Source: Gekko japonicus
Lineage: Eukaryota
Assembly (NCBI RefSeq): GCF_001447785.1
Contig: NW_015172565.1
Span: forward strand, 992,578 to 1,056,577
Direction: 5' to 3'
DNA: 64,000 nucleotides
Shown: positions 1 through 64,000 of the stretch, one piece after another
Layout: every line of letters begins with the position of its first letter
Position numbering within the stretch: position 1 is the first letter of the stretch
Program-made: the position numbers and the translations under genes
Notes under the pieces: model-generated
Database searches by the model: none
Told to the model about the DNA's origin: nothing
The model's input: only the letters and a program-made list of their open reading frames with translations

Positions 1-769
1 TTCTGCTTGCCCATCTCTCGCCTCTGCACCTCATCTTCTGCCAGGCATGGAGGAGCCCAGCTTGCCCAGGCTTCTTTCCTCCTGCTGCCTTGGCCCTCTG
101 GTGCACGGGTGAGTCCCCAAAGTTTGACTCTTCCTCTACAAGTTTCTGGCACGGGAGGTATTCGCTTCCTTCCCTCCTGCCTGCTATGGCTGCATAATTG
201 TGAGAGATTTCTTAACATAGTGTTCCTGCCAGGGAAGCTGGGGACCCTGCCCATGAGTCTCCATTTCATCCTCACAACAACCCTGTGGGGTAGGTTAGGT
301 AGAGAAGGGGAGATTTGGCCCGGGGTCACTCAGCCAGCAGAGTGAGAATACAAACCTGGGTCTCCCCACATCAATCTGCAACTCTGACCACTGTGCAGTG
401 CTGCCTCTACTGATCTGTAATGTTCCAGAGGTGTTGTAATGTAATACTCAGTTTCTCAAACGAGTGTATGCCTGTCTGTTGGTCCACTTAGGAGTCTTGA
501 TCCTGGTTGTGTGGTGGGCTAGTTGTGGCAAATGGTAGGGAAGCTCAGTATTTCTGTACACAGTTGTAGGAGCTTTATTGCAATGTGGTATGGCCTGATA
601 TTATGTTCTTATTCCAGTGTGGGGTGTGTGTGGGGCAATGGAAGCTGAGTGATAGGGTCTCTCCAAGTGATTGCCAGAAGTGAGATGTGTCCTGGTCTTT
701 TGTCTTACAGATAATCTTACAAGTAGCCCTTTGCATTTATATCATGTTTTCAACTTTAAAAGGATCATA

Positions 770-1085
770 TTGCTGATTGTGTGAACTTAGGCAAATCATG
801 AGAGGTAGAGCAGGAAGGGTTGCATCAGTGCTTAGTTCTTGTGGCCCTTTCTTACATCCCCAGGGAAATGCTGATTGTCACTTTGCGGACAGGAAACAAT
901 TTTTCTCCAGGCCAGTTTGGCCCCCAGTGATCCTGGGTTTTTAAAAAAAATCATATTCTGGGCGTGGAACAGGGGTCACTGGGGTGTGTGGAGGGTATTG
1001 GTGAATTTCCTGCATTGTGCAGGGGGTTGGACTAGATGACCCTGGAGATCCCTTCCCACTCTATGAATCTATGATTCTATAATTC
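770..1085 (+). mobile_element. CR1 LINE 3' UTR fragment
   Basis: Ends in the CR1 3' motif GGGGGTTGGACTAGATGACC...CCCTTCC followed by an (ATTCTAT)-type tail; closely similar to the 3' end of the CR1 at 6489-7426. Confidence 0.85.
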
Positions 1086-1900
1086 ACCCAGGCTGGCTGT
1101 GGGCACACCAGCACCTCTGTCAGGCAGAAACACCTGAGATCCTCCCCCTCCCCTTCGCTGACTTGGAGGCGAAGGGAATGGAGAGGGGGGAAAGAATGGA
1201 TCCCAGGTGCTTCTGCCTGTCAGAGGGGCTGGTGCACACTTCCGGTGATGTCAGGGTGTGTGGCATATGCTAATAAGTTATGCTAATGAGCTCCTGCAGC
1301 TCTTTTTCTACGAAATGACCCCTGCTTAAGAGGCTGAAGACTGCATTAGGTAAATTGACAAGACCTGTGAAACCTCCTTGGAAATACAGATTGTTTCTGG
1401 CTCAATCGCAGGCAACGTTTTGCAAGTGGAACCTTCGAGGTTTTCAGCTTGTGGTGTCTCCAGTTCAAGCAGCCCGTGTGAGTCAGTCCGTGTCTGGGTT
1501 GGGCCAGGCAGTCAGAATGGGCTTCCGGACTTTTAAGGCGGCTAGACTCTGCCTGGTATATATAAAGAGGTGGAGAGTCATCAGGCCACCAACGGGCTAC
1601 TTCCTTTTGAACTCCCTCGGGAACTGCTAAACGGAACCAGAGCCAACCAGCCAGCCGCAGACATGCCGCTTACTGCTTGGGGCTGCGAGGCCCATTCCGA
1701 GTAGCTCTGGCCTCTCTCGCCTCCGCGAACCTTCCCCTCCCTCAAAAACCCTTTTCAGGCAAGCGGTGTACAAACGGGGGACACGGTGTATGTAAAAAGG
1801 TGCTTGCCAGCAGGCTGCCCGTTACCTGTAGATTTTCCCCATCCCCCTCTTCCCTCCTTACAACGCAAAGGAGAACAAGGGATCAACTCTGGACCCAAAC

Positions 1901-2410
<510 letters not shown>

Positions 2411-3178
2411 TCTCTACATTTGAAATCTCGCGCCTCGGCGCGGGAAATAGGCCGCCCACTACCGTCCTTTTTCTCCCCCAGTCGGGGAAGGTTCCGGGAC
2501 ACACAACGGCTTCTCCGCGCGCGCAGTCCCGGTTCTCTGACTGCGTTACTTTTGGGGCGTGAACTTAGCCCTGGTTGAGGGTTCCCTTCCCTTCACTAAG
2601 AACTCTTGTTCGCCTCGTTCCACCTCCCTTAAAGCATCCAGATAGGTTTATGAGGTTTCCTTCAGCAAGTCTTGTTATTTAAACTTTTTGGCCATTCATG
2701 TTTTCTGTCATTTAGATCTAGGCCCTGCTCCCGTGGCGAACCCGCGGAAGGTGCGGATTAAAAAACTAGTACTTAGGTACTAGTTTCTGGAAAGCATGGG
2801 CCAAGGGCGGGAGTCTGATCGCTTCCAGTGGACTTACATGGCATCTGGCGTCTGTCTCCCAAGTTGTGCAACAGCGCCCAACAGTGTATGCGCACAAAGA
2901 GCGATTGCTAGTGCGATCGCGGCTTCTCTGCTGCTTTGCAGGATACCTGTCTGGTTGGCATCTCTCCCCTACCCACGGGACCTCGACCAAGATGTGTGCT
3001 TGGGCAGCTGCGCGTTAGTTTCCTCCGGGGCAATTAGTCACACCTCCTCCCTGCAATATCTGGCCCGTGTGACTGGGGCCCTAGTTTGTTAAATATGGGC
3101 TTCAAGGTGGAGATCTGACTGATCTGAAAACCGTTCTTTATTTTATTGACAAACAAAACACAGATTCCTCCACTTGAT

Positions 3179-5995
3179 TTGTTGTTCAGTCGCACAGTCA
3201 AGTCCGACTCTTCGTGACCCTATGGACCAGATCACGCCAGGCCTTCCTGTCTTCCGCCGAACTCTGAAGTTTGCTCAATTTTATGTTCGTTGCATCTATG
3301 ACACTGTCTAACCATCTCATCCTTTACCGTCCTGTCTTCTTTGACCTTCAATCTTTCCCAGCATCAGGGTCTTCTCCAGTGAGTGCTCCCTTCTCATTTG
3401 GTAGCCAAAATATTTGAGCCTCAGTTTCATTATCTGGCCTTCCAGGGAACAGTCAGGGTTGATTTCTTTTAGGATTGACTGATTTGATCTTCTTGCAGTC
3501 CAAGGGACTCTCAAGAGTCTTCTCCAGCACCATAGTTCAAAAGAATCTATTCTTTGGCGCTCGGCCTTCCTTATAGTCCAAGTCTCGCAGCCATACATGA
3601 CTACTGGGAATACCATTGCTTTGACCATGCGGACTTTTGTTGGCAGGGCGATGTCTCTACTTTTTATCATGCTGTTTAGGTTCGCCATCGCTTTCCTCCC
3701 AAGGAGAAGGCGTCTTTTAATTTCATGGCTGTCATCACAGTCTGCGGTGATCTGGGATCCCAGGAACGTGAAGTCTGTCACTACTTCCACGACTTCCCCT
3801 TCTATTTGCCAAGGAGTGATGAGGCCGGAAGCCATGATCTTAGTTTTTTTGATGTTGAGCTTCAAGCCCACTTTTGCGCTCTTTTACTCTGAACAAGAGG
3901 CTCTTTTTTTTAGGTCCTCTTCACTTTCTGCCATTGCTTCTTGGCCCTTATACAGGTTTCTCAAGAGACATGTGAGGTGGTCTGGTACTCCCATCTCTTT
4001 AAGGACCTGCCATAGTTTGTTGTGATCCACACAGTCAAAGGCTTTAGCATAGTCAATGAAGCAGAAGTAGATATTTTTCTGGTACTCTCTTGCTTTCTCC
4101 ATAATCCAGCGAATGTTGGCAATATGATCTCTCGTTCCTCTACCTCTTCGAAACCCAGCTTGTACTTCTGGTAGTTCTCTATCCACGTACTGTTGAAGCC
4201 TAGCTTGTAGGATCTTGAGCATGACCTTGCTAGCGTGTGATATGAGTGCAATTGTGCGATAGTTTGAACATTCCTTGGCGTTGCCCTTCTTTGGGATTGG
4301 AATGTATACTGATCTTTTCCAATCCTGTGGCCACTGTTGCGTTTTCCAAATTTGCTGGCAAATGGAGTGCAGCACTTTAACAGCATCATCTTCTAAGACT
4401 TTGAATAGCTCAGCTGGAATACCATCACCTCCACTAGCTTTGTTGTTAGCAATGCTTTCTAAGGCCCATTTAACTTCACATTCCAGGATGTCTGGCTCAA
4501 GGTCAGTGATTATACCGTCGTGTTTGTCAAGGACATTGAGGTCTTTCTTGTATAGTTCTTCTGTGTATTCTTGCCATCTTTTCCTAATCTCTTCTGCTTC
4601 TGTTAGGTCCCTACCGTTTTTGTCCTTTATCATGGCCAGCTTTGCATGGAACGCTCCCTTGATTTCTCCAATTTTCTTGAAGAGATCTCTAGTCCTTCCC
4701 ATTCTATTGTTTTCTTCTATTACTTTGCACTGTTCATTCAGGAAGGCCTCCTTATCTCTCCTTGCTGTTCTCTGGAAATCTGCGTTCAGTTGGGTAAATC
4801 TTTCCTTTTCGCCTTTGCCTTTCGCTTTCCTTCTTTCCTCTGCTATTTGTAAAGCCTCATCAGAAAGCCACTTTGCTTTCTTGCATTTCTTTTTCTTTGG
4901 GATGGTGGTGATTGCTGCCTCCTGTACGATGTCACGAACCTCTGTCCATAGTTCTTCAGGCACTCTATCTATCAAATCCAGACCCTTGAATCTATTCTTC
5001 ACCTCTACTGTATATTCATCAGGGATGTGATCTAGGTCAAACCTGAATGGCCTCGTGGTTTTCCCGATTTTCTTCAGTTTAAGTCTGAATTTTGCAATGA
5101 GTAGCTCATGATCTGAGCCACAGTCAGCTCCAGGTCTTGTTTTTACTGACTGGATAGAGCTTCTCCATCTTTGACTGCAAATTATATAGTCAATCTGATT
5201 TCGGTGTTGCCCATCTGGTGATGTCCATGTGTAGAGTCGCCTCTTAGGTTGTTGGAAAAGGGTGTTCGCTATGACCAGTGTGTTCTCTTGACAAAACTCT
5301 GTTAACCTTTGCCCTGCTTCATTTTGCTTTCCAAGGCCAAACTTGTCTGTTATTCCGGTTACCTTTTGACTTCCTACTTTAGCATTCCAGTCCCCTATGA
5401 TGATATCATTTTTTGGTGTTAGTTCTATGAGGTGTTGTAGGTCTTCATAGAACTGGTCCACTTCAGCCTCTTCTGCATCAGTGGTTGGGGCATAGACTAG
5501 GATTACTGTGATGTTGAAAGGTTTTCCTTGGAATCGCACTGAAATCATTCTATCATTTTTGAGATTGTATCCCAGTACTGACTTTTGCACTCTCTTGTTG
5601 ACTATAAAGGCCACACCATTTTTTCTACGAGATTCCTGGCCACAGTAGTAGATATAATGGTCTTCTGAGTTAAATTCACCCATTCCTGTCCAGTTTAGTT
5701 CACTGATTCCTAAGATATCAATGTTCAGTCTTGCCATCTCATTTTTGACCACGTCAAGTTTACCTTGATTCATAGATCTTACCTTCCAGGTTCCTATGCA
5801 GTATTCTTCTTTGCAGCATCGGACTTTCCTTTCACCATCAGACAGATCCACAACTGAGCGTCCTTTCGGCTTTGGCCCAGCCGCTTCACTCTTTCTGGGG
5901 TTACTTGTACTTGCCCTCTGCTCTTCCTCAGTAGCATATTGGACACCTTCCGACCTGAGGGGCTCATCTTCCAGTGTCATATCTTTTAGCCTTTT
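3179..5995 (-). mobile_element. BovB (RTE-clade LINE), near full length, RT core deleted
   Basis: ORF 5980-3884 has an AP-endonuclease (ILGISEL, IIIGDWNAK, QIDYI, SDH) and the RT N-terminus (QAGFR, FIDYAKAFD). ORF 3871-3317 is the BovB C-terminus. (CAA)n-type tail at ~3179-3190. Confidence 0.95.
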
Positions 5996-6488
5996 AGACC
6001 AAATAGTGGAAATAGATATCTTTTAATCTTTCTGGATGATACTCAGTTGCATATCTGCTAAGGCAAAAGAGTAAAGTTCACAAATTCCTCAAGAGATACA
6101 TAGATATTTGGAAGAAAATCCTCAAATGCCACATACAGATAACGGTGGTGAGTTTATATCACATCACACACAAACCTTCTTGGTATCCTCAACAAGAAGT
6201 TAATGAGCTTTACACCTGAGCAGAATGGCACTGCTGAAAGGAAATCTTCAATGGAGATGAGCAAATGCACACTCATGAATGCAGGCCTACCCAATAAATG
6301 GTGGGGCAAAGCAATCCTGACTGCAAACTATCTCCAGAACAGACTGCCCACAAAAGGGAGCACACATATACCTTACCAGATACACCATGGCAAGGTGCCA
6401 GACATGGGACACATTAGAGTATTTGGAAGTAAGCCCTTCTCATTTGAAGTTTGTGTCAAGCATGTGATTCACTTTGATGAAAGCAGAG

Positions 6489-7426
6489 CAAGGCTGGAAA
6501 ACTGGGTTAAAACACATTTAATGAATTTCAGTAGGAATAAATGTAAAGTTCTGAATTTAGGTAGGAAAAATCAAATGCATAATTATAGGTTGGGGGAGAC
6601 TTGTCTTGGCAGTAGTATGTGCGAAAAGGACCTAGGGGTCTTACACTGAACATGAGTCAGTGTGATGTGGTTGCTAAAAAGGCAAATGCCATTTTGGGCT
6701 GTATCAACAGAAGTATAGTGTCCAGATCATGCAAAGTGATGGTACCACTTTGCTCTGGCTATACCTCACCTAGAATATTGTGTTCAGTTTTGGACACCAC
6801 AATTTAAAAAGGATATAAAAAAGCTGGAACATGTCCAGAGGAGAGCAACGAAGATGGTGAGGGTATGGAGACTAAGTCCTATTAGGACAGGTTGAAGGAC
6901 CTGGGTATGTTTAGCCTGGAGAGGGCTGAGAGGTGATATGATCACCAGCTTCAAGTACTTGAAGGGCTGTCGTATAGAAGAGGGTACGAAGTTGTTTTTT
7001 GTTGCCCCAGAAGGTCGGACAAGAACCAATGAGTTGAAATTAAAGCAGAAATGTTTTCGGCTAAACATTAGGAAGAACTTCCTGACAGAGCAGTTCCTCA
7101 GTGGAGCAGGCTTCCTCAGGAGGTGGTGGGCTCTCCTTTTTTGGAGGTTTTAAAAGAGAGGCTGGATGGCCATCTGACAGCAATGCTGATTGTGTGAACT
7201 TAGGCAGATAATGAGAGGGAGGGCAGGAAGGGTTGCCTCAGTGTTTAGTTCTTGTGGCCCTTTCTCCAGGCTGGTTTGGCCAGGGATCCTGGAGGTTTTT
7301 GGTCATCTTCTGGGTGTGGAACAGCGGTCACCGTGGGTGTGGAGGGGGAGGTATTTGTGAATTTCCTGCATTGTGCAGGGGTTTGGACTAGATGACCCTG
7401 GAGGTCCCTTCCAACTCTATGATTCT
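6489..7426 (+). mobile_element. 5'-truncated CR1 LINE inserted in the copia relic
   Basis: ORF2 C-terminal peptides (KCKVLNLGRKN, EKDLGVL, AKKANAILGCI, FKYLKG) plus the CR1 3' UTR; AGAG on both flanks (6485-6488, 7427-7430). Confidence 0.92.
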
Positions 7427-8299
7427 AGAGAAGGGACTGCATCATGTGACACAGAAAAAGCAGATGACCTGTACTGGCTCTTGACTTTGAACCAGTATGC
7501 AATGATGAAACATTAGAATAAGACACACAACCTGAGAATGCAGATTCTGAAGCAATCGTGCCAGAGATTCAGAGCAGTGCAGGTGTACTGGACAGCTCTG
7601 TAACAGCAGATGAAAATCCAAGACCATGCCTCTGATGCTCATTGTGACTGAACAAAGGCATTCTAACCTTCTGCTTGTCCTACTTCGCAAGGTCAGTGTT
7701 ACCATCTGAACTTTGTACTTCGGAGGAAATAGGATAGATGGCAACAACCAAAGCCAGTAGGTGGAAGAAGGCAGAACAAGAGGAGATTGATACTCTACAC
7801 AAAAATAAAATGTGGACCTTGACAAAGCTACCACTAGGAAAGAATCCTATTGGATGCAGGTGGGTGTTTAAGGTCAAAGAAGATGCTGACAGAAACGTGG
7901 AATGTTACAAAGCAAAATTAGTTGCTAAAGGCTTCTCACAAAAACATGGTACGGACTTTGATGAAGCCTTTGCACCAGTGGTGAAACATGGTACAATCAG
8001 ATTACTTTTGAGCATCGCAGGGTCCAAGAAGATGCATGTCAAACATCTAGATGTAAAGACAGCATTTCTTCATGGGGAGGTTCAAGAAGATCTGTACATG
8101 GAGCTGCCAGAAGGTTTTATAGACCCCAAACAACCAAATTTAGTCTGCAAACTGCAGACAGGGCTGTATGGACTAAAACAGGCAGCATGTGCCTGGAACA
8201 AAAAATTACATGCAGTGCTCATAGTGCAAGACTTCAAGCAAGGAGAAGCGGATTCATGTCTGTACACTAAACACAAAGATGGATATTGTACTTATATAC

Positions 8300-8940
8300 T
8301 GTCATGAGCTGGGCTGGGCCAGGAGGCAGAAGTCAGGTCCGGTCTGGGGGGGTCATAGCCAGAAGAGACAGAACGGGAGCCGAGTCAAGAGTCCAAGAGA
8401 ATATTCGTCTGAAGCAGGAGGTCAGAAGGCTGGAATCAAAATAGGAGCAAGATCTGGGAACAGGAACCGAGGGTGGGTGCAAGGTCAGCACGGATGCAAC
8501 TTGTTGCTTCCACAGAGAGCCCAACCCTGAGTGGGAGCTATACAGGCCTCTGGCAGTGCTTCCCTCAGTGATGGTGGCGCTCCTGTCAGTACTCAGGGCT
8601 CGGCACCCGCCTTCCCTACCAGAATGTGTCTCAGTGGCAGGTTGCTAAGCCCCTATGGAGCTGTTCCCTCAGTTGAGCCACCTGTGGAGGTGAATCAGGC
8701 GGGCTTTCTGTTTGCACATGTACCTTGTCGGCTCCTGCAGGGGGGATTTCTGTTTGCACCTGTACCTCGTCAGCTGCTGCAGGACCAGGTGCAGGGATTA
8801 CTGGCTCCGGCGCTAGTGGCGGCAAGCTGTCAACTCCCGAGGAGTCAGAGGAGCCAGCTTCCAGCTCTGGTGACACCAGCGACTCCGGCTGCACTGACAA
8901 CTTGGGCATGGGCCTGGCGCTGTCGCCACCGCCCATGACA
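8300..8940. mobile_element. Solo LTR (641 bp, family unassigned) inserted in the copia RT
   Basis: Termini TGTCATG...CATGACA; 5-bp TSD TATAC/TATTC; removing it restores copia TYILTYVDDL. Confidence 0.85.
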
Positions 8941-9264
8941 TATTCTCACATATGTTGATGACTTGATTCTGTGTTATGACAGGCAAACAGACTATAACAG
9001 TGTGGTAGGGTGCCTAAACAGAGAAACAGAAATTAGGGAGCTAGAAGATGTTTCTTACTACTTGTGCATACAAATTGAAAGGAAGTAGGATGGTTAATTT
9101 CTCCTAAACCAGAGACAGAAAATAGTTGAACTCTTACAGATATTAGGTCTAGAAAATGCCAACGCAGTGGCAACACCTATGGAAACTGACTTTCTTAATA
9201 ATACCAAAATAAGTGAGCCTTTACCTAAAGACAACCAGTACAGAAATGCCACAGGGAAACCTCT

Positions 9265-11048
9265 TTTTTTTTTTTGAGCCCCCGGAGGGGATTTTTTATT
9301 GATTTTTTATCACTGCAAAAAACTACAACAGAAAAAAGGGAAGGGGAAAACTACACATACGGGAGAAAGTAAAGTACCCACTACTAACTAAAAACCCAAG
9401 AGAGGCGATCCTCCAACTAGCTTTTATACATCCAGTCTTTTCATTGTTTTTCTTTTTATGAACTGTGTCAAACTTTTAAATTTTTTTACCCTCCCAGTTT
9501 ACATTTAACTGCCCAATAACAGTGCCCCCAATCATCCCCAGGAACCAAAGTTCTCAAAGGCACAATTCAGAGTCCTTCAGCCTTTTTACTTCTTCTTCTC
9601 TTCCGCAGCTTGTAGGGACTTTTCGGGGCTGCTGCCCCCCGCTCAGACAGAGAGCCCTCACCAGATGAACCAGTTTCCAGCTCGCCACTGGACCAGCTGT
9701 CCTCTTCTTTTTTCTCATCCTCTGGCCTTCCCAGCTGTTCCTTTAGAAATTCTTGAGCTTTCAGAACAGAGTCAATCTTTTCCTTCTTCTCTTTAATCTT
9801 AAATGTTACTCCTTCTGGAAATAGCCATTTATATCCAATTGAGTTTGTTTGGAGAAAGAGCACAAGTTCTTTATATTTCTTTCTGCGTTGTCTTACTTCA
9901 AATGGAATATCCTTTAGTGTTCTAACAGCATTCTCCCCTGCCTTCAGGGGTGTTGCAGCCACTGCTTTCAGGATAGCATCCCTGATGTGCCTCTTCGAGA
10001 ATCTTACTACAATTTCCCCAGGCAGATTATTTTTCTTTATATATCCTGAATATGACCTATAGGCCACATCCATATCGTTAAGTAGCAAGTCCGCCTTTAT
10101 TTCTGTGACTGGGGCAAGTAATTCACTCATAAGTTCTTTAAGATTCTCTCCTTTGTTCTCTGGCACCCCCTGGAAGCGCAGGACCATGTTGGCCTTATCC
10201 ATTTGTACTTGAAGCATTTGATCTTCTAAAGAAGAGGTTTTCTTTTCCAATTTTTGCACTTTCTTCTTCACTTTCTGCGTTTATTCAGCTACTTCCTTTA
10301 CTTTCTCAGCATCCTGCTTCATTACTTGAATCAGATCAGTTATTTGCGTTTGTTGCGCAGAAATGCTCTGTGTTACCATGGACATCTGCTCTTTGAAGTT
10401 ATTCAGCTGTTCCAGTAGAGGGCGCATGAACTCAGCTATAGCTTTTGCCGTCTCACTGGTCGTTTCTGGCTTAGGGGACTCTAGTTTCGTTTTCAAAAGT
10501 CTTTCTTTGTCTTTGTCCCTCTTCCTTGCCATCTTTTACTTTCGGAAAGTTTTCAAAAGTCTCTGAATATGCGCTTGACTGCTTAGCTTGATTGGGTAAG
10601 TACTTCTGGGCAATTTAATCGCGTTTCTCCCCCCCCCACTCAACAGTTTATGCGTTTGGGAGGTGTCCCCCCCTGCTCGCTTTTCCCGTTCCGTGGAGTA
10701 GGGCAGTGAGCATCTTTTCTTTCAAAAATCATTTCCCAGTTGACTCACGTTCATAGTTGGCCTTCCGACCACACTTCTTTCATCATTTTTCACACCCGAT
10801 CTCCTGCGCTTGACTCGGTTAGCTTTACTTGTACCATTCGGTCTCTCGGCTGGAAGAACCACCGGAGCAAAGGGGCGCCTCAATTCTCTGGCATTCCATC
10901 ATAGAAGAAGCTCCTTGGCCAGGGTCCCTTCGCCGGGCCCCTGGGGGGGGTTATGAGCCTACTTGCCCCCTCCTTCCACCGGAGCACGGAGATACCCCCA
11001 GGAGGTCCGGGAGGTGAGTCCGCAAGCGTGCCGCCATCAACCGGAAGT
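9265..11048 (-). mobile_element. L1-like element encoding ORF1 only (HAL1-like), 1.78 kb
   Basis: GC-rich 5' UTR starting GACTTCCGGTTGATGGCGG, then ORF1, a ~290-nt 3' UTR, AATAAA and poly(A); 16-bp TSD CCACAGGGAAACYTCT at 9249-9264 and 11049-11064. Confidence 0.9.
9567..10532 (-). pseudogene. L1 ORF1p-like reading frame (321 codons, one in-frame stop at 10281-10283)
   Basis: ORFs 10532-10281 and 10271-9567 are in the same frame: coiled-coil N-terminus, RRM motifs LRFQGVPE and EIVVRF, and C-terminal domain RQRRKKY...YKWLFP. Confidence 0.88.
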
Positions 11049-11741
11049 CCACAGGGAAACTTCTATACCTAACCACCACTAGCAAACCCGATATTACAAG
11101 CAGTGTTGGGATTCTTAGTAGAATGACAAGTGCACCAAGCAAGAAAGAGTGCAATGCAGTAAAAAGAGTGGCTGAATATCTAAAAGGAACTTTAGATTTA
11201 AAACTAAAATTGCCATCCTCCAGTAATCTAAAATTAGTTGGTTACATGGATACAGCTTGGGCAGAGTTGGTTACATGGATACAGCTTGGGCAGGAGACAG
11301 TTTAGACTATAAATCCACAGCTGGGTACTTGTTCCTGTATGGAGGTGGACCAGTCTCCTGGGCCAATAGAATGTGAACTAGTCAGTTTGTCATTCACAGA
11401 CTCTGAATATATAGCATATGCTGAAGCATCCAGAGAACTACTATGATTAGACCAGTTACTAAAGGACTTTGGAGTTGATGAGCAAAAGCCAATTCAACTT
11501 TAATTCAATTCAACATTAAGATTTCTCAATCAGAAAAAAATGGCTGCACGCACTAAGCACATTGGTGTGAAGTTTCACTTAGTGTGTGACCGAACTGAGA
11601 AAGGCATAATAGAGTTGGAGTACTGTTCAACAGAAGAGATGGTGGCTGACATCCTGAACAAACCGCTATCAAAAGACAGATATGAAAAACTACAAAATAA
11701 CCTGAATCTTGAGAACTCTTAGATAAGATGTTAAGAAGGGG

Positions 11742-12100
11742 TGTTGGATATTGTAGCTCTGCATACTAGAGGATCTGGGAGGGAAAGGGTTAAAAGAATT
11801 CTTTCACTCCCCCTACACTTGGCAGCTGGCCCCACCCTCTCAGGGGTTAGATGTTTAGCCTCTTTGGCTGTTGATGGTCTTCTGTTTCATCTTATATATA
11901 GGACCTCTCTTCTCTCTCTTACAGGGGCTTGGAACTGTAGCTCCTTTTTGAAGTTAATCTGTTCACAATCAGTTAAATGTATCTACATGAATATGTCATG
12001 TAAAATGTGCTTCTATTTTTGTAAGTAAATTTCTTTCTCTTGTTACCATTGGAGTCATATCATCTTTGTAATTTGTTTGAACAGCATTTCTCCCTTAACC
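11742..12100 (+). repeat. 3' LTR of the copia relic (right end approximate)
   Basis: Polypurine tract AAGAAGGGG (11733-11741) immediately followed by TGTTGG; TATA-like at ~11893 and AGTAAA at ~12023; the terminal CA is not clearly preserved. Confidence 0.65.
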
Positions 12101-13098
12101 TAGAAATGTGGAGGATCAGGGATACTGCATAAAGCTTCTGTGCTTCCAAGTCAAATGACAACCCCCCCCCCCCATTTAACCCAATAAAAGTTTCCCATGC
12201 TTCAGGACATAAACCCGTTTAACTCATTGGAACTTATTTCTAAAAAAGTATATAAGACTACAACCTGAAATGAAAACATTTTTTGCAAAAATGTCACGGA
12301 GGAACTATTTTTATTTATTTATTTAAAATATCTATTAGCCATCTTTCTTCCACATAGAGCTCAAGATGACTAATTACACTCATTTTGTAATTATTGGGAC
12401 AAAAACTTGAAAATTAAATGTTTTGATACTCAGTGGACTTTGAAATAAACATTAAAAGTAAAGGGTTGTTCTGAGCTAGAATGTATAGAGAGGTGCCAAA
12501 TGGAGTCTTTTAATTATCCAATTGCCACCTTATCTGAAACTTATCTGAAAGCCTGGTTAATATTATGCACCCTTTGCTTTCAAGGGGTTAGCTCTGAAGA
12601 AGGCATAAATTTTGTTCTTAATTATCCTTAGAATGGGTTCCTAAATTTGCATAGGGCAGTAAGAAGTTCAGTGTAATTACAGGCAAGAGGAGCTGGACAG
12701 AAGGGTCAATCATGTTTGATATGTTGTTATTCCTTAATATAGATGTAGAACAAGGACAGCTGTTAATAACTGACAACTGTGTAGGATTGTAAATCAAATG
12801 TGTTTTTAATTTTTTATTATTATTATCATTTTTTAAAATTCTTATCAAATTGAACCCCCGCTCTAGCTTTATCTCAATGGAAGTGCAGGCTGTTGTGTAG
12901 TGTGGATTTAAAATCTGGATGACACTGAATTAAATGTTGTGGGGATCTTATACAATTATTTATATATTACATTAACCTTCGAAGTATGTGTATGTTCTGT
13001 ACAACATTTTAGTACAATATTTAACCCCTTTTCCTCTGGGGTGGGTGAACTGGTAGGGCTTGGCTACTCTGCAATGGTGAATGTACTTTGTAGAAGTT

Positions 13099-13547
13099 TG
13101 TGTTACCTCCGTTTCCTTGAAATCTATTTACTATAAGCACACGACTCCAAATCACCCACAGCAGGTCCTGCGGCAGACATGACTACCTGAAGAGATGATC
13201 TGCACAGTTTTCCGGGTATTTTTGACAATTACATGGCTTTAATTTACAAAGAAAAACAAAAGTTTCTGTCTTGCGAGGTCTTCCCAGCTCCTGCATTCAA
13301 GGCTTAGGAGCCCTTTTAAAATCGTTACGTTTTCTTTTGCCGCTCGAAAACTTGAATGGATGCTAACAGCCCCTTCCTGCTCTCCTCGGTTCAAAGAATT
13401 GATTACTTGGGGGCAGCTATTGTGCAAAATTTACAGTTTATTAACTCGAAAGAAACACAAACTGAGCGGTCGGAAGAGTCCTTTCTGCCTTGCAGCGGGG
13501 CGGGTTTTGCAGAGGACCAATCACAAGGCGGCTCTTCTCTATAAATA
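13099..13547 (+). promoter_or_regulatory. Histone H1 promoter: TG box, AC (H1) box, GC box, CCAAT, TATA
   Basis: TGTGTTA 13099-13105; AAACACA 13453-13459; GGGGCGGG 13497-13504; CCAAT 13517-13521; TATAAATA 13540-13547. Confidence 0.9.
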
Positions 13548-13616
13548 AACAGCGGCTGACCTACTTGAGTTCACTTTTTTCTCCATTGGTGATTTTATTG
13601 CGAGGTCTCCGCAGTC

Positions 13617-14264
13617 ATGTCTGAAACGGCGCCTGCTGTGGCAGTTGCTGCTGCCGCGCCAGCTCCAGCCTCCAAGGCTCCGGCCAAAAAGGCGAAGAAG
13701 GCTGGAGCGGCCAAAGCGCGCAAGCCTTCGGGCCCCAGCGTCACCGAGCTGATCACCAAGGCGGTGGCTGCTTCCAAGGAGCGCAAAGGCGTCTCCCTGG
13801 CAGCTCTCAAGAAAGCTTTGGCGGCTGGAGGCTACGACGTGGAGAAGAACAACAGCCGTATCAAGCTGGGGCTGAAGAGCCTGGTCACCAAAGGGACTCT
13901 GGTGCACACCAAGGGCATCGGCGCCTCTGGCTCCTTCAAACTGGGCAAGAAATCCGGCGACGCGAAGGAGAAGGCCCCCAAGAAGAAGCCCGTCAAAGCC
14001 AAGAAGCCTGTGGCGAAGAAGGCTGCCGGGGCAGTCAAGAAGCCCAAGAAGCCCGCCGCTGCCAAGAAGAGTCCCAAGAAGCCCAAAAAGCCCGCGGCTG
14101 CCAAGAAGGCGGCCAAGAGCCCCAAGAAGGCGAAGCCTGTCAAGCCCAAGAAAGTGGCGAAAAGCCCGGCCAAAGCGAAGGCGGTGAAGCCCAAGACTGC
14201 GAAAGCCAAGACCGCCAAGCCCAAGGCGGCAAAGGCGAAGAAGGCGGCGCCCAAGAAGAAATAA
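13617..14264 (+). CDS. H1: Replication-dependent linker histone H1, 215 aa
   Basis: MSETAP start, globular domain (GPSVTELI...[31 protein letters not shown]), K/A/P-rich tail, intronless, 3' stem-loop. Confidence 0.98.
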
Positions 14265-14306
14265 ACCTCCGATGACCCATCCGTTCCTTGCTTTCAAAAA
14301 CCCAAA

Positions 14307-14346
14307 GGCTCTTTTAAGAGCCACCCACTTAGTCTAAAAAAGAGCT
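14307..14346 (+). terminator. Histone 3' stem-loop and downstream element (H1)
   Basis: GGCTCTTTTAAGAGCC 14307-14322, then ACCCA, then AAAAGAGCTG at 14337-14346. Confidence 0.95.
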
Positions 14347-15051
14347 GGCACGCGCCTTGGGCAAAGGCGATCCCTCCTGGAGCTGTCCCTTGACAGGCTT
14401 GCAACAAGCCTGAAGTTAGCTTCTCGGGTGGTTTAATTCCCATATATTTACAATAATTGGAGGGGGGGTTCACTTTACCATAGAAGGTAGTAGAAGAAGC
14501 CAAAGGTAGCCCCGAAAAAGCACAGTGCAGTTCATACCTGAATTGGGATTTTAATGTATCTTGGGGAAGTAATTTAGGCTTAGGCGAGAGGGAAACTAAC
14601 GAGTGAACACAGCGAGTCAAGTACTACCTTGCAGATGGTCAAAAGCGGTTTTTCTGCAGCTGGCAATTTTTTCAATTTCAATTAATCATTGGGATTCGAA
14701 TTGGGGATCAGCAGCATTCTCCCGGACAGGTGTGTGCGGGGGGGGGGGGGGGAGGCACTTTGCTTCTCTTCTATATTACAGGAGATGTTTACAATTTCGG
14801 TTTTCAATGTTCAGTGAACTGAGTGGGACTCTTGAATATAAACGTGTGTAGGATTGGGTTTCAATTAGTTAAATCGTTGTATGGAAAGAACCTTCGAGTG
14901 TAGTATCCGAATCTATTTCTAGCATTAATGCTTGCTGAAAGCCGCTGACAGAAGAAACAACGTACTTTTGGGGCGGGAATGAGTACGGATGATCATATAC
15001 TGCAAAGGACTGAAATAAAGAACTTTTTCCTGTGTGTAGTAGTTTATTAAA

Positions 15052-15222
15052 CTATATTCAGGTGGGTAGCCGTGTTGGTCTGAAGCAACAGAACAAAGTG
15101 AGTCCATTGGCACCTTTAAGACCAAAAATTTTTAATTCTGCCTATAAGCTTTCAATGTGTATGCGAAAGCTTATACCCAGAATTAAACTCTCTTGGTCTT
15201 AAAGGTGCCACTGGACTCATAC
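15052..15222. mobile_element. Penelope-like inverted-repeat fragment
   Basis: GGTAGCCGTGTTGGTC head and long inverted arms (15099-15125 versus 15193-15219); related copies at ~32480-33045 and ~37370-37535. Confidence 0.65.
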
Positions 15223-15392
15223 TTAAAGTATGTTTACGCGGAAGCCCGATTTAATTCAGCAGTTCTTAACGCCCATTTATTTTGGAGGGGAAGTGGCGCT
15301 CCAAATAATTTGTAAAAATGTTTTTGTGAATGAACATTGCGCAGGGTTTATTTACCGGCCTTTGATTTGCCACCGTAGTTAGTGCAACTTGT

Positions 15393-15979
<587 letters not shown>

Positions 15980-16005
15980 GCCCTCGCCCTTGATTTTAAC
16001 CCAAA

Positions 16006-16021
16006 GGCTCTTTTAAGAGCC
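16006..16021 (+). terminator. Histone 3' stem-loop (H2B)
   Basis: GGCTCTTTTAAGAGCC preceded by CCCAAA. Confidence 0.95.
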
Positions 16022-16155
16022 ACCTATTTTTTCAATAAGAGAGTCCTATCACTTTCGAAACAACTCCATTAACTCCGTATTTTTTCTATGTAATAAGACT
16101 AAAGTAGAAGTTTAAGGTGGTCTCTTCTGACCGGAACTATATAGTGCTAGCCTAA

Positions 16156-16467
16156 GCTGCAGTGGCTGTGGAAGGTTAGTAGTTCAGCAGTTCGAGACCC
16201 GGGTGCCGCATGATGGAGTGAGCTCCCATCTCTAGTTCCAGCTCCTGCCAACCTAGCAGTTCGAAAGCAAGAAATTGCAAGTAGGTAAATAGGTACCACT
16301 TCGGTGGGAAGGTAACAGCGTTCCGTGCACCTTGGTGTTTAGTCATGCCGGCCACATGACCACGGAAACGTCTTCGCACAGCGCTGGCTCTTCGGCTTTG
16401 AAACGGAGATGAGCACCGCAACCCTAGAATCGGATTCGACTGGCTTTCGAGCAAGGGAACCTTTACC
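16156..16467 (+). mobile_element. Sauria SINE (head internally deleted)
   Basis: CCTGCCAACCTAGCAGTTCGAAAGC core and ACCTTTACC tail; near-identical to the reverse complement of 42488-42839. Confidence 0.88.
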
Positions 16468-17209
16468 TAAAGCAGGTCTCTCCGAATCGGAGAGCTGGTG
16501 TGTCCCCGAAGTCAATACATAATCATTTTCTTAAAACTGGCTGTCTCACAATGAGAACTCAGCCATTGAACTATGTCACTAGAAGGAACGTTGATTTTAA
16601 TCGTGTTTACTTCCACGTTGGGAGTATGCCTTGCAGCCCAAATTGCATAAATCAAATCAAGCCGCCACTTCCACGGAACGTCCGTTGGAATTTTGAAATT
16701 CCCGCCTTGAGCGGTTATTGGCCAGTGAGTCCAGATTCCTCTCTTGCTTAGAAACTAGGGCGAGTAAAACAGCCACACACACCCAACAGTAGGATGAAAG
16801 GCATCGTGTTCGTAAATATCATTTTCGACTTAGTTTCAGTATTTACCCCTGCCTAAGCTGCGCGTGTGGTAAAATAAAGTCTTTTTCAGAAAAGTTTATC
16901 AAACAATCCACACCCTCTCAACCGAACAGAAGATTTTATAGACAGTGCATAAACGTAGAAAGACGGCTGCTACTTCTACTTTCCTCTGTTCGCTAAGTTC
17001 TGTTCTCAACCGAAGTGTTTTTAGTGTAGGGGGGAGGGGAATCGTACAGGGAAACGTGTTTGCTACATCTAACAAGTTAAAAAGGATTTCTGTGAGGAAA
17101 TATCAAGGAAAAGTCAACGAGTCTGAGACTTAAACGAATATTTAGTATTTAAAAAGCAGTTGCGTAACGCAAAATGGAGATGAGGGATTTATAAGAGTTT
17201 TCAAATTAT

Positions 17210-17323
17210 CCAATGAGATTTTGGTTTTCCAGACTCGGCCAATCAAAAACAAGCTCTATTAACCAATGGTGAAAAGGCATTTATTCTACATCAGCCAATC
17301 AAAAGGCAGGGTTGGTGTATAAA
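17210..17323 (+). promoter_or_regulatory. H3 promoter: four CCAAT boxes and TATA
   Basis: CCAAT at 17210, 17239, 17263, 17295; TATAAA 17318-17323. Confidence 0.88.
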
Positions 17324-17329
17324 TTTTGA

Positions 17330-17782
<453 letters not shown>

Positions 17783-17829
17783 TTGAAAGGCTCCTCCGAG
17801 CGGCGCCAAACCGCGCAGAAAACCCTAAA

Positions 17830-17877
17830 GGCTCTTTTAAGAGCCACTACATGATCCCAGGGAAAGCTAAAGAGCTG
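17830..17877 (+). terminator. Histone 3' stem-loop and downstream element (H3)
   Basis: GGCTCTTTTAAGAGCC 17830-17845; AAAGAGCTG 17869-17877. Confidence 0.93.
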
Positions 17878-19197
17878 TTCACTACATCCTTTCACTTTTG
17901 CTGAATATAATGCATTTTATGAGTTTTTGTAGGTTAGTTACAACTAGGAAGGTACCCGCCACATGCGTGTTTGATTTAAAATATCGTAGTGCCTAGAGCG
18001 GGAAGTAAGTATACCCTACTTTAAAAACTGAAGCTGCTAAACTTCACCTTTCTCTTAAATTTTTCTTTTCAGTGGCTTTTAAAAGTCTTTTCACTTCCTA
18101 ACCAATAGGAATCGTCGGTTGCTGTGTTAGCCAGTAGGATTAGCCGCTCGTGCGACGAATACTTTGTTGAGGTGTGTCTGATTGCTCCGCCGTTTAAAAC
18201 AGGAGAGCCCGCGCTTTTCTTTGGTTCCGTTTTCCGTAGGTGGCGCAACAGGGGTTGGGTCTCCATGCGTGTGGTGACGGTAGCTGATTCGCGCGAGCTC
18301 GTGCTAGAGTAAATGTTAATCTTTAAAATGCTCACGGTTTTCTGGTTTATGAATCATTGTATAATATATGCTGGCCTTTAAAACGCCCAGGAGTATTTAT
18401 ATTGGGGTGTCAGAAACGGCTGCAATTTTCCTCAGATGTTCCCCCGGGCTTAGATTCTACGGGGGGCGGGGGTGGAGAGTCTCTTGCTTGTACATTAGTG
18501 GCTCCCTTACCAGTTAGTCCTAACCATACTAACTGACAAGCCTATTCAGCTGTGTCGTTCAGTATTTCAGGTTACCAGGTCAGACTCATAATTTGGCTTG
18601 TGAATTATTCAGAACGTTAGACGGTGTTTATTTCTGCCGCATATAGTCTTCACAATTACTGGACAAGTAAGATGCACGACTAAGGAGAAAATAGCAGCCA
18701 GTGCTTCAGCAATTACACGGGTGGGATAAAAATGGCTATGCTGATACCAATTGCAGGCTTTCCTTCACTTGAAACCATAAGGCAGCAGGAAACGACTGGG
18801 TGTCAGTTTTATGCTGGGGAAACTTGGCTGGAGTCAGACCAGAGGTTCCAGCCACCTGGGTTTAGAAGTGTAGGGAGGCAGAACAGTGGTGCTTCCATTT
18901 CCTACTCAGAAGAATTCCATTCATGCTTTCCAAGCAGTTAACCTTTCCTGGTGACCCATTTTGTTTTTTTAAATGTGATTAGCCACTGTTGCTAGTATGA
19001 TGTAACCCAGTAAATAAAAGTATGCCTGCTTCAGCCTTTGATCATGGAGCAGAGGGAACATCTGAACTCTCTTGGAATTTCAGAATGCCTATTGGGCATG
19101 CAGTTGGATATAAAAAGGGGGTGAGAAGGTGTTTCTGCTCAAACTAATGTCCATAAATGCCTGGACCCCAGCCTGGTTAAAACAGACACCTGCCAGC

Positions 19198-19401
19198 CAA
19201 TGTTCCCTCTAAGCTGTGGAGTTTTGTGAGCAAAAATTCTACTTTGTGAGCTACTGGCATTAAAGTTGTGAGCGAGCGATTTGGCTGCTGTGTGAATTAG
19301 TTTGCTCTGGAGCCATTCTTCCTGAGCTGAGACAAAAAGGTGTGAGCCAGAGGCTAAAAAACTGAGCTAGCTCACACTAACTCAGCTTAGAGGGAACACT
19401 G
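19198..19401. mobile_element. hAT MITE (204 bp)
   Basis: TIRs CAATGTTCCCTCTAAGCTG / CAGCTTAGAGGGAACACTG; 8-bp TSD CTGCCAGC. Confidence 0.92.
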
Positions 19402-20451
19402 CTGCCAGCTCTTTTGTGTCTCCAGAGTGGCATTCTTTGTTTAATCAGATCTTTGCCACCTAATTTAATCTTTTCCTGTGTTGCAGGGTGTAGCCACCAT
19501 GTTCTCAGACAGCAGTTGCCAGCCTGAGTCAAAGGACAGCATGTGTGATGTACATGAACCTAAGCTATATGGCATAGGGTAAGGCACCTCTCTCTTCCTG
19601 GGCTGGCTGGAACCAGCCAAAAAAAGGTCACCTGCGTGTGTCTAGGGCAGGGGTCCCCAACCCTGTTCAGCCCTGAGAATTCTGACACAGAGGCAGGACG
19701 AGCCACAAAATGGTTGCTGCAGGATGTGGAGCTAACCACAAAATGTCAGGGAGTGAGGTTATGCATAATTCTGATAACAGGTCTTCAACATCTAAGGCAG
19801 AAGCTCTATTTAACAAGGTGACTTTTAAAATGTTTTTAAATATTTTCTTCCATACCCACAAAATAGTATACATATTGAGCTAGCTAAGAAACTCTCATTT
19901 GGCAGTATCTCTCTACTTTTTGCTGCCATCTAATTCAAAAGGGAAATGCTTTTTCTCCTGGCTATTCCTGTAAATGATTAGCCCTTTTCTCTTGAGCTGA
20001 GCCCTTCTTAACCTGAACTGTTACTTTTAACACTGACAGTTGGTGCTGAATGGGCTGGTTGAGAACTCTGCACATGTGTGCAGTAAAAGATTTGGATAGG
20101 ATCATAAATAATTGAAAAGTGAATAAAATTTGGCAGAGTGATGTTATTGTCAACTTCTACTTGAATTATAAAAATATATGTAAATTGGTAAGATTTGATT
20201 TCAATAGAAGTTTCAATTATGTGTATTAAGCATTTCAGCCATGCAGCCCAATCATGTTTAGCTAGAATTAAGTCTACTGTGGCCACTGCCACACGGGGGC
20301 GGGGGGGGGGGAGTATGGCCAAAGTGTGGCTTTTTAAAGCTGCGCCAAAAGAAACATGTGAGATCACATAGATCCCCTGAGCCGCCACGCAGTTCCTCCC
20401 TGGCACGATTAGATGCGGGGGGGGAGCTACTGAAGGAAGAGCGAGGCTGCC

Positions 20452-20561
20452 GAACTGCGCATGTGTGTGCGTGCGCAGTTCAACCGGGAGCCTGGATTGC
20501 TCCTGACGACGGGCGTGGCGGCGATCCCACGGCCACACTTGCTGCGGTGCTTCAGGTAAGT
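20452..20561 (+). promoter_or_regulatory. CpG-rich promoter-like segment with NRF1-like palindrome and candidate non-coding first exon
   Basis: GAACTGCGCA-N10-TGCGCAGTTC at 20452-20481; consensus donor CAG|GTAAGT at 20555/20556. Confidence 0.5.
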
Positions 20562-21331
20562 CCTCCTCTGTAGGAGGTTCTTTTTTGCAGCGGCTTTTCT
20601 GGGTTTAGGGACGGATCGGAGACAGGTGTGCTCCGCTTCCCAGATATTGCGGTGAGATCGCGCCCGTTTGCTGCGCCCCCGATCCGTCCATCTCTCGAGC
20701 AAAGATCTTCCGTGTGACCGGGGCCAGAGTTTTTCAAATATCACTGCTTTTTGCACAGGTAAAAAGTACATAAAGCCACTGTCTGGATTATGCCATCACA
20801 AAACTAAAAAAAGCCTCACCTGGCCCAGCCTAGGCCCGTAGCCAGAAAATTTTGGTTGTTGGTGCCGGGGTGCTGGCCCCAGGGAGTGGGGAATTTAATT
20901 AGATTACTAATAAGAATAGCTCATGGGTGAGGTTGGTCTCCGGCTGGCCAGGCAGGGAGTGGCCGAGGAGCGGGCGCGGCATGGAGGCAGGCCAGCCCGG
21001 ATCCCTTACCTCCTTGGGGCTGTGTGCTGTGAGCATGCCCACTGAGCAAGCCCTTTAGGGGCTGTCGGAGCTGCCTGTGGCAACCCTAACCTACGCAGCA
21101 GAGCTGGCCATAGAGGAAACACGCACAGCCACTCGGAGGCCCTCAGCAGCGCTTCCCACTTGAAGGCGAAGTAGGTGCCCACTGGCAGTGCTGCGTTTGT
21201 GCCTGCGATGGCGCAACTGTCGCCATCCCTCGCCTGCCCTGCCTGGGGTGCCTGGCTGGGGAGAAGGAGAGCCGGCTGGAGTGTGCTCCTGCTGCAGAGT
21301 GGAGAGCTCACCAGCTGGCTCTCCTTCTCCT

Positions 21332-21905
21332 TTGTTGTTGTTCAGTCGCACAGTCGAGTCCGACTCTTCGTGACCCCATGGACCACATCACGCCAGGCCT
21401 TCCTGTCTTCCGCCGTCCTCTGAAGTTGGCTCAATTTCATGTTCGTTGCATCTATGACACTGTCCAACCATCTCATCCTTTGCCGTCCCCGTCTTCTTTG
21501 ACCTTCAATCTTTCCCAGCATCAGGGTCTTCTCCAGTGAGTGCTCCCTTCTCATTTGGTGGCCAAAATATTTGAGCTTCAGTTTCATTATCTGGCCTTCC
21601 AGGGAACAGTCAGGGTTGATTTCTTTTAGGATTGACTGATTTGATCTTGCAGTCCAAGGGACTCTCAAGAGTCTGCTCCGGCACCATAGTTCAAACAAAT
21701 CTATTCTTTGGCGCTCGGCCTTCCTTATAGTCCAACTCTCGCAGCCATACATGACTACTGGGAATACCATTGCTTTGACCATGCGGACTTTTGTTGGCAG
21801 GGTGATGTCTCTACTTTTTATCATGCTGTTTAGGTTTGCCATCGCTTTCCTCCCAAGGAGCAGGCGTCTTTTAATTTCATGGCTGCTGTCACAGTCTGCG
21901 GCGAT
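21332..21905 (-). mobile_element. BovB 3' fragment
   Basis: Highly similar to 3179-3750; (CAA)n tail; peptide HEIKRRLLLGRKAM...GVTKSRTRL. Confidence 0.95.
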
Positions 21906-22014
21906 GCAAATAAGAGTGGATGGCGCTCCTGCCTTTTGAGGCGGGGGTGGTGGAGTGTGGCTCATGATTGAGGGGGTGTGACCCCAAAATCCTCCACTGG
22001 AGGTATGCCCCTGC

Positions 22015-22218
22015 CAATGCTCCCTCTAAGCTGTGGAGTCTTGTGACCAAAAATTCTACTTTGTGAGCTACTGGCATTAAAGTTGTGAGCGAGCTATTTG
22101 GCTACTGCACAAATTAGTTGGCTCTGGAGCCATCCTTCCTGAGCTAAGACAAAAACCTGTGAGCTGGAGGCCAAAAAACTGAGCTAGCTCACACTAACTC
22201 AGCTTAGAGGGACCACTG
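22015..22218. mobile_element. hAT MITE, same family as 19198-19401
   Basis: Same TIRs and body; 8-bp TSD GCCCCTGC. Confidence 0.92.
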
Positions 22219-22912
22219 GCCCCTGCCCAGTTTCTAAAACCATTTGTCGGATGCCAGGAAAGGCACCAGCAGACTCCAGGGGAGTACAAGGGCTGAGTAG
22301 GGTGGCAGGCTGAGAACTGATTAGTAACCTGCTCTGCTCACCACTGGGGACCCAAAGCAGTTACAAGTTTGTCCTCTCCTCCGCCGTTTTATCCTCACAA
22401 TAACCACATGGTATGGTAGGCTTAAAGACAGTGATTCCCCCAAGGTCGCACATCAAGGTTTTAAGGCATCAATCAGATTGTAGTGCAACACTTTTAACCA
22501 CCCCACCACGAAGGCTCTTCAAGTGGATGCGGTTGTCGTGCTTGTTGGATCCCGTGTAGGAGTCTGGGTCTCAGGAAGGGCCTGACCTGAGCAAGGTATA
22601 GAGCTATGACTGCTGGCGTTTTACCAGCTAGAGGGTAGACGTCTTGAGCTTGGATGTAGTTTTGATGGCCTGTCCCTGTATATTTCTGGAAACACAGACC
22701 CTTTTATTGACTGCTGCATACATCTTCAGGTTGCAAATATTCTGATTATTTTGATTATTTCCTTATTTTTGTATTTGTATCCTGCTTTTCTCACTGATCA
22801 GGGACCCAAAGTGGAGGCCCTTAGGAATGAAAAATGTGGAGAGGTCAGCTATCATTAATGTTTTTCAAGCTTTGCTTTCTCTGATGCAATGATGATCTGT
22901 GAAGACAAGATC

Positions 22913-22979
22913 CAGGGTGGGAATTGGTTAAAAGGGTAAGCAAAACAGGGTGGGAATTGGTTAAAAGGGTAAGCAAAAC
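22913..22979. repeat. Perfect 33-bp tandem duplication
   Basis: CAGGGTGGGAATTGGTTAAAAGGGTAAGCAAAA twice. Confidence 0.95.
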
Positions 22980-24015
22980 CGTCATAAACGCTACAGTTTT
23001 AAAAAATCTTTTAGTGTTCACCTAAATTCATATCCCAGTAATGCTAATACCTGATCTGTATGGATTGGCAGCATTTCATGTATGGACATTTTTGTGAAGC
23101 CTGGTGAGAGTAGTAGCAGCAGCTTTCATCCCTGCATGCGTCATTACGAAGTTAGTGTTCAGTCTCTAACTATTTAAATTTAGAAATTGATTGCATGGCA
23201 AGAATATTATTTATTCAATTCATTTATACGCTGCCTCCCCGCCCCCCAGTGGTGACACATGACCAAAAGTTTATGAAGGACTGCCTTCTGCACCGAACAA
23301 AAAGCCTGCACTAGGTGACCAATAGCACGATGTGCAAGAGCTGATGTTATGGGCTGCCTTCGCACGCGGACTGTTTGGTCCTGAGGCATGGGGGTGCCCC
23401 CCAAAAATGACAGATCAGAAAGAAACAAAAATTCATAACTGCAGCTGTTGTGCAGATGCAAAGCTGTTTGGTGGCTGCTCACGTTGGATGGTGGTGCTGA
23501 GCCGAGGAGATATGAGGCTCAGCTCACATCTGATCATGACTGTAAAAAACCAGTATGTTTGCCTGCCAGACATGTTGCCTGCGGAGTTATCATCCCTTGT
23601 TTTATTGATGTACAGCAACCGTCAGATCTGCTGCTGAGTGTCCCAGTAAACTGAAATACTTCCCTGCCAGTGTCTCTTTCCATTTTTAATGTTTGACTTA
23701 TGTTCTTTTATTCTTTGTTATAGGCAGAAGGGCATTGGTGGCACATGAGAGCATACAGTGTATTATAAGACATGTAGGACAATGAGTCCCTGACGGTGTT
23801 TATATGCCCATTGCAGTAGCCCTGGTCACAAGTTATAGTGACTGCATGTACAATCTATGTACAGTCTACACTTTATTGTTCTTTGCATGTGTTTTGAGTA
23901 ATTCTTACATGACATTCCATGATACCCCACATTTATCCAGGTACTGATTTCCAGTTTCATTCTATAAAGTGAATTTGTGTTGGCTCTTCCAACACACGTT
24001 CACTTTGTATGTATG

Positions 24016-24346
24016 CAGGGGTCATTTCGTAGAAAAAGAGCTAGGGGAACTCATTAGCATAACTCATTAGCATATACTACACCCCCTGACATCAGGGGCC
24101 CGGCGGTGGACCTGCAAGGCCAGCGGGAGTGCGAGGAAGCCCCGCCAAGGCCCTCCCTGGTCCCAGGCAGGCAGGGGTGGGGAGAGGCTGGGAGGAAGCA
24201 ACTTACCCTCCCTCTTCTCCTGCCTCCTCCAGGCTGAATGAGGGCTGGAAGCGGGGCTGCCGGAAGCAGGGGGCGGGGCTTCGTCATGTGCCCCGCCCCC
24301 TGGACCTCACCCGGGGGAACTGCGTTCCCCCCCGAAATGACCTCTG
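24016..24346. mobile_element. hAT MITE (CAGGGGTCATTTC family)
   Basis: TIRs CAGGGGTCATTTCG / CGAAATGACCTCTG; 8-bp TSD TATGTATG. Confidence 0.9.
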
Positions 24347-24873
24347 TATGTATGTGCACTCGCTAACATGCAAACAGGTCCATAGCTGCACAGTGACGTC
24401 CAGAAAATGGATCTGCTACATGGACTGGTCAGGCTGATGGTTGCATGGAAGGAGTTGGATCCCCGGTGGACAAAGCTTTACATCTATCAATAAATGTTTC
24501 CCTATTTTGGAAATGTATGGATATCTGCTGTCTGTAAAACTGAACAATAGATGTTCTTTTGTAATCTTACTGCCATTAACATGTTCTGGCTGATCCTGTT
24601 AAGTTAGTTACAGTGCAGACCCATTAAATCTTTATCTTACTAGGTAAAGTGCAGTGTCCAAGAACCGCCCCCTGTTCAAAGACGTCCAACTATAAAACAG
24701 CAAGGGGTGCGTGGGCGTCTTGGCTTTCAAAGTTTCAAGGACCAGCTTGAACAAAAGGAGCAAGGAGTTTCTCGGAGACTGGTGATGAATAAGGGAGAGG
24801 AAATTTCTGGGATGCCTCAGTGAAGATGCTAAACAATCTGTAGGAAACTCAAAAAGTGGGTAAAATAACAAGC

Positions 24874-24934
24874 ATGCTCCCCAACTACACCATTCTTGTT
24901 ATGGTCAGTCTGCACTGGTTCATAACCTATAGAC
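24874..24934 (+). CDS. Gene 1 exon: candidate signal peptide MLPNYTILVMVSLHWFITYR
   Basis: ATG to GTAAGT donor is 61 nt, phase 1, the same length as gene 2 exon 1; hydrophobic core; TATAAAA at 24691. Confidence 0.65.
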
Positions 24935-27900
24935 GTAAGTACAATTCTAATTAGCTTCTTTGCTAAGCAGATTGCACCTTGATTCTAAATGGTTTGGTGA
25001 ATGGGAATTCACCTGAATACAGCAAGAATGACTTGTACCTCTGTGTGTAGGGCTGTCATTCTATGCAAAATTACTTTGGGAGTCAGCCCCATTTACATCA
25101 AAGTAAATTATTTCCATCTGAGCAAAAATGTTAACTGGATTAGGCTGTAAAGCAGGTTCTTACCACTTAAGCTAGGACTGGAGCACAAACCTGTTTACTG
25201 TTCAACCTGGTTAAGAGTTGTTATGTGGGGTTTAAGATGATTTGTTGCCATTGTAATATGGCTGAAATTGGTATAGTTATTAGTTTGGTGGCTGGGCTAC
25301 AGGTCTTCAAGATGGTACGCTTTTCACATGAAAGATTCTGATTCATAAACCATTCTCAGTAAATAAACTGGCACAGAATGTGGGTACCTCACTTGCACAA
25401 GTGCAATCATGCCAAAGCTATGTGAGGTCTCCGCACACTTTCTACCATGTCTTAGCTTTTCAGTAACTTAAGTATGCTTGATGTATTCATAATTGCTTGC
25501 TTTCCTTTCTAGGCAATGATGGCAATGTTGCCATTGCAGATGCTTCAATAATTCCAGTTGGAGGTAAATGCTGAATGGGATGCATGGATGATTTATTTAA
25601 ACTTAACACAACACCCCCCTATCCCACTGGCATGAAGTAGTATTTCATTAAAAATAATCATTTGGACCAGAAGGATGTGTGGTGGCTGTAGATGTGTGAA
25701 CCCACCATTGCAATGCCTGCTGAAAGCCAAATCCTGCACATGGTGGTGCACACAATAAGTCTCTCTTTCTTTGGAGGCCACCTATGCTTCCACCTGGTTT
25801 TGTGATAAGGCTGTCTGAGTCATCTGATGACACTGGAAGCAGACTGGGATGGGCAAGAAGGAGATGTTCCCAAGGTTTCATGTGGCCAATGTGTGGAATT
25901 TGAATCAGGGTAACCACTTGGACACTAACATAAATTGATTTACAAAAGGTTATAGATTATTCTGGCCTGGCAGTTTGTGGTTGACACATTGTTATTCAGT
26001 TTTGTACTCCTAACCCTACTGCATTGTTCATTGAATATTTTATCCTGTATGATTACACTGTTGCTCATGCTGTCAATCTGTTTAGTACTTCTGATCCAAT
26101 TCGCACTGTTTATCAGATGTCCTGTACTGTATATTAGTCTTTTATCTTTTGTTCTTCTGTAATCTACCTTGAGTCTTAGTGGGAAAGATGGGCTTATAAG
26201 TAAGTTAAATATAATAAAATTTTAAAAATTCCCCGGAGCGAGTGGCTATTAGCACTGATCTCTGGACCTGTAGCTTCCATATTCAGAGACAATAAGCCTT
26301 GGAGTACTAGATGTTGGGAAGAACAAAAAATGGTGGATTGTTCTGTCCCACTTTATGCGCTGGAGCATCTAGCTAGCCACTGCAGAAGTAGAATACTCAA
26401 CTCTTGATTTTTTAGCTCTTATGGCCTTATGCTGCTACACATGTTTTCGTTTCTGCTCTAAATAAATTGTATTCTCTCTTCCTCCTATCCCAGATCCTAA
26501 TATAGCAGTGGGGAAAATATCCTCCCAGTCCAGCACTTTTGAAACAAAAGGAGAGTCCAGAAAGGGCGTAGACGGGTCTCTGGCACATAACTATGCTCAT
26601 GGCGATTGCACCCTGACACAGAAGGAATTTGAACCCTGGTGGATGGTGGATTTGATTTCGGCATTTCAGGTGTCTGCTGTGGTCGTCACCAACAGAGGAG
26701 ACTGTTGTGAATCGCGCATAAAAGGAGCTGAGATTCTGATTGGGGATTTGCCTGAGAAGGGAGGCACCATGAATCCCAGGTATTTGCCTGCTGCCTCCTA
26801 ACATACACATAAGCACAGTAATAGTGACTTGTTCTTAGTCCAACATTTAGTTCTAGGAGGGTGTATTTAGAATCTGTAATTTGGGCCCACTGACTAAATT
26901 CCAGTGCTCAAGATTTTTCATTTTCTCTTCTAAGAGCTGTCTATTTTAGACAACTTTACCTGCAGAAAATTTGCTGAGTAGTTCAAGTTCTGGGTAAGCA
27001 GCCTATGAATTTGCCTCAAGGCCTTAATAGCAGTTCTACGTGGCAAGATGGTTCAATGAATCTGTGAAGCATTTTCGCAAATGGCAATTTCTCCATGTCT
27101 TCTTCTGCACATTATTCTGTTTATTTGTGCTTTCCCCCCTTCTGTACTACTATTATTAAATACTAGTTTCCTTATAACAAGATTATTTTATTGATTACTG
27201 TTAATTTGAAGCTGTGTTATGGTGAACCAGACTACTTACTGGTCCATCTTGTTAAGTATTGTTGATTGACAGCAGCTCTCCGGAGTCTGCTACATTTGGT
27301 CGTTTGGATTTGAGATGCCCCTAATTGAATCTAAGGGCCAAACTAAATGTTACTGGAGTTGGGTCTGGATTTCCTGGACCCCAGTCATGTTCTCAGCAGC
27401 TACTGGAAACAGGCTCTTTAAAAGAGAGAGAGAGAGAGAGAGAGGGCTCAAATAGGATTGGAATGCAGGGGTGGAAAATGGTCAGTAAAATCAGTAAAAG
27501 TCAGTTTTTTTCATTTTGGTCAGTAATTTGTCAGTTTTTTTAAAAAATTGGTCAGTAAAGTCAGTATTTCTTTGATTCTTGTGAATGCAGTTTGTGTTTT
27601 TCTGTTTTCATTACTGCATTTTTGGGGAAACATGATGACTTCCCAGTGAGAAGACAGATTGTTTTCAGTGTAGTTATGAAGTACTTTAAGGACTTTGTTC
27701 CTAAGAGTAAAAGTGATTTGGTGAAATCTTCCACAGAGTATAGAAACATAACTAACCTCTTAAAACATGAGACAATGAAAGTAGAGGTGATGGATATTGT
27801 GGGATTCAACATGACACAGCTCATGCTAGAAGGAGTTGAGAAGAGGACAAGGGGGAAAAATGCTTGTGGATGCAGTGCAGAAAACTGTTGAGAAATGAAA

Positions 27901-30900
27901 GAGTTCATGAATAACTTTATTTATTCAATTTATACCCCACCCTCCCCGCCGGGGTGGGCTCAGGGTGGCTTATAAAGAGATTAAACATATAGGTAACAAA
28001 TTATATACAATCTTAAAACAAATAATAAAACTCTACATTATCATAAAGTGCTAGTAAGTGATCAGATACTTATAAGAATGCTTACAGAAGGCAGAACCGA
28101 TACTAGTGTTGTAATCAGATGATCTATATCGGTGGTCTTGGTCTCTATATTTAGGCAACAGCACAGGCTGTTGATGGTAAGCCAAGGACCAGGGCATTGT
28201 CACATCTCAGTTATTTGATGTTATTTGGTGTGGCTCCTTAGTCAAAGGCCTGGTGGAAGAGCTCCATCTTGCAGGCCCTGCGGAAATGTAAAAGGTCCTG
28301 AGGGCCCTGATCTCTTCTGGGAGCTCATTCCACCAGTACAGAGCTACCACTGAGAAGGCCCTGACCCTGGTTGTGGCCAGCCTGGCATCTTTAGGACCTG
28401 GGAGGCCAATTGATTTTGTGACCCTGAGTGCAGTGCTCTCTGGGGAGCATGTGGGGAAAGGTGTTCTCTCAGGTATGTGGGCCCCTGACCATAAGGGGCT
28501 TTAAAGGTAAGTACCAGCACCTTGAAGCGAATTCGGTATCCTATCGGCAGCCAGTGCAGTGCTTTCAGCACAGGCTGGATGTTGTCCAGCATAGGGAGGC
28601 CTATCAGAAGCCTGGCTGCAGCATTTTGTACTAGCTGTAGCTTCTGGATTTGGGTCAAGGGCAGCCCCATATAAAGAGCATTACAGTAGTCCAAACTCGA
28701 GGTGACCATCGCATGGATCACTGTCGCCAAGTTGTTGCATTCGAGGAAGAGAACTAACTGCCTAATCAGCTGGAGGTGGTAAAAGGCTGATTTGGCAGTG
28801 GCTGCTACCTGGGCCTCCATTGTTAGTGAGGCATTCAGGAGCACTCCCAAACTCCAAACCTCCAGCGCTGGCACCAATGGTGCCTCATTGAAGGTCAGAA
28901 GTAGGATCCCTGCCCTTGGGCTGCCCCAGCTCAGGCACAGGACCTCCGTCTTCATCGGATTCAGTTTCAGTTGGCTCAGTCTGAGCCAACCAGCTACGGC
29001 TTGCAACCCCTGGTTCAGATCTTCCAGTTTGAAGTCAGACTGACCGCCCAACGACAAATAGAGCTGGGTGTCATCCGCATACTGGTGACATCCCAGTCCA
29101 TGCCTCTGGGCAATCTGGGCAAGGGGGCGCATGTAGATGTTAAATAACATTGGGGACAGCACCGCCCCTTGGGGCACTCCACAAATCAGTGGGTGCTTTT
29201 GGGATAACTGCTCCCCTAGCGCCACCCTTTGTCCCCGACCCTGAAGGAAAGAAGCCAGCCATTGCAAGGCAGGCCCCTGGACTCCAGTGTTGGCGAGGCA
29301 GTGGATCAGTAACTAATGTTTGACCATGTTGAATGCCGCCAACAGGTCCAACAGCAACGTCACTGCCAATCTGCCCTGATCCAGATGCCTCCGGAGGTCA
29401 TCCGTGAGGGCGAACAGTGCCATCTCTGTCCTGTGGCCTGGGCAGAAACCGGACTGGAAAGGATCCAGAATGGAAGTGTCATCCAAAAAGCTCTGTAGCT
29501 GAATTGCCACAGCCATCTCAGTTATTTTACCCAAATAGGGCAGATTGGAGACTTGCTGGTAATTAGCCAATTCGGCCAGATCCAGAGATGGCTTTTTCAG
29601 GAGGGGACGAACCACAGCTTCCTTGAGTGCCCTAGGGAACTGTCCCTCCGAGAGGGACTTGTTGATAATCTCCCTTGGTGCATCTCAAAATCCCTCACGG
29701 CCAGTTTTAATTAGCCATGGTGGGCACGGGTCAAGGCAGCATGTAGTAGGGCGTACAGTTAAGAGCAGTTTGTCAACTTCTTCCAGGCTAAGCGGACTGA
29801 AATAATCCATAATCTGACTAAGATGTGCATGGAGCCTCGAGTTCACTTACTGTCTCAACTGTGGTGGGGAGGTCATGGCAGAGCGACAGGACTTTATCTG
29901 CAAAATAACTTGCAAAAGCCTCACAGCCTATATCCAATTCCTTAATATTTTGTCTGCTCTGTGGCAGAACAGTCATAGACCGAATTATTCTAAATAATTG
30001 GGCTGGGCATGAGCTCGTAGATGCAATCGTGGCCGCATAATACTCTTGACTGCCATCTCATAGGATCTCATAAATGTCCTACACTCTGTAGCCATCTTAG
30101 CCATCGCTTCATCAGCCGCAACTCCTGGGTAAAGCAAGGAGCCAGTCTAAAGTGAGGGCGCAGAGGGCGTCGGGGAGCGATCTCATTGATGGCTGCCGAG
30201 AGTCAGCTGTGCCAATCCTCCACAAGCTCATCTAATGAGCCACCAGGGGGCATCGGATCCCGCAGCACCATTTGAAGCCACATAGGGTCCATTTGGCTCC
30301 ATGGGCAAGCTGAAATCTGCTCACCACCCAAACAGGGTTGGGGTGAAACATCATGGGCCTTCAGGGCATGATGGTCTGACCATGGCACTGCTGAGGCAGT
30401 GACCCGGTCCACTGTGACTCCTGCCGCGAAGATCAGATCGAGCGTGTGCCCGGCCTGGTGAGTGGGAGTCATTATATATTGGGAGAGTCCCAGCGCCACC
30501 ACGGATGACACTAGGTCCATTGCCTGAGTGGAGGTTTCATCATCCGCATGGACACTGAAATCAAGCAGGACAATCAGTCTAGGGTGTTCCAGTGCCCAGC
30601 CCGACACGGCCTCCACCAGGGATGGCAGGCTGATGGCCGGTTCTTTTTTCATCAAAAAACCAAAGATAAAGTACAAGCAAAGACAAGTCTTATCTTACAG
30701 TAATTGTGTTTTGTTGTCATAATTATTACTTTATGTTTGGTTTTTAATATGTTTTTGCTGTTTTGCTGTTTTATTATCTGCGGTATGTGATTATTTTTAA
30801 AAGGGAATCTTTTTTTGCCTTGCATTTTGTACAATAATGAAAACATTGTCCTCTATTCTTAAAAAAATAAATAAAAAGGCGTTAAATCCTTTTATCTGGG

Positions 30901-33798
30901 TCACATCTAACTATGGGGCTGGCTATGGGGATGGTGGAGGCCAGATAATAATAATTTTTAATGAAGTCCTAGTTTTACATTTAAAACGCTAGCTTATAAG
31001 TAGGTTGATATTAAATTGTTCAGTAATTTGTCCTTTTTTGGTCAGTATTTGGTCAGGTTTTTTTTTTAAATTTTAGTCAGTAAAATCAGTATTTTTGACC
31101 CTTTGACTAGTTTCCACCCCTGGAATGGCACTGTGGGGGGAGGAAGTGCTCCTACCTCACCTAAGCCACACCAGGGAGAGTTATTTCTCTGGTTTTAGTG
31201 TTCCACATGCACTAATACTTCATGTGGAGCAGAAAAATCAGGGAAATGACCCCCCCCACCACCACCAGCATGGTTTTTGTGCAGGAAAATGGCTTGGGGG
31301 GAGATAGGAGCTCTTCTTCCCCCCATGGTACAGTTCTGAGACCATTGGGGCTCTTTCTTTTTTCAAAGAAGCAGTGCCCTGCAGCTCCTGTGTGGCTGCC
31401 GAAAGCATGAGTTGGGTCTAGATAACTTGGACCCAATGTTTTAAAAAACAATGCTTAGTTTGGCCCTAAGATCAGATCATTTGCATGCAAAGCTTGTATT
31501 CTACCCGCCTACAAGCTCTACACACAACCCCCCAAGTCATTATATGGCCAGGGACCAGCCTACCTGAGGGACCGCCTTTCCCCACATGTGCCCCCAAGAG
31601 CACTACGGTCTGGGACCCAGAACCTATTAGACGTACCAGGTCCACGGGTTACCAAATTAGTAGTGACCAGGAATAGGGCGTTTTCGGTGGCGGCTCCTAT
31701 CTGGTGGAACGAGCTCCCAGAGGAGATCAGGGCTCTGCGGGACCTAGCACAGTTCCGCAGAGCCTGCAAGACAGAGCTCTTCCGCCAGGCTTTTGAATAG
31801 GAGCCGCCACCGCCATTACACCATCAGTATACCATCATCACCATCTACGCCCTAAGCTAGTCGACAGGGTTACCGGATGTGGACACTTGGAAAGAGAACG
31901 GGACTTCTGACGGCCATCTGGCTTTAGGAGCCGAGCACCAATTGTTGTTTGTATGTATGATGTTTTAAGAGTTAATGTTATTTAATGTTTTTAATGTTTT
32001 TACTGTTTTACTACATGTTTCGGCGACATGCTGTGTAAGCCGCCCTGAGCCTACGGGGAGGGCGGGATAAAAATACAAATAATAAATAATAAATAATAAT
32101 AAATAACTCTCACATGGTCTGTCCATAGAAAGTGGTTTTCAAACAACAACTCCCTGCGAGTTTATATGGAGTTTCTCAGTGGGGGGAAGAATAAGGGCAC
32201 ACCGGCAGGCGTCTCTGAAACAGACAGCTTGCCTGTCACCACTAGCTTTCCTTGCACAATGCAGCTATGGAGCATGTTGGGCATATTCTATGGTGTGCCC
32301 CTCAGCACATAACGAGTAATGGTGAAGCCCAGCAAACAGAGCAAGCACCCTGCACGAGCCAAGTGTGTGACCTAGAACCTGCTTCAGAATAGTCTGCAAT
32401 GGCCGGAGTTCCATGGCAGCAGAGTTATTGTGGAAAGCTTCCTGCCAACTTGAACCACTGATTTTAAGAGTCTACCTAGAAAGCAAGATTGGAATGCAGC
32501 AGCACCTTAGAGACCAACAAGATTTTCGGGGCACAAGCTTGCAAGAGTCAAAGCTCCCTTCATCAGATACAAGTAGGAATAGAGATCCCTGAATCCTTAT
32601 ATCCCAGTCAGAATATATACACAAAAGGAGGAGGAGGAGGAGATTGGATTTATACCCTGCCCTTCACTACCCAAAGGAGTCTCAGGGCGGCTTACAAACT
32701 CCTTTCCCTTCCGCTCCCCACAACAGCCACCCTGTGAGGTAGGTGGGGCTGAGAGAGCCCTGACAGAAACTGCTCTTTTTCAAGGACAGCTGTGCCAGAG
32801 CTTGTGACTGACCCAAGGTCACATCAGCAGCTGCGAGTGGAGGAGTGGGAAATCAAACCCGGTTCTCCCAGATTAGAGTCTGCGCACTTAACCACTACAC
32901 CAAACTCAGATCTCCATTCCAACTGACAAAGGGAACTTTGACTCTTGAAAGCTTTTACCATGAAAATCTGGCTGGTCTCTAAGGTGCTGCTGGGCTTGTA
33001 TCTAGCTGTTCTGCTGCAGACCGACACGGCTACCCTCTGGAACTAGCCGGAAAGCATTAGGTTATCCTGGCATCAGCGTGGGTAGGGTTCACACACCTAC
33101 ACAGACCATGCCTTGGCTGTGCTCTGCTCTTTGCAACTAAATAATGGTCTTCTTCCTTGGCAGGTGTGCCACAATCAGCAGCATGGATCTTGGAGAAACC
33201 GTGACCTTTAACTGTGCGGGAATGCAAGGGCAATATGTGACCATTACTATCCCAGGGAGAAGGGAGTCCCTCTCCCTCTGTGAAGTGCAAGTGCTTGGAC
33301 ACCCGTGGCTTCACATAGGTGAGCAGATGGCCTGCATTCAGGATCCCCTGAATTTTACGTGCCTCTGGAGAACACGGTTATCAGCATGCAGGATGTACAA
33401 GGGCTGTGTTGCCTTTCCCAGTGCTGTAAGAGCATTAGGCTATGTACGGAATTTAATGGGCTTTGTACGTACACAACAGTTTGGCTGCTGTATACTGAAC
33501 CTGCTGCTATGAATACATTGTAACTAATAACAGAGAAATAATACAAGCAGTGGGTAGCTTCAGGGACTGCCATGAATGGTTGCCTGTTGTTGCCTGGGTT
33601 AAACAGCTGCCTCCAGTTATCATGTGATGCAAATGAGCAGCCGTTGGCTTGGTTACTCTGACAGTTTGTTAATCTTGATGGTGACACACAGCAGTAATCT
33701 AGTTTTAGCTGCAAAATGTACTTGATTTCTTGGAAACGTAGGCTGGAGCTGTACATAAATAGTTTTTTCAGAAAGCAGAGGCAGTATTGTAAAGCATG

Positions 33799-33840
<42 letters not shown>

Positions 33841-36800
33841 TTTTCAGACCAATTTTTCAGTTTTTGTAGTGCTTCAAGCCTGGAAATGATAAAACGAGAC
33901 TTGAGAGATGCAGCTGTTGTTGCCACAAGAGTTGTACATTCGCTATTGCAGGTGCCTATTGGTTAGTGCCCATACTCGTGTCACCAATGATTACATCTAG
34001 CACCCTTTCTCAAAGCCCACGGTAGTTTTAAAACTTTCTAATTTGCAGGGAAGGGGAATGGGTATTGCAAAGGATGCACGCGTAACCAGACGTTCAAAAC
34101 AGTGATGTAACCCTTTAAAAAAGGGTGACAAAGAATTCAGAACTATCCATTCACCTCACCTGTATGCTTCCATTTCCAGTTTTCTTTTCTCCTGAAAAAC
34201 ATCCTTCCCACTGTCCACATGCCCATGTTGCGTGCCTGGGCTAAATGCTTTATGCTCTGCTGTAGAGAGTTTGAATGCATGTGGGAACCCCTCCCTCCCC
34301 CGCAATGATGCACACTGAGCAAATCTCTAGCAGACTGAGAAGTACATGGCATGTTGTGCCTTGAAAAGACATGCCATTTGATGAGCTTTAGTTAAACAAA
34401 AAGAATTAAAATAGGATAAGGCATGAATGCCTGAAGGTCCATGGAGGCAGGTCACTGGTCTAGTGACTACTGGTCTAGTCTACTAGTGACTCTTGGGCAC
34501 AGATCTTTCCCAGGGCTGCAACTGGAGACACTTTGGTTGAAGTTGTGATTGGAGACCCTGGCAGTTTCCACAAGAAGGCATGAAGATGTGCCCCTGCCAT
34601 GGCAGCAACAGCAACCAGGGTGGGAACAAGTGGGAATTCTCCTGCAAAGATCTGTCCCTACTGCGCTTGCTGCTGGCCCTCACATCTCACTCCTCCCCAT
34701 TTCTCCACCGTGTCTGCACAAAAGTACAGATTGTGACAGCAAGTTCCCCCACAGCACAGACACCCCCTTTTCTTTCCCTTTTCACTCTTCCTGCCAGGCC
34801 GTGCTGTAATGCTACAGCAAGGCCCAACTGGGGAAGGAAAAAAGCCCTTTAAAGGGGTTGTAAAGGGGGGAAGAAAATGTCATTTGGAAGATGCAGCTCA
34901 CTGCAGCTCACTCCCTACTGTGGCTGTGGGCTGAGTGAGTGGAGTGTTGCGTGCCTCCCCCCCACACACACACAGTTTCCCCTCTGAGTTGTAACAAAGT
35001 AGGTTTACTTTTAATCTAGTTCAAGGGATGGAAATACTTTAAGGCCTTCCTGCTGCCTATGTGGGGGAAAAGGCCCATGCAGAAGCAGCCCCTATAAGAC
35101 ATGTGCTCTGCTGTGGAACTATGGAGGTGATGCCGCACCTCCAGGCTGATGCTGGCCCATGGCTTTGGGGTGGAGGGTGGGGGTGGAGGCTATGTTACTA
35201 TGACCAGAAAACTTCCAGATTGTCCAGAGGAATTATGCATGGGCTTAAGTGCTGTCAAGTTTCAACTGACTTACGTTGACCCCAGAAAGGGTCTTTCAAT
35301 GTAAGTAAGAAGCAGAGGTGATTTGACATTGCCTTGCTCTGCAGAGCCTTCCTTGGTGGTCTCCCATTTTATTTATTTATTTATTTAATTTTCTACTTAT
35401 ATACCGCTCTGACCCCGAAGAGTCTCTGAGCGGTTTACACAGCTGTTTATCCCTAACTAGGGCCACATTATTTGTATGGGGGGTGATAACCTACCAGCAC
35501 CCCGGCCACGGGCTCAGTTGCTATTCACTTCCTGGCTCGGCTTGTTGTTCAGTCCCTGGCAGCTCTTCTAAGTAATGACCCTGCTTCTCTTTCGAGATCT
35601 GAGGCGACTGGGCTGTACCATGTCGCATTCCCTGCCTCAGAGGAGTGAAAGGATTATGCAAGAAGCAACAATACATTTCCACATGAAAATACTAAAAACT
35701 TGGACTGTTGGGCCATTTTAGTGGTCACACAGGACCTGTCCCCATGGAGAAAAGGATGAGGCAAACAAATGAATCATTATATTACATGTAGGAGCTGGTG
35801 TTGAATCATGACTGAAAGAATGAGCTACGACCCAGGAGATCCCCAGCTGACATCTTGCCTCTGCCACAGACTCACGAGATGGCCTTAGACCTGCCAGTCT
35901 TTCTTAGCCTAAGCACCCCATCTCCAATATGGGGATGAATATACTGGCCTTAATACATGTGAAGTGCTTTGAACATGGAAAAGGGCTTATGTATACATTA
36001 GTATATCAGCAAAGTTAGAAATCAGCATTGGAGAGCGCTCTAAGCTGGTAAAGTCACTATCATTAGATGATGTTGCTGAATGATCTCTGGTTAGTTTAGT
36101 GCTCTTTCAGGACAAAGCCCAATGTCTCATAGTTGTGTCAGCCCTCAACAATAAATTTGGCCCAATTTTTCTTTCTGACATAGCTTGCTTCTCATGGACG
36201 GCAAATGTAGTATTTATTTAAGGTTGTGAGAGAGTTAGAAGCCCCCTAGGTCCCACAGAAAGAGGAAGACAGAGTAGTCGATGCTAGTGATTGAGAGAGA
36301 ATTGTCTTTGTTCCTATACTATCCATGAATTCAATTTCAGTCTTCACTCTTACTCATTCGTCATGTAATGCTGCCATCTTGTGGCTTTCCTTTGTTACAT
36401 AGCCCCAGCAGTGCTCTGAACTCACCTACACCAAGAAAAGGATACGTTCAATTCCTTGAACATTCCCCAGCCCATCTTTACCTTTTGCAGAAAAGCAGAT
36501 TCTCCAACCCTCAATTTAAATTGCCTTTGCTATATAATGGATGGGTTTAAAATACCTGTTCTGTTCTTCAGAAAACCGAGGCAAATGTGCACTTCATTTT
36601 TTTTTTAATGTATCCTGCCTTTTTCCTCAGGGGAGACCCAAAGTGGCCTGTCCACTGTATCCTCCCAACAACCACCCTGTGAGGTAGGTTAGGCTGAGAG
36701 AGTGTAATGGATGCGAGGGCACCTGGCAAGCTTCAGGAGCAAGTGGGAAGTCGAACCCTGTTCTCCCAGCTTGACTCATTAGCCGCTATGCCATGCTGGT

Positions 36801-39800
36801 TCTCAAAGAACTAAATGAGGAAACATTTATGAAGTTGGGCTGTGTTTGTTATTAAGCTGATCGTTTTCCATCTCTGTGGAGTGAGGGTGTAGCCTTGCTC
36901 ATATTTATGACTTTTTGTAACAGATGAGATGTGACAGATGTGATCAATAAATACATGGACTGTCACAGAGTGTTGCAGGGGTTGATGAGGAAGAGTGGGA
37001 GTTCTGTTGCTCATTGCTAGCGATACCACAGTGACTATTCAGTGGCCCCATGACAGATGTGCTACCTCATTCAAAAGCCCTGGAGAAAACACGTTCAGTT
37101 GCTTTTTGGTTTGGTCAAAAGATGTCAGTGGAATGAAGTTTTCCCTATTTCCCTGCTTTTGTGTGCTTTTTAAATAACTGAACATCCAACCCAATTAGGA
37201 GTTGTGGAGACCTCAAAAGCTTGCGTGCTGTTTTGTGGTATTTTGGTTACCCATATTACATGGTTTTGTTTTTGTATTTCTAGAAAAGTCTTTATAAGTT
37301 ATAGCTGATGCATCTTGGACCACGAAAGTCAGTGGGACAGCACAAAACAAAAGGTTACATTGTTAGATAATAGAACAAAGTCTGAGACCAATGGCACCTT
37401 TAACAGTCCAGTGGCATCAGTATGCACGCGAAAACGTATATCTAGAACTAAATTCTGTTAGTCTTGAAGGTGCCACTGGATTCAAACTTTGTTCTATTAC
37501 TTCAGTCCAACATGGCTACCCACCTGAATCTATTGTTTGATCATGTTTAGGACTGGAGTTCCAGAATCTATCACACAAAAAATGTTGGTAGTTTTAAAAA
37601 TCTGAGTATTACTTTACCCATTCAGTGGCTCCTATGCTCTGCCATCATTTGAGTGTTGAAATAGAAACAGTCATGATTTTAACCTTATGGCAGTTTCTCA
37701 AACTTTTCTCTGGGCCCATTCAATATAGCTTTGGGCAATTTTCTAAAAACAAGCATCTCCGGATGGCTTCTCCTTGTTTTCTGCTGTTATTTGGGGCTGA
37801 TATTTCTGGACACATTGGGCTGAATCTTAAGTACCACCAGTGGAATGAAGGCCACAGAGCAGGAGCTCCCCACATTTCCTCTCTTGTTATAGCCCACTAA
37901 AGCCCTGAAATTCTGAAAACCCCCGGAACAGGGTAGAAGCACAGATTGGGCAGTCAGGGGTGTGAGGGGGCTATTAGTAACCATTGCCTCCCTCCACTGC
38001 TATAATGTAATCACTGCTACACCAGTGGAGTGGCACCTTAGGTACCAATGCACTTGGTATAGCATCAGCCTACATGGTGAGCATGCTGCAGTATTCCTTG
38101 CATGTAGATGCTTCTGAGATAAGCTTAGGGCACCGTGCAAAGACCTTTTACATTAAAAGAGGAGTGGGTCAGGACATTTCAACCTCTTCCTAAGCTACAC
38201 AGGACATTTCAACCTCTTCCTAAGCTACACAGTAGAGTAGAGCTTTTCGTGAGCTCCTGTCTTCCCTGTTCGGGTTGGGATGAGGCAATACTGTGGGTAG
38301 GGCTGCCAAGTGGGGGCGGGGGGCAGGTAAACCCCCGCTTTGGAGGCCTGATTTCCGCCGCCGCGGAATCGGGCCCCGGGGGGAACTCTGCCCCCGAAGC
38401 GCAGCGTGGCTGCGTCACCAGAGGTGACGCAACCACGTTGATCACGTTGGGGGCGTGACCCCGATCGTTGGAGGGAAAACTCTATCGTTTTCCCTCCGAT
38501 GATCAGGGCCACGCCCCCAACGTGATTGACGTTGCGCGTCACTTCCGGGACATGCTAGTGGCGCGCGTGCGCTTTGTGCGTGCGCATCAGAGGAGAGCTC
38601 CCGGAGCCCGGCGACGCTCCCCCGCCGGTAAGGATATTCGACTTGGCAACCCTAACTGTGGGAACAGTCAGTCCTCTAAATCAAATCTGGTTTAGTGTAC
38701 TGGGGGTGGGGGATTCAAACCACCCAGTTCATGGCTGATGAAAGAGAGGCTCCATCTGCCTCAGCAGTCACCTTCTCCCAGGAACTTCATTCCTGATTAT
38801 CCCAGAACCTGTAGCCTCAGCCCCGCCCCCTGCCCCACAGTTTGGTTCTAGGGTTTAAAGCCCCACATGGCTTGGGACCAGGATATCTGAAAGGTTGTCT
38901 TCTCCCATATGTTCCTGCCCAGGAATTAAGATCACAGGGAGAGGCCCTCCTGACTGTTTCATCAACCAAAGAAGCTTGTTTGGTGGGTACATGAGAGAGG
39001 GCCTTCTCAGTGGCAGCCCCGCAATTATGGAACAACCTTCCCAGAGAGCTGCACTTTGCCTAAGGTTCCCAGACCCCTAGCAGGGGTGGGGCATTCCCAA
39101 CCCTGGCCCCTTGATCAACTGGCCGGTGTGTGTGTGTGGATGGGGGCTTACCAGCAGCAAACACAGCGATGTCACTTCCAGCACACACCAGACGTGATGT
39201 CATGTAAACGCTGATGCAGGACACTCTGGTATTTGGGCAAAAACTCTATGGTAAAAATTGACTTCTACCATAGAATTTTTGTCCAAATATCATCGTGTCC
39301 CCACATTGCCATCAACGTGATGATGTCGCTTCTGGTGTGTGCTGGAAGTGATGTCGCTGAGTCACAGGCAATGCTGGCCTAGGCTTCTCTGGGCTGCAAG
39401 AAAGTCCTCACCCAACTGCCGTTGGTTGCCATGGGGTACCTGACAACCTGATCCCCTCACTTTTGATCCTTAGGAGGCAGCTGGAGACAGTTTTATTTAG
39501 GACAACGTTTGATTAATTTACTAGCAGTCCTAAACTGTGATTGTAAATTTTGCAGTTTTATGTTTTTTATATTGTGCATTTTATCTCATAAACCACCTGT
39601 AGCTCCATGTGGAAGAAAGACGCCTAATATTTAAAATAAAATTCTGGGGCTTCTGGATCCCATTTTGAATAATTTACCAGGGTTAGAAGCACAAAAATGT
39701 CACTTGTTTCTTTTTTGCAGTTCATGATGGAGGGCGGAATCCCGTCAGAGATAGTGAAACTGATTTAGGTAAGAGCTTAGCTATTGCAGTTTTTTTTTTT

Positions 39801-40855
39801 TAAATCTCTTCAGCAATGCCAGCCTCCTAATATCTTTGCCTTGTTTATAATGCTGGAATTGTGTTATCGGTGTGAGTCTTTTAAGATGCCATTTCTCTAA
39901 GTAAATATTGGAAGAACGCTGTGTCAGGGTTGTGCAGACTAGCACTCTTGTTGAAAAGTTCAGTGATGTCCATCTGAGGGCACCTTTCACTCCCTCCTAA
40001 TATGAGAGGCACTTCCCCATCATGAGACCCCTTGCCCCCATGATATGTGTATGAATACACTTGAGGGTAGTGCCAGTTGCATCTCTCAGGGTCCCTTTGA
40101 CTCTATCGATTCTTGGTTGGGACAAAGCACAGCCGTCAGTGAACATTCAGTATGGAGAAGTGTGGACATGCATAAGGAATGGGTAAACAGCTGTGTTTTA
40201 CTATATTAAACGCTGATTTCCTGGAAGGGCCCTAAGGATCTTCTCTCTTCTAGGTCTGCAGGGCAGAGTACTGAGTTTTCTGAATGGATCGAGGCCTAGC
40301 TCCGTGGTCATGTCCCCGCTGCAACCTTTGAATCTGATGGAATTCACACTCTGCATGAGAGTGGCTGCAGAATATCTGGGTGAACAGAAAGCCATTCTCT
40401 TCTCCTACCACTCTCCCAATGATGAACTGAGAATCTTGCGTGAATCAAGTGGTCATTTTGGGTTGCACATGGGGGGGCGGAGCGTGATGTTTGCTCTCCC
40501 TGACCTCAGCCCTTTTGGGAGTCATTTGTGTGTGACCTGGGAATCCACATTTGGTCTTGTGAACTTTTGGATAAATGGGAAGCGGAGTATCAGGAAGATA
40601 TATAATGTGGGACACATTCTTCAGCCAGGGGGTACTGTGATGCTTGGACAGGATCAGAGTGCACAAACCATGTCTGAGAAGCAGAATCGACGTTTTGTGG
40701 GAGAAATAACCGATCTCTACATGTGGGATTATGTACTGCAGCCTCAGGACATTGAGAATGTTTTCCAGAAGCATGACTTTCCCAGGGGAAACATCTTTGA
40801 CTGGAACATCTTATCATACAAGATAAAAGGGGACGTGAGGGTACTGCCTAAGTAA
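24874..40855 (+). CDS. Gene 1: secreted F-type lectin (fucolectin)-pentraxin fusion protein, 6 coding exons, predicted 400 aa
   Basis: Exons 24874-24934, 25513-25563, 26494-26779, 33164-33318, 39721-39768 and 40254-40855 all have GT-AG boundaries and compatible phases (1,1,2,1,1) and total 1203 nt with no internal stop. Confidence 0.82.
25513..25563 (+). CDS. Gene 1 exon: 51-nt linker (NDGNVAIADASIIPVG)
   Basis: TTTCCTTTCTAG acceptor, GAG|GTAAAT donor, open in phase 1-1. Confidence 0.65.
26494..26779 (+). CDS. Gene 1 exon: F-type lectin domain, N-terminal part
   Basis: PNIAVGKISSQSS...GVDG...CTLT...PWWMVDL...TNRGDCCESRIKGAEILIG; 286 nt. Confidence 0.95.
27466..31122. mobile_element. Non-autonomous DNA transposon with 5-bp TSD, split by an L2
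   Basis: TIRs CAGGGGTGGAAA / TTTCCACCCCTG; GAATG on both flanks; clustered (G)TCAGT motifs inside both ends. Confidence 0.8.
27916..30640 (-). mobile_element. L2-clade LINE, degenerate ORF2
   Basis: Endonuclease remnant (THQAGHTLDLIF), RT (QSGF, GVPQGAVLSPMLFNIY, YADDTQLY), LHWLP motif and (ATAA)n-type tail. Confidence 0.92.
31540..32106 (+). mobile_element. L2 3' fragment
   Basis: RAFSVAAPIWWNELP...KTELFRQAF, GTAAGCCGCCCTGAG motif and AAATAAAT tail. Confidence 0.9.
32480..33045. mobile_element. Penelope-like inverted terminal fragments interrupted by a tRNA-head SINE (~32625-32906, minus)
   Basis: GCAGCACCTTAGAGACCA / TGGTCTCTAAGGTGCTGC inverted arms; the SINE ends in TTAACCACTACACCAAACT (reverse-complemented A-box head). 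Confidence 0.7.
33164..33318 (+). CDS. Gene 1 exon: F-type lectin domain, C-terminal part
   Basis: CATISSMDLGETVTFNCAGMQGQYVTITIPGRRESLSLCEVQVLG; CAG acceptor, AG|GTGAG donor; phase 2-1. Confidence 0.95.
33801..33837. repeat. (CA)n microsatellite
   Basis: About 18 CA units. Confidence 0.98.
38170..38232. repeat. Perfect 30-bp tandem duplication
   Basis: CAGGACATTTCAACCTCTTCCTAAGCTACA twice. Confidence 0.95.
38298..38654. mobile_element. GC-rich hAT MITE (TAGGGTTGCC family)
   Basis: TIRs TAGGGCTGCCAAGT / ACTTGGCAACCCTA; 8-bp TSD ACTGTGGG. Confidence 0.93.
38850..39640 (+). mobile_element. L2 3' fragment interrupted by a MITE-like insert (~39061-39450)
   Basis: AAAGCCCCACATGGCTTGGGACCAGG...GCCTTCTCAGTGGCAGCCCC...TGGAAC; resumes at ~39455 and ends in an AATAAA-rich tail. 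Confidence 0.65.
39721..39768 (+). CDS. Gene 1 exon: 48-nt linker (VHDGGRNPVRDSETDL)
   Basis: TTTTTTGCAG acceptor, TAG|GTAAGA donor, open in phase 1-1. Confidence 0.8.
   Translation, partial: FMMEGGIPSEIVKLI
40254..40855 (+). CDS. Gene 1 terminal exon: CRP/SAP-like pentraxin domain
   Basis: EFTLCM, pentraxin signature HLCVTWES, FWING, LGQDQ, FVGEITDLYMWDYVL, GNIFDW; whole domain in one exon, as in short pentraxins. Confidence 0.96.
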
Positions 40856-41041
40856 GAACGGCCGGGGGGGGGGGGAGATACGAGCATTCTTAGTGCCTTT
40901 GTGCAGCCAGCAGGCAAGGCTGCTATTTGTTGGCCTCCTAAGAAGTTCAAGGCACAGCTAGTGAACGACTTGCACTTATTATGTGATTATTATTCATATT
41001 GCACCATGGTATATCCTTGAATTAACAGTTTGAAAATATGA

Positions 41042-41047
41042 AATAAA
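41042..41047 (+). terminator. Candidate polyadenylation signal of gene 1
   Basis: AATAAA about 190 nt after the stop, followed by TG/T-rich sequence. Confidence 0.7.
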
Positions 41048-42487
41048 ATAGTTCTGTGATAACCACATGTGAGCATTCTCCCCTGTGTTTATTTGCATAG
41101 TGATTGGCTGCCACAGACCAGGAAAAACGGAGATTTTCAGGATTCTAACAAGAGCTTGTGGCCATTCAATATGGGGCAGAGGCTGGCTAGTAGGAACACT
41201 GGGATAGCTTGAAGGGCGTTAGCCTTTTAAAGAGGGAATATGGGATATTATTCCCAACCAAGCAATAAGCTTTAAAATCTTCTTTAGAATTATCAGTTCT
41301 TAATATTATAGATGCTTTATAATAATGTTATTGATTACTAACATATGCACTATCAATGTAGATGGTGCATCAGAAGCAAGAAAAGGGCAGTTGAGTACTA
41401 CTGAGCAATCCGACCTGGCTGTCAATCAGGTTGGGCTCCTGGGGAGTCTGCTCCTTACTTATCTGAAGGGCAACTGACAGTTCTCTCTGTGTTGACACAG
41501 CTGATGTTTCAGAAAATTGACAAGAACAGTAAAAACTTATGAGATTTTCCTCCCACAAAGCTAACTAGTAGTTTTGTGTGGACTGCATTTATTAACCCCA
41601 GAGAGTGATTAATTTTAAATGCTGGTATTTATTGGGGGGGGGGGGAATCAATGCATGTTTCACGGTATGTAAGGGAAGAAAATCAGTGTATAAGATGGAG
41701 ATGGAGAACCTACTATATTGTTCTGAACATCTTGGAGGAAGGGCAGAACAAAAATGTCCTGGATGGGGTTAGTGGCTATTTCTGTCATAGATATGCAGAG
41801 GTTGTGAAATTCAAAACAAAAATTTAAAAAGATTCCGTGAAATCAGGAATCACTATTGTCCAAGCATTTTATCTTCATTCGTCACCATAATTGCATTTGT
41901 TGTCTCTGCATGAAGAGGTGTCTCGTTTCTATGTCTTGATGAAAAATCCAGAGCCTGCCTGTAATGCCGCTGTGTATCTCCATGTTGGAGAGGTGATGGA
42001 AACCAGCCTGAGAGATCCCTGTCCTCAGCTGTAGACACCTTCTGTTCCCAGAGGAACAGGTAGCCCATAAGATCTGCAGAATACCAGCGGGGAGAGAAAT
42101 CAGCAGCGATCGTGGCTGTATGCCTTAGGACTGCATACATTTTCTTGCCATGGGAGTCAACTACCATCTATTTCCTGAGTTAGTTATGTTCCAAGCCTAG
42201 GAAATCAAATATAATAAATTCAAAGACTTACAGGTAGAAACAGGGTTTTTTTTCTTGATTTGCCTAACTTTTGCAGTATGCATGACACACACTGGGGGCC
42301 CAACTACATGCTACAGTCTTTATGTGTCTGCACCAGTTCCTATTAAGCCTGAAGGTGTACTGGGAGTTCCATGTCCAGACTTAATTCCAAGACAAGCAGG
42401 GGTCTGATTTGGATTGGGACCATGGCATGTTGGGAGCAAGGATTTAAGCCTTTTGCCTGTGTTGTTTTCATAACCTGGAATTGCCTT

Positions 42488-42839
42488 AAAGGTAAAGGTA
42501 AAGGTTCCCTTGCTCGAAAGCCAGTCGAATCCGACTCTAGGGTTGCGGTGCTCATCTCTGTTTCAAAGCCGAAGAGCCAGCGCTGTCCGAAGACGTTTCC
42601 GTGGTCATGTGGCCAGCATGACTATACACCAAGGCGCATGGAACGCTGTTACCTTCCCACCAAAGTGGTCCCTATTTATCTACTTGCAATTTCTTGCTTT
42701 CAAACTGCTAGGTTGGCAGGAGCTGGAACTAGAGACAGGAGCTCACCCCATCTTGCGGCACCCGGGTCTCGAACTGCTGAACTACTGACCTTCCACAGCC
42801 TGCAGTTCAGCGTCTTAACCACTTGAGCCACCGCAGCTC
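42488..42839 (-). mobile_element. Full-length Sauria SINE
   Basis: tRNA-like head GGTGGCTCAAGTGGTTAAG, (ACCTTT)n tail, 9-bp TSD AATTGCCTT. Confidence 0.93.
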
Positions 42840-43414
42840 AATTGCCTTGGGAAGCTGCTATTTGCCCTTTAGGGGAACTTGCATGTAGCCCATCAGCATA
42901 TGTAAGCTTATCCAGTAGTGCAAGTAGCAATTCTCAAAGAGCAGGTGGGCACGAGCTGAGCACTTCCCTGCCACCCACAGTTTCTATGCAGTGTATCATA
43001 CCCCTGTCCTGCTAACTTTGCTGTAGAGAAGCTGCACCCATTTCTCAGACCAAACCCCCCTCCGCTATCATTTATGTGGTTCTGCCCTGAGGCTATGACT
43101 TTAGATTTATTAAAACATCCACCAGTGTTTTCCCTATTAGTAAGTATTCTGTGTTCTTTTCCCACACATCTTATTTGTTAATTTGTAAAATTTATTTGTT
43201 ATTTCCTTTACAGGCTGCACTTAAGGAAACACACAAAGCCCACATCCTTGACTTTTGATTACATTGTGTACTATGTACAAGGAATAAATTACCTCCTTGA
43301 TTCAGTCTGTTTCCAACCTGGTTGGGGGACAGCTTTGGCCACCCCTAGTAGATGACCTATTAAATGAAAACAGGGAGCTTTAGTTTGCATGGGCTCCAGT
43401 ACCATTAACCATAT

Positions 43415-45090
43415 TTATTTTACAAAGTTTATATCTTGCCTTTTTACCCTCAGAAGGGCCGCCAAGGTGGCCAACAAATTAAAACATAATAAGATCAGTC
43501 TAAAATAATTACTGCCAATCCAAGTTCTCCACAATAATTTAAAAAATAAAATAAAACCGAGCTAAAAGACATTAAAAAATTGGTCAAGGAGGAGGAATCA
43601 CTGAGCAAACGCTAAACAAAAAGGATTTCAACTGCTGGCAGAAAATGGCAACTGAAGGGGACAGGTGAATCTCCCTGGAGAGAGAGTTCTAGAGTTCTGG
43701 TGCCACGACCAAGAAGGCTCTCTCCCAGGTTGCTCAGAAGGTGGGGGCACCTGCAGCAGGCCCCCAAAGATTACCATAGTGGTCGAATGGGTTCATAAGA
43801 GAGGAAGTGGCCCTTCCACCACAGCTGTCACCTGCTTATCCAGCAGTAGGACTGGGTCCAAGAGCACCCCTAGACTTCAGACCTGTTCCTTCAAAGGGAG
43901 TGCAACTCCATCCAGAATGGGTGACACTGTAAATCCTGGGTGAGACCTTCTGCTCACCAGTAGCATTGTGTTGTTGGGATTAAACCAATTTATTTGCCCA
44001 CATCCACTCCAAAATAATGTTCTGGATTGTTTTGCTGGAACGGAATTAGGGAGGTGGTGTTTGTGATTTTTTGCCATCCTTTTGGTTCTTCCAGGAGGGA
44101 AGGTTCCAGAAGGTAGTTGCTGGGAGACTACTGATCTGCCTCAAGAGTACAGGTTTGCAGGGTATCACAGGGTTCTTTTCTGTCTCCCTTGCTATGCATC
44201 ATCTATATTAAACTGTTAAGGGGGCCTTGTCCAGAGATTTAGAGTACACTGGGGTGCAGTGTCACCAATATGCTGATGATACCCATTCCCCCCCCCCCCC
44301 TTAAAATTCTAGAGAGAGAATGGAGTTTATGAAATGGTGCCTGGAGTCAGTGATGGACTGGGTGAGGATGAACAAACTGAAGCTTAATCTAGATATGGTG
44401 GAAGTACTGTTGATTGGAAATAGGGAGTGGGTGTACACCCTGCTTCGGAGAGGGTTGCACTCTGCCAGTTTGGTGTAGTGGTTAAGTGTGTGGCCTCTAA
44501 TCTGGGAGAACCAGGTTTGGTTCCCCGCTCCTCCACTTGCACCTGCTGATGTGACCTTGGGTCAGTCACAAGCTCTGGCACAGCTGTTCCTGAAAGAGCA
44601 GTTTGTGTCAGAGTTCTCTCAGCCCCACCCACCTCACAGGGTGTCTGTTGTGGGAAGGGGAAGGGATAGGAGTTTGTAAGCTGCTCTAAGACTCCAAGTG
44701 AAGGGCAGGGTATAAATCCAATCTCTTCTTCCTCTTCTTCTTCAGACCCACAATAATAATTATCATCATATGGCATTGTGTGTAGAATAGCCAGGAGACC
44801 CTAGGATTGTCTGGCAGCTGCAAGTTCTAGTTCTTAGCATTGTGCTAGTGGCGAGCTAGACTGGTTTTTAGGGGCTGAGAGAGCTCTGAAAGAACTGTGA
44901 CTGGCCACAGCTGGCTTCATGTGGAGAAGTGGGGAATCAAACCTGGTTCTCCAGATTAGAGTCCACTGCTCTTAACCACTACACCAAACTGGCTCCCCTT
45001 CAGACCCACAGCTTGGACCAAACTCTACATCTAGATGAGGAGGTGGCAGCCAGGGCCAGGAGTGTATTTTACTGACTTAGACTGGCAATC
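43415..45090. mobile_element. Degenerate L2 fragments (both strands) with inserted tRNA-head SINEs (44464-44740 plus, ~44865-44995 minus)
   Basis: L2 3' end on the minus strand from ~43415; CACCAATATGCTGATGAT (HQYADD) at ~44263; SINE head GCCAGTTTGGTGTAGTGGTTAAG. Confidence 0.7.
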
Positions 45091-45334
45091 CTTGATTGCA
45101 GAAGAATAATATAAAGCAATTCCTACCATGGTGAGCAACAGATGCTCTCTGCAGAAAAGTTTCTGGAACTTGCACCTACTTCTGCCTGAGACAGGCCACT
45201 TAAGAAGGTAGAACAGATTTTTGAAACTTTGTTTCTAATACCAATTTAAAATGCTTGTTTTTACCCTTAGCACCCTAAGGTTGCAATCCTAAAAACACTT
45301 TTCTGGAATTAAGACTTGTTACACATGTTTTACT

Positions 45335-45751
45335 CAGGGGTCATTTAGTAGAAAAAGAGGTGCAGGAGCTCATTAGCATAACTCATTAGAATAACTTATT
45401 TGCATGTGCCACACCCCCTGACATCACCAGAAGTGTGTCAGAAGACAACACCCACTGCTCAGGCTCCACTGGACTGTTTGGGATTGCTAACTATTGGGGG
45501 GGGGGACGTGCAGATCTGTCCTCCCAGAGGGGGGAGAGCTTGTACCTGAATAAAATTTGGTCTTAAAGGGGCCACTGGACTGTTTTGGACCGGGGGGCCT
45601 CTGCAGGGGGCTCTGCAGCTTACCTGGCTGCTTCTTGCTCTGACTGAGGGCTGCTGGGAGCAGGGGGTGGCGCTTGTTGCATGTGCCCACCCCCTGGGCT
45701 CTTTTCTGCCGGAGCTCTGCTCCTGTGCGCTCCTGCAGGAAATGACCCCTG
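45335..45751. mobile_element. hAT MITE (CAGGGGTCATTT family)
   Basis: TIRs CAGGGGTCATTT / AAATGACCCCTG; 8-bp TSD GTTTTACT. Confidence 0.92.
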
Positions 45752-48700
45752 GTTTTACTTAAGCATTTCACATCCACTGCCCTAGGGATTCTGACAACAA
45801 CCTCGTAAGGAAGGAAGAGCCTGTTTCCTAGTCAGATTTGAGCTGGCATTTTCTTTCTCATAGGGATGCTCTCAGCCACTTCAGTACAAGAAGGAGCTGC
45901 AACTCATTCTGTGCCGGGGCTATCTGTCATTACTCAGTACTATTGAAAAGCATTCTGCACATACCTTATAGGATCATAGGAACTGAACCCCAGAATGGGT
46001 TCATTCATAAGGAGATGTAAAGTAATGCTAAATGATTCATAAGAGGTAAATAATGCTAAATAATCAAGTGTATGAGGATAAGCAGTGTGTATTTCACTAC
46101 ACCTCTCAAAGCAACCATTTTAAACAGTAAACAAACAAGAACCAAAATAAAATGTTCATGGCCAGTGTGCAAATGATAAGAGACTGTGTAAACAGGAGAG
46201 ATGAAAAGTGCATGTTGTCCTCTTAAGAGGATGGAGAAAAAGAGCAAATGTGAGGAGGGGCAGCTGGAAGTCCCTAAGATGAGCGATATGTGTAACAAAG
46301 GGATAGAAGTACAACAGACAAGAGGAAAGCAGACAGAAAGATTTTACCTGTCCACCTTGCTAGTTCTACTGTCTCCTCCCCCCACACAATTAGTGTGCTT
46401 GATGCACAGAGACATTGTATCACCTTTCAATTCCAACCAAAGTTCCCTCTAAGCTTGCACTAGGGGGTGCCGGCACACAAAATTTTAGTTAGCAGCTCAG
46501 GGATTTTAGCCTCAGCTCACCAGTGAGCATTTCCCCCTTCACTGAAAACAATGGATTGGGGGCACCTCCTTCTGGGGCCCATAGAATTGGACCCCCTGGT
46601 CCAATCTTTTTGAAACTTGGGGTGTGTGTGTGAGGAGAGGTACCAGTAGCTATGCTGCAAATTTGGTGCCTCTACATCAAAAACAGCCTTCCCAGAACCC
46701 CAGATACCCACAGATCGATTCTCCATTATAGCCTATGGGGCCAATTGACTATAATAGGCTATAATGGAGACAGGAAAAAAATGATATTTTTTTTGCACAC
46801 CCGTTATGCTTTTCAGTATTTATTTATGATTTATAAGCTGCCTTGAGTCCCAGGGGAAAGTGGGTTATAAATATTTAAATAAATAAGTAGTTTGGGCAGG
46901 TTGATAACATTTAAGCAACTTCCTGTTCATTAGGTTAGGCAGGGTTCTGACAGTGATTGTTCCACCTCTGTTATACCTGACCTGTAATGCTGGTTGTCAT
47001 ATTTCACTAAAAACAACAAAGCAGACTGCAAGAGGTCCCCCACCACCACCAAGTGCTGTGCTGGTAAGTTTTCTAAGGCTCAGGCAGGGCGATGGTTCGA
47101 GGCCTTGTCTACCAATATACTGGACTGGGGTGGGTAGACCTGTTCTCCGTAGGACAGGTCTACTAATATAGTGGAAAGGGGCAGGTAGACTTGTTCTCCA
47201 GAGGCCTGGTCTACCCCAGTAGAGGACAACATTTTCTGTAATTAAATTTGACTTGATTGTTTTCTCTTATAATGTCTAAATTATTCTTAAAATATAGTTT
47301 GTAGTTTAGAAGAATTGATTCTGAGATTTTTACAAGGTTATGGAAATAATCTCAAAAACTAAATTACACGACAGTCAAATGTAGACTTGTTTACAACTTT
47401 AATGCTACTAGCTTTTTTGCTCACGAGGCAGACTTTTTGTTCACAACACTGGGGAGCTTACAGGGAACAGCAACGTCTTCCCCCATCTGCCTGGCAACCC
47501 CCCCCCCCCCATAACTGAATACATTGCCAGCAGTCTTTAAAATGTTTCTGAAATGCTTTTACATTTTGAAGATGTTATATATTAATTTTTCTGGTTTTAG
47601 TTGATTGCATGATGTGATCAACTGAACTGTTGTAAACTGCCCTGAGCCCTGCACAAGCTGGGAAGGGCGGTCAAGAAATCTAGTTTAATAAATAAATAAA
47701 TCCCAACAATACGGATATGGGTGCAACCTTTCTTTTTAATCTGCTAAATGCTGTTTCGATATTTATCCCCAGAATGCAGCTCTCAAGATGACTTATTTTC
47801 CTCCCTCCTATTTCTGTCAGCTTAAAATTTCTGTCTGTCCAGTAATGGAACTTCCTAAGGAAATGCTTTTTGGTGTCTTTAACTGGACGTGCCTCCCAGC
47901 ACATTTCTTTATCAACAAAAACCTCACTGTGCCAACAATTGCATCACACTGGAATCGAGTGTTGCCAGCTGGGGGTGGGAGATCTTCCATCCCCTACTGC
48001 TCTCAGCTGGTTGGTGGGAGGAAAATGCCTGTTCCCTGGGCCAAGGTAGCTTTTTTGTGTGTGTGTTAAATTTCTTCATCATGAACAAATATTGCTGTAA
48101 CTGAACAGCACTAATCTCCTATTTGTCAGAGATAATGTCCCTTAGCTCGGTTATGAAAATAATTAACAGGAATACAAAAATGCGAGGCCGCAGAATTTCA
48201 GAAGTTTTTAGCTATGTAAGGTAAAATCTTTTTTTTTCTTGTAAGGTTTTTTAAAGGGTTCATCTCATATTTCTATAGTATTTTGTCGTCGTTCCCCCCC
48301 CCCCCCTGAAATTGGGGAAGTTGTCTGAGAAGTGTTTCTTGTTTATTTTTTTCTTCATTAAAGTTTTAATTTCTGCCAAACAAGTTTGTGGGCCCATACC
48401 ACATGACTGCATCCTGAGAAGGGGACTCAAAGAAGAAGAAATTAGCCTTAAAAAGGGTTCCAGAAAGGAATAACATAGGTGTAGGACCTTGGCCTATGTA
48501 TACCAGCATGAATCTTGGTAGTGGTGCCAAAAATTAAAATTACAAAGAGTGAGAGAGATTTTAAACCAAACAAATAATTTTATTGTATACAAAATAAAAA
48601 AATAAGAATAAAAATGTAAAGAACCTACACTAAGCACCTGAGAACTAATTTCCTAAGTAATCACATCCATACACACCCAACAGGGCACACTTATAAAAGG

Positions 48701-49144
48701 TAAGGGGGAGGAAACTGGAAAGTTTTAGGGGAAGGGACATATGACCTAAAATCCTGGGCTTGAGGTCTGGAGAGGTCCAGGGTCAAACACAGCTGAGGTC
48801 CAAAGAGTGTGTGGGGGAGGAGCCTGCAACACAGTTGCAGGGGTGTTCAGGCAGTGGGAAAACCTGGCACATTTTTCACTGACCTGGGATGGTCTTTTTA
48901 TGGGGAAGGGTCCCATAGCTGGACATGGGAACCCACTTTCCCAGGAACATGACTGGTCTAACATACAAAGCTTGAATTTGACTGAGCACTTTGAAGTAAG
49001 GATTTTCCCCACCCTGTCCCAGGGCCAAAGCAGTCCAGCCCCAGAGGGAGACCTCTCTATCCTGAACCACAGGCATGAGAGCTCCCTAAAATTTGCACAA
49101 ACATGCCTCTCTGAGGCCAACTCGTCTCACGGGTAATGAGCAGC

Positions 49145-49345
49145 TAGGGTTGCCAGCTTCCAGGTGGGGTCTGGAGATATCCCGCTTTTACAACTGATCT
49201 CCAGCTGACAGAGATCAGCTCCCCTGGGGAAAATGGCTGTTTTGAAGGGTGAGTTCTATGCTGAGGCCCCTCCCCAAACCCCACCCTTTCCTGGATCCAC
49301 CCCCAAAGTCTCCAGGTATTTTCAAACTTAGACCTGGCAACCCTA
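49145..49345. mobile_element. hAT MITE (TAGGGTTGCC family)
   Basis: TIRs TAGGGTTGCCAG / CTGGCAACCCTA; 8-bp TSD TGAGCAGC. Confidence 0.93.
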
Positions 49346-49353
49346 TGAGCAGC

Positions 49354-50023
49354 TGTTAGAGACACACAACACAAGTTATTAAACCACAACTAATATTTAT
49401 TAAAACTAAATTTAAAAAAAATCAAAATTGAGTCAGTGTGCTGCCCCCAGCAGAGATTAGAACAGTAAAACATAGCAAGTTATACTGTACCTGTAAATAT
49501 TAAAGGATTGTGGGAAATGTAGTTTAATAATCTTATGGTCAGCTGGTTAGGACTAGCCTTTCTGATTGGTATATACAGCCTCTCTTTCCTTTGATACATT
49601 TACCCAGGGGAAACTGTTTATTGCCTTCATCCAGTTTGTTTGTGATCTTCTTGGCTAGCAAACGGGAGAGATTCAGCTCCTTTTACCCCATGAATCACTC
49701 AAAAGACTCAGGACTTTAAAGCTCCTAACAGCTAATTAAAAGGAAATCTGAGTAAAACTGAACCTTTGGATGCTTGAGAGTTGAATAAAGTTGATTCCAA
49801 ATGAGTGAAGACTGTGTTAAATACTTAGCCGTTCTTAAGAGCCAGCTCAGGCTGCCGGGAATGGCATAGTCAGGATACAGTTTTTTGCACAAAACACAAA
49901 CTGCTACAGACTAATACTTCAAAGTTCTCTACTTTAGTCTGGTAATGCATAACTCTTAGACATAGACAAAATACAGTTCCCTAATTACCATCTCCATACA
50001 TTCATCGTTCTGGCATTCTAACA
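49354..50023 (-). mobile_element. Possible solo LTR
   Basis: Ends TGTTAGA...TCTAACA are a 7-bp inverted pair; minus-strand AATAAA at ~49400; no clean TSD. Confidence 0.35.
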
Positions 50024-51075
50024 GGCACTGATCCTAGTGAAAGGTGATGGTTTGTTGCCTAATTACTTCTTAAAGGCCCCATCACCCCACAAAAAATCAG
50101 AATGTTCCTTTAATTAGCACTAGGGGTGTGCATTCAGGTCTACCCAAACTGAAAATATACTTGAAAAACACCCTAACAGTATTTTTGGGTGTATTTCAGC
50201 TTCCCAAATGTATCTGGGAAAACTGAGAAAACATCCTGAAAAAATCCTGGATATATAGAGGTGGAATCTGCCAGGATACTCCAGTTGAAAAGTCTTTTGC
50301 TACTGAGAATGAAGTGAAGGCTTATTGTTATTGAGAACCCTGAGCTGGGGAAGATTGCACTTAATCAGTTTGTGATGCCAGCCCACCCTTTCTCTTCTGT
50401 CTCTGTGAATGTTCAATGTCATGGCTGAACCCAGGTGCCTTTATGAGACTCCCTGTATTTCAATTCCCCTTGGCACTTAGGCTGTAAAAGTGAGTGCTTA
50501 TTAAAACGACTAAACCCAAAATAAGATGGGGACACCACTAACCAAGGGGGTCTCAGCTGGAGGAGGGGGCAGGGTCCTCACACTGCAACTACTCTGCAGG
50601 CACAGAACCCAGTTTCTCGTTAGGAAAGAGCAGGGTGGTTTTTCCTCGGTCACAAACATGAAGTAAACTAGGGTTGCCGACCTCAAAGTGGTGACTGGAG
50701 ATCTCCTGGGACTACAATTTATCTCCAGGCAACAAAGATCAGTCGACCTGGAGAAAATGGCCAATTTAGAAGGTGGACGCTATGGTATCATATCCCACTA
50801 AAGCCCTGTAAGCCAATGCCCTGTAGGTGAAAGGTCCAGATGGAACAACCTGAGTTGTCTATTGATCTTAGGCGATATGGTGATAGGCTGGGGAGGCCTC
50901 AATCCCAGGCCTGCTTGCCCCTCTTCTTCTCTTTTTACACGCTGGGAGTGAAGTATCTTCTTACAATGTGTTAACAAGGTTTGTATATATTTAATTTAAA
51001 GGAAACTCTCCTGTTTTTCTTCTTAAGAACATAATACTTATAATCCTGATTTCCTGTCAATTCACATTTTGACAT

Positions 51076-51197
51076 TGGACTTTTCCTCCATTCTGTTAAC
51101 GGCAAATACAAACATTTGGTTTACCAAAGAACTCCAAAGGGCAGTTTATGTCCTGATGTCCGATTGGAAGAGATCAAAAACCAAAGAGATTATATAA
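51076..51197 (+). promoter_or_regulatory. Candidate promoter of gene 2 with HNF4-like, forkhead-like and TATA motifs
   Basis: TGGACTTT 51076, GCAAATACAAACA 51102-51114, CAAAGGGCA ~51135, TATATAA 51191-51197. Confidence 0.45.
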
Positions 51198-51319
51198 CCT
51201 CATCAGTACTCTCCAGCTAAAGAACACTTTCCTCTGTTTCCTTCTTCTGCTGAGCTTTAGATTCTTTTCACAAATCCTGCAAAAAGGACATGCCTCATTT
51301 AAAGAGAACCCCCACAAAC

Positions 51320-51380
51320 ATGAGATGGTGTCTCCCTCTGCTGCTTCTGGCCATCCTGCCTGAACTGCTCGCCGAGAGAG
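51320..51380 (+). CDS. Gene 2 exon 1: signal peptide MRWCLPLLLLAILPELLAER
   Basis: AACATG context, Leu-rich core, GAG|GTAAG donor, 61 nt, phase 1. Confidence 0.85.
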
Positions 51381-54300
51381 GTAAGCAGTCCCGTAGCCAG
51401 GATTTTGTGGCTTGCGGGGCAATTTTTTCTCCTGGTGGGGCTGCCATTATTTGCCATAATGAAGGGAGGTGGCACTAGGGTTGCCAAGTGGTCTTACCTT
51501 GCCCGGCGGGGGAGCCTTGCTGGGCTCCGGGAGCTCCTCGTTGGCGCATGCGCGCAAAGCGCATGCACACCACCAACACGTCACAGGAAGTGACATGCTA
51601 CGTTGTTCACGTTGGGGGTGTGGCCCAGATCGTCGGGGGGGGAACCATATGGTTCCCCCCCAACATCTGGGCCACGCCCCCAACATGAGCAACGTGGCTG
51701 ACGCAGCTTCGGGGGGCGGAGTTCCCCCCGGGGCCTGATTCCGCCACGGTGGAAATCGGGCCTCCGAAGTGGGGGTTTCCCCGCCCCCCGGGCCCACTTG
51801 GCAGCCCTAGGTGGCACGCGCCCCTCTCCCTCCCCTCCTGCAAGATTTAATGGGCCTTTCAGCTGACTGGTAGGCCATGTGCTCCCCACCAATCAGCTGA
51901 AGGGCTCTTTAAGTCTTGCAGGAGGGGATGGAGAGGGGTGTGCACCCCCCCCCCCGTTTCGTCTCAAAAGCATTTAAAGGATCCCTTTAAATGATTTTGG
52001 GAAGAAGGGGAGGCTTTAAGAAGCAGGGAGCCTTTAAGGAAGGGGGCAGAGCCCCCAATAGCCCCACCACCATAGCTACGGGCCAGGAGGTCAGTGTGAC
52101 TCTTATTTCCCCCTATTCTTCTTCTTCTTCCCCTATATTAACTTAGCTGAGAGAGATTCTTCTTTAGTAATTCCATCAAGCTAAAGGTGCATTTTCATTA
52201 ATTCCTGAATTGCTTTGTATACACACTTTGTATGCACCCCTCCCTTTCAGAATAAGGGGTAGCTTAAAACAACTTTAAAATACTCTACTACTGTTGGGAA
52301 TGTACTATAAGTCAGTGGCCATCATATTGTTGGGAAGCCTTTTTCTTGAGAACAAACTAAGGGTCATGCAATTTTAGGGCAAATCCTCAATCTACCTGTT
52401 TCTTATTAAACATAAGGGAATGTTTCTAACTTATAAATTCTACAAATGAGGGACCTGCAAGGACTTGCGGGGGGCATCTAATTCCTCCTCCCTCACAATA
52501 TCCTCTTTCCATTTCATGAAAGCCCCCATTATGTCTCCCCTTTTCCTGCTTCCTTCTCTCCTTTCCATCCTCTAGCCAACCTACCTTTATCTGCCCCGAC
52601 TTCAGCCTTCTTTCCTTCCCTTCCCCAGCAACATCTCCCCAGGAAACCTATGGCCCAGATCTGCAGTTCCAACTGTATCAGGGCCATTTGCACTGGGGGA
52701 GACCTGCAAGGACTTTTGGGGGGCACCTCACTTTTTCCTGGATGCTCTTTCCACANNNNNNNNNNNNNNNNNNNNNNNNNNNNNNNNNNNNNNNNNTTTC
52801 CCTACTTTCTTCTCTTTCACATCTACTTACCAATCTGTTATCCACCCACCCATGGGGCCCCAGGACAGCTTACATCATTCACCTCTCCTTTATTGTATCC
52901 TCACAACAGCTTGGTGAGGTAGGTTAGGTTGAGAATGTATAATTGGCCCAAGGTCACCCACAGAGTTTCCACAGCAGAGTGAGGATTTGAGGTCATAGTT
53001 TACTATGTTGCACTGGCTTTTGTGGGGTAGCTGCCATTGAACAGTAATGAGCAGCCAGGAATGGGTGAATCAAGCATTTTGGGTGGTATCAAGCTCCCTG
53101 GTGGTTAGGGTTCCCAAGTCCCCTCATTGCTCTGGCGGGGGGATTTGGGGGGCATTCCAGGGGTAGGCGGGGATGCCCCCAAGCCATGGCCACCTACAGC
53201 CACTCCTCTCCCTTCGCTTCTGCAGAGATTTAAAAGTCTTGAGCTGATCGGCGGGGAGCACCTGGCCTGTTGATCAGCTGGGGTGCCNNNNNNNNNNNNN
53301 NNNNNCAGGAAGGGAGAGGAGCTGGCAACCCTATTGGTGGTTGCTGCCAGGCCTCTCTTAAAGGCCAAAACAACCCTTCCCCCTCACCCCAATTCCCACT
53401 TTACGGTTCAGTGGGTGGGTGGGCTCCACGGGGGGATAGTAAGGACACCTGCACCCCCTGCCCAAATCCTTGATTACCAGCTCCAGAGGGGCAGGGAGGA
53501 ATCCTGCACCCTCCCTTGCCTGATTCCCTCCTTACTGGCTCAGCAGGACTTGCAGGGGGGAATCTCATGCCACCCCATTGCCTAACCTGTTGTGGCTCTG
53601 GGTCTTACCACCCACCATTAAGCTCAGCAGTGGTGCCTGGAAGCCTCTCCCACTGTTCTCTGCCATGACAGCCAGGCCCAGAGCCTTGCCCAGCATCTTC
53701 TGCAGTGGCAGCCAGGCCCAGAGCTTCATTCCCCACTTTTTTGATGGACCCATGCCCAGCACGACTCCCTGGCCTGCATCTCTGCTGCTGGCGGGCCTGG
53801 TGTGGGTCCTAGGCTGTGTCACCAAAGCCCAGTGTGGCTCCCGGGGTTCAGCAATGGTGGTATGCCCAGCACGGCTTCCAGGCTCCGCCAGCAGTGGCAT
53901 GCTCACCACGGCTCCCAGGCTGTGCAGCCTCTGCCGGGCCCAGTAGAGCCCTGGGCTGTGCCACCACTGGGCCCAGTGCAGTTCCCAGGCTGTGCGACCA
54001 CTTCTGTAAGTACAGATACTGCTACTTTACTTTTCAGGGGATTTAAACCCCCCTATATATATTTTTTAAATTTGCAGATTTTTCTGCAAACCTGCGGAGT
54101 GCCCCAGGTTTGAAGAAAGATCTATTTAGCATCCACATGGCCCTGATCCACATATTTAGCTATCTGTAGATGGGGCCCACAGTGGCTAATAGTGTATAGA
54201 CAAGTGGGGACCTACAAGAAACATGTAGGGTAGCTACCCCATTTCCTCCACCTTTGCTTCTCCCCCTCTCCCCCACCTCTCTCACCCCCTTTCTGCCTTC

Positions 54301-57300
54301 TGCCACCCCTTTTCTTACTCTCTCTCTCCTCCATGCATGTCACTTCCTCTCTTTATGCCTCCTCCTCATTCTCTTTTTCTGCCTCCCTACCTCATCTCTC
54401 TTCCTCTCTTTCTGTCCCTCACCCCATCACTCTCTCTTTCTGCCCCATCACTCTCCCAGCCTCCTGCCTGCTTCCTCTCTCCTACATAGGGACAGCAGTG
54501 GTGGTGGTGCTCCCAACCACCCACCTGCTTCCTTCTCTTCCCCACAGCAGCACTGGCAGTGGCAGCTCTCCAAGAATCAAAACCGATCTCCCAGCTACAG
54601 AGATCAATTCTGCTTAGGGTTGCCATCTCCAGATTGGGAAATTCCTGGAGATTTGGGGGTGGAGCCTTGGGACAGTGAGTCTTGGGGAGAGAAGCAACCT
54701 CAGCAGGGTATAATGCTCTGGAATCTACCCTCCATAGCAGCCATTTTCTCCAGGGTAGCTGATCTCTGTCACTTGTACAACAGTTGTAATTCTGGGTGAT
54801 CTCCAGCCCTCACCTGGAAGTTGGCAATAGTAGTTCTCATGGAGGAAACAGCTGGTTTGGAGGGCAAAGTCTATGACATTATACCAATATGATGTCTCTC
54901 CCCTCCCCAAACTGCACTGTCTCCAGGCTCCAGCCCTCAAATATCCAGTAATTTCCCAACATGGAGTTGGCAACCCTATCTCCTTCCCACCCAACAGACA
55001 ATCTACTTTTATCTGCCCCTCTGTCTTAAGCTTTCCAACTCCACAGTGGGAACCAAAGTAGGTTACATTATTCTCTCCTCCTTTTTATCTGCATAACCTG
55101 GTGAGGTAGGTTAGGCTGAAAGTGTGTGACTGGTCCAAAATCACACAGTCCCACAGCAAGATGGGGATCTGAACCTGGGTCTTGCAGACTCTACTCTGGA
55201 GCTCTAACTGCTGCACCACGCTGGCTTTCATAGGGTGGCTGCTGTTAAACAGTTATGCAGTTCCCGACAGCTGTGGAGCTGGTAGCAAGGACTGCTAAGT
55301 ATGCTTTGCTGATTACTCCAGTTGCCATCTGCTCAGGATTTGAAGCTGTATCCATATCAGGTTGTGCTTCTGCAACTGCACTTACAATGGTCTCTGTTGT
55401 GTCTTCCATAACTCCTCTTTGCAAGCTAGTTTAAACTTACTCAAATTGCAACACTGAAGCTTCAGTGACTTGCCGCCAAAATTACTGTTCTTGCAATTCC
55501 AAACTCCGCCACTAGATGTCTTTACTGTGCTCTCTTGCTACTTGTTTGCAATAAGAACATAAGAGATGCCAATGTTGGATCAGGCCAAAGGCCCATCCAG
55601 TCCAACACTCTGTATCACACAGTGGCCAGAAATACCAGTGCCATCAGGAGGTCCACCAGTGGGGCCAGGACATTAGAAGCCCTCCCACTGTTGACCCCCC
55701 CAAGCACCAAGATGACAGAGCATCACTTGCCCCAGAGTCCCTATCTATACCTTGTGTAGGGTTGCCAAATCAGTCTTTGCCGGGAGCGGGGGGCTCCCGG
55801 CCGGTGTCGGGTGAATGCGTGCGCGCGCCGCGTGCGCGTCACCCGGAAGTGACGTGGGCACGCTGGGGGTGGGGCCACGGCCATACACGGCCACTGTGTG
55901 TATGTCTCACTTAATTTTTTACACTACAGTATTCTCCATTAGAATTCCTACAACAAATGTTACATTTCAAACTGCACATCATCAGTATTATAACTGGATT
56001 TCCAGAACTTAGATACCATAGCAAAGCACAGGTATCAGGTTAGTGTATAAATAAAGGAAGGGGGTATTTGGTTTTAAACCAAATAGATTGTCGTTTAACC
56101 ATCTTTGTAGAATGATCTCTTGTGGAAGCTTTGCACTACATCATAGCTCATTCATAACCAGAGGTCTTTTGGGGCCGGAGCGCTGCTTTGGCAGCCCAGG
56201 AACTGGTGCAAATGGCGGTGGTGGCAAGCCCCGCCCCCAGCTCTCCGGCGCTGAAAGCGCTGTTAATGGGGGACGCCTGGAGAGCACCGCTTCCGTGTCT
56301 CCCGGGCCCGTGCAGAAGCACTGCAGCTCGGGGGAGGCCCAGAGAGCATCGCCCCTGGGTCCCCTGGGCCCGCGCAGAAGCACTGCGCCCGGGGGACACA
56401 CGGAGAGCGCGGCCAGGGGATGCATGGAGAGTGTCACCGTCAGGTTCCCCGAGTCCGCACAGAAGCACTGTGGCTCGGGGGAGGCCCGGAGAGCCCCACC
56501 CCTGGGTCCCCCGGGCCCGCGCAGAAATGCTGTGGCTTGGGGGAGGCCCGGACAGCCCCGCTGCCGGCTTCCCTGGCCCCCGCCAAAGCGGTAAGTAAGG
56601 GATCCGCGGGGCTGGGGTGGCGGGGGCTTGATAGGGAGTGGTGGGAGAGCCTCCCTCCCTCCATCTCTTTACCATCTTTCCCTCCTTTCCTTTTCTTTCC
56701 CTCCTTTTGTTTCTCTCTTTTCCTTCTCTTTCTCTTTCCTGCCTTCTTCTCTTCTCTTTTTCCCTCCTTCTTCCATTCCCTCTCTTTCTTTCCCTCCTTC
56801 TTATCCCCTTTCCTTTCTTCTTTCCTTCCTTCTTTCCTTCTCTCTACTCTCTCTCTTTCCTCCTTCTGTGGCCCAACTCTAGTGAGAAAACCCCTTCTAT
56901 CCCATCTTTCCTTCTCTCTACTCTCTCTCTTTCCTTCCCTCTTTGCTCCTTCTGTGGCCCAACTCTTCCCCCCCCCCGCAGGCCAGCTGGGGAAAGGAAG
57001 GGGAGGCTTTTGAAGATGCCTTCCCCCTTTTGCTTCCCCTTCTGGCATCACTTCCAATGATGTCAGGGGGCATGGCATATGCTAATAGCCTACTAGCTCA
57101 TTAGCATACCATATGCTAATGATCTCCTGCAGCTCTTTTTCTAGGAAAAGACCCCTGTGAATCATAACCAAGTAAATAAATAATTATGTGCTCACCACCA
57201 CTGTACTCATTTGCGCCCCCCCCCCCCAAATAACTTTCTGGCTATGGGCAATCATCAGCTAATCATCTGAACATGGGTGTAACTTCTGTAGTGCACTGCT

Positions 57301-60300
57301 GTGCTTCTAGCACTACCCAGTTGGCAGGTGCAACACAAACCACTTACCATATCTTGCCGCTTTTTGCCAGTGGGAACAAGGCCTCCCAGGAGACTGATGG
57401 ATTTCCTGAATCAAACTGGAAACCAAGGGGTGTTTTGTCGCTCTTGTATTTCTGTCCTTAAGCATGTTCTCGCAATGTGCATTCCGACCCTGCCCTGAAA
57501 CACAAAGCTGCCTCTCATTAGTAGGAGCCAAGTCAGTAGGCATGGGCATCGGCACAGTCACTTTCTGAGCGAAACAGATGACTGGATCCATCCAACGCAT
57601 TATTCTGGAATCCTTTACTATGATTCCACTTGCATCCCTGCAGTCCCCCCCCCCCCATATGTTTATCCCAGCTGTGATGTACATACTCAGAAAGTATCTA
57701 TTTTGTATGAATGATCCAATTTATGAACACATGAAGCTGCCTTAGACTGAATCAGATCCCCCTTGGGACAACAAAGGCAGTATGGTCTACTCAGAGTGGC
57801 AGCAGCTCTCCAGGGTCTCAGGCCTTTCATATCGCCTCCTACCTGATCCTTTTAAATGGAGGTGTTGGGGATTGAACCTGGGACTTTCTGTATGCCAAGC
57901 AGATGCCCTGCCAGTGCACCACAGCCCCTCCACTTCACTGGTGGAATGAAACCAATGCCAGCAATCAATGCATTTGTTATAAAAGAAGTATTCTGCATTG
58001 TTAAAAAGACACTCAATATTTAGAAAGGTGTCTTGTTGTTGTTGTTGTTGATGATAAGGGCTTCAGCACAGCTATAGTGAGAGAGAAACTTTTGTTTTCT
58101 TTGTTGCAGCTCTCAATGTGGCCATCCGAGGAAATGCTTTACAATCCAGCACTTTTAGCCCACTAGGAATGGCTAGCAATGCTATTGATGGGATTACCAC
58201 AGGTAATTTTTTAGATGGGTCATGCACCCACACAGAACAAGAAACCCATCCATGGTGGATAGTGGACTTGAAGTCAGAATATCAAGTAACTCGTGTAAGC
58301 ATCAGTAACCGGGAAGACTGCTGTGCGCATCGGCTCAATGGGGCTGAAATCCGGATTGGGAACTCTCCAGAGGCAGGGGGCACCATGAATCCCAGGTACT
58401 GAAGCAGTTTGATATTTTCTAGGACTTTGCAGGATTAGAGTACAAGAAAGACAAAGAAATGGAAATGACGTGGACAGATTCCTAACTGTTTTAGTTTAGG
58501 ACAATGTTTTATTCCATGTTCAGAATGTTTGTCATAGATTTGGGGATCTTTTAGGTAAGAAATGAGCGTGAGAACCACATCATTTTCAAATTACCATGCA
58601 TGTAATGTTTATTGTGGAAGAATAAATGACACATGAGAATAACAGGAGGACACCCATCCATATACACATGGAAATCATCATGCTCACCTACTCATGTTGG
58701 GGTTAGCCAGATTTCTGCATGAGGTCCTGAAAAAGGCAGCCTCTTTCCTTGTAGTCTCTGAAGACTAAAGGTACTCTGTAGAAAGTTCATTTGAAAGAAG
58801 TATTTTAATAGAAAGAAAATCAATTTGAAGAAAATCTTATGATGTACAGGATTATTCCATATGGGGCAGAGAAAGTCCCAGAGAAATAGACATGGGATAT
58901 CCAGTTGGAGCTGGAGACATGGGAGGTGACTGTTGGTACACCAGGTAGAATCCTCCATTTTGCTTCCTATTCCATGAGCCTATATAGGGTTTCAAGGTAT
59001 TTGTCTGCCTTAGAGAACTTCCCCTTTTTCAACTGGATTCAGCCATATTACCTGGGCTTACCAAATCATGCTGGCCCCTGACCTGCTCCTGCTTTTGAAC
59101 TTCTGGTCTGCTTGGTCTTCCATTATAACCTGAAGAACTCTTTTGCTTTTGGCCATCTGGCCAGTGTCTTCTATCTTTTTAACTGGCACATTCTTTCTGT
59201 TATGTCTTTTTTGCACTTGATTTTTCCCTCGTGCTGTTTATTGTTACCCATTGTCTTCCAGGGATTTTACTCCATTTGTTATCACACTATTTGTAATCTC
59301 CCAGGAATTTCTGCCTTTCAACCTTATCTCAGTTTCATTCTTCACACATGCTTCCTTCTGTTCCAATATCTCTAATATATACCTTGAATAAATTTCAAAC
59401 TGTATATATTGATTAAATAACAACAACAATTAATCAATTAACACGTTGTTACCAGTTACATGCTCATGTGGTTTACCACCCCCCCCCCCCAGATGTACTG
59501 TGATCGAATCCTTGGGTCTTGGGGAAACCCAGAGTTTTTACTGTGAAAATATGCAAGGAAAGTATGTCACTGTTAACCAACCAAATGGAGGAATCCTCAC
59601 ACTTTGTGAAGTCCAAGTGTTTGGTGAGAAGGTAACTCCCACCGGTAAGTAAAATGTTTCCTAGATGGCTTCTATTTTGATGTGCAGAGAGAGACCGAAA
59701 GACAGAGCATATATCAACATCACAGGCGTAATCTGAGTCATTCTGTTACCACACAGCATCATGGGAAATACAGTGTTGTAAGAGGGCAGGGGCTGAGAAG
59801 TTATCATATAGAATGCTTAGCTGAGGGGTTTGATTTCCAAGAGATGGACTTCAGAGAGGGTGGGAACCCTACATCCAATCTGTGGACAGTCACAGTCATG
59901 TGACATTTGAAGAAAAAATAGACTAGTAGTCTGATTACAGTAAAGAATGTTCTTCTGGTTTAGAGATGTTGGGTGAACATGTGGATGACTCAGCTGGTGT
60001 ACTGCTTGCTTGAAAAGGTGGTCATGCTCATGGAGAGCAGAATGTGTATGTTTTGCAGAGGAGGAGAGGCAGGAGAGTTGCTGTGTTCACATTTGCATCT
60101 GCATGAGAAATTCTGCTGTATGCTGCCGATGCATAACTCAACCATTCACATGTAAAACTTCACTGGTAAAGTGCAGTGCAGCAAAAGAAGAGAACCTGAG
60201 TGAAGGAGGAAGCTTAGATTTAGAAATTCAGTATCTATTTCTAGGGTTTTACTTACCGTTTGCCTATGTATTTAGTTCCTTTGCTTTTAAATTTTGACTA

Positions 60301-62861
60301 ATCATAACTGTACCCAATTAAAGAATTTTAAAAGAAACAATAACTATTGTAGTGCCTTCTGAACAGCATCTGCAAGCATACACTTTGCCTCTGGGCCTAG
60401 CAAGGCAGGTGGGCTGGCTTCCTGTCATGGAGGGAAGGAATCCTTCCATCCAGCCTCTCTTGTCCCAGTCTGCAGGTGAGCTGCGTATTGTACGCATGGA
60501 TGGAATATCATAGCCTCCCCACCACAGCCCTCTGCCTGCCTGGCTGTGTGTTCAAGCAAGGTCTTTGTCCTTGCCTAGCAGGCAGAGCTCCAGAGACCAA
60601 AACAGCTATGTGTGATTTGTATTCATATAAAATAAGAAAGTCTTCCCAAAGCTAGTGAGATAGGCCTAAGATTGGCAGAAACTAGTGATTCTCAGGTTTA
60701 CCCACTCAGTTTGAACCACAGTGGTTCAAATAGTTTCTTCTCTACCATGGTACCTGCTTAATGTAAAGATTGGCTGACTATTCTATTTGGTGACATCTTT
60801 CTAAGGCACACATCTGCTGAATCACTTTGTCCTCTTGCTGTCCCTCCCACTATCTGGGAAACTGAAGCCAGACAATGAGGTACCAGAATAACAACCACAT
60901 CAGAAGGTGTCAGATTCAGAGAATTTACTATATTTACAAACGGGACCTGGGCTAGGTCAGATCTTGATTAGAAAATTCTGACTGCTTATCCCTAGTAAAC
61001 AATAAAAAAGGAAAATAATTGCATAACAACATCTAATAAGCAAAATAGGGGCAAGGCTTTGAAACAAATATTTTATTTAACTGATGAAGAGAGAAGAGGA
61101 GATTGGATTTATACCCCGCCCTTCACTACCCAAAGGAGTCTCAGAGTGGCTCACAATCTTCTCTCCCTTCCCCTCCCCACAACTGACCCCCTGTCATGTA
61201 GGTGGGACTCTTTCAAGGACTGCTCTTGAGAGAACAGCTCTGAAAGAACTTGTGACTGACCCAAGGTCACACCAGCAGCTGCATGTGGAGAAGTGGGGTA
61301 TCAAACCTGGTTCTCCCAAATTAGAGTCTGTACTCCTAACCACTACACCAAACTGGCTCTCAGTGGTTCCCAGGGGGCTTACTTTAACACAACTCCAAAG
61401 CTTGTATCTAAACTGTGCCTAATGATGTATACCACATACTGAGGGAGTCTTAACTAAGTCTTTTTGTGTCTTTTTATAACTTCCATGCCAGATGAGCCAA
61501 GATCGGAAGAGACTCAGCCTTCCAGAACACTAGCAAGTGGAGAGGAAGTTGAGACCTCTGGTAACCAACCCATTGTATCCTACTGGACATGAGAAAAATA
61601 TCACACGTGATGTAGTCTTGTTGACAAACATAATAGTGAAATGATGGGAACTTTAGTTGTTGTAGATTTTCTGGGCTGTATAGCCATACAGCCTGGAAAA
61701 TCTACAACAGCTAATGAATTCCAGCCGTGAAAGCCTTTGACAACGTATGGGAACTTTGTTCACATGTCTCCTCCCAAGTCCAGCTGGGCCCAAAGAGTAT
61801 AGTGGGAGACCATTACATTTTTACTATCCACTTATGGAACAAATGAAGTTGTATAATGCGGAGTCAAAACATTAGTCCCTCTAGTCCAGCACTCTCTGTG
61901 CTGACTGGCAGCAGCTCCCCCGCCTCAAGCTAGCCAACATCTTTCTCAGCCCTGTTACACGAGAGCCTTCAAGGGAGACTGCCAGGGACTGAACCCAGAG
62001 CTCTTTGCCCTCTAAGCATGTGGTCTGTCCTGGATGTATGACCTCACTCCTTTAACGGTCAAAGTCAGAGTCTACCACCAGTGTACCTGCAATGAATTGC
62101 TAATTATCCATTCGAATAATTAATCCAGATCCACTGTGTGAGCTCTCTTCATAATGCCAACAGGCTTTAGTTTTTGGTGATTTAAACATAAAGGGAGTGT
62201 TTGTGTGTGTTCTTTTTTATAGAACCCAATGTTGCTCTTGAAGGAAAGGCATTCCAATCCAGCACCTACAATGCAATTGGAGAGCCTGAGAATGCTGTTG
62301 ATGGATCTTCATCTGCTGACTATTTGTTGGGGCACTGCACCCACACAGAGCTTGAAATTAATCCGTGGTGGACAGTGGACTTGGGAGCAGAGTTCCGAGT
62401 GCACAAAGTCAGTGTCCTCAATCGAGGAGACTGCTGTGCAGATCGGATAAACGGGGCTGAAATCCGAATTGGGAACTCGCCGGAAAAAGGAGGAATTACA
62501 AACCCAAGGTTTGTACACCGCAATGTTTTTGTGTGTGTGTGTCATAGGGTTACTGTGCAGAACAACGGAAGTGGAATGAAGCAGCAAGGTTCCTAACAGT
62601 TTGATGCGTAAAATTTTTCAAAACAATAATTTGCCATTCTCTGAGAAGAATTTTTTATTTTATTTTTTGTGCTTTATCACAAATACCACCTAATAGGACT
62701 TTGTTTCTGTTCAAGGTGTGCTATAATCCACTTTCTGGGTCTAGGAGAAACAGCCATTTTTGACTGTGGAGAAGCACAGGGGCAGTATGTAACTGTTACT
62801 ATCCCAGGCATACAATGTCTTACACTCTGTGAAGTCCAGGTGTTTGGAGTGAAGGCCTGTG
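51320..62861 (+). CDS. Gene 2: secreted tandem F-type lectin (at least 2 domains), 3' end beyond the window
   Basis: Exons 51320-51380, 58110-58395, 59493-59644, 61492-61560, 62223-62508 and 62716-62861 splice in frame; the last ends at a phase-1 GTAAGT donor with no stop. Confidence 0.85.
51386..52086. mobile_element. hAT-type element containing a nested MITE (51476-51809)
   Basis: Outer ends CAGTCCCGTAGC / GCTACGGGCCAG with TSD GAGGTAAG/GAGGTCAG; inner TAGGGTTGCCAAGT...ACTTGGCAGCCCTA with TSD GGTGGCAC. Confidence 0.8.
52756..52796. other. Assembly gap (41 N); a second gap lies at 53288-53305
   Basis: N runs. Confidence 1.
53106..53333. mobile_element. hAT MITE (TAGGGTT family)
   Basis: TAGGGTTCCCA / TGGCAACCCTA; TSD CTGGTGGT/TTGGTGGT. 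Confidence 0.82.
56159..57157. mobile_element. ~1-kb GC-rich hAT-type element with internal direct repeats and a polypyrimidine tract
   Basis: Ends CAGAGGTCTTTT / AAAAGACCCCTG; shares the ATGCTAATGA subterminal block with 24016, 45335 and 1240-1324; TSD imperfect. Confidence 0.7.
57722..57935 (-). mobile_element. tRNA-derived SINE
   Basis: The reverse complement carries a B box (GGTTCAATCCCC) and ends in the AGGCAGCTTCATGTGTTCAT tail. Confidence 0.75.
58110..58395 (+). CDS. Gene 2: F-type domain 1, N-terminal exon
   Basis: LNVAIRGNALQSS...NAIDG...CTHT...PWWIVDL...SNREDCCAHRLNGAEIRIG; 286 nt. Confidence 0.96.
59493..59644 (+). CDS. Gene 2: F-type domain 1, C-terminal exon
   Basis: CTVIESLGLGETQSFYCENMQGKYVTVNQPNGGILTLCEVQVFG; GTAAGT donor. 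Confidence 0.95.
61090..61360 (-). mobile_element. tRNA-head SINE (same family as 32625-32906 and 44464-44740)
   Basis: GAGATTGGATTTATACCCCGCCC...TAACCACTACACCAAACTGGCT. Confidence 0.85.
61492..61560 (+). CDS. Gene 2: 69-nt acidic/Ser-Thr linker exon (DEPRSEETQPSRTLASGEEVETS)
   Basis: Long pyrimidine tract plus CCAG acceptor, CTG|GTAACC donor, open in phase 1-1. Confidence 0.7.
61655..61746. mobile_element. 92-bp Penelope-type fold-back insertion
   Basis: Inverted arms around 61682-61685, CCGTGAAAGCCTTTGACAA 3' end, 11-bp TSD ATGGGAACTTT (61644-61654, 61747-61757). Confidence 0.8.
62223..62508 (+). CDS. Gene 2: F-type domain 2, N-terminal exon
   Basis: PNVALEGKAFQSS...NAVDG...CTHT...PWWTVDL...LNRGDCCADRINGAEIRIG; 286 nt. 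Confidence 0.96.
62716..62861 (+). CDS. Gene 2: F-type domain 2, C-terminal exon
   Basis: CAIIHFLGLGETAIFDCGEAQGQYVTVTIPGIQCLTLCEVQVFG; GTAAGT donor. Confidence 0.95.
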
Positions 62862-64000
62862 GTAAGTAAAAGATTTCCCAATCGTCTGATGTTGGGTGCG
62901 TAGTTAGCTTTTGCTGAAATGCCTTGCTAGAGGTTTTCTGTAATCTATAGGTATCTTCTAGTCTCTGGCACAGATTGTTTCATTTTAATTAGTTTTTCTA
63001 TAGTTTGGATATTTATCATTACAATATTTATCATTACCTCACTATGTCATTTAATCTATATTTTACTCCATGGCTTGCAGGAGTTTTGCATATTACTAAC
63101 AGGACAGGGACCTTACTTTATTTTTAAAATTGCACAGGTAACCCAGGGCAGAAGGGCAAACATGATGTGACATCCCAGCAGTTCTGCCAGTGGGAGGACC
63201 TGGAAGTAGCAGTCCTTTTTTTAGTTTTATGGTATAAACAAAGTGTTTCTTTTAGTCTAAACATTGGTTTGAGAATCAATAGTGAAAGGCAAATAATAGA
63301 AATTCATTTGTATTCTTTATTCACAAAATGAGCATGGAAGCTTATTCACACCACTGTGCTTACCTAGTGCTGCCTTATCATCTAAACATCCAGATTCCCT
63401 ATTTTAACATATTGGGGGGGGGGGCGTGCTGGTCAGTACAATGCTTTGACACCTGTCTGTGTCATACAGTTAATAGAGTGACTTTGCCTTTAGATAGCAA
63501 CAGCTGTTTCTTGGTTTATACTATCCAGCTCTGTTACCAGACAGTCATAATACAAGCCATCAGTGCATTTGGCATAAATTCTGTGATGCAAGAAAGGCAT
63601 TCCCATTATTCAGGTGTATCATGTGTGGATATGTGGAGGGCTGTACAGTGTTGCATCACTGTTGCATGGAGTCAGTGGGTATAACCAGACAGCACGATAG
63701 TGCAAGTTGTGCTGTGCCAAACAACACCTTTCTCTTGGTGCAGCTGACTTCCTATCTGATGTTAGTAAACTTGTGCTCTTGGAGTCTGGCTGGGAGAAAA
63801 GCCTTGGGAGGAATGGAGTGTTGAAGGGAAAAGCATGAGTGGTGGCAACATTTAGTTCCACTCTCCCACCTGTCCTTCTGCGTGAAGCTGTTCTGATATC
63901 CGTTGGGCAGCACATCATATTCTGCTGCTATCACACCTAGGTGGACATTAACAGTGCAGTCCTAAGAAGAGTTACCTTTAGAAGTCCATGGACTTAGAAG

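Follow-up and report, generated by a model that had tools for sequence, protein, structure and literature searches.

The window analysed here, a stretch of 64,000 nucleotides of the Gekko japonicus genome, raises the question of whether an L1-like unit that encodes only ORF1 is a solitary accident of retrotransposition or belongs to a family of elements that move without an ORF2 of their own. The unit lies on the minus strand at 9265-11048, is about 1.8 kb long, and is flanked by a 16-bp target-site duplication (TSD) within a copia-type LTR retrotransposon (Table 1). We consider it very likely that this unit represents a defunct member of a multi-copy LINE-1 derivative that has only ORF1 and probably spread as polyadenylated RNA by means of the ORF2 enzyme of complete L1s.

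Table 1. Features of the half-L1 unit and its insertion site in the window
Feature	Position	Strand	Remarks
Host copia-type LTR retrotransposon, left flank	8941..9248	+	decayed; RVT_2 match further left, 7738-8304
TSD, 3'-end copy	9249..9264	+	16 bp, differs at one base from the 5'-end copy
Poly(A) tail	9265..9275	-	11 nt
Short C-run/G-run hairpin	9279..9290	-	between poly(A) signal and tail
AATAAA polyadenylation signal	9295..9300	-	precedes the hairpin
Conserved pyrimidine/T-rich 3' block	9310..9402	-	common to ORF1-only families C, D, and E
3' UTR	9276..9566	-	about 290 nt, no ORF2 remnant detected
L1-type ORF1 (coiled coil, RRM, CTD, acidic/basic tail)	9567..10532	-	stop at codon 84 (10281-10283)
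5' UTR, putative internal Pol II promoter	10533..11048	-	three small private deletions
5' terminal motif GACTTCCGGTTGATGGCGG	11031..11049	-	variant of the anole clade-1 L1 5' consensus with a short spacer
TSD, 5'-end copy	11049..11064	+	pairs with 9249..9264
Host copia-type LTR retrotransposon, right flank	11065..11720	+	decayed

A preliminary description of this locus is largely confirmed at the level of the single insertion. The two copies of the claimed 16-bp TSD are identical at 15 of 16 positions, and the 3' UTR without ORF2, the AATAAA signal, and the poly(A) tail were all found in place. The description had also held that removal of the unit restores the copia reading frame exactly. Support comes from aligning each copia flank on its own with 19 other copia copies: in 16 of these the two flanks overlap by exactly 16 bp, in one by 17 bp, and the remaining two have indels of their own. 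Because this overlap equals the TSD length, as between an empty and a filled site, both the insertion and its TSD are real. The empty-site joint itself was not seen in two DNA runs. Two details hold for the window copy in part. The 321-codon ORF1 with a single stop is present, but the family frame has 317 codons; the extra codons result from the loss of 5 nt close to the end of ORF1, a deletion private to this copy, and the stop is likewise private (1 of 30 family copies). The 5' UTR that was called intact-looking does have an L1-type 5' end, but it lacks 13, 10, and 12 nt that most other copies have. With a divergence of 4.4% from the majority sequence, the window element is a dead copy of what we call family A.

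The host copia element is itself dead, carrying stops and other insertions. One of these occupies window positions 8300-8940; it is about 640 bp long, has 7-bp inverted ends of the TG...CA type, and is possibly a solo LTR. An exact 29-bp tandem duplication occurs in the right flank (11236-11293). Fragments that we take to be CR1-like, at about 6470-7430, likewise interrupt the host copia element, and the 712-aa frame at 3884-6022 on the minus strand is presumably RTE/BovB-like. On the other side, the window contains what we assume to be a histone gene cluster (13150-17870, with H1 at 13593-14264 and H2B at 15548-15979) and presumed histone-type 3' stem-loops at 14299, 15998, and 17822.

A DNA search of the gecko's own genome with the unit gives 43 matches at 40 scored places. 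These places were drawn from 7,297 first-look candidates, and copy counts are therefore lower bounds. The whole unit is found in one piece at 27 of the 40 places, comprising the window copy and 26 others with 81-92% identity, which excludes the possibility, raised in the preliminary description, that it is a single copy. The copies share both their 5' and 3' ends. Among 70 family-A loci, 43 have the 5' motif, and a TSD of 11-22 bp flanks 33 of these 43, in agreement with the prediction that many copies would share the ORF1-3' UTR-poly(A) junction and yet have TSDs of their own. Chance TSDs are excluded by a control with mismatched flank pairs, none of which (0/252) has a TSD that reaches 10 bp. 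The 33 target sites have a T at position -1 in 19 cases and an A at positions 0-3 in 23, 23, 17, and 24 cases, respectively. A majority sequence built from 30 copies measures about 1.83 kb and contains a 317-codon ORF; individual copies differ from it by 2.6-11.6%. Its 5' UTR (551 nt) has 56% GC and 41 CpG dinucleotides. All 150 scored matches in a genome search with ORF1 have at least 88% identity. An 18-mer of the subfamily closest to the window copy occurs 36 times and is present in 10 of the 29 copies of that subfamily, which implies that this subfamily alone has approximately 100 ORF1-bearing copies. One family-A copy (L067:1171-3006) has its 5' 490 nt inverted relative to the rest, and such 5' inversion is a hallmark of twin priming by L1.

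None of the 70 family-A loci has an ORF2 of its own within the downstream sequence checked, which extends 1.5 kb in 30 loci and about 5.5 kb in 40. The tails are unseen in five loci that run into assembly gaps (L032, L034, L035, L053, and L069) and in three that are clipped at the 3' end (L026, L037, and L060). Where ORF2 sequence touches the tail (L049 and L036), it belongs to a host L1 whose ORF2 continues on both sides of the insertion, and in L054 a piece from the middle of an ORF2 lies 320 nt past the tail. Open frames of 500-700 aa that might have been ORF1-ORF2 fusions are mostly the result of assembly gaps or chance read-through. An assignment as an autonomous L1 was rejected because no ORF2 with endonuclease and reverse transcriptase domains follows ORF1, and an assignment as a SINE was rejected because family A encodes a 317-aa protein under selection and begins with an L1 5' terminus.

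The ORF1 protein is divergent. It scores below the cut-off of the Pfam Transposase_22 model (E = 0.08-0.11), and a word-index protein search with it returns no relative at E = 0.001 or better, whereas a profile search does recover protein relatives. The best PDB match of an intact family-A copy is human L1 ORF1p, both as a single sequence (E = 9e-4) and, with greater significance (E = 7e-12), as a profile built from 12 ORF1-only and 5 autonomous ORF1 rows. In the predicted structural model (mean pLDDT of 72), residues 26-114 form a long helix, and an RRM and a CTD are also present. Its top 11 Foldseek matches are all L1 ORF1p, and its identity to the human protein is 17-22%. Identity to ORF2-linked ORF1s of the same genome reaches 30-36% (E about 1e-37). 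By these sequence matches and the model, the family-A product is an L1 ORF1p. Its named relatives are gecko and snake (squamate) proteins. Two gecko proteins that group with L1 ORF1p, P0002 and P0004, are named 'apolipoprotein A-IV-like', a likely misannotation. Three unnamed public proteins on contigs of 1.3-1.5 kb (P0001, P0151, and P0006) resemble two of the related families described below, with 63% identity in the case of family C and 81% in that of family B, and these may reflect the presence of the lineage in another species.

Purifying selection on ORF1, which the preliminary description had offered as a check on the existence of a family, is borne out. Selection was assessed in the 65 of 70 family-A loci with a near-full ORF1, which form subfamilies whose majorities represent 29, 29, and 3 copies, the other 4 copies remaining in pairs. 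The three majorities are separated by dN/dS values of 0.10, 0.17, and 0.13 (0.08-0.22 without CpG codons), and an older relative (L118) gives 0.14. Changes shared by at least four copies have dN/dS values of 0.15-0.17, and singletons have values of 0.70-0.73. Low values for shared changes and high values for singletons indicate that selection acted on source elements and that near-neutral decay followed insertion. The frame is open in 35 of the 65 loci, a proportion that is biased, as are the copy-level dN/dS values, because 40 of the 70 loci were picked by protein score.

Four further ORF1-only families (B, C, D, and E) were met among the fetched autonomous L1 loci. A search with each gives 150 scored matches, among which the lowest identity is 82% for B, 78% for C, 81% for D, and 69% for E. 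No ORF2 of their own follows ORF1 in 30, 20, 20, and 20 loci of these families, respectively, and the three ORF2 matches near them belong to host L1s or lie on the opposite strand. Mean identity in the ORF1 core is 43-61% between the five families and 33-38% between these families and 23 autonomous ORF1s. A tree separates 28 ORF1-only rows from the 23 autonomous ORF1s with a support of 100/100. Support for the ORF1-only group is 89 when 50 outside proteins are added and 98 when 21 rows from an unselected sample are added; as both of these wider trees come from quick, midpoint-rooted runs, a single origin is favoured only. At the 3' end, a block of 85-119 nt in family A is 74-80% identical to that of families C, D, and E. 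Family B has no BLAST match to this block, and the block is absent from all 82 autonomous ORF2-end stretches.

A 15-nt core of the 3' block occurs 6,276 times in the genome, compared with 5 times for a control. The first 40 loci with this tail motif by contig order provided the unselected sample. None of these (0/40) has an ORF2 upstream, 32 have an ORF1 of the clade type, and 23 keep the 5' terminal motif by a strict pattern. At a threshold of 70% identity, the ORF1-only rows form 10 clusters. Identities between the sampled ORF1s and the five families span 40% to 78% without a break, and these ORF1s form nested clades. With one autonomous ORF2 end as the query, only 8 of the 150 matches listed have an identity of at least 80%; autonomous L1s are still numerous in total. 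Thus, ORF1-only L1s in this gecko, as judged by comparison of their sequences, appear as a diverse group of at least five families, and the elements number thousands.

Elements of this group are often found in or beside autonomous L1s (L104, L105 with two, L112, L118, L190, L182, L049, L036, and L280), and 4 of 20 fetched L1 loci contain one or more of them. This nesting may reflect either a high density of elements or a preference for A-rich L1 DNA. L190 at first had the appearance of an autonomous L1 whose ORF1 is 52% identical, and proved to be a nest of separate insertions. The L1 of L280 was rejected as a parent because its ORF1 is more distant (24-28%).

The 3' termini of families A-D have a common order of poly(A) signal, short hairpin, and poly(A). 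A G/C hairpin precedes the poly(A) in 36 of the 40 unselected tail-bearing loci, a descriptive figure since the pattern was defined after the ends were viewed and the loci are related. No hairpin exists at the same position in 49 autonomous L1 ends, where the spacer between signal and tail has a median length of 8 nt. The stems are mostly C/G runs of 4-7 bp, and loop sequence is variable, with 14 kinds among 33 ends. The stems of families B and C differ from the others, that of B entirely. Some subfamilies of family B (sampled as L120-L149) have the same hairpin and A tail without a canonical poly(A) signal, and the majority sequence of family E has no hairpin. Many autonomous L1 3' UTRs (L180-L199) contain a short TGCATGATGTAATGCA-like palindrome that precedes the poly(A) signal by approximately 20-30 nt and could possibly form a stem-loop of their own.

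Three of the 40 unselected loci are complete units of 1.45-1.49 kb with little or no match to ORF1. When one is used as a query, all 40 scored places have 92-100% identity, so this family, which we designate F, has at least 40 copies. Its majority sequence (n = 20) has ends like those of family E and no ATG-initiated frame longer than 52 codons. Copies differ from the majority by 4.5%, and this divergence is about equal to that of family A. Its members (L329:1490-3000 and L356-L375) have the 5' UTR, 3' block, and hairpin of the lineage along with an eroded ORF1. Another locus, L348, represents a second, different reduced type. Because a non-coding family with the ends of the lineage also spread, ORF1p in cis is not strictly required. 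Given that family F lacks an open ORF1 and the family E majority lacks a hairpin, neither feature is indispensable.

If the coding families move as we propose, then the CpG-rich 5' UTR would drive transcription by Pol II. The RNA would encode its own ORF1p, which would coat the RNA and aid its entry into L1 ribonucleoproteins; supply of ORF1p in cis likely raises efficiency and would not be essential. L1 ORF2p would then grip the poly(A) tail, probably helped by the adjoining small hairpin, introduce a nick at a T|AAAA-like site, and prime reverse transcription. Since the RNA is short, it would often be copied to its 5' end. We infer that L1 ORF2p is the probable mobilising enzyme because the TSD length and target bias of family A resemble those of 13 autonomous L1s from the same genome, which have TSDs of 13-18 bp that are mostly A-rich at the start; the 5' inversion in L067 points the same way.

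The parent L1 was not found. Repeat sampling covered about 1.4 Mb of the 2.5-Gb genome. No autonomous L1 with a matching 3' tail was present among 82 ORF2-end stretches and none with a close ORF1 among the sampled ORF1s. The 5' and 3' UTRs of family A match nothing in any fetched autonomous L1, and the 3' segment matches none of the inter-ORF regions of 40 fetched autonomous L1 loci. A comparison of the 3' UTR with full-length L1s, as the preliminary description had proposed, therefore sets the unit apart from the autonomous elements sampled. In three RNA-seq runs from one study, 4,266, 270, and 2,559 reads match the family with at least 88% identity. These reads fall on both strands without a pile-up at the start, and coverage is patchy at 98% identity. 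They consequently indicate that relatives are present in RNA and do not speak to promoter activity, and they contain no sign of transcription of the window copy.

How these families arose is a separate matter. A single old ORF1-only L1 parasite may have radiated in the lizard lineage into at least 10 coexisting families and thousands of copies, with a divergence as deep as that of the autonomous L1s it exploited, winning L1 ORF2p in trans by means of an Alu-like hairpin and spawning a non-coding Pol II derivative. We put this history forward tentatively, as a possible one. If it is true, then the steps that lead from a LINE through a half-LINE to a SINE-like element, a parasite of a parasite, would be visible within one genome. 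It is unlikely, in our estimation, that the families instead arose separately and recently from an unsampled or extinct autonomous L1, with the tree grouping and the tail inherited from that parent and the mechanism unchanged. Such repeated origins have a precedent in mammals, where HAL1 arose several times (consulted sections of PMC5753468), and the 5' motif and C/T-rich 3' UTR fit autonomous clade-1 L1s of anole as partly described in PMC5381506. More distant L1 lineages also exist in the gecko genome and are barely sampled, and the midpoint rooting of the quick trees with supports of 89 and 98 leaves room for this explanation. The unselected sample weighs against it, with no upstream ORF2 in any of 40 tail-motif loci and a clade-type ORF1 in 32, as do the 30, 20, 20, and 20 loci of families B-E without an ORF2 of their own. 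Moreover, a continuous grade of identity from 40% to 78% in nested clades is what long ORF1-only descent predicts.

The terminal hairpin could also be read as a recognition signal for the enzyme of another LINE, such as RTE/BovB, CR1, L2, or Tx1. Stringent LINEs do recognise 3' stem-loops, the position of this hairpin is conserved, and RTE and CR1-like elements are plentiful nearby. However, the loops vary (14 in 33 ends) and the family-B stem is different, which is unlike a sequence-specific signal. The poly(A) tails, TSDs of 11-22 bp, and A-rich target starts match those of local L1s, whereas the tails of RTE, CR1, L2, and Tx1 elements are short repeats instead of poly(A), and we regard mobilisation by such an enzyme as quite improbable. 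Even less probable is that selection on ORF1 reflects a benefit to the host, with a domesticated L1TD1-like gene throwing off retrocopies. Domestication of ORF1 is known (PMC4161310, in the sections consulted) and purifying selection is strong here, but the copies start at an L1 5' terminus, and the many parallel subfamilies in nested clades, with synonymous distances of 22-53%, are unexpected from one or a few host genes. The preliminary description had itself noted that the unit could be a one-off product, made when an ordinary L1 transcript was polyadenylated prematurely or when ORF2 was deleted after insertion. Inter-ORF regions of lizard clade-2 L1s are 270-384 nt long, a length like that of the unit's 3' UTR, but in the autonomous L1s whose ORF1s are nearest, the inter-ORF region is overlapping or short and has no similarity to it. 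Dozens of copies have the same ends and different TSDs, and the subfamily structure evolved under selection, so that the chance of a one-off event is practically negligible. 

The clade-1 L1s of lizards are among the closest known systems. They begin with a 5' terminus of the GACTTCCGG...ATGGCG type, for which the anole consensus is GACTTCCGGTGN8ATGGCG, and they share with the gecko unit an ORF1 with coiled coil, RRM, and CTD and a C/T-rich 3' UTR of approximately 300 nt ending in AATAAA and poly(A) (Boissinot and Sookdeo 2016, PMC5381506, in the parts consulted). According to the same parts, they differ from it by their ORF2, by their length (about 6.4 kb, compared with 1.8 kb), and by a 5' UTR of about 1.3 kb instead of 0.55 kb. 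HeT-A of the Jockey clade and Ag-Sponge of the CR1 clade also keep ORF1 and borrow reverse transcriptase, but these are other LINE clades in insect hosts (PMC5786205, consulted sections). Human Alu RNA provides a parallel for the 3' end. The consulted portions of PMC10830416 report that poly(A) and a stem next to it in the RNA are bound by human ORF2p, a proposed aid to Alu competition, and that unpairing the stem, which is much longer than the gecko stems of 4-7 bp, causes only a modest loss of activity. Alu and the gecko elements would be alike in that their RNA, copied in trans, has a stem-loop beside its poly(A). By the description in those portions, Alu differs in being a non-coding, 7SL-derived Pol III transcript with a long stem, whereas the gecko RNA is protein-coding and probably made by Pol II.

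The half-L1 strategy itself was previously described for mammals, as HAL1, in the consulted parts of PMC5753468, PMC5786205, PMC4161310, and PMC13756887. We found no half-L1 from a reptile in the literature; Repbase and Dfam fell outside this search, and an entry may exist in such a library. Neither PMC5381506 nor PMC6050309 uses the term HAL1, and the consulted sections of PMC5203782 contain no ORF1-only family. Because the ORF1s escape the Pfam L1 ORF1 model and relatives are named 'apolipoprotein A-IV-like', repeat libraries of reptiles may list these elements under wrong labels or lack them. They extend the half-L1 strategy to squamates and suggest that it can be abundant and long-lasting. 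Selected coding families beside a non-coding family with the same ends offer material for testing why ORF1p is kept in cis without ORF2p, and families with and without the terminal hairpin offer material for testing how an RNA overcomes the cis preference of ORF2p.

HAL1 (half-L1) of mammals was reportedly treated by Smit in 1999 and by Bao and Jurka in 2010. The portions of the cited papers that we consulted describe an ORF1p-only, non-autonomous L1 derivative with an L1 5' end, poly(A), and TSDs that is presumed to use ORF2p in trans, and the gecko element is alike in each respect. HAL1-type elements are built in two parts, one from the 5' and one from the 3' region of a parent L1 (PMC5786205, consulted sections); the gecko 5' terminus fits the anole clade-1 consensus, and the UTRs match no fetched autonomous L1. 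The gecko elements differ, as far as these descriptions go, in comprising many families with 43-61% identity that group apart from the sampled autonomous L1s, and in having a conserved 3' block, a terminal hairpin, and a non-coding derivative. Their host is a squamate, and their ORF1 is of the squamate L1 type, which makes an origin separate from that of HAL1 most likely. The nearest named relatives are likewise squamate and identity to human ORF1p is only 17-22%, so common descent with the named HAL1 families of mammals (HAL1, HAL1B, HAL1M8, and others) is unlikely, and sequence comparison indicates that the gecko lineage very probably arose independently. The gecko element is thus a real squamate half-L1 that is probably HAL1-like in its workings.

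Follow-up and report, generated by a model that had tools for sequence, protein, structure and literature searches.

The Gekko japonicus window, a 64,000-nucleotide stretch of genomic DNA, contains an intact six-exon gene that fuses an F-type lectin domain (FTLD) to a pentraxin; this observation is confirmed at the level of the gene model. The gene is most probably the gekkonid orthologue of the squamate 'pentraxin fusion protein(-like)', with a 400-residue product whose ligand is likely to be bound non-canonically. Such a gene is already known, and the lectin–pentraxin fusion, reportedly recognized since Seery et al. described the pentraxin fusion protein PXN1 of Xenopus laevis in 1993, is a textbook case for the literature on F-type lectins.

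Gene structure

The six plus-strand exons have canonical AG/GT borders, matching phases and acceptors with pyrimidine-rich tracts (Table 1). Spliced together, they form a frame of 400 codons followed by a TAA stop (40853-40855). The inner codons, read exon by exon, include no stop, and neither do the five split codons (CGC, GAT, AGG, GTT and GGT). Borders, phases and split codons are all consistent with the six GT-AG exons and open 400-residue frame proposed in the preliminary description, whose TATA and AATAAA elements were found as claimed and whose junctions 33318/39721 and 39768/40254 occur at those positions in the genomic sequence. Exon 2 was absent from that description and was placed via a gecko orthologue: 54 candidates of all lengths include three spanning 51 nt, and of these three it is the one with a translation matching 'GNVAIADASIIPVGD' of the orthologues.

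Domain and orthologue searches were run exon by exon rather than on the joined 400-residue protein. Exon 1 can be aligned with other squamates, and its identity to the N-terminal part of the Eublepharis and Euleptes models is 72-86%. Its hydrophobic N-terminus is a presumed signal peptide. Two features count against the model: this leader lacks a basic n-region, and three short upstream ORFs (ATG at 24785, 24812 and 24826) lie between the TATA box and the start codon, in the presumed 5' UTR. The protein is thus predicted to run from a hydrophobic leader and short linker through an FTLD (exons 3-4) and a 16-residue linker (exon 5) to a C-terminal short-pentraxin domain (exon 6). The order first proposed, signal peptide–linker–FTLD–linker–pentraxin, is supported, with the signal peptide presumed.

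Table 1. Features of the lectin–pentraxin fusion gene, in window coordinates
Feature	Position	Strand	Evidence or remark
TATAAAA box, candidate promoter element	24691..24697	+	Read directly; 177 nt 5' of start codon
Exon 1, start codon and hydrophobic N-terminus, 20 codons + 1 base	24874..24934	+	Donor GAC/gtaagtac
Exon 2, 51-nt linker exon, phase 1 to phase 1	25513..25563	+	Acceptor ttcctttctag/, donor GAG/gtaaatgc
Exon 3, FTLD part	26494..26779	+	PF22633, FBP32 and eel agglutinin matches
Leu codon CTG replacing fucose-triad histidine (eel agglutinin His52)	26613..26615	+	HMMER alignments
RGDCCESR, retained R-x-D-x4-R of fucose motif with adjacent cysteine pair	26694..26717	+	Alignment
Exon 4, FTLD C-terminal part, 51-residue piece	33164..33318	+	Gecko/snake, turtle and caecilian alignments
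Exon 5, 16-codon linker (..HDGGRNPVRDSETDL..)	39721..39768	+	Conserved in 11 of 12 aligned squamate models
Exon 6, complete pentraxin domain and TAA stop	40254..40855	+	PF00354 over profile 2-194/194
Pentraxin signature HLCVTWES (H-x-C-x-S/T-W-x-S)	40523..40546	+	Alignment
Calcium-site loop DQSAQTMSEKQNR replacing canonical DQDxxxxxF[D/E]xxQ	40652..40690	+	Aligned to human SAP, CRP
GT of consensus-like 5' splice site CCTAA/GTAAGA, overlapping stop codon	40852..40853	+	Read directly
AATAAA, candidate polyadenylation signal	41042..41047	+	Read directly; 187 nt 3' of stop

F-type lectin domain

Exon 3 matches PF22633 at 2.4e-13 (51 bits, cut-off 27.8) and, among PDB entries, striped bass FBP32 (3cqo, 3.3e-37) and eel agglutinin AAA (1k12, 2.2e-19); its identity to gecko orthologues is 86-90%. 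Exon 4 is 96% identical to four gecko models and 77% identical to a snake, and aligns with the C-terminal third of FTLDs in turtle, caecilian and frog proteins; searched alone, this 51-residue piece gives no Pfam score. The FTLD and pentraxin domain matches are far beyond chance, and by sequence the domain belongs to the FTLD family. It shares with AAA and FBP32 the cysteine framework, R-x-D-x4-R and the DG cation motif: cysteines occupy the equivalents of AAA 50, 82-83 (the CC pair), 108, 124 and 146, preserving the disulfide framework, and the cation motif h2DGx is present as GVDGS (AIDGS in orthologues). Unlike these two proteins, the window protein has a leucine in place of the triad histidine and carries a single domain, fused to a pentraxin.

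The fucose-binding motif consists of a histidine followed by R-x-D-x4-(R/K), with the basic triad His52/Arg79/Arg86 in AAA (PMC5712786). HMMER alignments place 'CTLT' of the window opposite 'CTHT/CTHS' of 3cqo and 1k12, and leucine takes the histidine position in every squamate row (13/13, as CTLT or CSLT). The canonical motif is therefore incomplete in the window and likewise in all 13 squamate rows, its RGDCCESR half being present and its histidine replaced. Judged by these residues, the window FTLD is a member of the fold family rather than a canonical fucose-binding site.

Pentraxin domain

Exon 6 aligns with PF00354 at 8.3e-39 and, in the PDB, with zebrafish CRP over its full length (4pbo, 5.8e-50), human SAP (1.5e-33) and human CRP (2.9e-28). 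The domain is full-length, with the pentraxin signature and the conserved cysteine pair (Cys in FTLCMR and Cys in HLCV). The canonical calcium ligands, Asp58, Asn59, Glu136, Asp138 and Gln148 of SAP and Glu147 of CRP, are not conserved as a set. Aligned to 1gyk and 1b09, SAP Asp138 is replaced by Ser, CRP Glu147 by Lys and SAP Gln148/CRP Gln150 by Arg; SAP Glu136 becomes Asp, and the 58/59 pair is Asn-Asp. The loop is non-canonical in all squamate rows and canonical in 23 non-squamate rows, from turtle, amphibian, fish, shark and mammal.

Zebrafish CRP (4pbo/4pbp) and the teleost 'CRP-like' pentraxins, which include the closest solved structure to exon 6 and fall into the same tree clade, differ from the window protein in having no lectin domain and a canonical calcium loop. 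A three-copy complex prediction for the pentraxin exon gave scores of 0.14 and 0.09, the mark being 0.32, and is evidence neither for nor against an oligomer.

Squamate orthologues and the extent of the gene

RefSeq models of this gene exist in at least 14 squamates, as the preliminary description had guessed of automated annotation, and the locus is an ordinary gecko orthologue of a gene that many lizard and snake annotations already contain. All of this orthologue evidence consists of automated predictions, not cDNA. The window model is colinear with predictions of ~400 residues in ten non-gecko squamates and with residues 1-400 of two gecko models (Eublepharis XP_054843720 and Euleptes XP_056702516). 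Predictions of like order, 373-409 residues long, come from Crotalus, Notechis, Thamnophis, Erythrolamprus, Candoia, Zootoca, Elgaria, Tiliqua, Pogona, Varanus, Sceloporus and Pantherophis. The full models (398-409 aa; for example Notechis scutatus, Crotalus tigris isoform X1, Zootoca vivipara and Pogona vitticeps) share with the window a leader, a linker, one FTLD, the 16-residue linker and a pentraxin, together with CTLT/CSLT and an altered calcium loop. A twelve-model squamate alignment is colinear, with no indel inside either domain and few residue differences in leader and tail; the exon 5 linker is kept in 11 of the 12 models and missing from that of Sceloporus.

Divergence from these models is at the species level only, with 74-94% identity in the pentraxin exon. 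The closest relative is a partial Gekko kuhli protein (93.5% over that exon), followed by Eublepharis and Euleptes (88.6%), Sphaerodactylus (85.6%) and snakes (74.5%). Annotations conflict in places: Zootoca, Naja and Gekko kuhli have models with the pentraxin alone, a Sphaerodactylus model is truncated, and two geckos have read-through models. The gecko proteins end in ..VLPK-stop, with splice-donor-like sequence over the stop, whereas other squamates have at least one extra residue before it.

This ending raises the question of whether the stop is spliced out through CCTAA/GTAAGA, a good match to the donor consensus, and the mRNA continues into a downstream multi-FTLD gene on the same plus strand ~17 kb away, giving an FTLD-pentraxin-FTLDx4 protein as the main or a minor isoform. 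The RefSeq models of Euleptes (1024 aa) and Eublepharis (1644 aa) follow this course, being colinear over residues 1-400 and then continuing into four FTLDs that match window positions 58103-62854, and the Euleptes pentraxin junction reads '..VLPN/CS..', as the donor predicts. In the window, however, the donor leaves two bases where the first downstream FTLD exon (start 58110) needs one, so a direct join would be out of frame. The AATAAA shortly past the stop also argues against a longer transcription unit, and the Eublepharis model inserts ~590 low-complexity filler residues between its parts, a usual mark of merged predictions. None of the ten non-gecko squamate models extends beyond the pentraxin, nor does Sphaerodactylus X1, and the downstream FTLDs fall into a different clade of the FTLD tree. 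We therefore regard such a longer unit as improbable.

Considerably less probable is that the locus yields two separate products, FTLD-only (exons 1-4) and pentraxin-only (exon 6), with the fusion an artefact of gene prediction. Long inter-domain introns (6.4 kb and 0.5 kb) and the pentraxin-only models of Zootoca, Naja, Protobothrops and Gekko kuhli (208-225 aa) would fit two products, but these short models start in intron-derived or linker sequence, and species that have them also have full ones, such as the 402-aa model of Zootoca. Exon 6 has neither a start codon nor a leader of its own, its first in-frame ATG (40310) falling within the domain, and exon 4 stays stop-free to its end, leaving the phase that exon 5 requires. 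Exon 5 is itself conserved (100% identity to Sphaerodactylus, 94% to Gekko kuhli), and even the Gekko kuhli model carries it, attached to the pentraxin exon. Finally, the fused arrangement is an ancient one, shared by turtles, all three amphibian orders and Xenopus.

Comparison with amphibian and turtle fusions

The single-chain fusion favored above has the likeness to the Xenopus protein claimed in the preliminary description: at the level of the gene model, FTLD and pentraxin share one open frame with the lectin first, the same one-chain order as in PXN1. Xenopus PXN1 and the fusions of Rhinatrema, Rana, Bufo, Ambystoma and Chelonia likewise combine N-terminal FTLD(s) and a C-terminal short pentraxin. 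The amphibian and turtle proteins have two to seven FTLDs, in contrast to one in the window, and their pentraxins, only 41-51% identical to that of the window, keep the canonical calcium loop that the latter lacks. The FTLD adjoining the pentraxin retains the triad histidine in turtles and most amphibians, whereas that of the window has leucine.

Phylogeny and the squamate stem

Separate trees, as the preliminary description had advised, place both domains in tight squamate clades. In the pentraxin tree, from which the partial Xenopus PXN row was omitted as too short, this clade has support 100/100, and its stem measures 0.66 changes per site, against 0.02-0.13 for the branches inside it; in the FTLD tree its support is 99 and its stem 0.35. 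Squamate, turtle, amphibian-fusion, lungfish and teleost CRP-like pentraxins form one clade (98/95), outside which fall mammalian SAP, a frog CRP-like protein and shark rows; in this tree the window pentraxin is orthologous to the amphibian and turtle fusion pentraxins. A quick FTLD tree groups the squamate FTLD with the His-less first domain of turtles (support 94), while an AU test did not reject its placement among pentraxin-proximal FTLDs (p 0.22).

A strict search for residues fixed differently in squamates versus all others passed only 3/199 pentraxin columns and 3 FTLD columns, which goes against a single fixed new squamate motif. Squamates differ among themselves in the calcium loop, and the histidine is also missing from many amphibian FTLDs. 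With so few fixed columns and a variable loop, the site changes look like the loss of an old constraint and the gain of a new, looser one. Residues that maintain the fold persist across squamates: every cysteine of the lectin domain, the CC pair among them, and its DG calcium motif, as well as the signature and cysteine pair of the pentraxin. We also searched intron 4 (33319-39720) for remains of a second FTLD since lost. Turtle and caecilian fusions used as tblastn queries gave E values of 0.5-4 only, and an FTLD profile run on stop-free pieces reached 0.26 at best, a value that control regions matched; the idea of such a relic was rejected.

That the gene is decaying, with an open frame and no function, as the lost histidine, the three replaced calcium ligands and the upstream ATGs in the leader might suggest, is the least credible reading of all, given that the replacements are common to geckos, skinks, lacertids, anguimorphs, iguanians and snakes and so date to the squamate stem, that the frame, the splice phases, the cysteines and the majority of other residues have been preserved from then on, and that the window's end branch in the pentraxin tree is short (0.044).

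Function and significance

For the intact orthologue, secretion into a body fluid would be expected from the occurrence of a turtle relative in plasma. The pentraxin domain would assemble the protein into a cyclic oligomer with one lectin domain per subunit. This could be a trimer, as reported for zebrafish CRP (PMC6503050), its closest solved relative, or a pentamer, which is not to be assumed in view of the zebrafish trimer. With leucine at the triad histidine and three calcium ligands replaced, a canonical fucose- and calcium-dependent reading becomes doubtful, and the ligand probably binds in a non-canonical manner. The idea of working fucose lectins arrayed on a pentraxin ring is weakened accordingly by the same losses in every squamate copy. 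These replacements appear to have arisen on the long squamate stem branch and to have been conserved afterwards, a pattern that favors an altered or calcium-independent specificity over decay.

A fuller scenario can be offered tentatively, at somewhat less than even confidence. On the squamate stem, a fusion with two or more FTLDs may have been cut to one His-less FTLD and its pentraxin calcium site concurrently rebuilt, after which the protein remained nearly unchanged throughout the squamate radiation, a soluble oligomer for a new calcium-independent, non-fucose ligand. In the same scenario, and with the same reserve, the Asp, Glu and Gln ligands may have given way to Ser/Gly, Lys/Gln and Arg/Pro.

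The preliminary interpretation thus stands in part: its gene model, domain order, Xenopus likeness and expectation of existing annotation hold, and its premise of novelty does not. F-type lectin domains, which it described as long considered absent from reptiles, birds and eutherians, were reported in reptiles, birds and monotremes in 2015 (Bishnoi et al., as cited in PMC5712786 and PMC12221842). As a gene discovery the locus adds little, being the expected orthologue of an annotated squamate gene. Some value lies in a clean, checked gecko exon model, as existing gecko models are either cut short or fused to the adjacent gene. Specialists may gain more from the comparative result, loss of the histidine and three calcium ligands in every squamate copy: since the canonical residues are lost, assays assuming calcium-dependent phosphocholine or fucose binding may fail for the squamate protein. 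Within the literature library searched we found no study of this protein, and according to reviews no reptile has yielded an isolated CRP-type protein (PMC6503050, PMC13242370). If the scenario is true, squamates would possess a recognition protein for a new ligand, in a group from which no pentraxin has ever been isolated.

Gene model and domain architecture

The pentraxin fusion gene was rebuilt one exon at a time, and domain searches were likewise run exon by exon. At every exon the acceptor is AG, preceded by a pyrimidine tract, and the donor GT. The inner codons contain no stops when each exon is checked separately, and the five split codons are CGC, GAT, AGG, GTT and GGT; the frame spans 400 codons followed by TAA at 40853-40855. 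We chose linker exon 2 among 54 frame-keeping candidates (30-120 nt; three of 51 nt) on the strength of its translation, which agrees with 'GNVAIADASIIPVGD' of the gecko orthologue P0071. The TATA box and polyadenylation-type AATAAA were read in the sequence where the preliminary description had placed them, at 24691 and 41042. The interval from TATA box to start codon contains three short upstream ORFs, and a G run of about 12 nt (40860-40872) directly follows the stop in the 3' UTR.

Profile searches recovered both proposed domains, with exon 3 matching PF22633 (2.4e-13) and exon 6 covering positions 2-194 of 194 of the Pentaxin profile (8.3e-39). Among solved structures, exon 3 matches striped bass FBP32 (3.3e-37) and eel agglutinin (2.2e-19). 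Exon 4, by itself below a workable length for Pfam, is 96% identical to gecko orthologues and aligns with the final third of lectin domains in turtle and caecilian fusions. Exon 6 matches zebrafish CRP (5.8e-50), human SAP (1.5e-33) and human CRP (2.9e-28). The presence of an F-type lectin domain (FTLD) and a pentraxin in the gecko gene is confirmed. At the gene-model level, the intact gene and the architecture first described from the sequence hold.

A single open frame codes for a hydrophobic leader followed by one lectin domain, a conserved linker and a pentraxin. The product would be secreted, and the pentraxin domain may drive ring assembly with one lectin domain per subunit. Zebrafish CRP, the closest solved relative, is a trimer according to PMC6503050.

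Features of the fusion gene, its neighbour and the surrounding window
Feature	Position	Strand	Basis or note
TATAAAA	24691-24697		upstream of fusion gene start
Exon 1	24874-24934	+	sequence and previously proposed junctions
Exon 2	25513-25563	+	51-nt linker exon; match to P0071
Exon 3	26494-26779	+	sequence and previously proposed junctions
Exon 4	33164-33318	+	sequence and previously proposed junctions
Exon 5	39721-39768	+	sequence and previously proposed junctions
Exon 6	40254-40855	+	sequence and previously proposed junctions
AATAAA	41042-41047		downstream of fusion gene stop
FTLD exon pairs, neighbouring gene	58110-58396, 59488-59643, 62222-62509, 62714-62854	+	
Non-LTR retrotransposon remnant	28344-29267 and 30203-30676	-	intron 3, antisense
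Perfect (CA)18 microsatellite	33801-33837		intron 4
Perfect 30-nt tandem duplication	38170-38232		intron 4
LINE ORF2 fragment	3884-5980	-	698-aa ORF; endonuclease PF03372 and reverse transcriptase PF00078
Ty1/copia-like element	7738-8307	+	189-aa ORF; PF07727 RVT_2, 1.4e-50
Two N runs	52756-52796 and 53288-53305		within neighbouring gene span

Orthologues across Squamata

Evidence on orthologues comes entirely from automated gene predictions. An exon search identified a Sphaerodactylus townsendi 'pentraxin fusion protein isoform X1' with 85% identity to the pentraxin exon, and cluster look-ups gave Gekko kuhli as the nearest relative (93.5%), along with Eublepharis macularius, Euleptes europaea and Pantherophis guttatus. 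Searching with the Pantherophis protein returned predictions of 373-409 residues, most named 'pentraxin fusion protein-like' and with both Pfam domains present, from Crotalus, Notechis, Thamnophis, Erythrolamprus, Candoia, Zootoca, Elgaria, Tiliqua, Pogona, Varanus and Sceloporus. We aligned 12 squamate proteins with the six window exon peptides, entered as separate fragments. The peptides run colinear with these proteins over their whole length, first methionine to last lysine, and neither domain contains an indel; gaps are confined to a few leader or tail residues and the exon-5 linker, which is absent from the Sceloporus model. This colinearity identifies the window gene as the gekkonid member of an orthologous group annotated across Squamata. 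Its single lectin domain distinguishes it from the longer turtle fusions, with two or three, and from caecilian, salamander and frog fusions, with 2-7.

Gene boundaries and the neighbouring lectin gene

RefSeq models from Euleptes (1024 aa) and Eublepharis (1644 aa) carry four more lectin domains beyond the pentraxin, all matching a neighbouring gene (window 58103-62854), as if the fusion transcript continued into this multi-FTLD gene. The last codon and stop (AAG TAA GA, 40850-40858) do form a consensus-like 5' splice site, AA/GTAAGA, so that the stop overlaps a good donor (CCTAA/GTAAGA), and the equivalent site is apparently used in both gecko models to merge the genes. However, this donor leaves two bases, one more than required by the first lectin exon downstream (58110 onward), and a direct join is therefore out of frame. 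With an AATAAA after the stop, about 590 residues of filler in the Eublepharis model and all non-gecko models ending at the pentraxin, we regard such a read-through isoform as improbable. Separate lectin-only and pentraxin-only products are also unlikely, given that exon 6 has no start codon or leader of its own and that the short Gekko kuhli model, too, has exons 5 and 6 joined.

In the neighbouring gene, exon pairs encode at least two further FTLDs. These carry the canonical motif (CTHT and R-x-D-x4-R), share 76-92% identity with domains 2 and 3 of the read-through models from Eublepharis and Euleptes, and belong to a squamate multi-FTLD clade distinct from the fusion-gene domain. The neighbouring gene extends towards the window end. 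Elsewhere, the retrotransposon remnant in intron 3 retains a 307-aa ORF that matches reverse transcriptase (PF00078, 2.8e-16); a Pfam search with its second ORF returned no match. The copia-type reverse transcriptase is a strong match in a reptile genome.

Ligand-site residues

The fucose site of F-type lectins, according to PMC5712786, is a basic triad formed in eel agglutinin by His52, Arg79 and Arg86. In the window the triad histidine is replaced by leucine (CTLT versus CTHT; codon 26613-26615), with RGDCCESR, the adjacent cysteines, the other cysteines and the DG cation motif retained. Leucine occupies this position in 13 of 13 squamate rows. Unlike squamates, turtles, Xenopus, Bufo, Leptodactylus, Ambystoma and Rhinatrema keep the histidine in the pentraxin-proximal FTLD, whereas Rana and Dendropsophus models lack it, as squamates do. 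In the turtle fusions (P0244 from Chelonia, P0243 and P0253), the first full FTLD resembles the gecko domain in lacking the histidine (CSQT), and in sea turtles the first arginine is also missing (TNQG); the pentraxin-proximal FTLD of all three proteins is canonical. Since His-less FTLDs are numerous within multi-domain amphibian and turtle fusion proteins, such domains are not rare in themselves.

In alignments of the window pentraxin with human SAP and CRP, the Asp, Glu and Gln ligand positions are occupied by Ser, Lys and Arg. We take these to be SAP Asp138 (now Ser), CRP Glu147 (now Lys) and SAP Gln148/CRP Gln150 (now Arg). Every squamate row deviates at the three calcium-ligand positions, with some variation among lineages, whereas the canonical calcium loop is present in all 23 turtle, amphibian, fish, lungfish, shark and mammal rows. 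Because the histidine and three calcium ligands are lost, canonical fucose binding and calcium-dependent phosphocholine-type binding are both doubtful in the gecko protein.

Domain trees and constraint

In the careful pentraxin tree, the window sequence pairs with Gekko kuhli (100/93) within a squamate clade (100/100) whose stem measures 0.66 changes per site and whose inner branches measure only 0.02-0.13. A wider group (98/95) unites squamates with turtle and amphibian fusions, lungfish and teleost CRP-like proteins, and excludes mammalian SAP and a frog CRP-like protein. A quick tree of 88 lectin domains places the squamate fusion FTLDs in one clade (99, stem 0.35) that groups with the His-less first turtle domain and monotreme lectins (94), apart from the pentraxin-proximal domains. 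The alternative of a placement with the pentraxin-proximal domains was not rejected by the AU test (p 0.22), so squamates may have kept either ancestral FTLD. A search of intron 4 for a relic of a second FTLD found none.

The long stem and short branches, together with an intact frame and intact structural residues, argue that the fusion gene underwent a single change and was constrained thereafter, a reading drawn from protein trees. A decaying gene is unlikely, because the altered sites are common to all squamates and everything else is retained.

Relation to known lectins

A description of a lectin-pentraxin fusion from Xenopus appeared in 1993, and F-type lectin reviews treat it as a standard example. 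These reviews also credit Bishnoi et al. (2015) with finding FTLDs in reptiles, birds and monotremes (PMC5712786, PMC12221842). The premise that reptiles were thought to lack F-type lectins is out of date. Our literature search found no paper on the squamate pentraxin fusion protein itself; reviews state that a CRP-type protein has been isolated from no reptile (PMC6503050, PMC13242370). The gecko gene, conserved in squamates and annotated there already, is of a type known for a long time. Two points of modest interest are the squamate-wide loss of canonical ligand residues from both domains and the inconsistent gecko annotations at this locus.

Follow-up and report, generated by a model that had tools for sequence, protein, structure and literature searches.

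A spliced and expressed gene for a four-domain F-type lectin beside a lectin-pentraxin gene in Gekko japonicus

The stretch of Gekko japonicus DNA analyzed here (64,000 nucleotides, hereafter the window) contains two genes with F-type lectin domains (FTLDs) on the same strand, which raises the question of what the downstream gene (gene B) encodes next to its neighbor (gene A), in which an FTLD is combined with a pentraxin domain. A preliminary description of the window had proposed a cluster with divided roles, comprising a canonical multivalent fucose binder and a fusion protein with altered sites, and had suggested that two extra cysteines in the second domain of the binder form an additional or interchain disulfide. 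We find that gene B is an intact, spliced and expressed gene with four FTLDs. The proposal of an intact tandem lectin next to a His-less FTLD-pentraxin gene is thus borne out, whereas the special role assigned to the cysteines is not.

Structure and transcripts of gene B

Within the window gene B consists of six GT-AG exons on the forward strand that provide 333 codons without a stop and encode a leader, FTLD1, an acidic linker and FTLD2, in the order previously read about 10 kb downstream of the fusion gene. Its start is located 10.5 kb past the stop of gene A (40855) on the same strand. A genome search with the window identified two further FTLD first exons and two second exons downstream of it, and the 3' extension of the gene raises the number of FTLDs from two to four. 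The full gene contains 11 GT-AG exons and 657 codons with no stop or frameshift, and encodes a signal-like leader, FTLD1, the acidic linker, FTLD2, a basic linker, FTLD3, FTLD4 and a short tail (Table 1). Short tails also end the gene models of the relatives. All four domains are encoded by exon pairs of 286 and 146-155 bases with phases 1-2-1, and their first exons all score above the Pfam cut-offs for PF22633 and PF00754. The acidic linker has 7 D/E versus 2 K/R among its 23 residues and is 82% identical to the Heteronotia linker.

Table 1. Features of genes B and A. Positions refer to the window except where contig coordinates are indicated; these refer to G000:C12855, on which the window spans 992578-1056577.
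Feature	Position	Strand	Basis
Gene B exon 1: 5' UTR (from at least 51102) and leader	51102..51380	+	run X1 piece 51102-51378
FTLD1 first exon (AIDG, CTHT, NREDCCAHR)	58110..58395	+	RNA joints; Pfam PF22633 E 1.4e-17, PF00754 E 4.3e-9
FTLD1 second exon	59493..59644	+	frame, RNA joints
Acidic linker exon, 23 codons	61492..61560	+	joints on either side in X15, X1, X10
FTLD2 first exon (AVDG, CTHT, NRGDCCADR)	62223..62508	+	frame, RNA joints, Pfam
FTLD2 second exon with two extra Cys codons (62816-62818, 62858-62860)	62716..62861	+	frame, RNA
Intron 6, leaves the window	62862..64000	+
Basic linker exon, 31 codons	1056967-1057059 (contig, past the window)		joints in RNA
FTLD3 exons (AIDD, CTHT, NRGDCCAER)	1059639-1059924, 1062586-1062740 (contig)		joint into first exon in RNA
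FTLD4 exons (AIDG, CTHT, NREDCCAWR)	1066028-1066313, 1066543-1066694 (contig)		predicted joints
Tail, candidate exons	from 1068406 (12 codons) or 1071186 (21 codons; AATAAA at 1071360) (contig)		predicted
Gene A, six exons, 401 codons	24874..40855	+	open frame, GT-AG; predicted
Gene A exons	24874-24934, 25513-25563, 26494-26779, 33164-33318, 39721-39768, 40254-40855	+

Two in-frame ATG codons are present in exon 1, at 51290 and 51320, the latter giving a coding part of 51320-51380. The former is the probable start: it lies within the transcript, which reaches back to at least 51102, and the 10 residues that it adds are matched in the Heteronotia orthologue. The leader, with a hydrophobic window of 1.68, is probably a signal peptide.

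The gene model is supported by RNA data placed on positions 51100-63200, namely the raw reads of runs X15 and X14 and the contigs of runs X1 and X10. All five in-window junctions, including the joint of exon 1 to 58108, were found at the predicted GT-AG sites in X15, X1 and X10. In X15 each of them is crossed by 1-3 raw reads at an exon depth of 1-3, while X14 shows no in-window junction and an exon depth near zero, so that exon cover is very uneven between these two runs from the same species; contig depths in X1 and X10 are no measure of the expression level. Past the window, the joint from FTLD2 to the basic linker is present in X1, X10 and X5, and X1, X10 and X9 run on into the first letters of FTLD3. 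One X1 contig (2203 letters) extends for 985 letters past 62861, compared with 972 predicted through FTLD4.

No pentraxin or membrane exon was found at the 3' end of gene B. A tblastn search with four pentraxin-bearing proteins, covering 144 kb, detected no pentraxin in the 70 kb downstream of the window, its sole match being upstream, from 40250. A simple hydropathy scan performed with both candidate tails found no membrane segment; the top 19-residue value past residue 25 is 1.42 and falls inside FTLD2.

Relatives, binding sites and predicted function

A homologue search with the FTLD2 first exon produced 473 matches among 548 candidates. The 120 matches listed include 14 lizard-type proteins (13 of them from 11 genera), mostly with four domains and annotated as uncharacterized; no snake protein is among these 120 of the 473. 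For the same species neither a full-length nor a fragment protein was found, the only Gekko entry being a piece from Gekko kuhli that covers domains 3-4. Similarity and tree position place gene B among geckos: its model shares 87% of residues with Heteronotia P0021, against 65-71% with the proteins of non-gecko lizards, and its domains are 57-68% identical to each other and 87-96% identical to the gecko domain at the same position. Orthologous lizard entries in RefSeq/UniRef (Heteronotia LOC132576284, Pogona LOC110076029, Rhineura LOC133390557, Podarcis LOC114605560 and others) share the leader, the four FTLDs and the two linkers; some of them (Anolis, Elgaria, Tiliqua) have five or six FTLDs. 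Judged by its sequence, gene B is a tandem F-type lectin of a known kind, with an architecture common to many lizards.

The best match by both sequence and fold is the striped bass lectin MsaFBP32/MsFTL1 (3CQO), which has tandem FTLDs and the His/Arg/Arg triad like gene B. Heteronotia P0021 matches 3CQO with E 2.4e-81 and the eel agglutinin AAA (1K12) with E 9e-35. A fold model was built for P0127, an isoform of the 87%-identical Heteronotia orthologue and not the protein of the window itself, from an alignment of 37 sequences; it has four confident domains (mean pLDDT 85.4) with low-confidence linkers, and its top fold matches are 3CQO (E 5.7e-35) and 1K12, with a TM to target of 0.85. The modeled orthologue is thus predicted to adopt the F-type jelly-roll fold.

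The layout of gene B equals that of MsFTL1, in which two exons per domain are flanked by phase-1 introns (PMC12221842), but gene B has four domains instead of two and two additional linker exons. The vicinal Cys-Cys is present in all four gene B domains, whereas it is gone from one MsaFBP32 domain (PMC5712786). The triad spacing of AAA and the equivalents of its Cys82-Cys83, Cys50-Cys146 and Cys108-Cys124 pairs are found in all gene B domains. The differences are that AAA is a single-domain protein, while the valency of gene B would come from tandem repeats and not from oligomers alone, and that the CDR1 region is shorter in the alignment of the gene B orthologue with AAA. Lectins with four FTLDs are known in teleosts and Xenopus (PMC5712786, PMC12221842); they have the same domain count as gene B and likewise lack an accessory domain.

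The sugar-site motif H-x26-R-x-D-C-C-x-x-R, previously noted in FTLD1 and FTLD2, is present with its spacing of 26 in all four domains. A scan of the window and 70 kb downstream (134 kb) for the strict motif H-x26-R-x-D-C-C-x-x-R/K returned four occurrences, all in gene B, compared with a mean of 0 in 30 base shuffles. The spacing is printed as X24 in one review, yet the residue numbers given there (His52, Arg79, Arg86) correspond to 26 (PMC5712786). The six family cysteines are also found in each of the four domains, which probably have three disulfides apiece, the vicinal Cys-Cys included. As for the calcium site, the hhDG motif reported for FTLD1 and FTLD2 was recovered in both and occurs in three of the four domains, the exception being FTLD3. 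The equivalents of the ligand positions Asn35, Asp38, Cys146 and Glu147 are kept throughout, and the residue equivalent to Ser49 is S, H, Q and S in FTLD1-4, respectively. Substitutions at the calcium site are common in F-type lectins (PMC5712786), but the His of FTLD2 is not among the usual substitutes given in that review, and in FTLD1 the DG is followed by Ile, where the review's consensus is small and hydrophilic.

Considering these similarities, gene B is likely to encode a secreted L-fucose binder of ~69 kDa (without the tail) with four sites, which would gain avidity from its array and cross-link or opsonize microbes. By inference from the eel and striped bass structures, each domain would use His, Arg and Arg to bind L-fucose at its axial 4-OH, and a calcium ion would stabilize the domain fold. 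The vicinal disulfide would contribute to the fucose site, as it does in AAA (PMC5712786). The tandem sites would give avidity and cross-link cells, with the linkers separating domains 1, 2 and 3 and with domains 3 and 4 closely joined. The product would then serve innate immunity by agglutinating or opsonizing microbes, in the manner of fish F-type lectins; the characterized ones are agglutinins and opsonins of liver, gill, gut or plasma (PMC12221842).

The immune role is assigned by analogy, because F-type lectins also act in fertilization and adhesion (PMC12221842, PMC5712786). These family roles would also suit a lectin directed at self glycans (in reproduction, skin or mucus) instead of microbes, as would the very uneven exon cover in X14 and X15. 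We regard a self-glycan lectin as unlikely, given the tissue distribution and activities of the characterized fish proteins, the likely descent of gene B from a pentraxin-fusion gene (see below) and the conservation of its triads in lizards, which do not show the variability of oyster bindins.

Extra cysteines of FTLD2

Both extra cysteines of FTLD2, IQCL and KAC, are encoded in the DNA as had been described, in that order in Table 1 and the latter by TGT. A Cys at the IQCL position was observed in 1 of 544 domain ends (a frog) of the 120 listed homologues, and a Cys within eight residues past the last strand in 10 of these 544, from 9 proteins. Unlike gecko gene B, the lizard orthologues have neither: none of the 14 lizard proteins listed, two geckos at 84-87% identity among them, carries either cysteine, and other geckos have Tyr and Ser at the two positions. 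Compared with those geckos, the KAC end combines a local 6-base shortening with a Ser-type codon change, and run X9, from a second species, has a Ser codon at this position and six more bases. X1 and X10, which come from two studies, span the IQCL codon, ~43 bases from the end of the piece, with no difference listed, and this Cys is therefore probably real in the species. X1 and X10 also show one unlisted difference each, within ~30 bases of one end of the FTLD2 second exon, and this difference may fall in the KAC codon or elsewhere.

The first extra Cys aligns to Ser142 of the eel protein, in the loop before the last beta-strand, and the second lies 14 residues on, past this strand, at the bottom of the barrel where the termini leave. 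Since the two would flank the last strand from opposite ends, an intradomain bond appears implausible. If the protein is secreted, both would occupy surface or linker positions, and the disulfide-linked dimers of the Japanese eel fucolectin (PMC12221842) offer a precedent for bonds between chains. An interchain bond is thus possible, but the absence of the cysteines from relatives argues against a role, as does the potential difference of the KAC codon in the RNA contigs. It is accordingly quite unlikely that covalent subunit links or an added disulfide produce a lectin of higher valency in this gecko lineage, and a conserved extra disulfide is unlikely as well. The comparisons thus speak against the disulfide feature of the preliminary description; most likely the two cysteines arose recently as surface substitutions and have no conserved role.

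Gene A and the origin of the gene pair

Gene A encodes a leader, a single His-less FTLD (CTLT...NRGDCCESR) and a pentraxin domain (Pfam Pentaxin, E 8.3e-39), and has its own stop and AATAAA. In its FTLD the His is replaced by Leu, which is common to Paroedura, Heteronotia and Hemicordylus, while both Arg residues are kept.

Several annotations of relatives connect the two genes. Three of the five Heteronotia RefSeq isoforms (X1, X3 and X4) begin with the gene A leader; in two of these three, P0126 and P0129, the gene A FTLD first exon is joined to the gene B FTLD1 second exon; and the models of Paroedura and Hemicordylus also fuse the two genes, in different ways. In the window the respective donors of gene A and gene B are both in phase 2, hence a cross-gene splice would be in frame. 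The pair could then form one complex transcription unit, in which the gene A promoter and His-less half-domain are spliced to the FTLD1 second exon. More broadly, lizards would have split the lectin-pentraxin gene into a pair that still swaps half-domain exons, with promoter choice toggling the first sugar site, and cross-gene splicing would give four-domain lectins with an altered first site. However, the FTLD first exons of both genes share their last 17 bases in the window, so that short reads can be misplaced and create a false intron. The merges in the three relatives differ from each other, that of Paroedura crossing gene B 5' UTR sequence, and in contrast to a joint unit gene A has its own 3' end signals and gene B has its own first exon in X15, X1 and X10. 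Both the single transcription unit and the continuing exchange of half-domain exons therefore appear very unlikely. The chance that gene B is a pseudogene or a mis-assembled repeat, as the draft assembly (191,500 contigs), the N runs in intron 1 and several unusual substitutions in the FTLD2 second exon might suggest, is negligible, given the open frame across 11 exons, the spliced joints seen in data from several studies, and domains that are far more similar to their same-position gecko counterparts than to each other.

The reading of genes A and B as two separate genes leads to the question of their common history. The Xenopus protein PXN1 (five FTLDs and a pentraxin) and the turtle 'pentraxin fusion protein-like' (three FTLDs and a pentraxin) have 49-55% domain identity with gene B. 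Both mix intact and His-less sites, as the gecko locus does across two genes, but carry intact sites and pentraxin in one chain, in contrast to their distribution over two adjacent genes here. Domain trees of 81 and 91 rows (143 columns) were built from a sample in which tuatara, crocodilians, birds and snakes are not represented; domain cutting missed some domains (e.g. one Xenopus domain), and the amphibian domain numbers are therefore not true positions. Gene B domains 1-4 form position-specific groups spanning geckos, lacertids, iguanians, an anguimorph and a cordylid, and are jointly sister to domain 1 of the turtle protein with three FTLDs and a pentraxin (99/92 and 100/95; 96 and 95 in the second tree). 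The gene A domain is set apart from them, nearest to turtle domain 2 (SH-aLRT 89), which is likewise His-less. A single clade of gene A and gene B domains was rejected (p-AU 0.0105, 57 rows) in a test with a simpler model and thin sampling, for which the hypothesis was chosen once the trees were known.

These trees suggest, with moderate support, that genes A and B go back to a turtle-like FTLD-FTLD-FTLD-pentraxin gene that was duplicated, with reciprocal loss of domains from the copies. After a tandem duplication of the fusion gene, one copy would have kept domain 2 and the pentraxin (gene A), and the other would have kept domain 1, which was multiplied four-fold in the lizard ancestor (gene B). 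As the lizard domains group in a clade of their own next to turtle domain 1, the four-fold array probably arose separately from those of teleosts and Xenopus. The 'divided roles' of the preliminary description would fit both the sequences and the trees, in which the His-less gene A domain groups with turtle domain 2, and the proposed history would lend the idea an evolutionary footing.

The gene is already predicted in many lizard annotations, and our literature search, conducted mostly outside subscription journals, found no study focused on an F-type lectin of lizards. A survey by Bishnoi et al. (2015) is said to report reptile FTLDs, and these genes may already appear in its supplements. 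In the two reviews consulted, reptile F-type lectins are mentioned solely via a database survey (PMC5712786, PMC12221842).

As a protein of a known kind, gene B holds no surprise for specialists. Its verified model describes a four-site lectin found across lizards, which may be used in comparative immunology and possibly as a multivalent fucose probe. Together with gene A it offers a history that can be put to the test: sugar binding and the pentraxin would have been parted into adjacent genes.

Transcript models spanning the two lectin genes

Three Heteronotia RefSeq isoforms (P0126, P0128 and P0129) start with the leader of gene A, the upstream neighbour of the four-FTLD lectin gene B, and in P0126 and P0129 the first exon of the His-less gene A FTLD is spliced onto the second exon of gene B FTLD1. 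The reading frame would be preserved across the equivalent join in the window. Since the last 17 bases are identical between the two donor exons (the FTLD first exon of gene A and the FTLD1 first exon of gene B), the chimeric isoforms may be a mapping artefact. In Paroedura (P0013) and Hemicordylus (P0014), both genes are annotated as a single model of 1064-1106 aa with the domain order FTLD-pentraxin-FTLD x4. In the window, gene A carries a stop codon at 40853-40855, and a donor-like GTAAGA (40852-40857) overlaps this codon. Apparent LINE-like retroelement remains were observed by eye within introns of both genes.

Features at the locus and elsewhere in the gecko genome
Feature	Position	Strand	Remark
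Counterparts of the Heteronotia chimeric join	window 26494-26779 -> 59493-59644		gene A FTLD first exon -> gene B FTLD1 second exon
LINE-type endonuclease and reverse transcriptase frame	window 3884-6022	-	712 codons; upstream of lectin genes
Reverse transcriptase fragment	window 7738-8307	+	Pfam RVT_2; upstream of lectin genes
Apparent LINE-like remains	L001:3420-5570, L002:355-900, window 28200-30640		intronic; by eye
Distant-type FTLD first exons L011-L018	contigs C8525, C6263, C14095, C5754, C46205		gecko assembly G000

Variation in domain number and sequence

Domain trees revealed that FTLD number differs in other lizards (proteins P0003, P0006, P0008 and P0039) through recent internal duplication: domain 2 is tripled in Elgaria, domain 3 is doubled in Anolis, and a Podarcis paralogue consists of four copies of domain 1. 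In addition to its two extra cysteines, the FTLD2 second exon of Gekko japonicus starts with several substitutions absent from other geckos (62716-62745; IIHF versus TINS), and selection on this exon may be relaxed in the lineage. Within FTLD3 (L001:3062-3347), the calcium motif is AIDD in this species and LEDF in Paroedura, as opposed to AIDG in Heteronotia and Gekko kuhli.

Distant FTLD exons

Eight further first exons in the genome belong to a distant FTLD type, at 42-45% identity. CTHT and RQDCCGER are present in most of them, and in one DCC is replaced by DAG. A stop immediately 3' of the domain in two of the eight suggests a separate family of short fucolectins.
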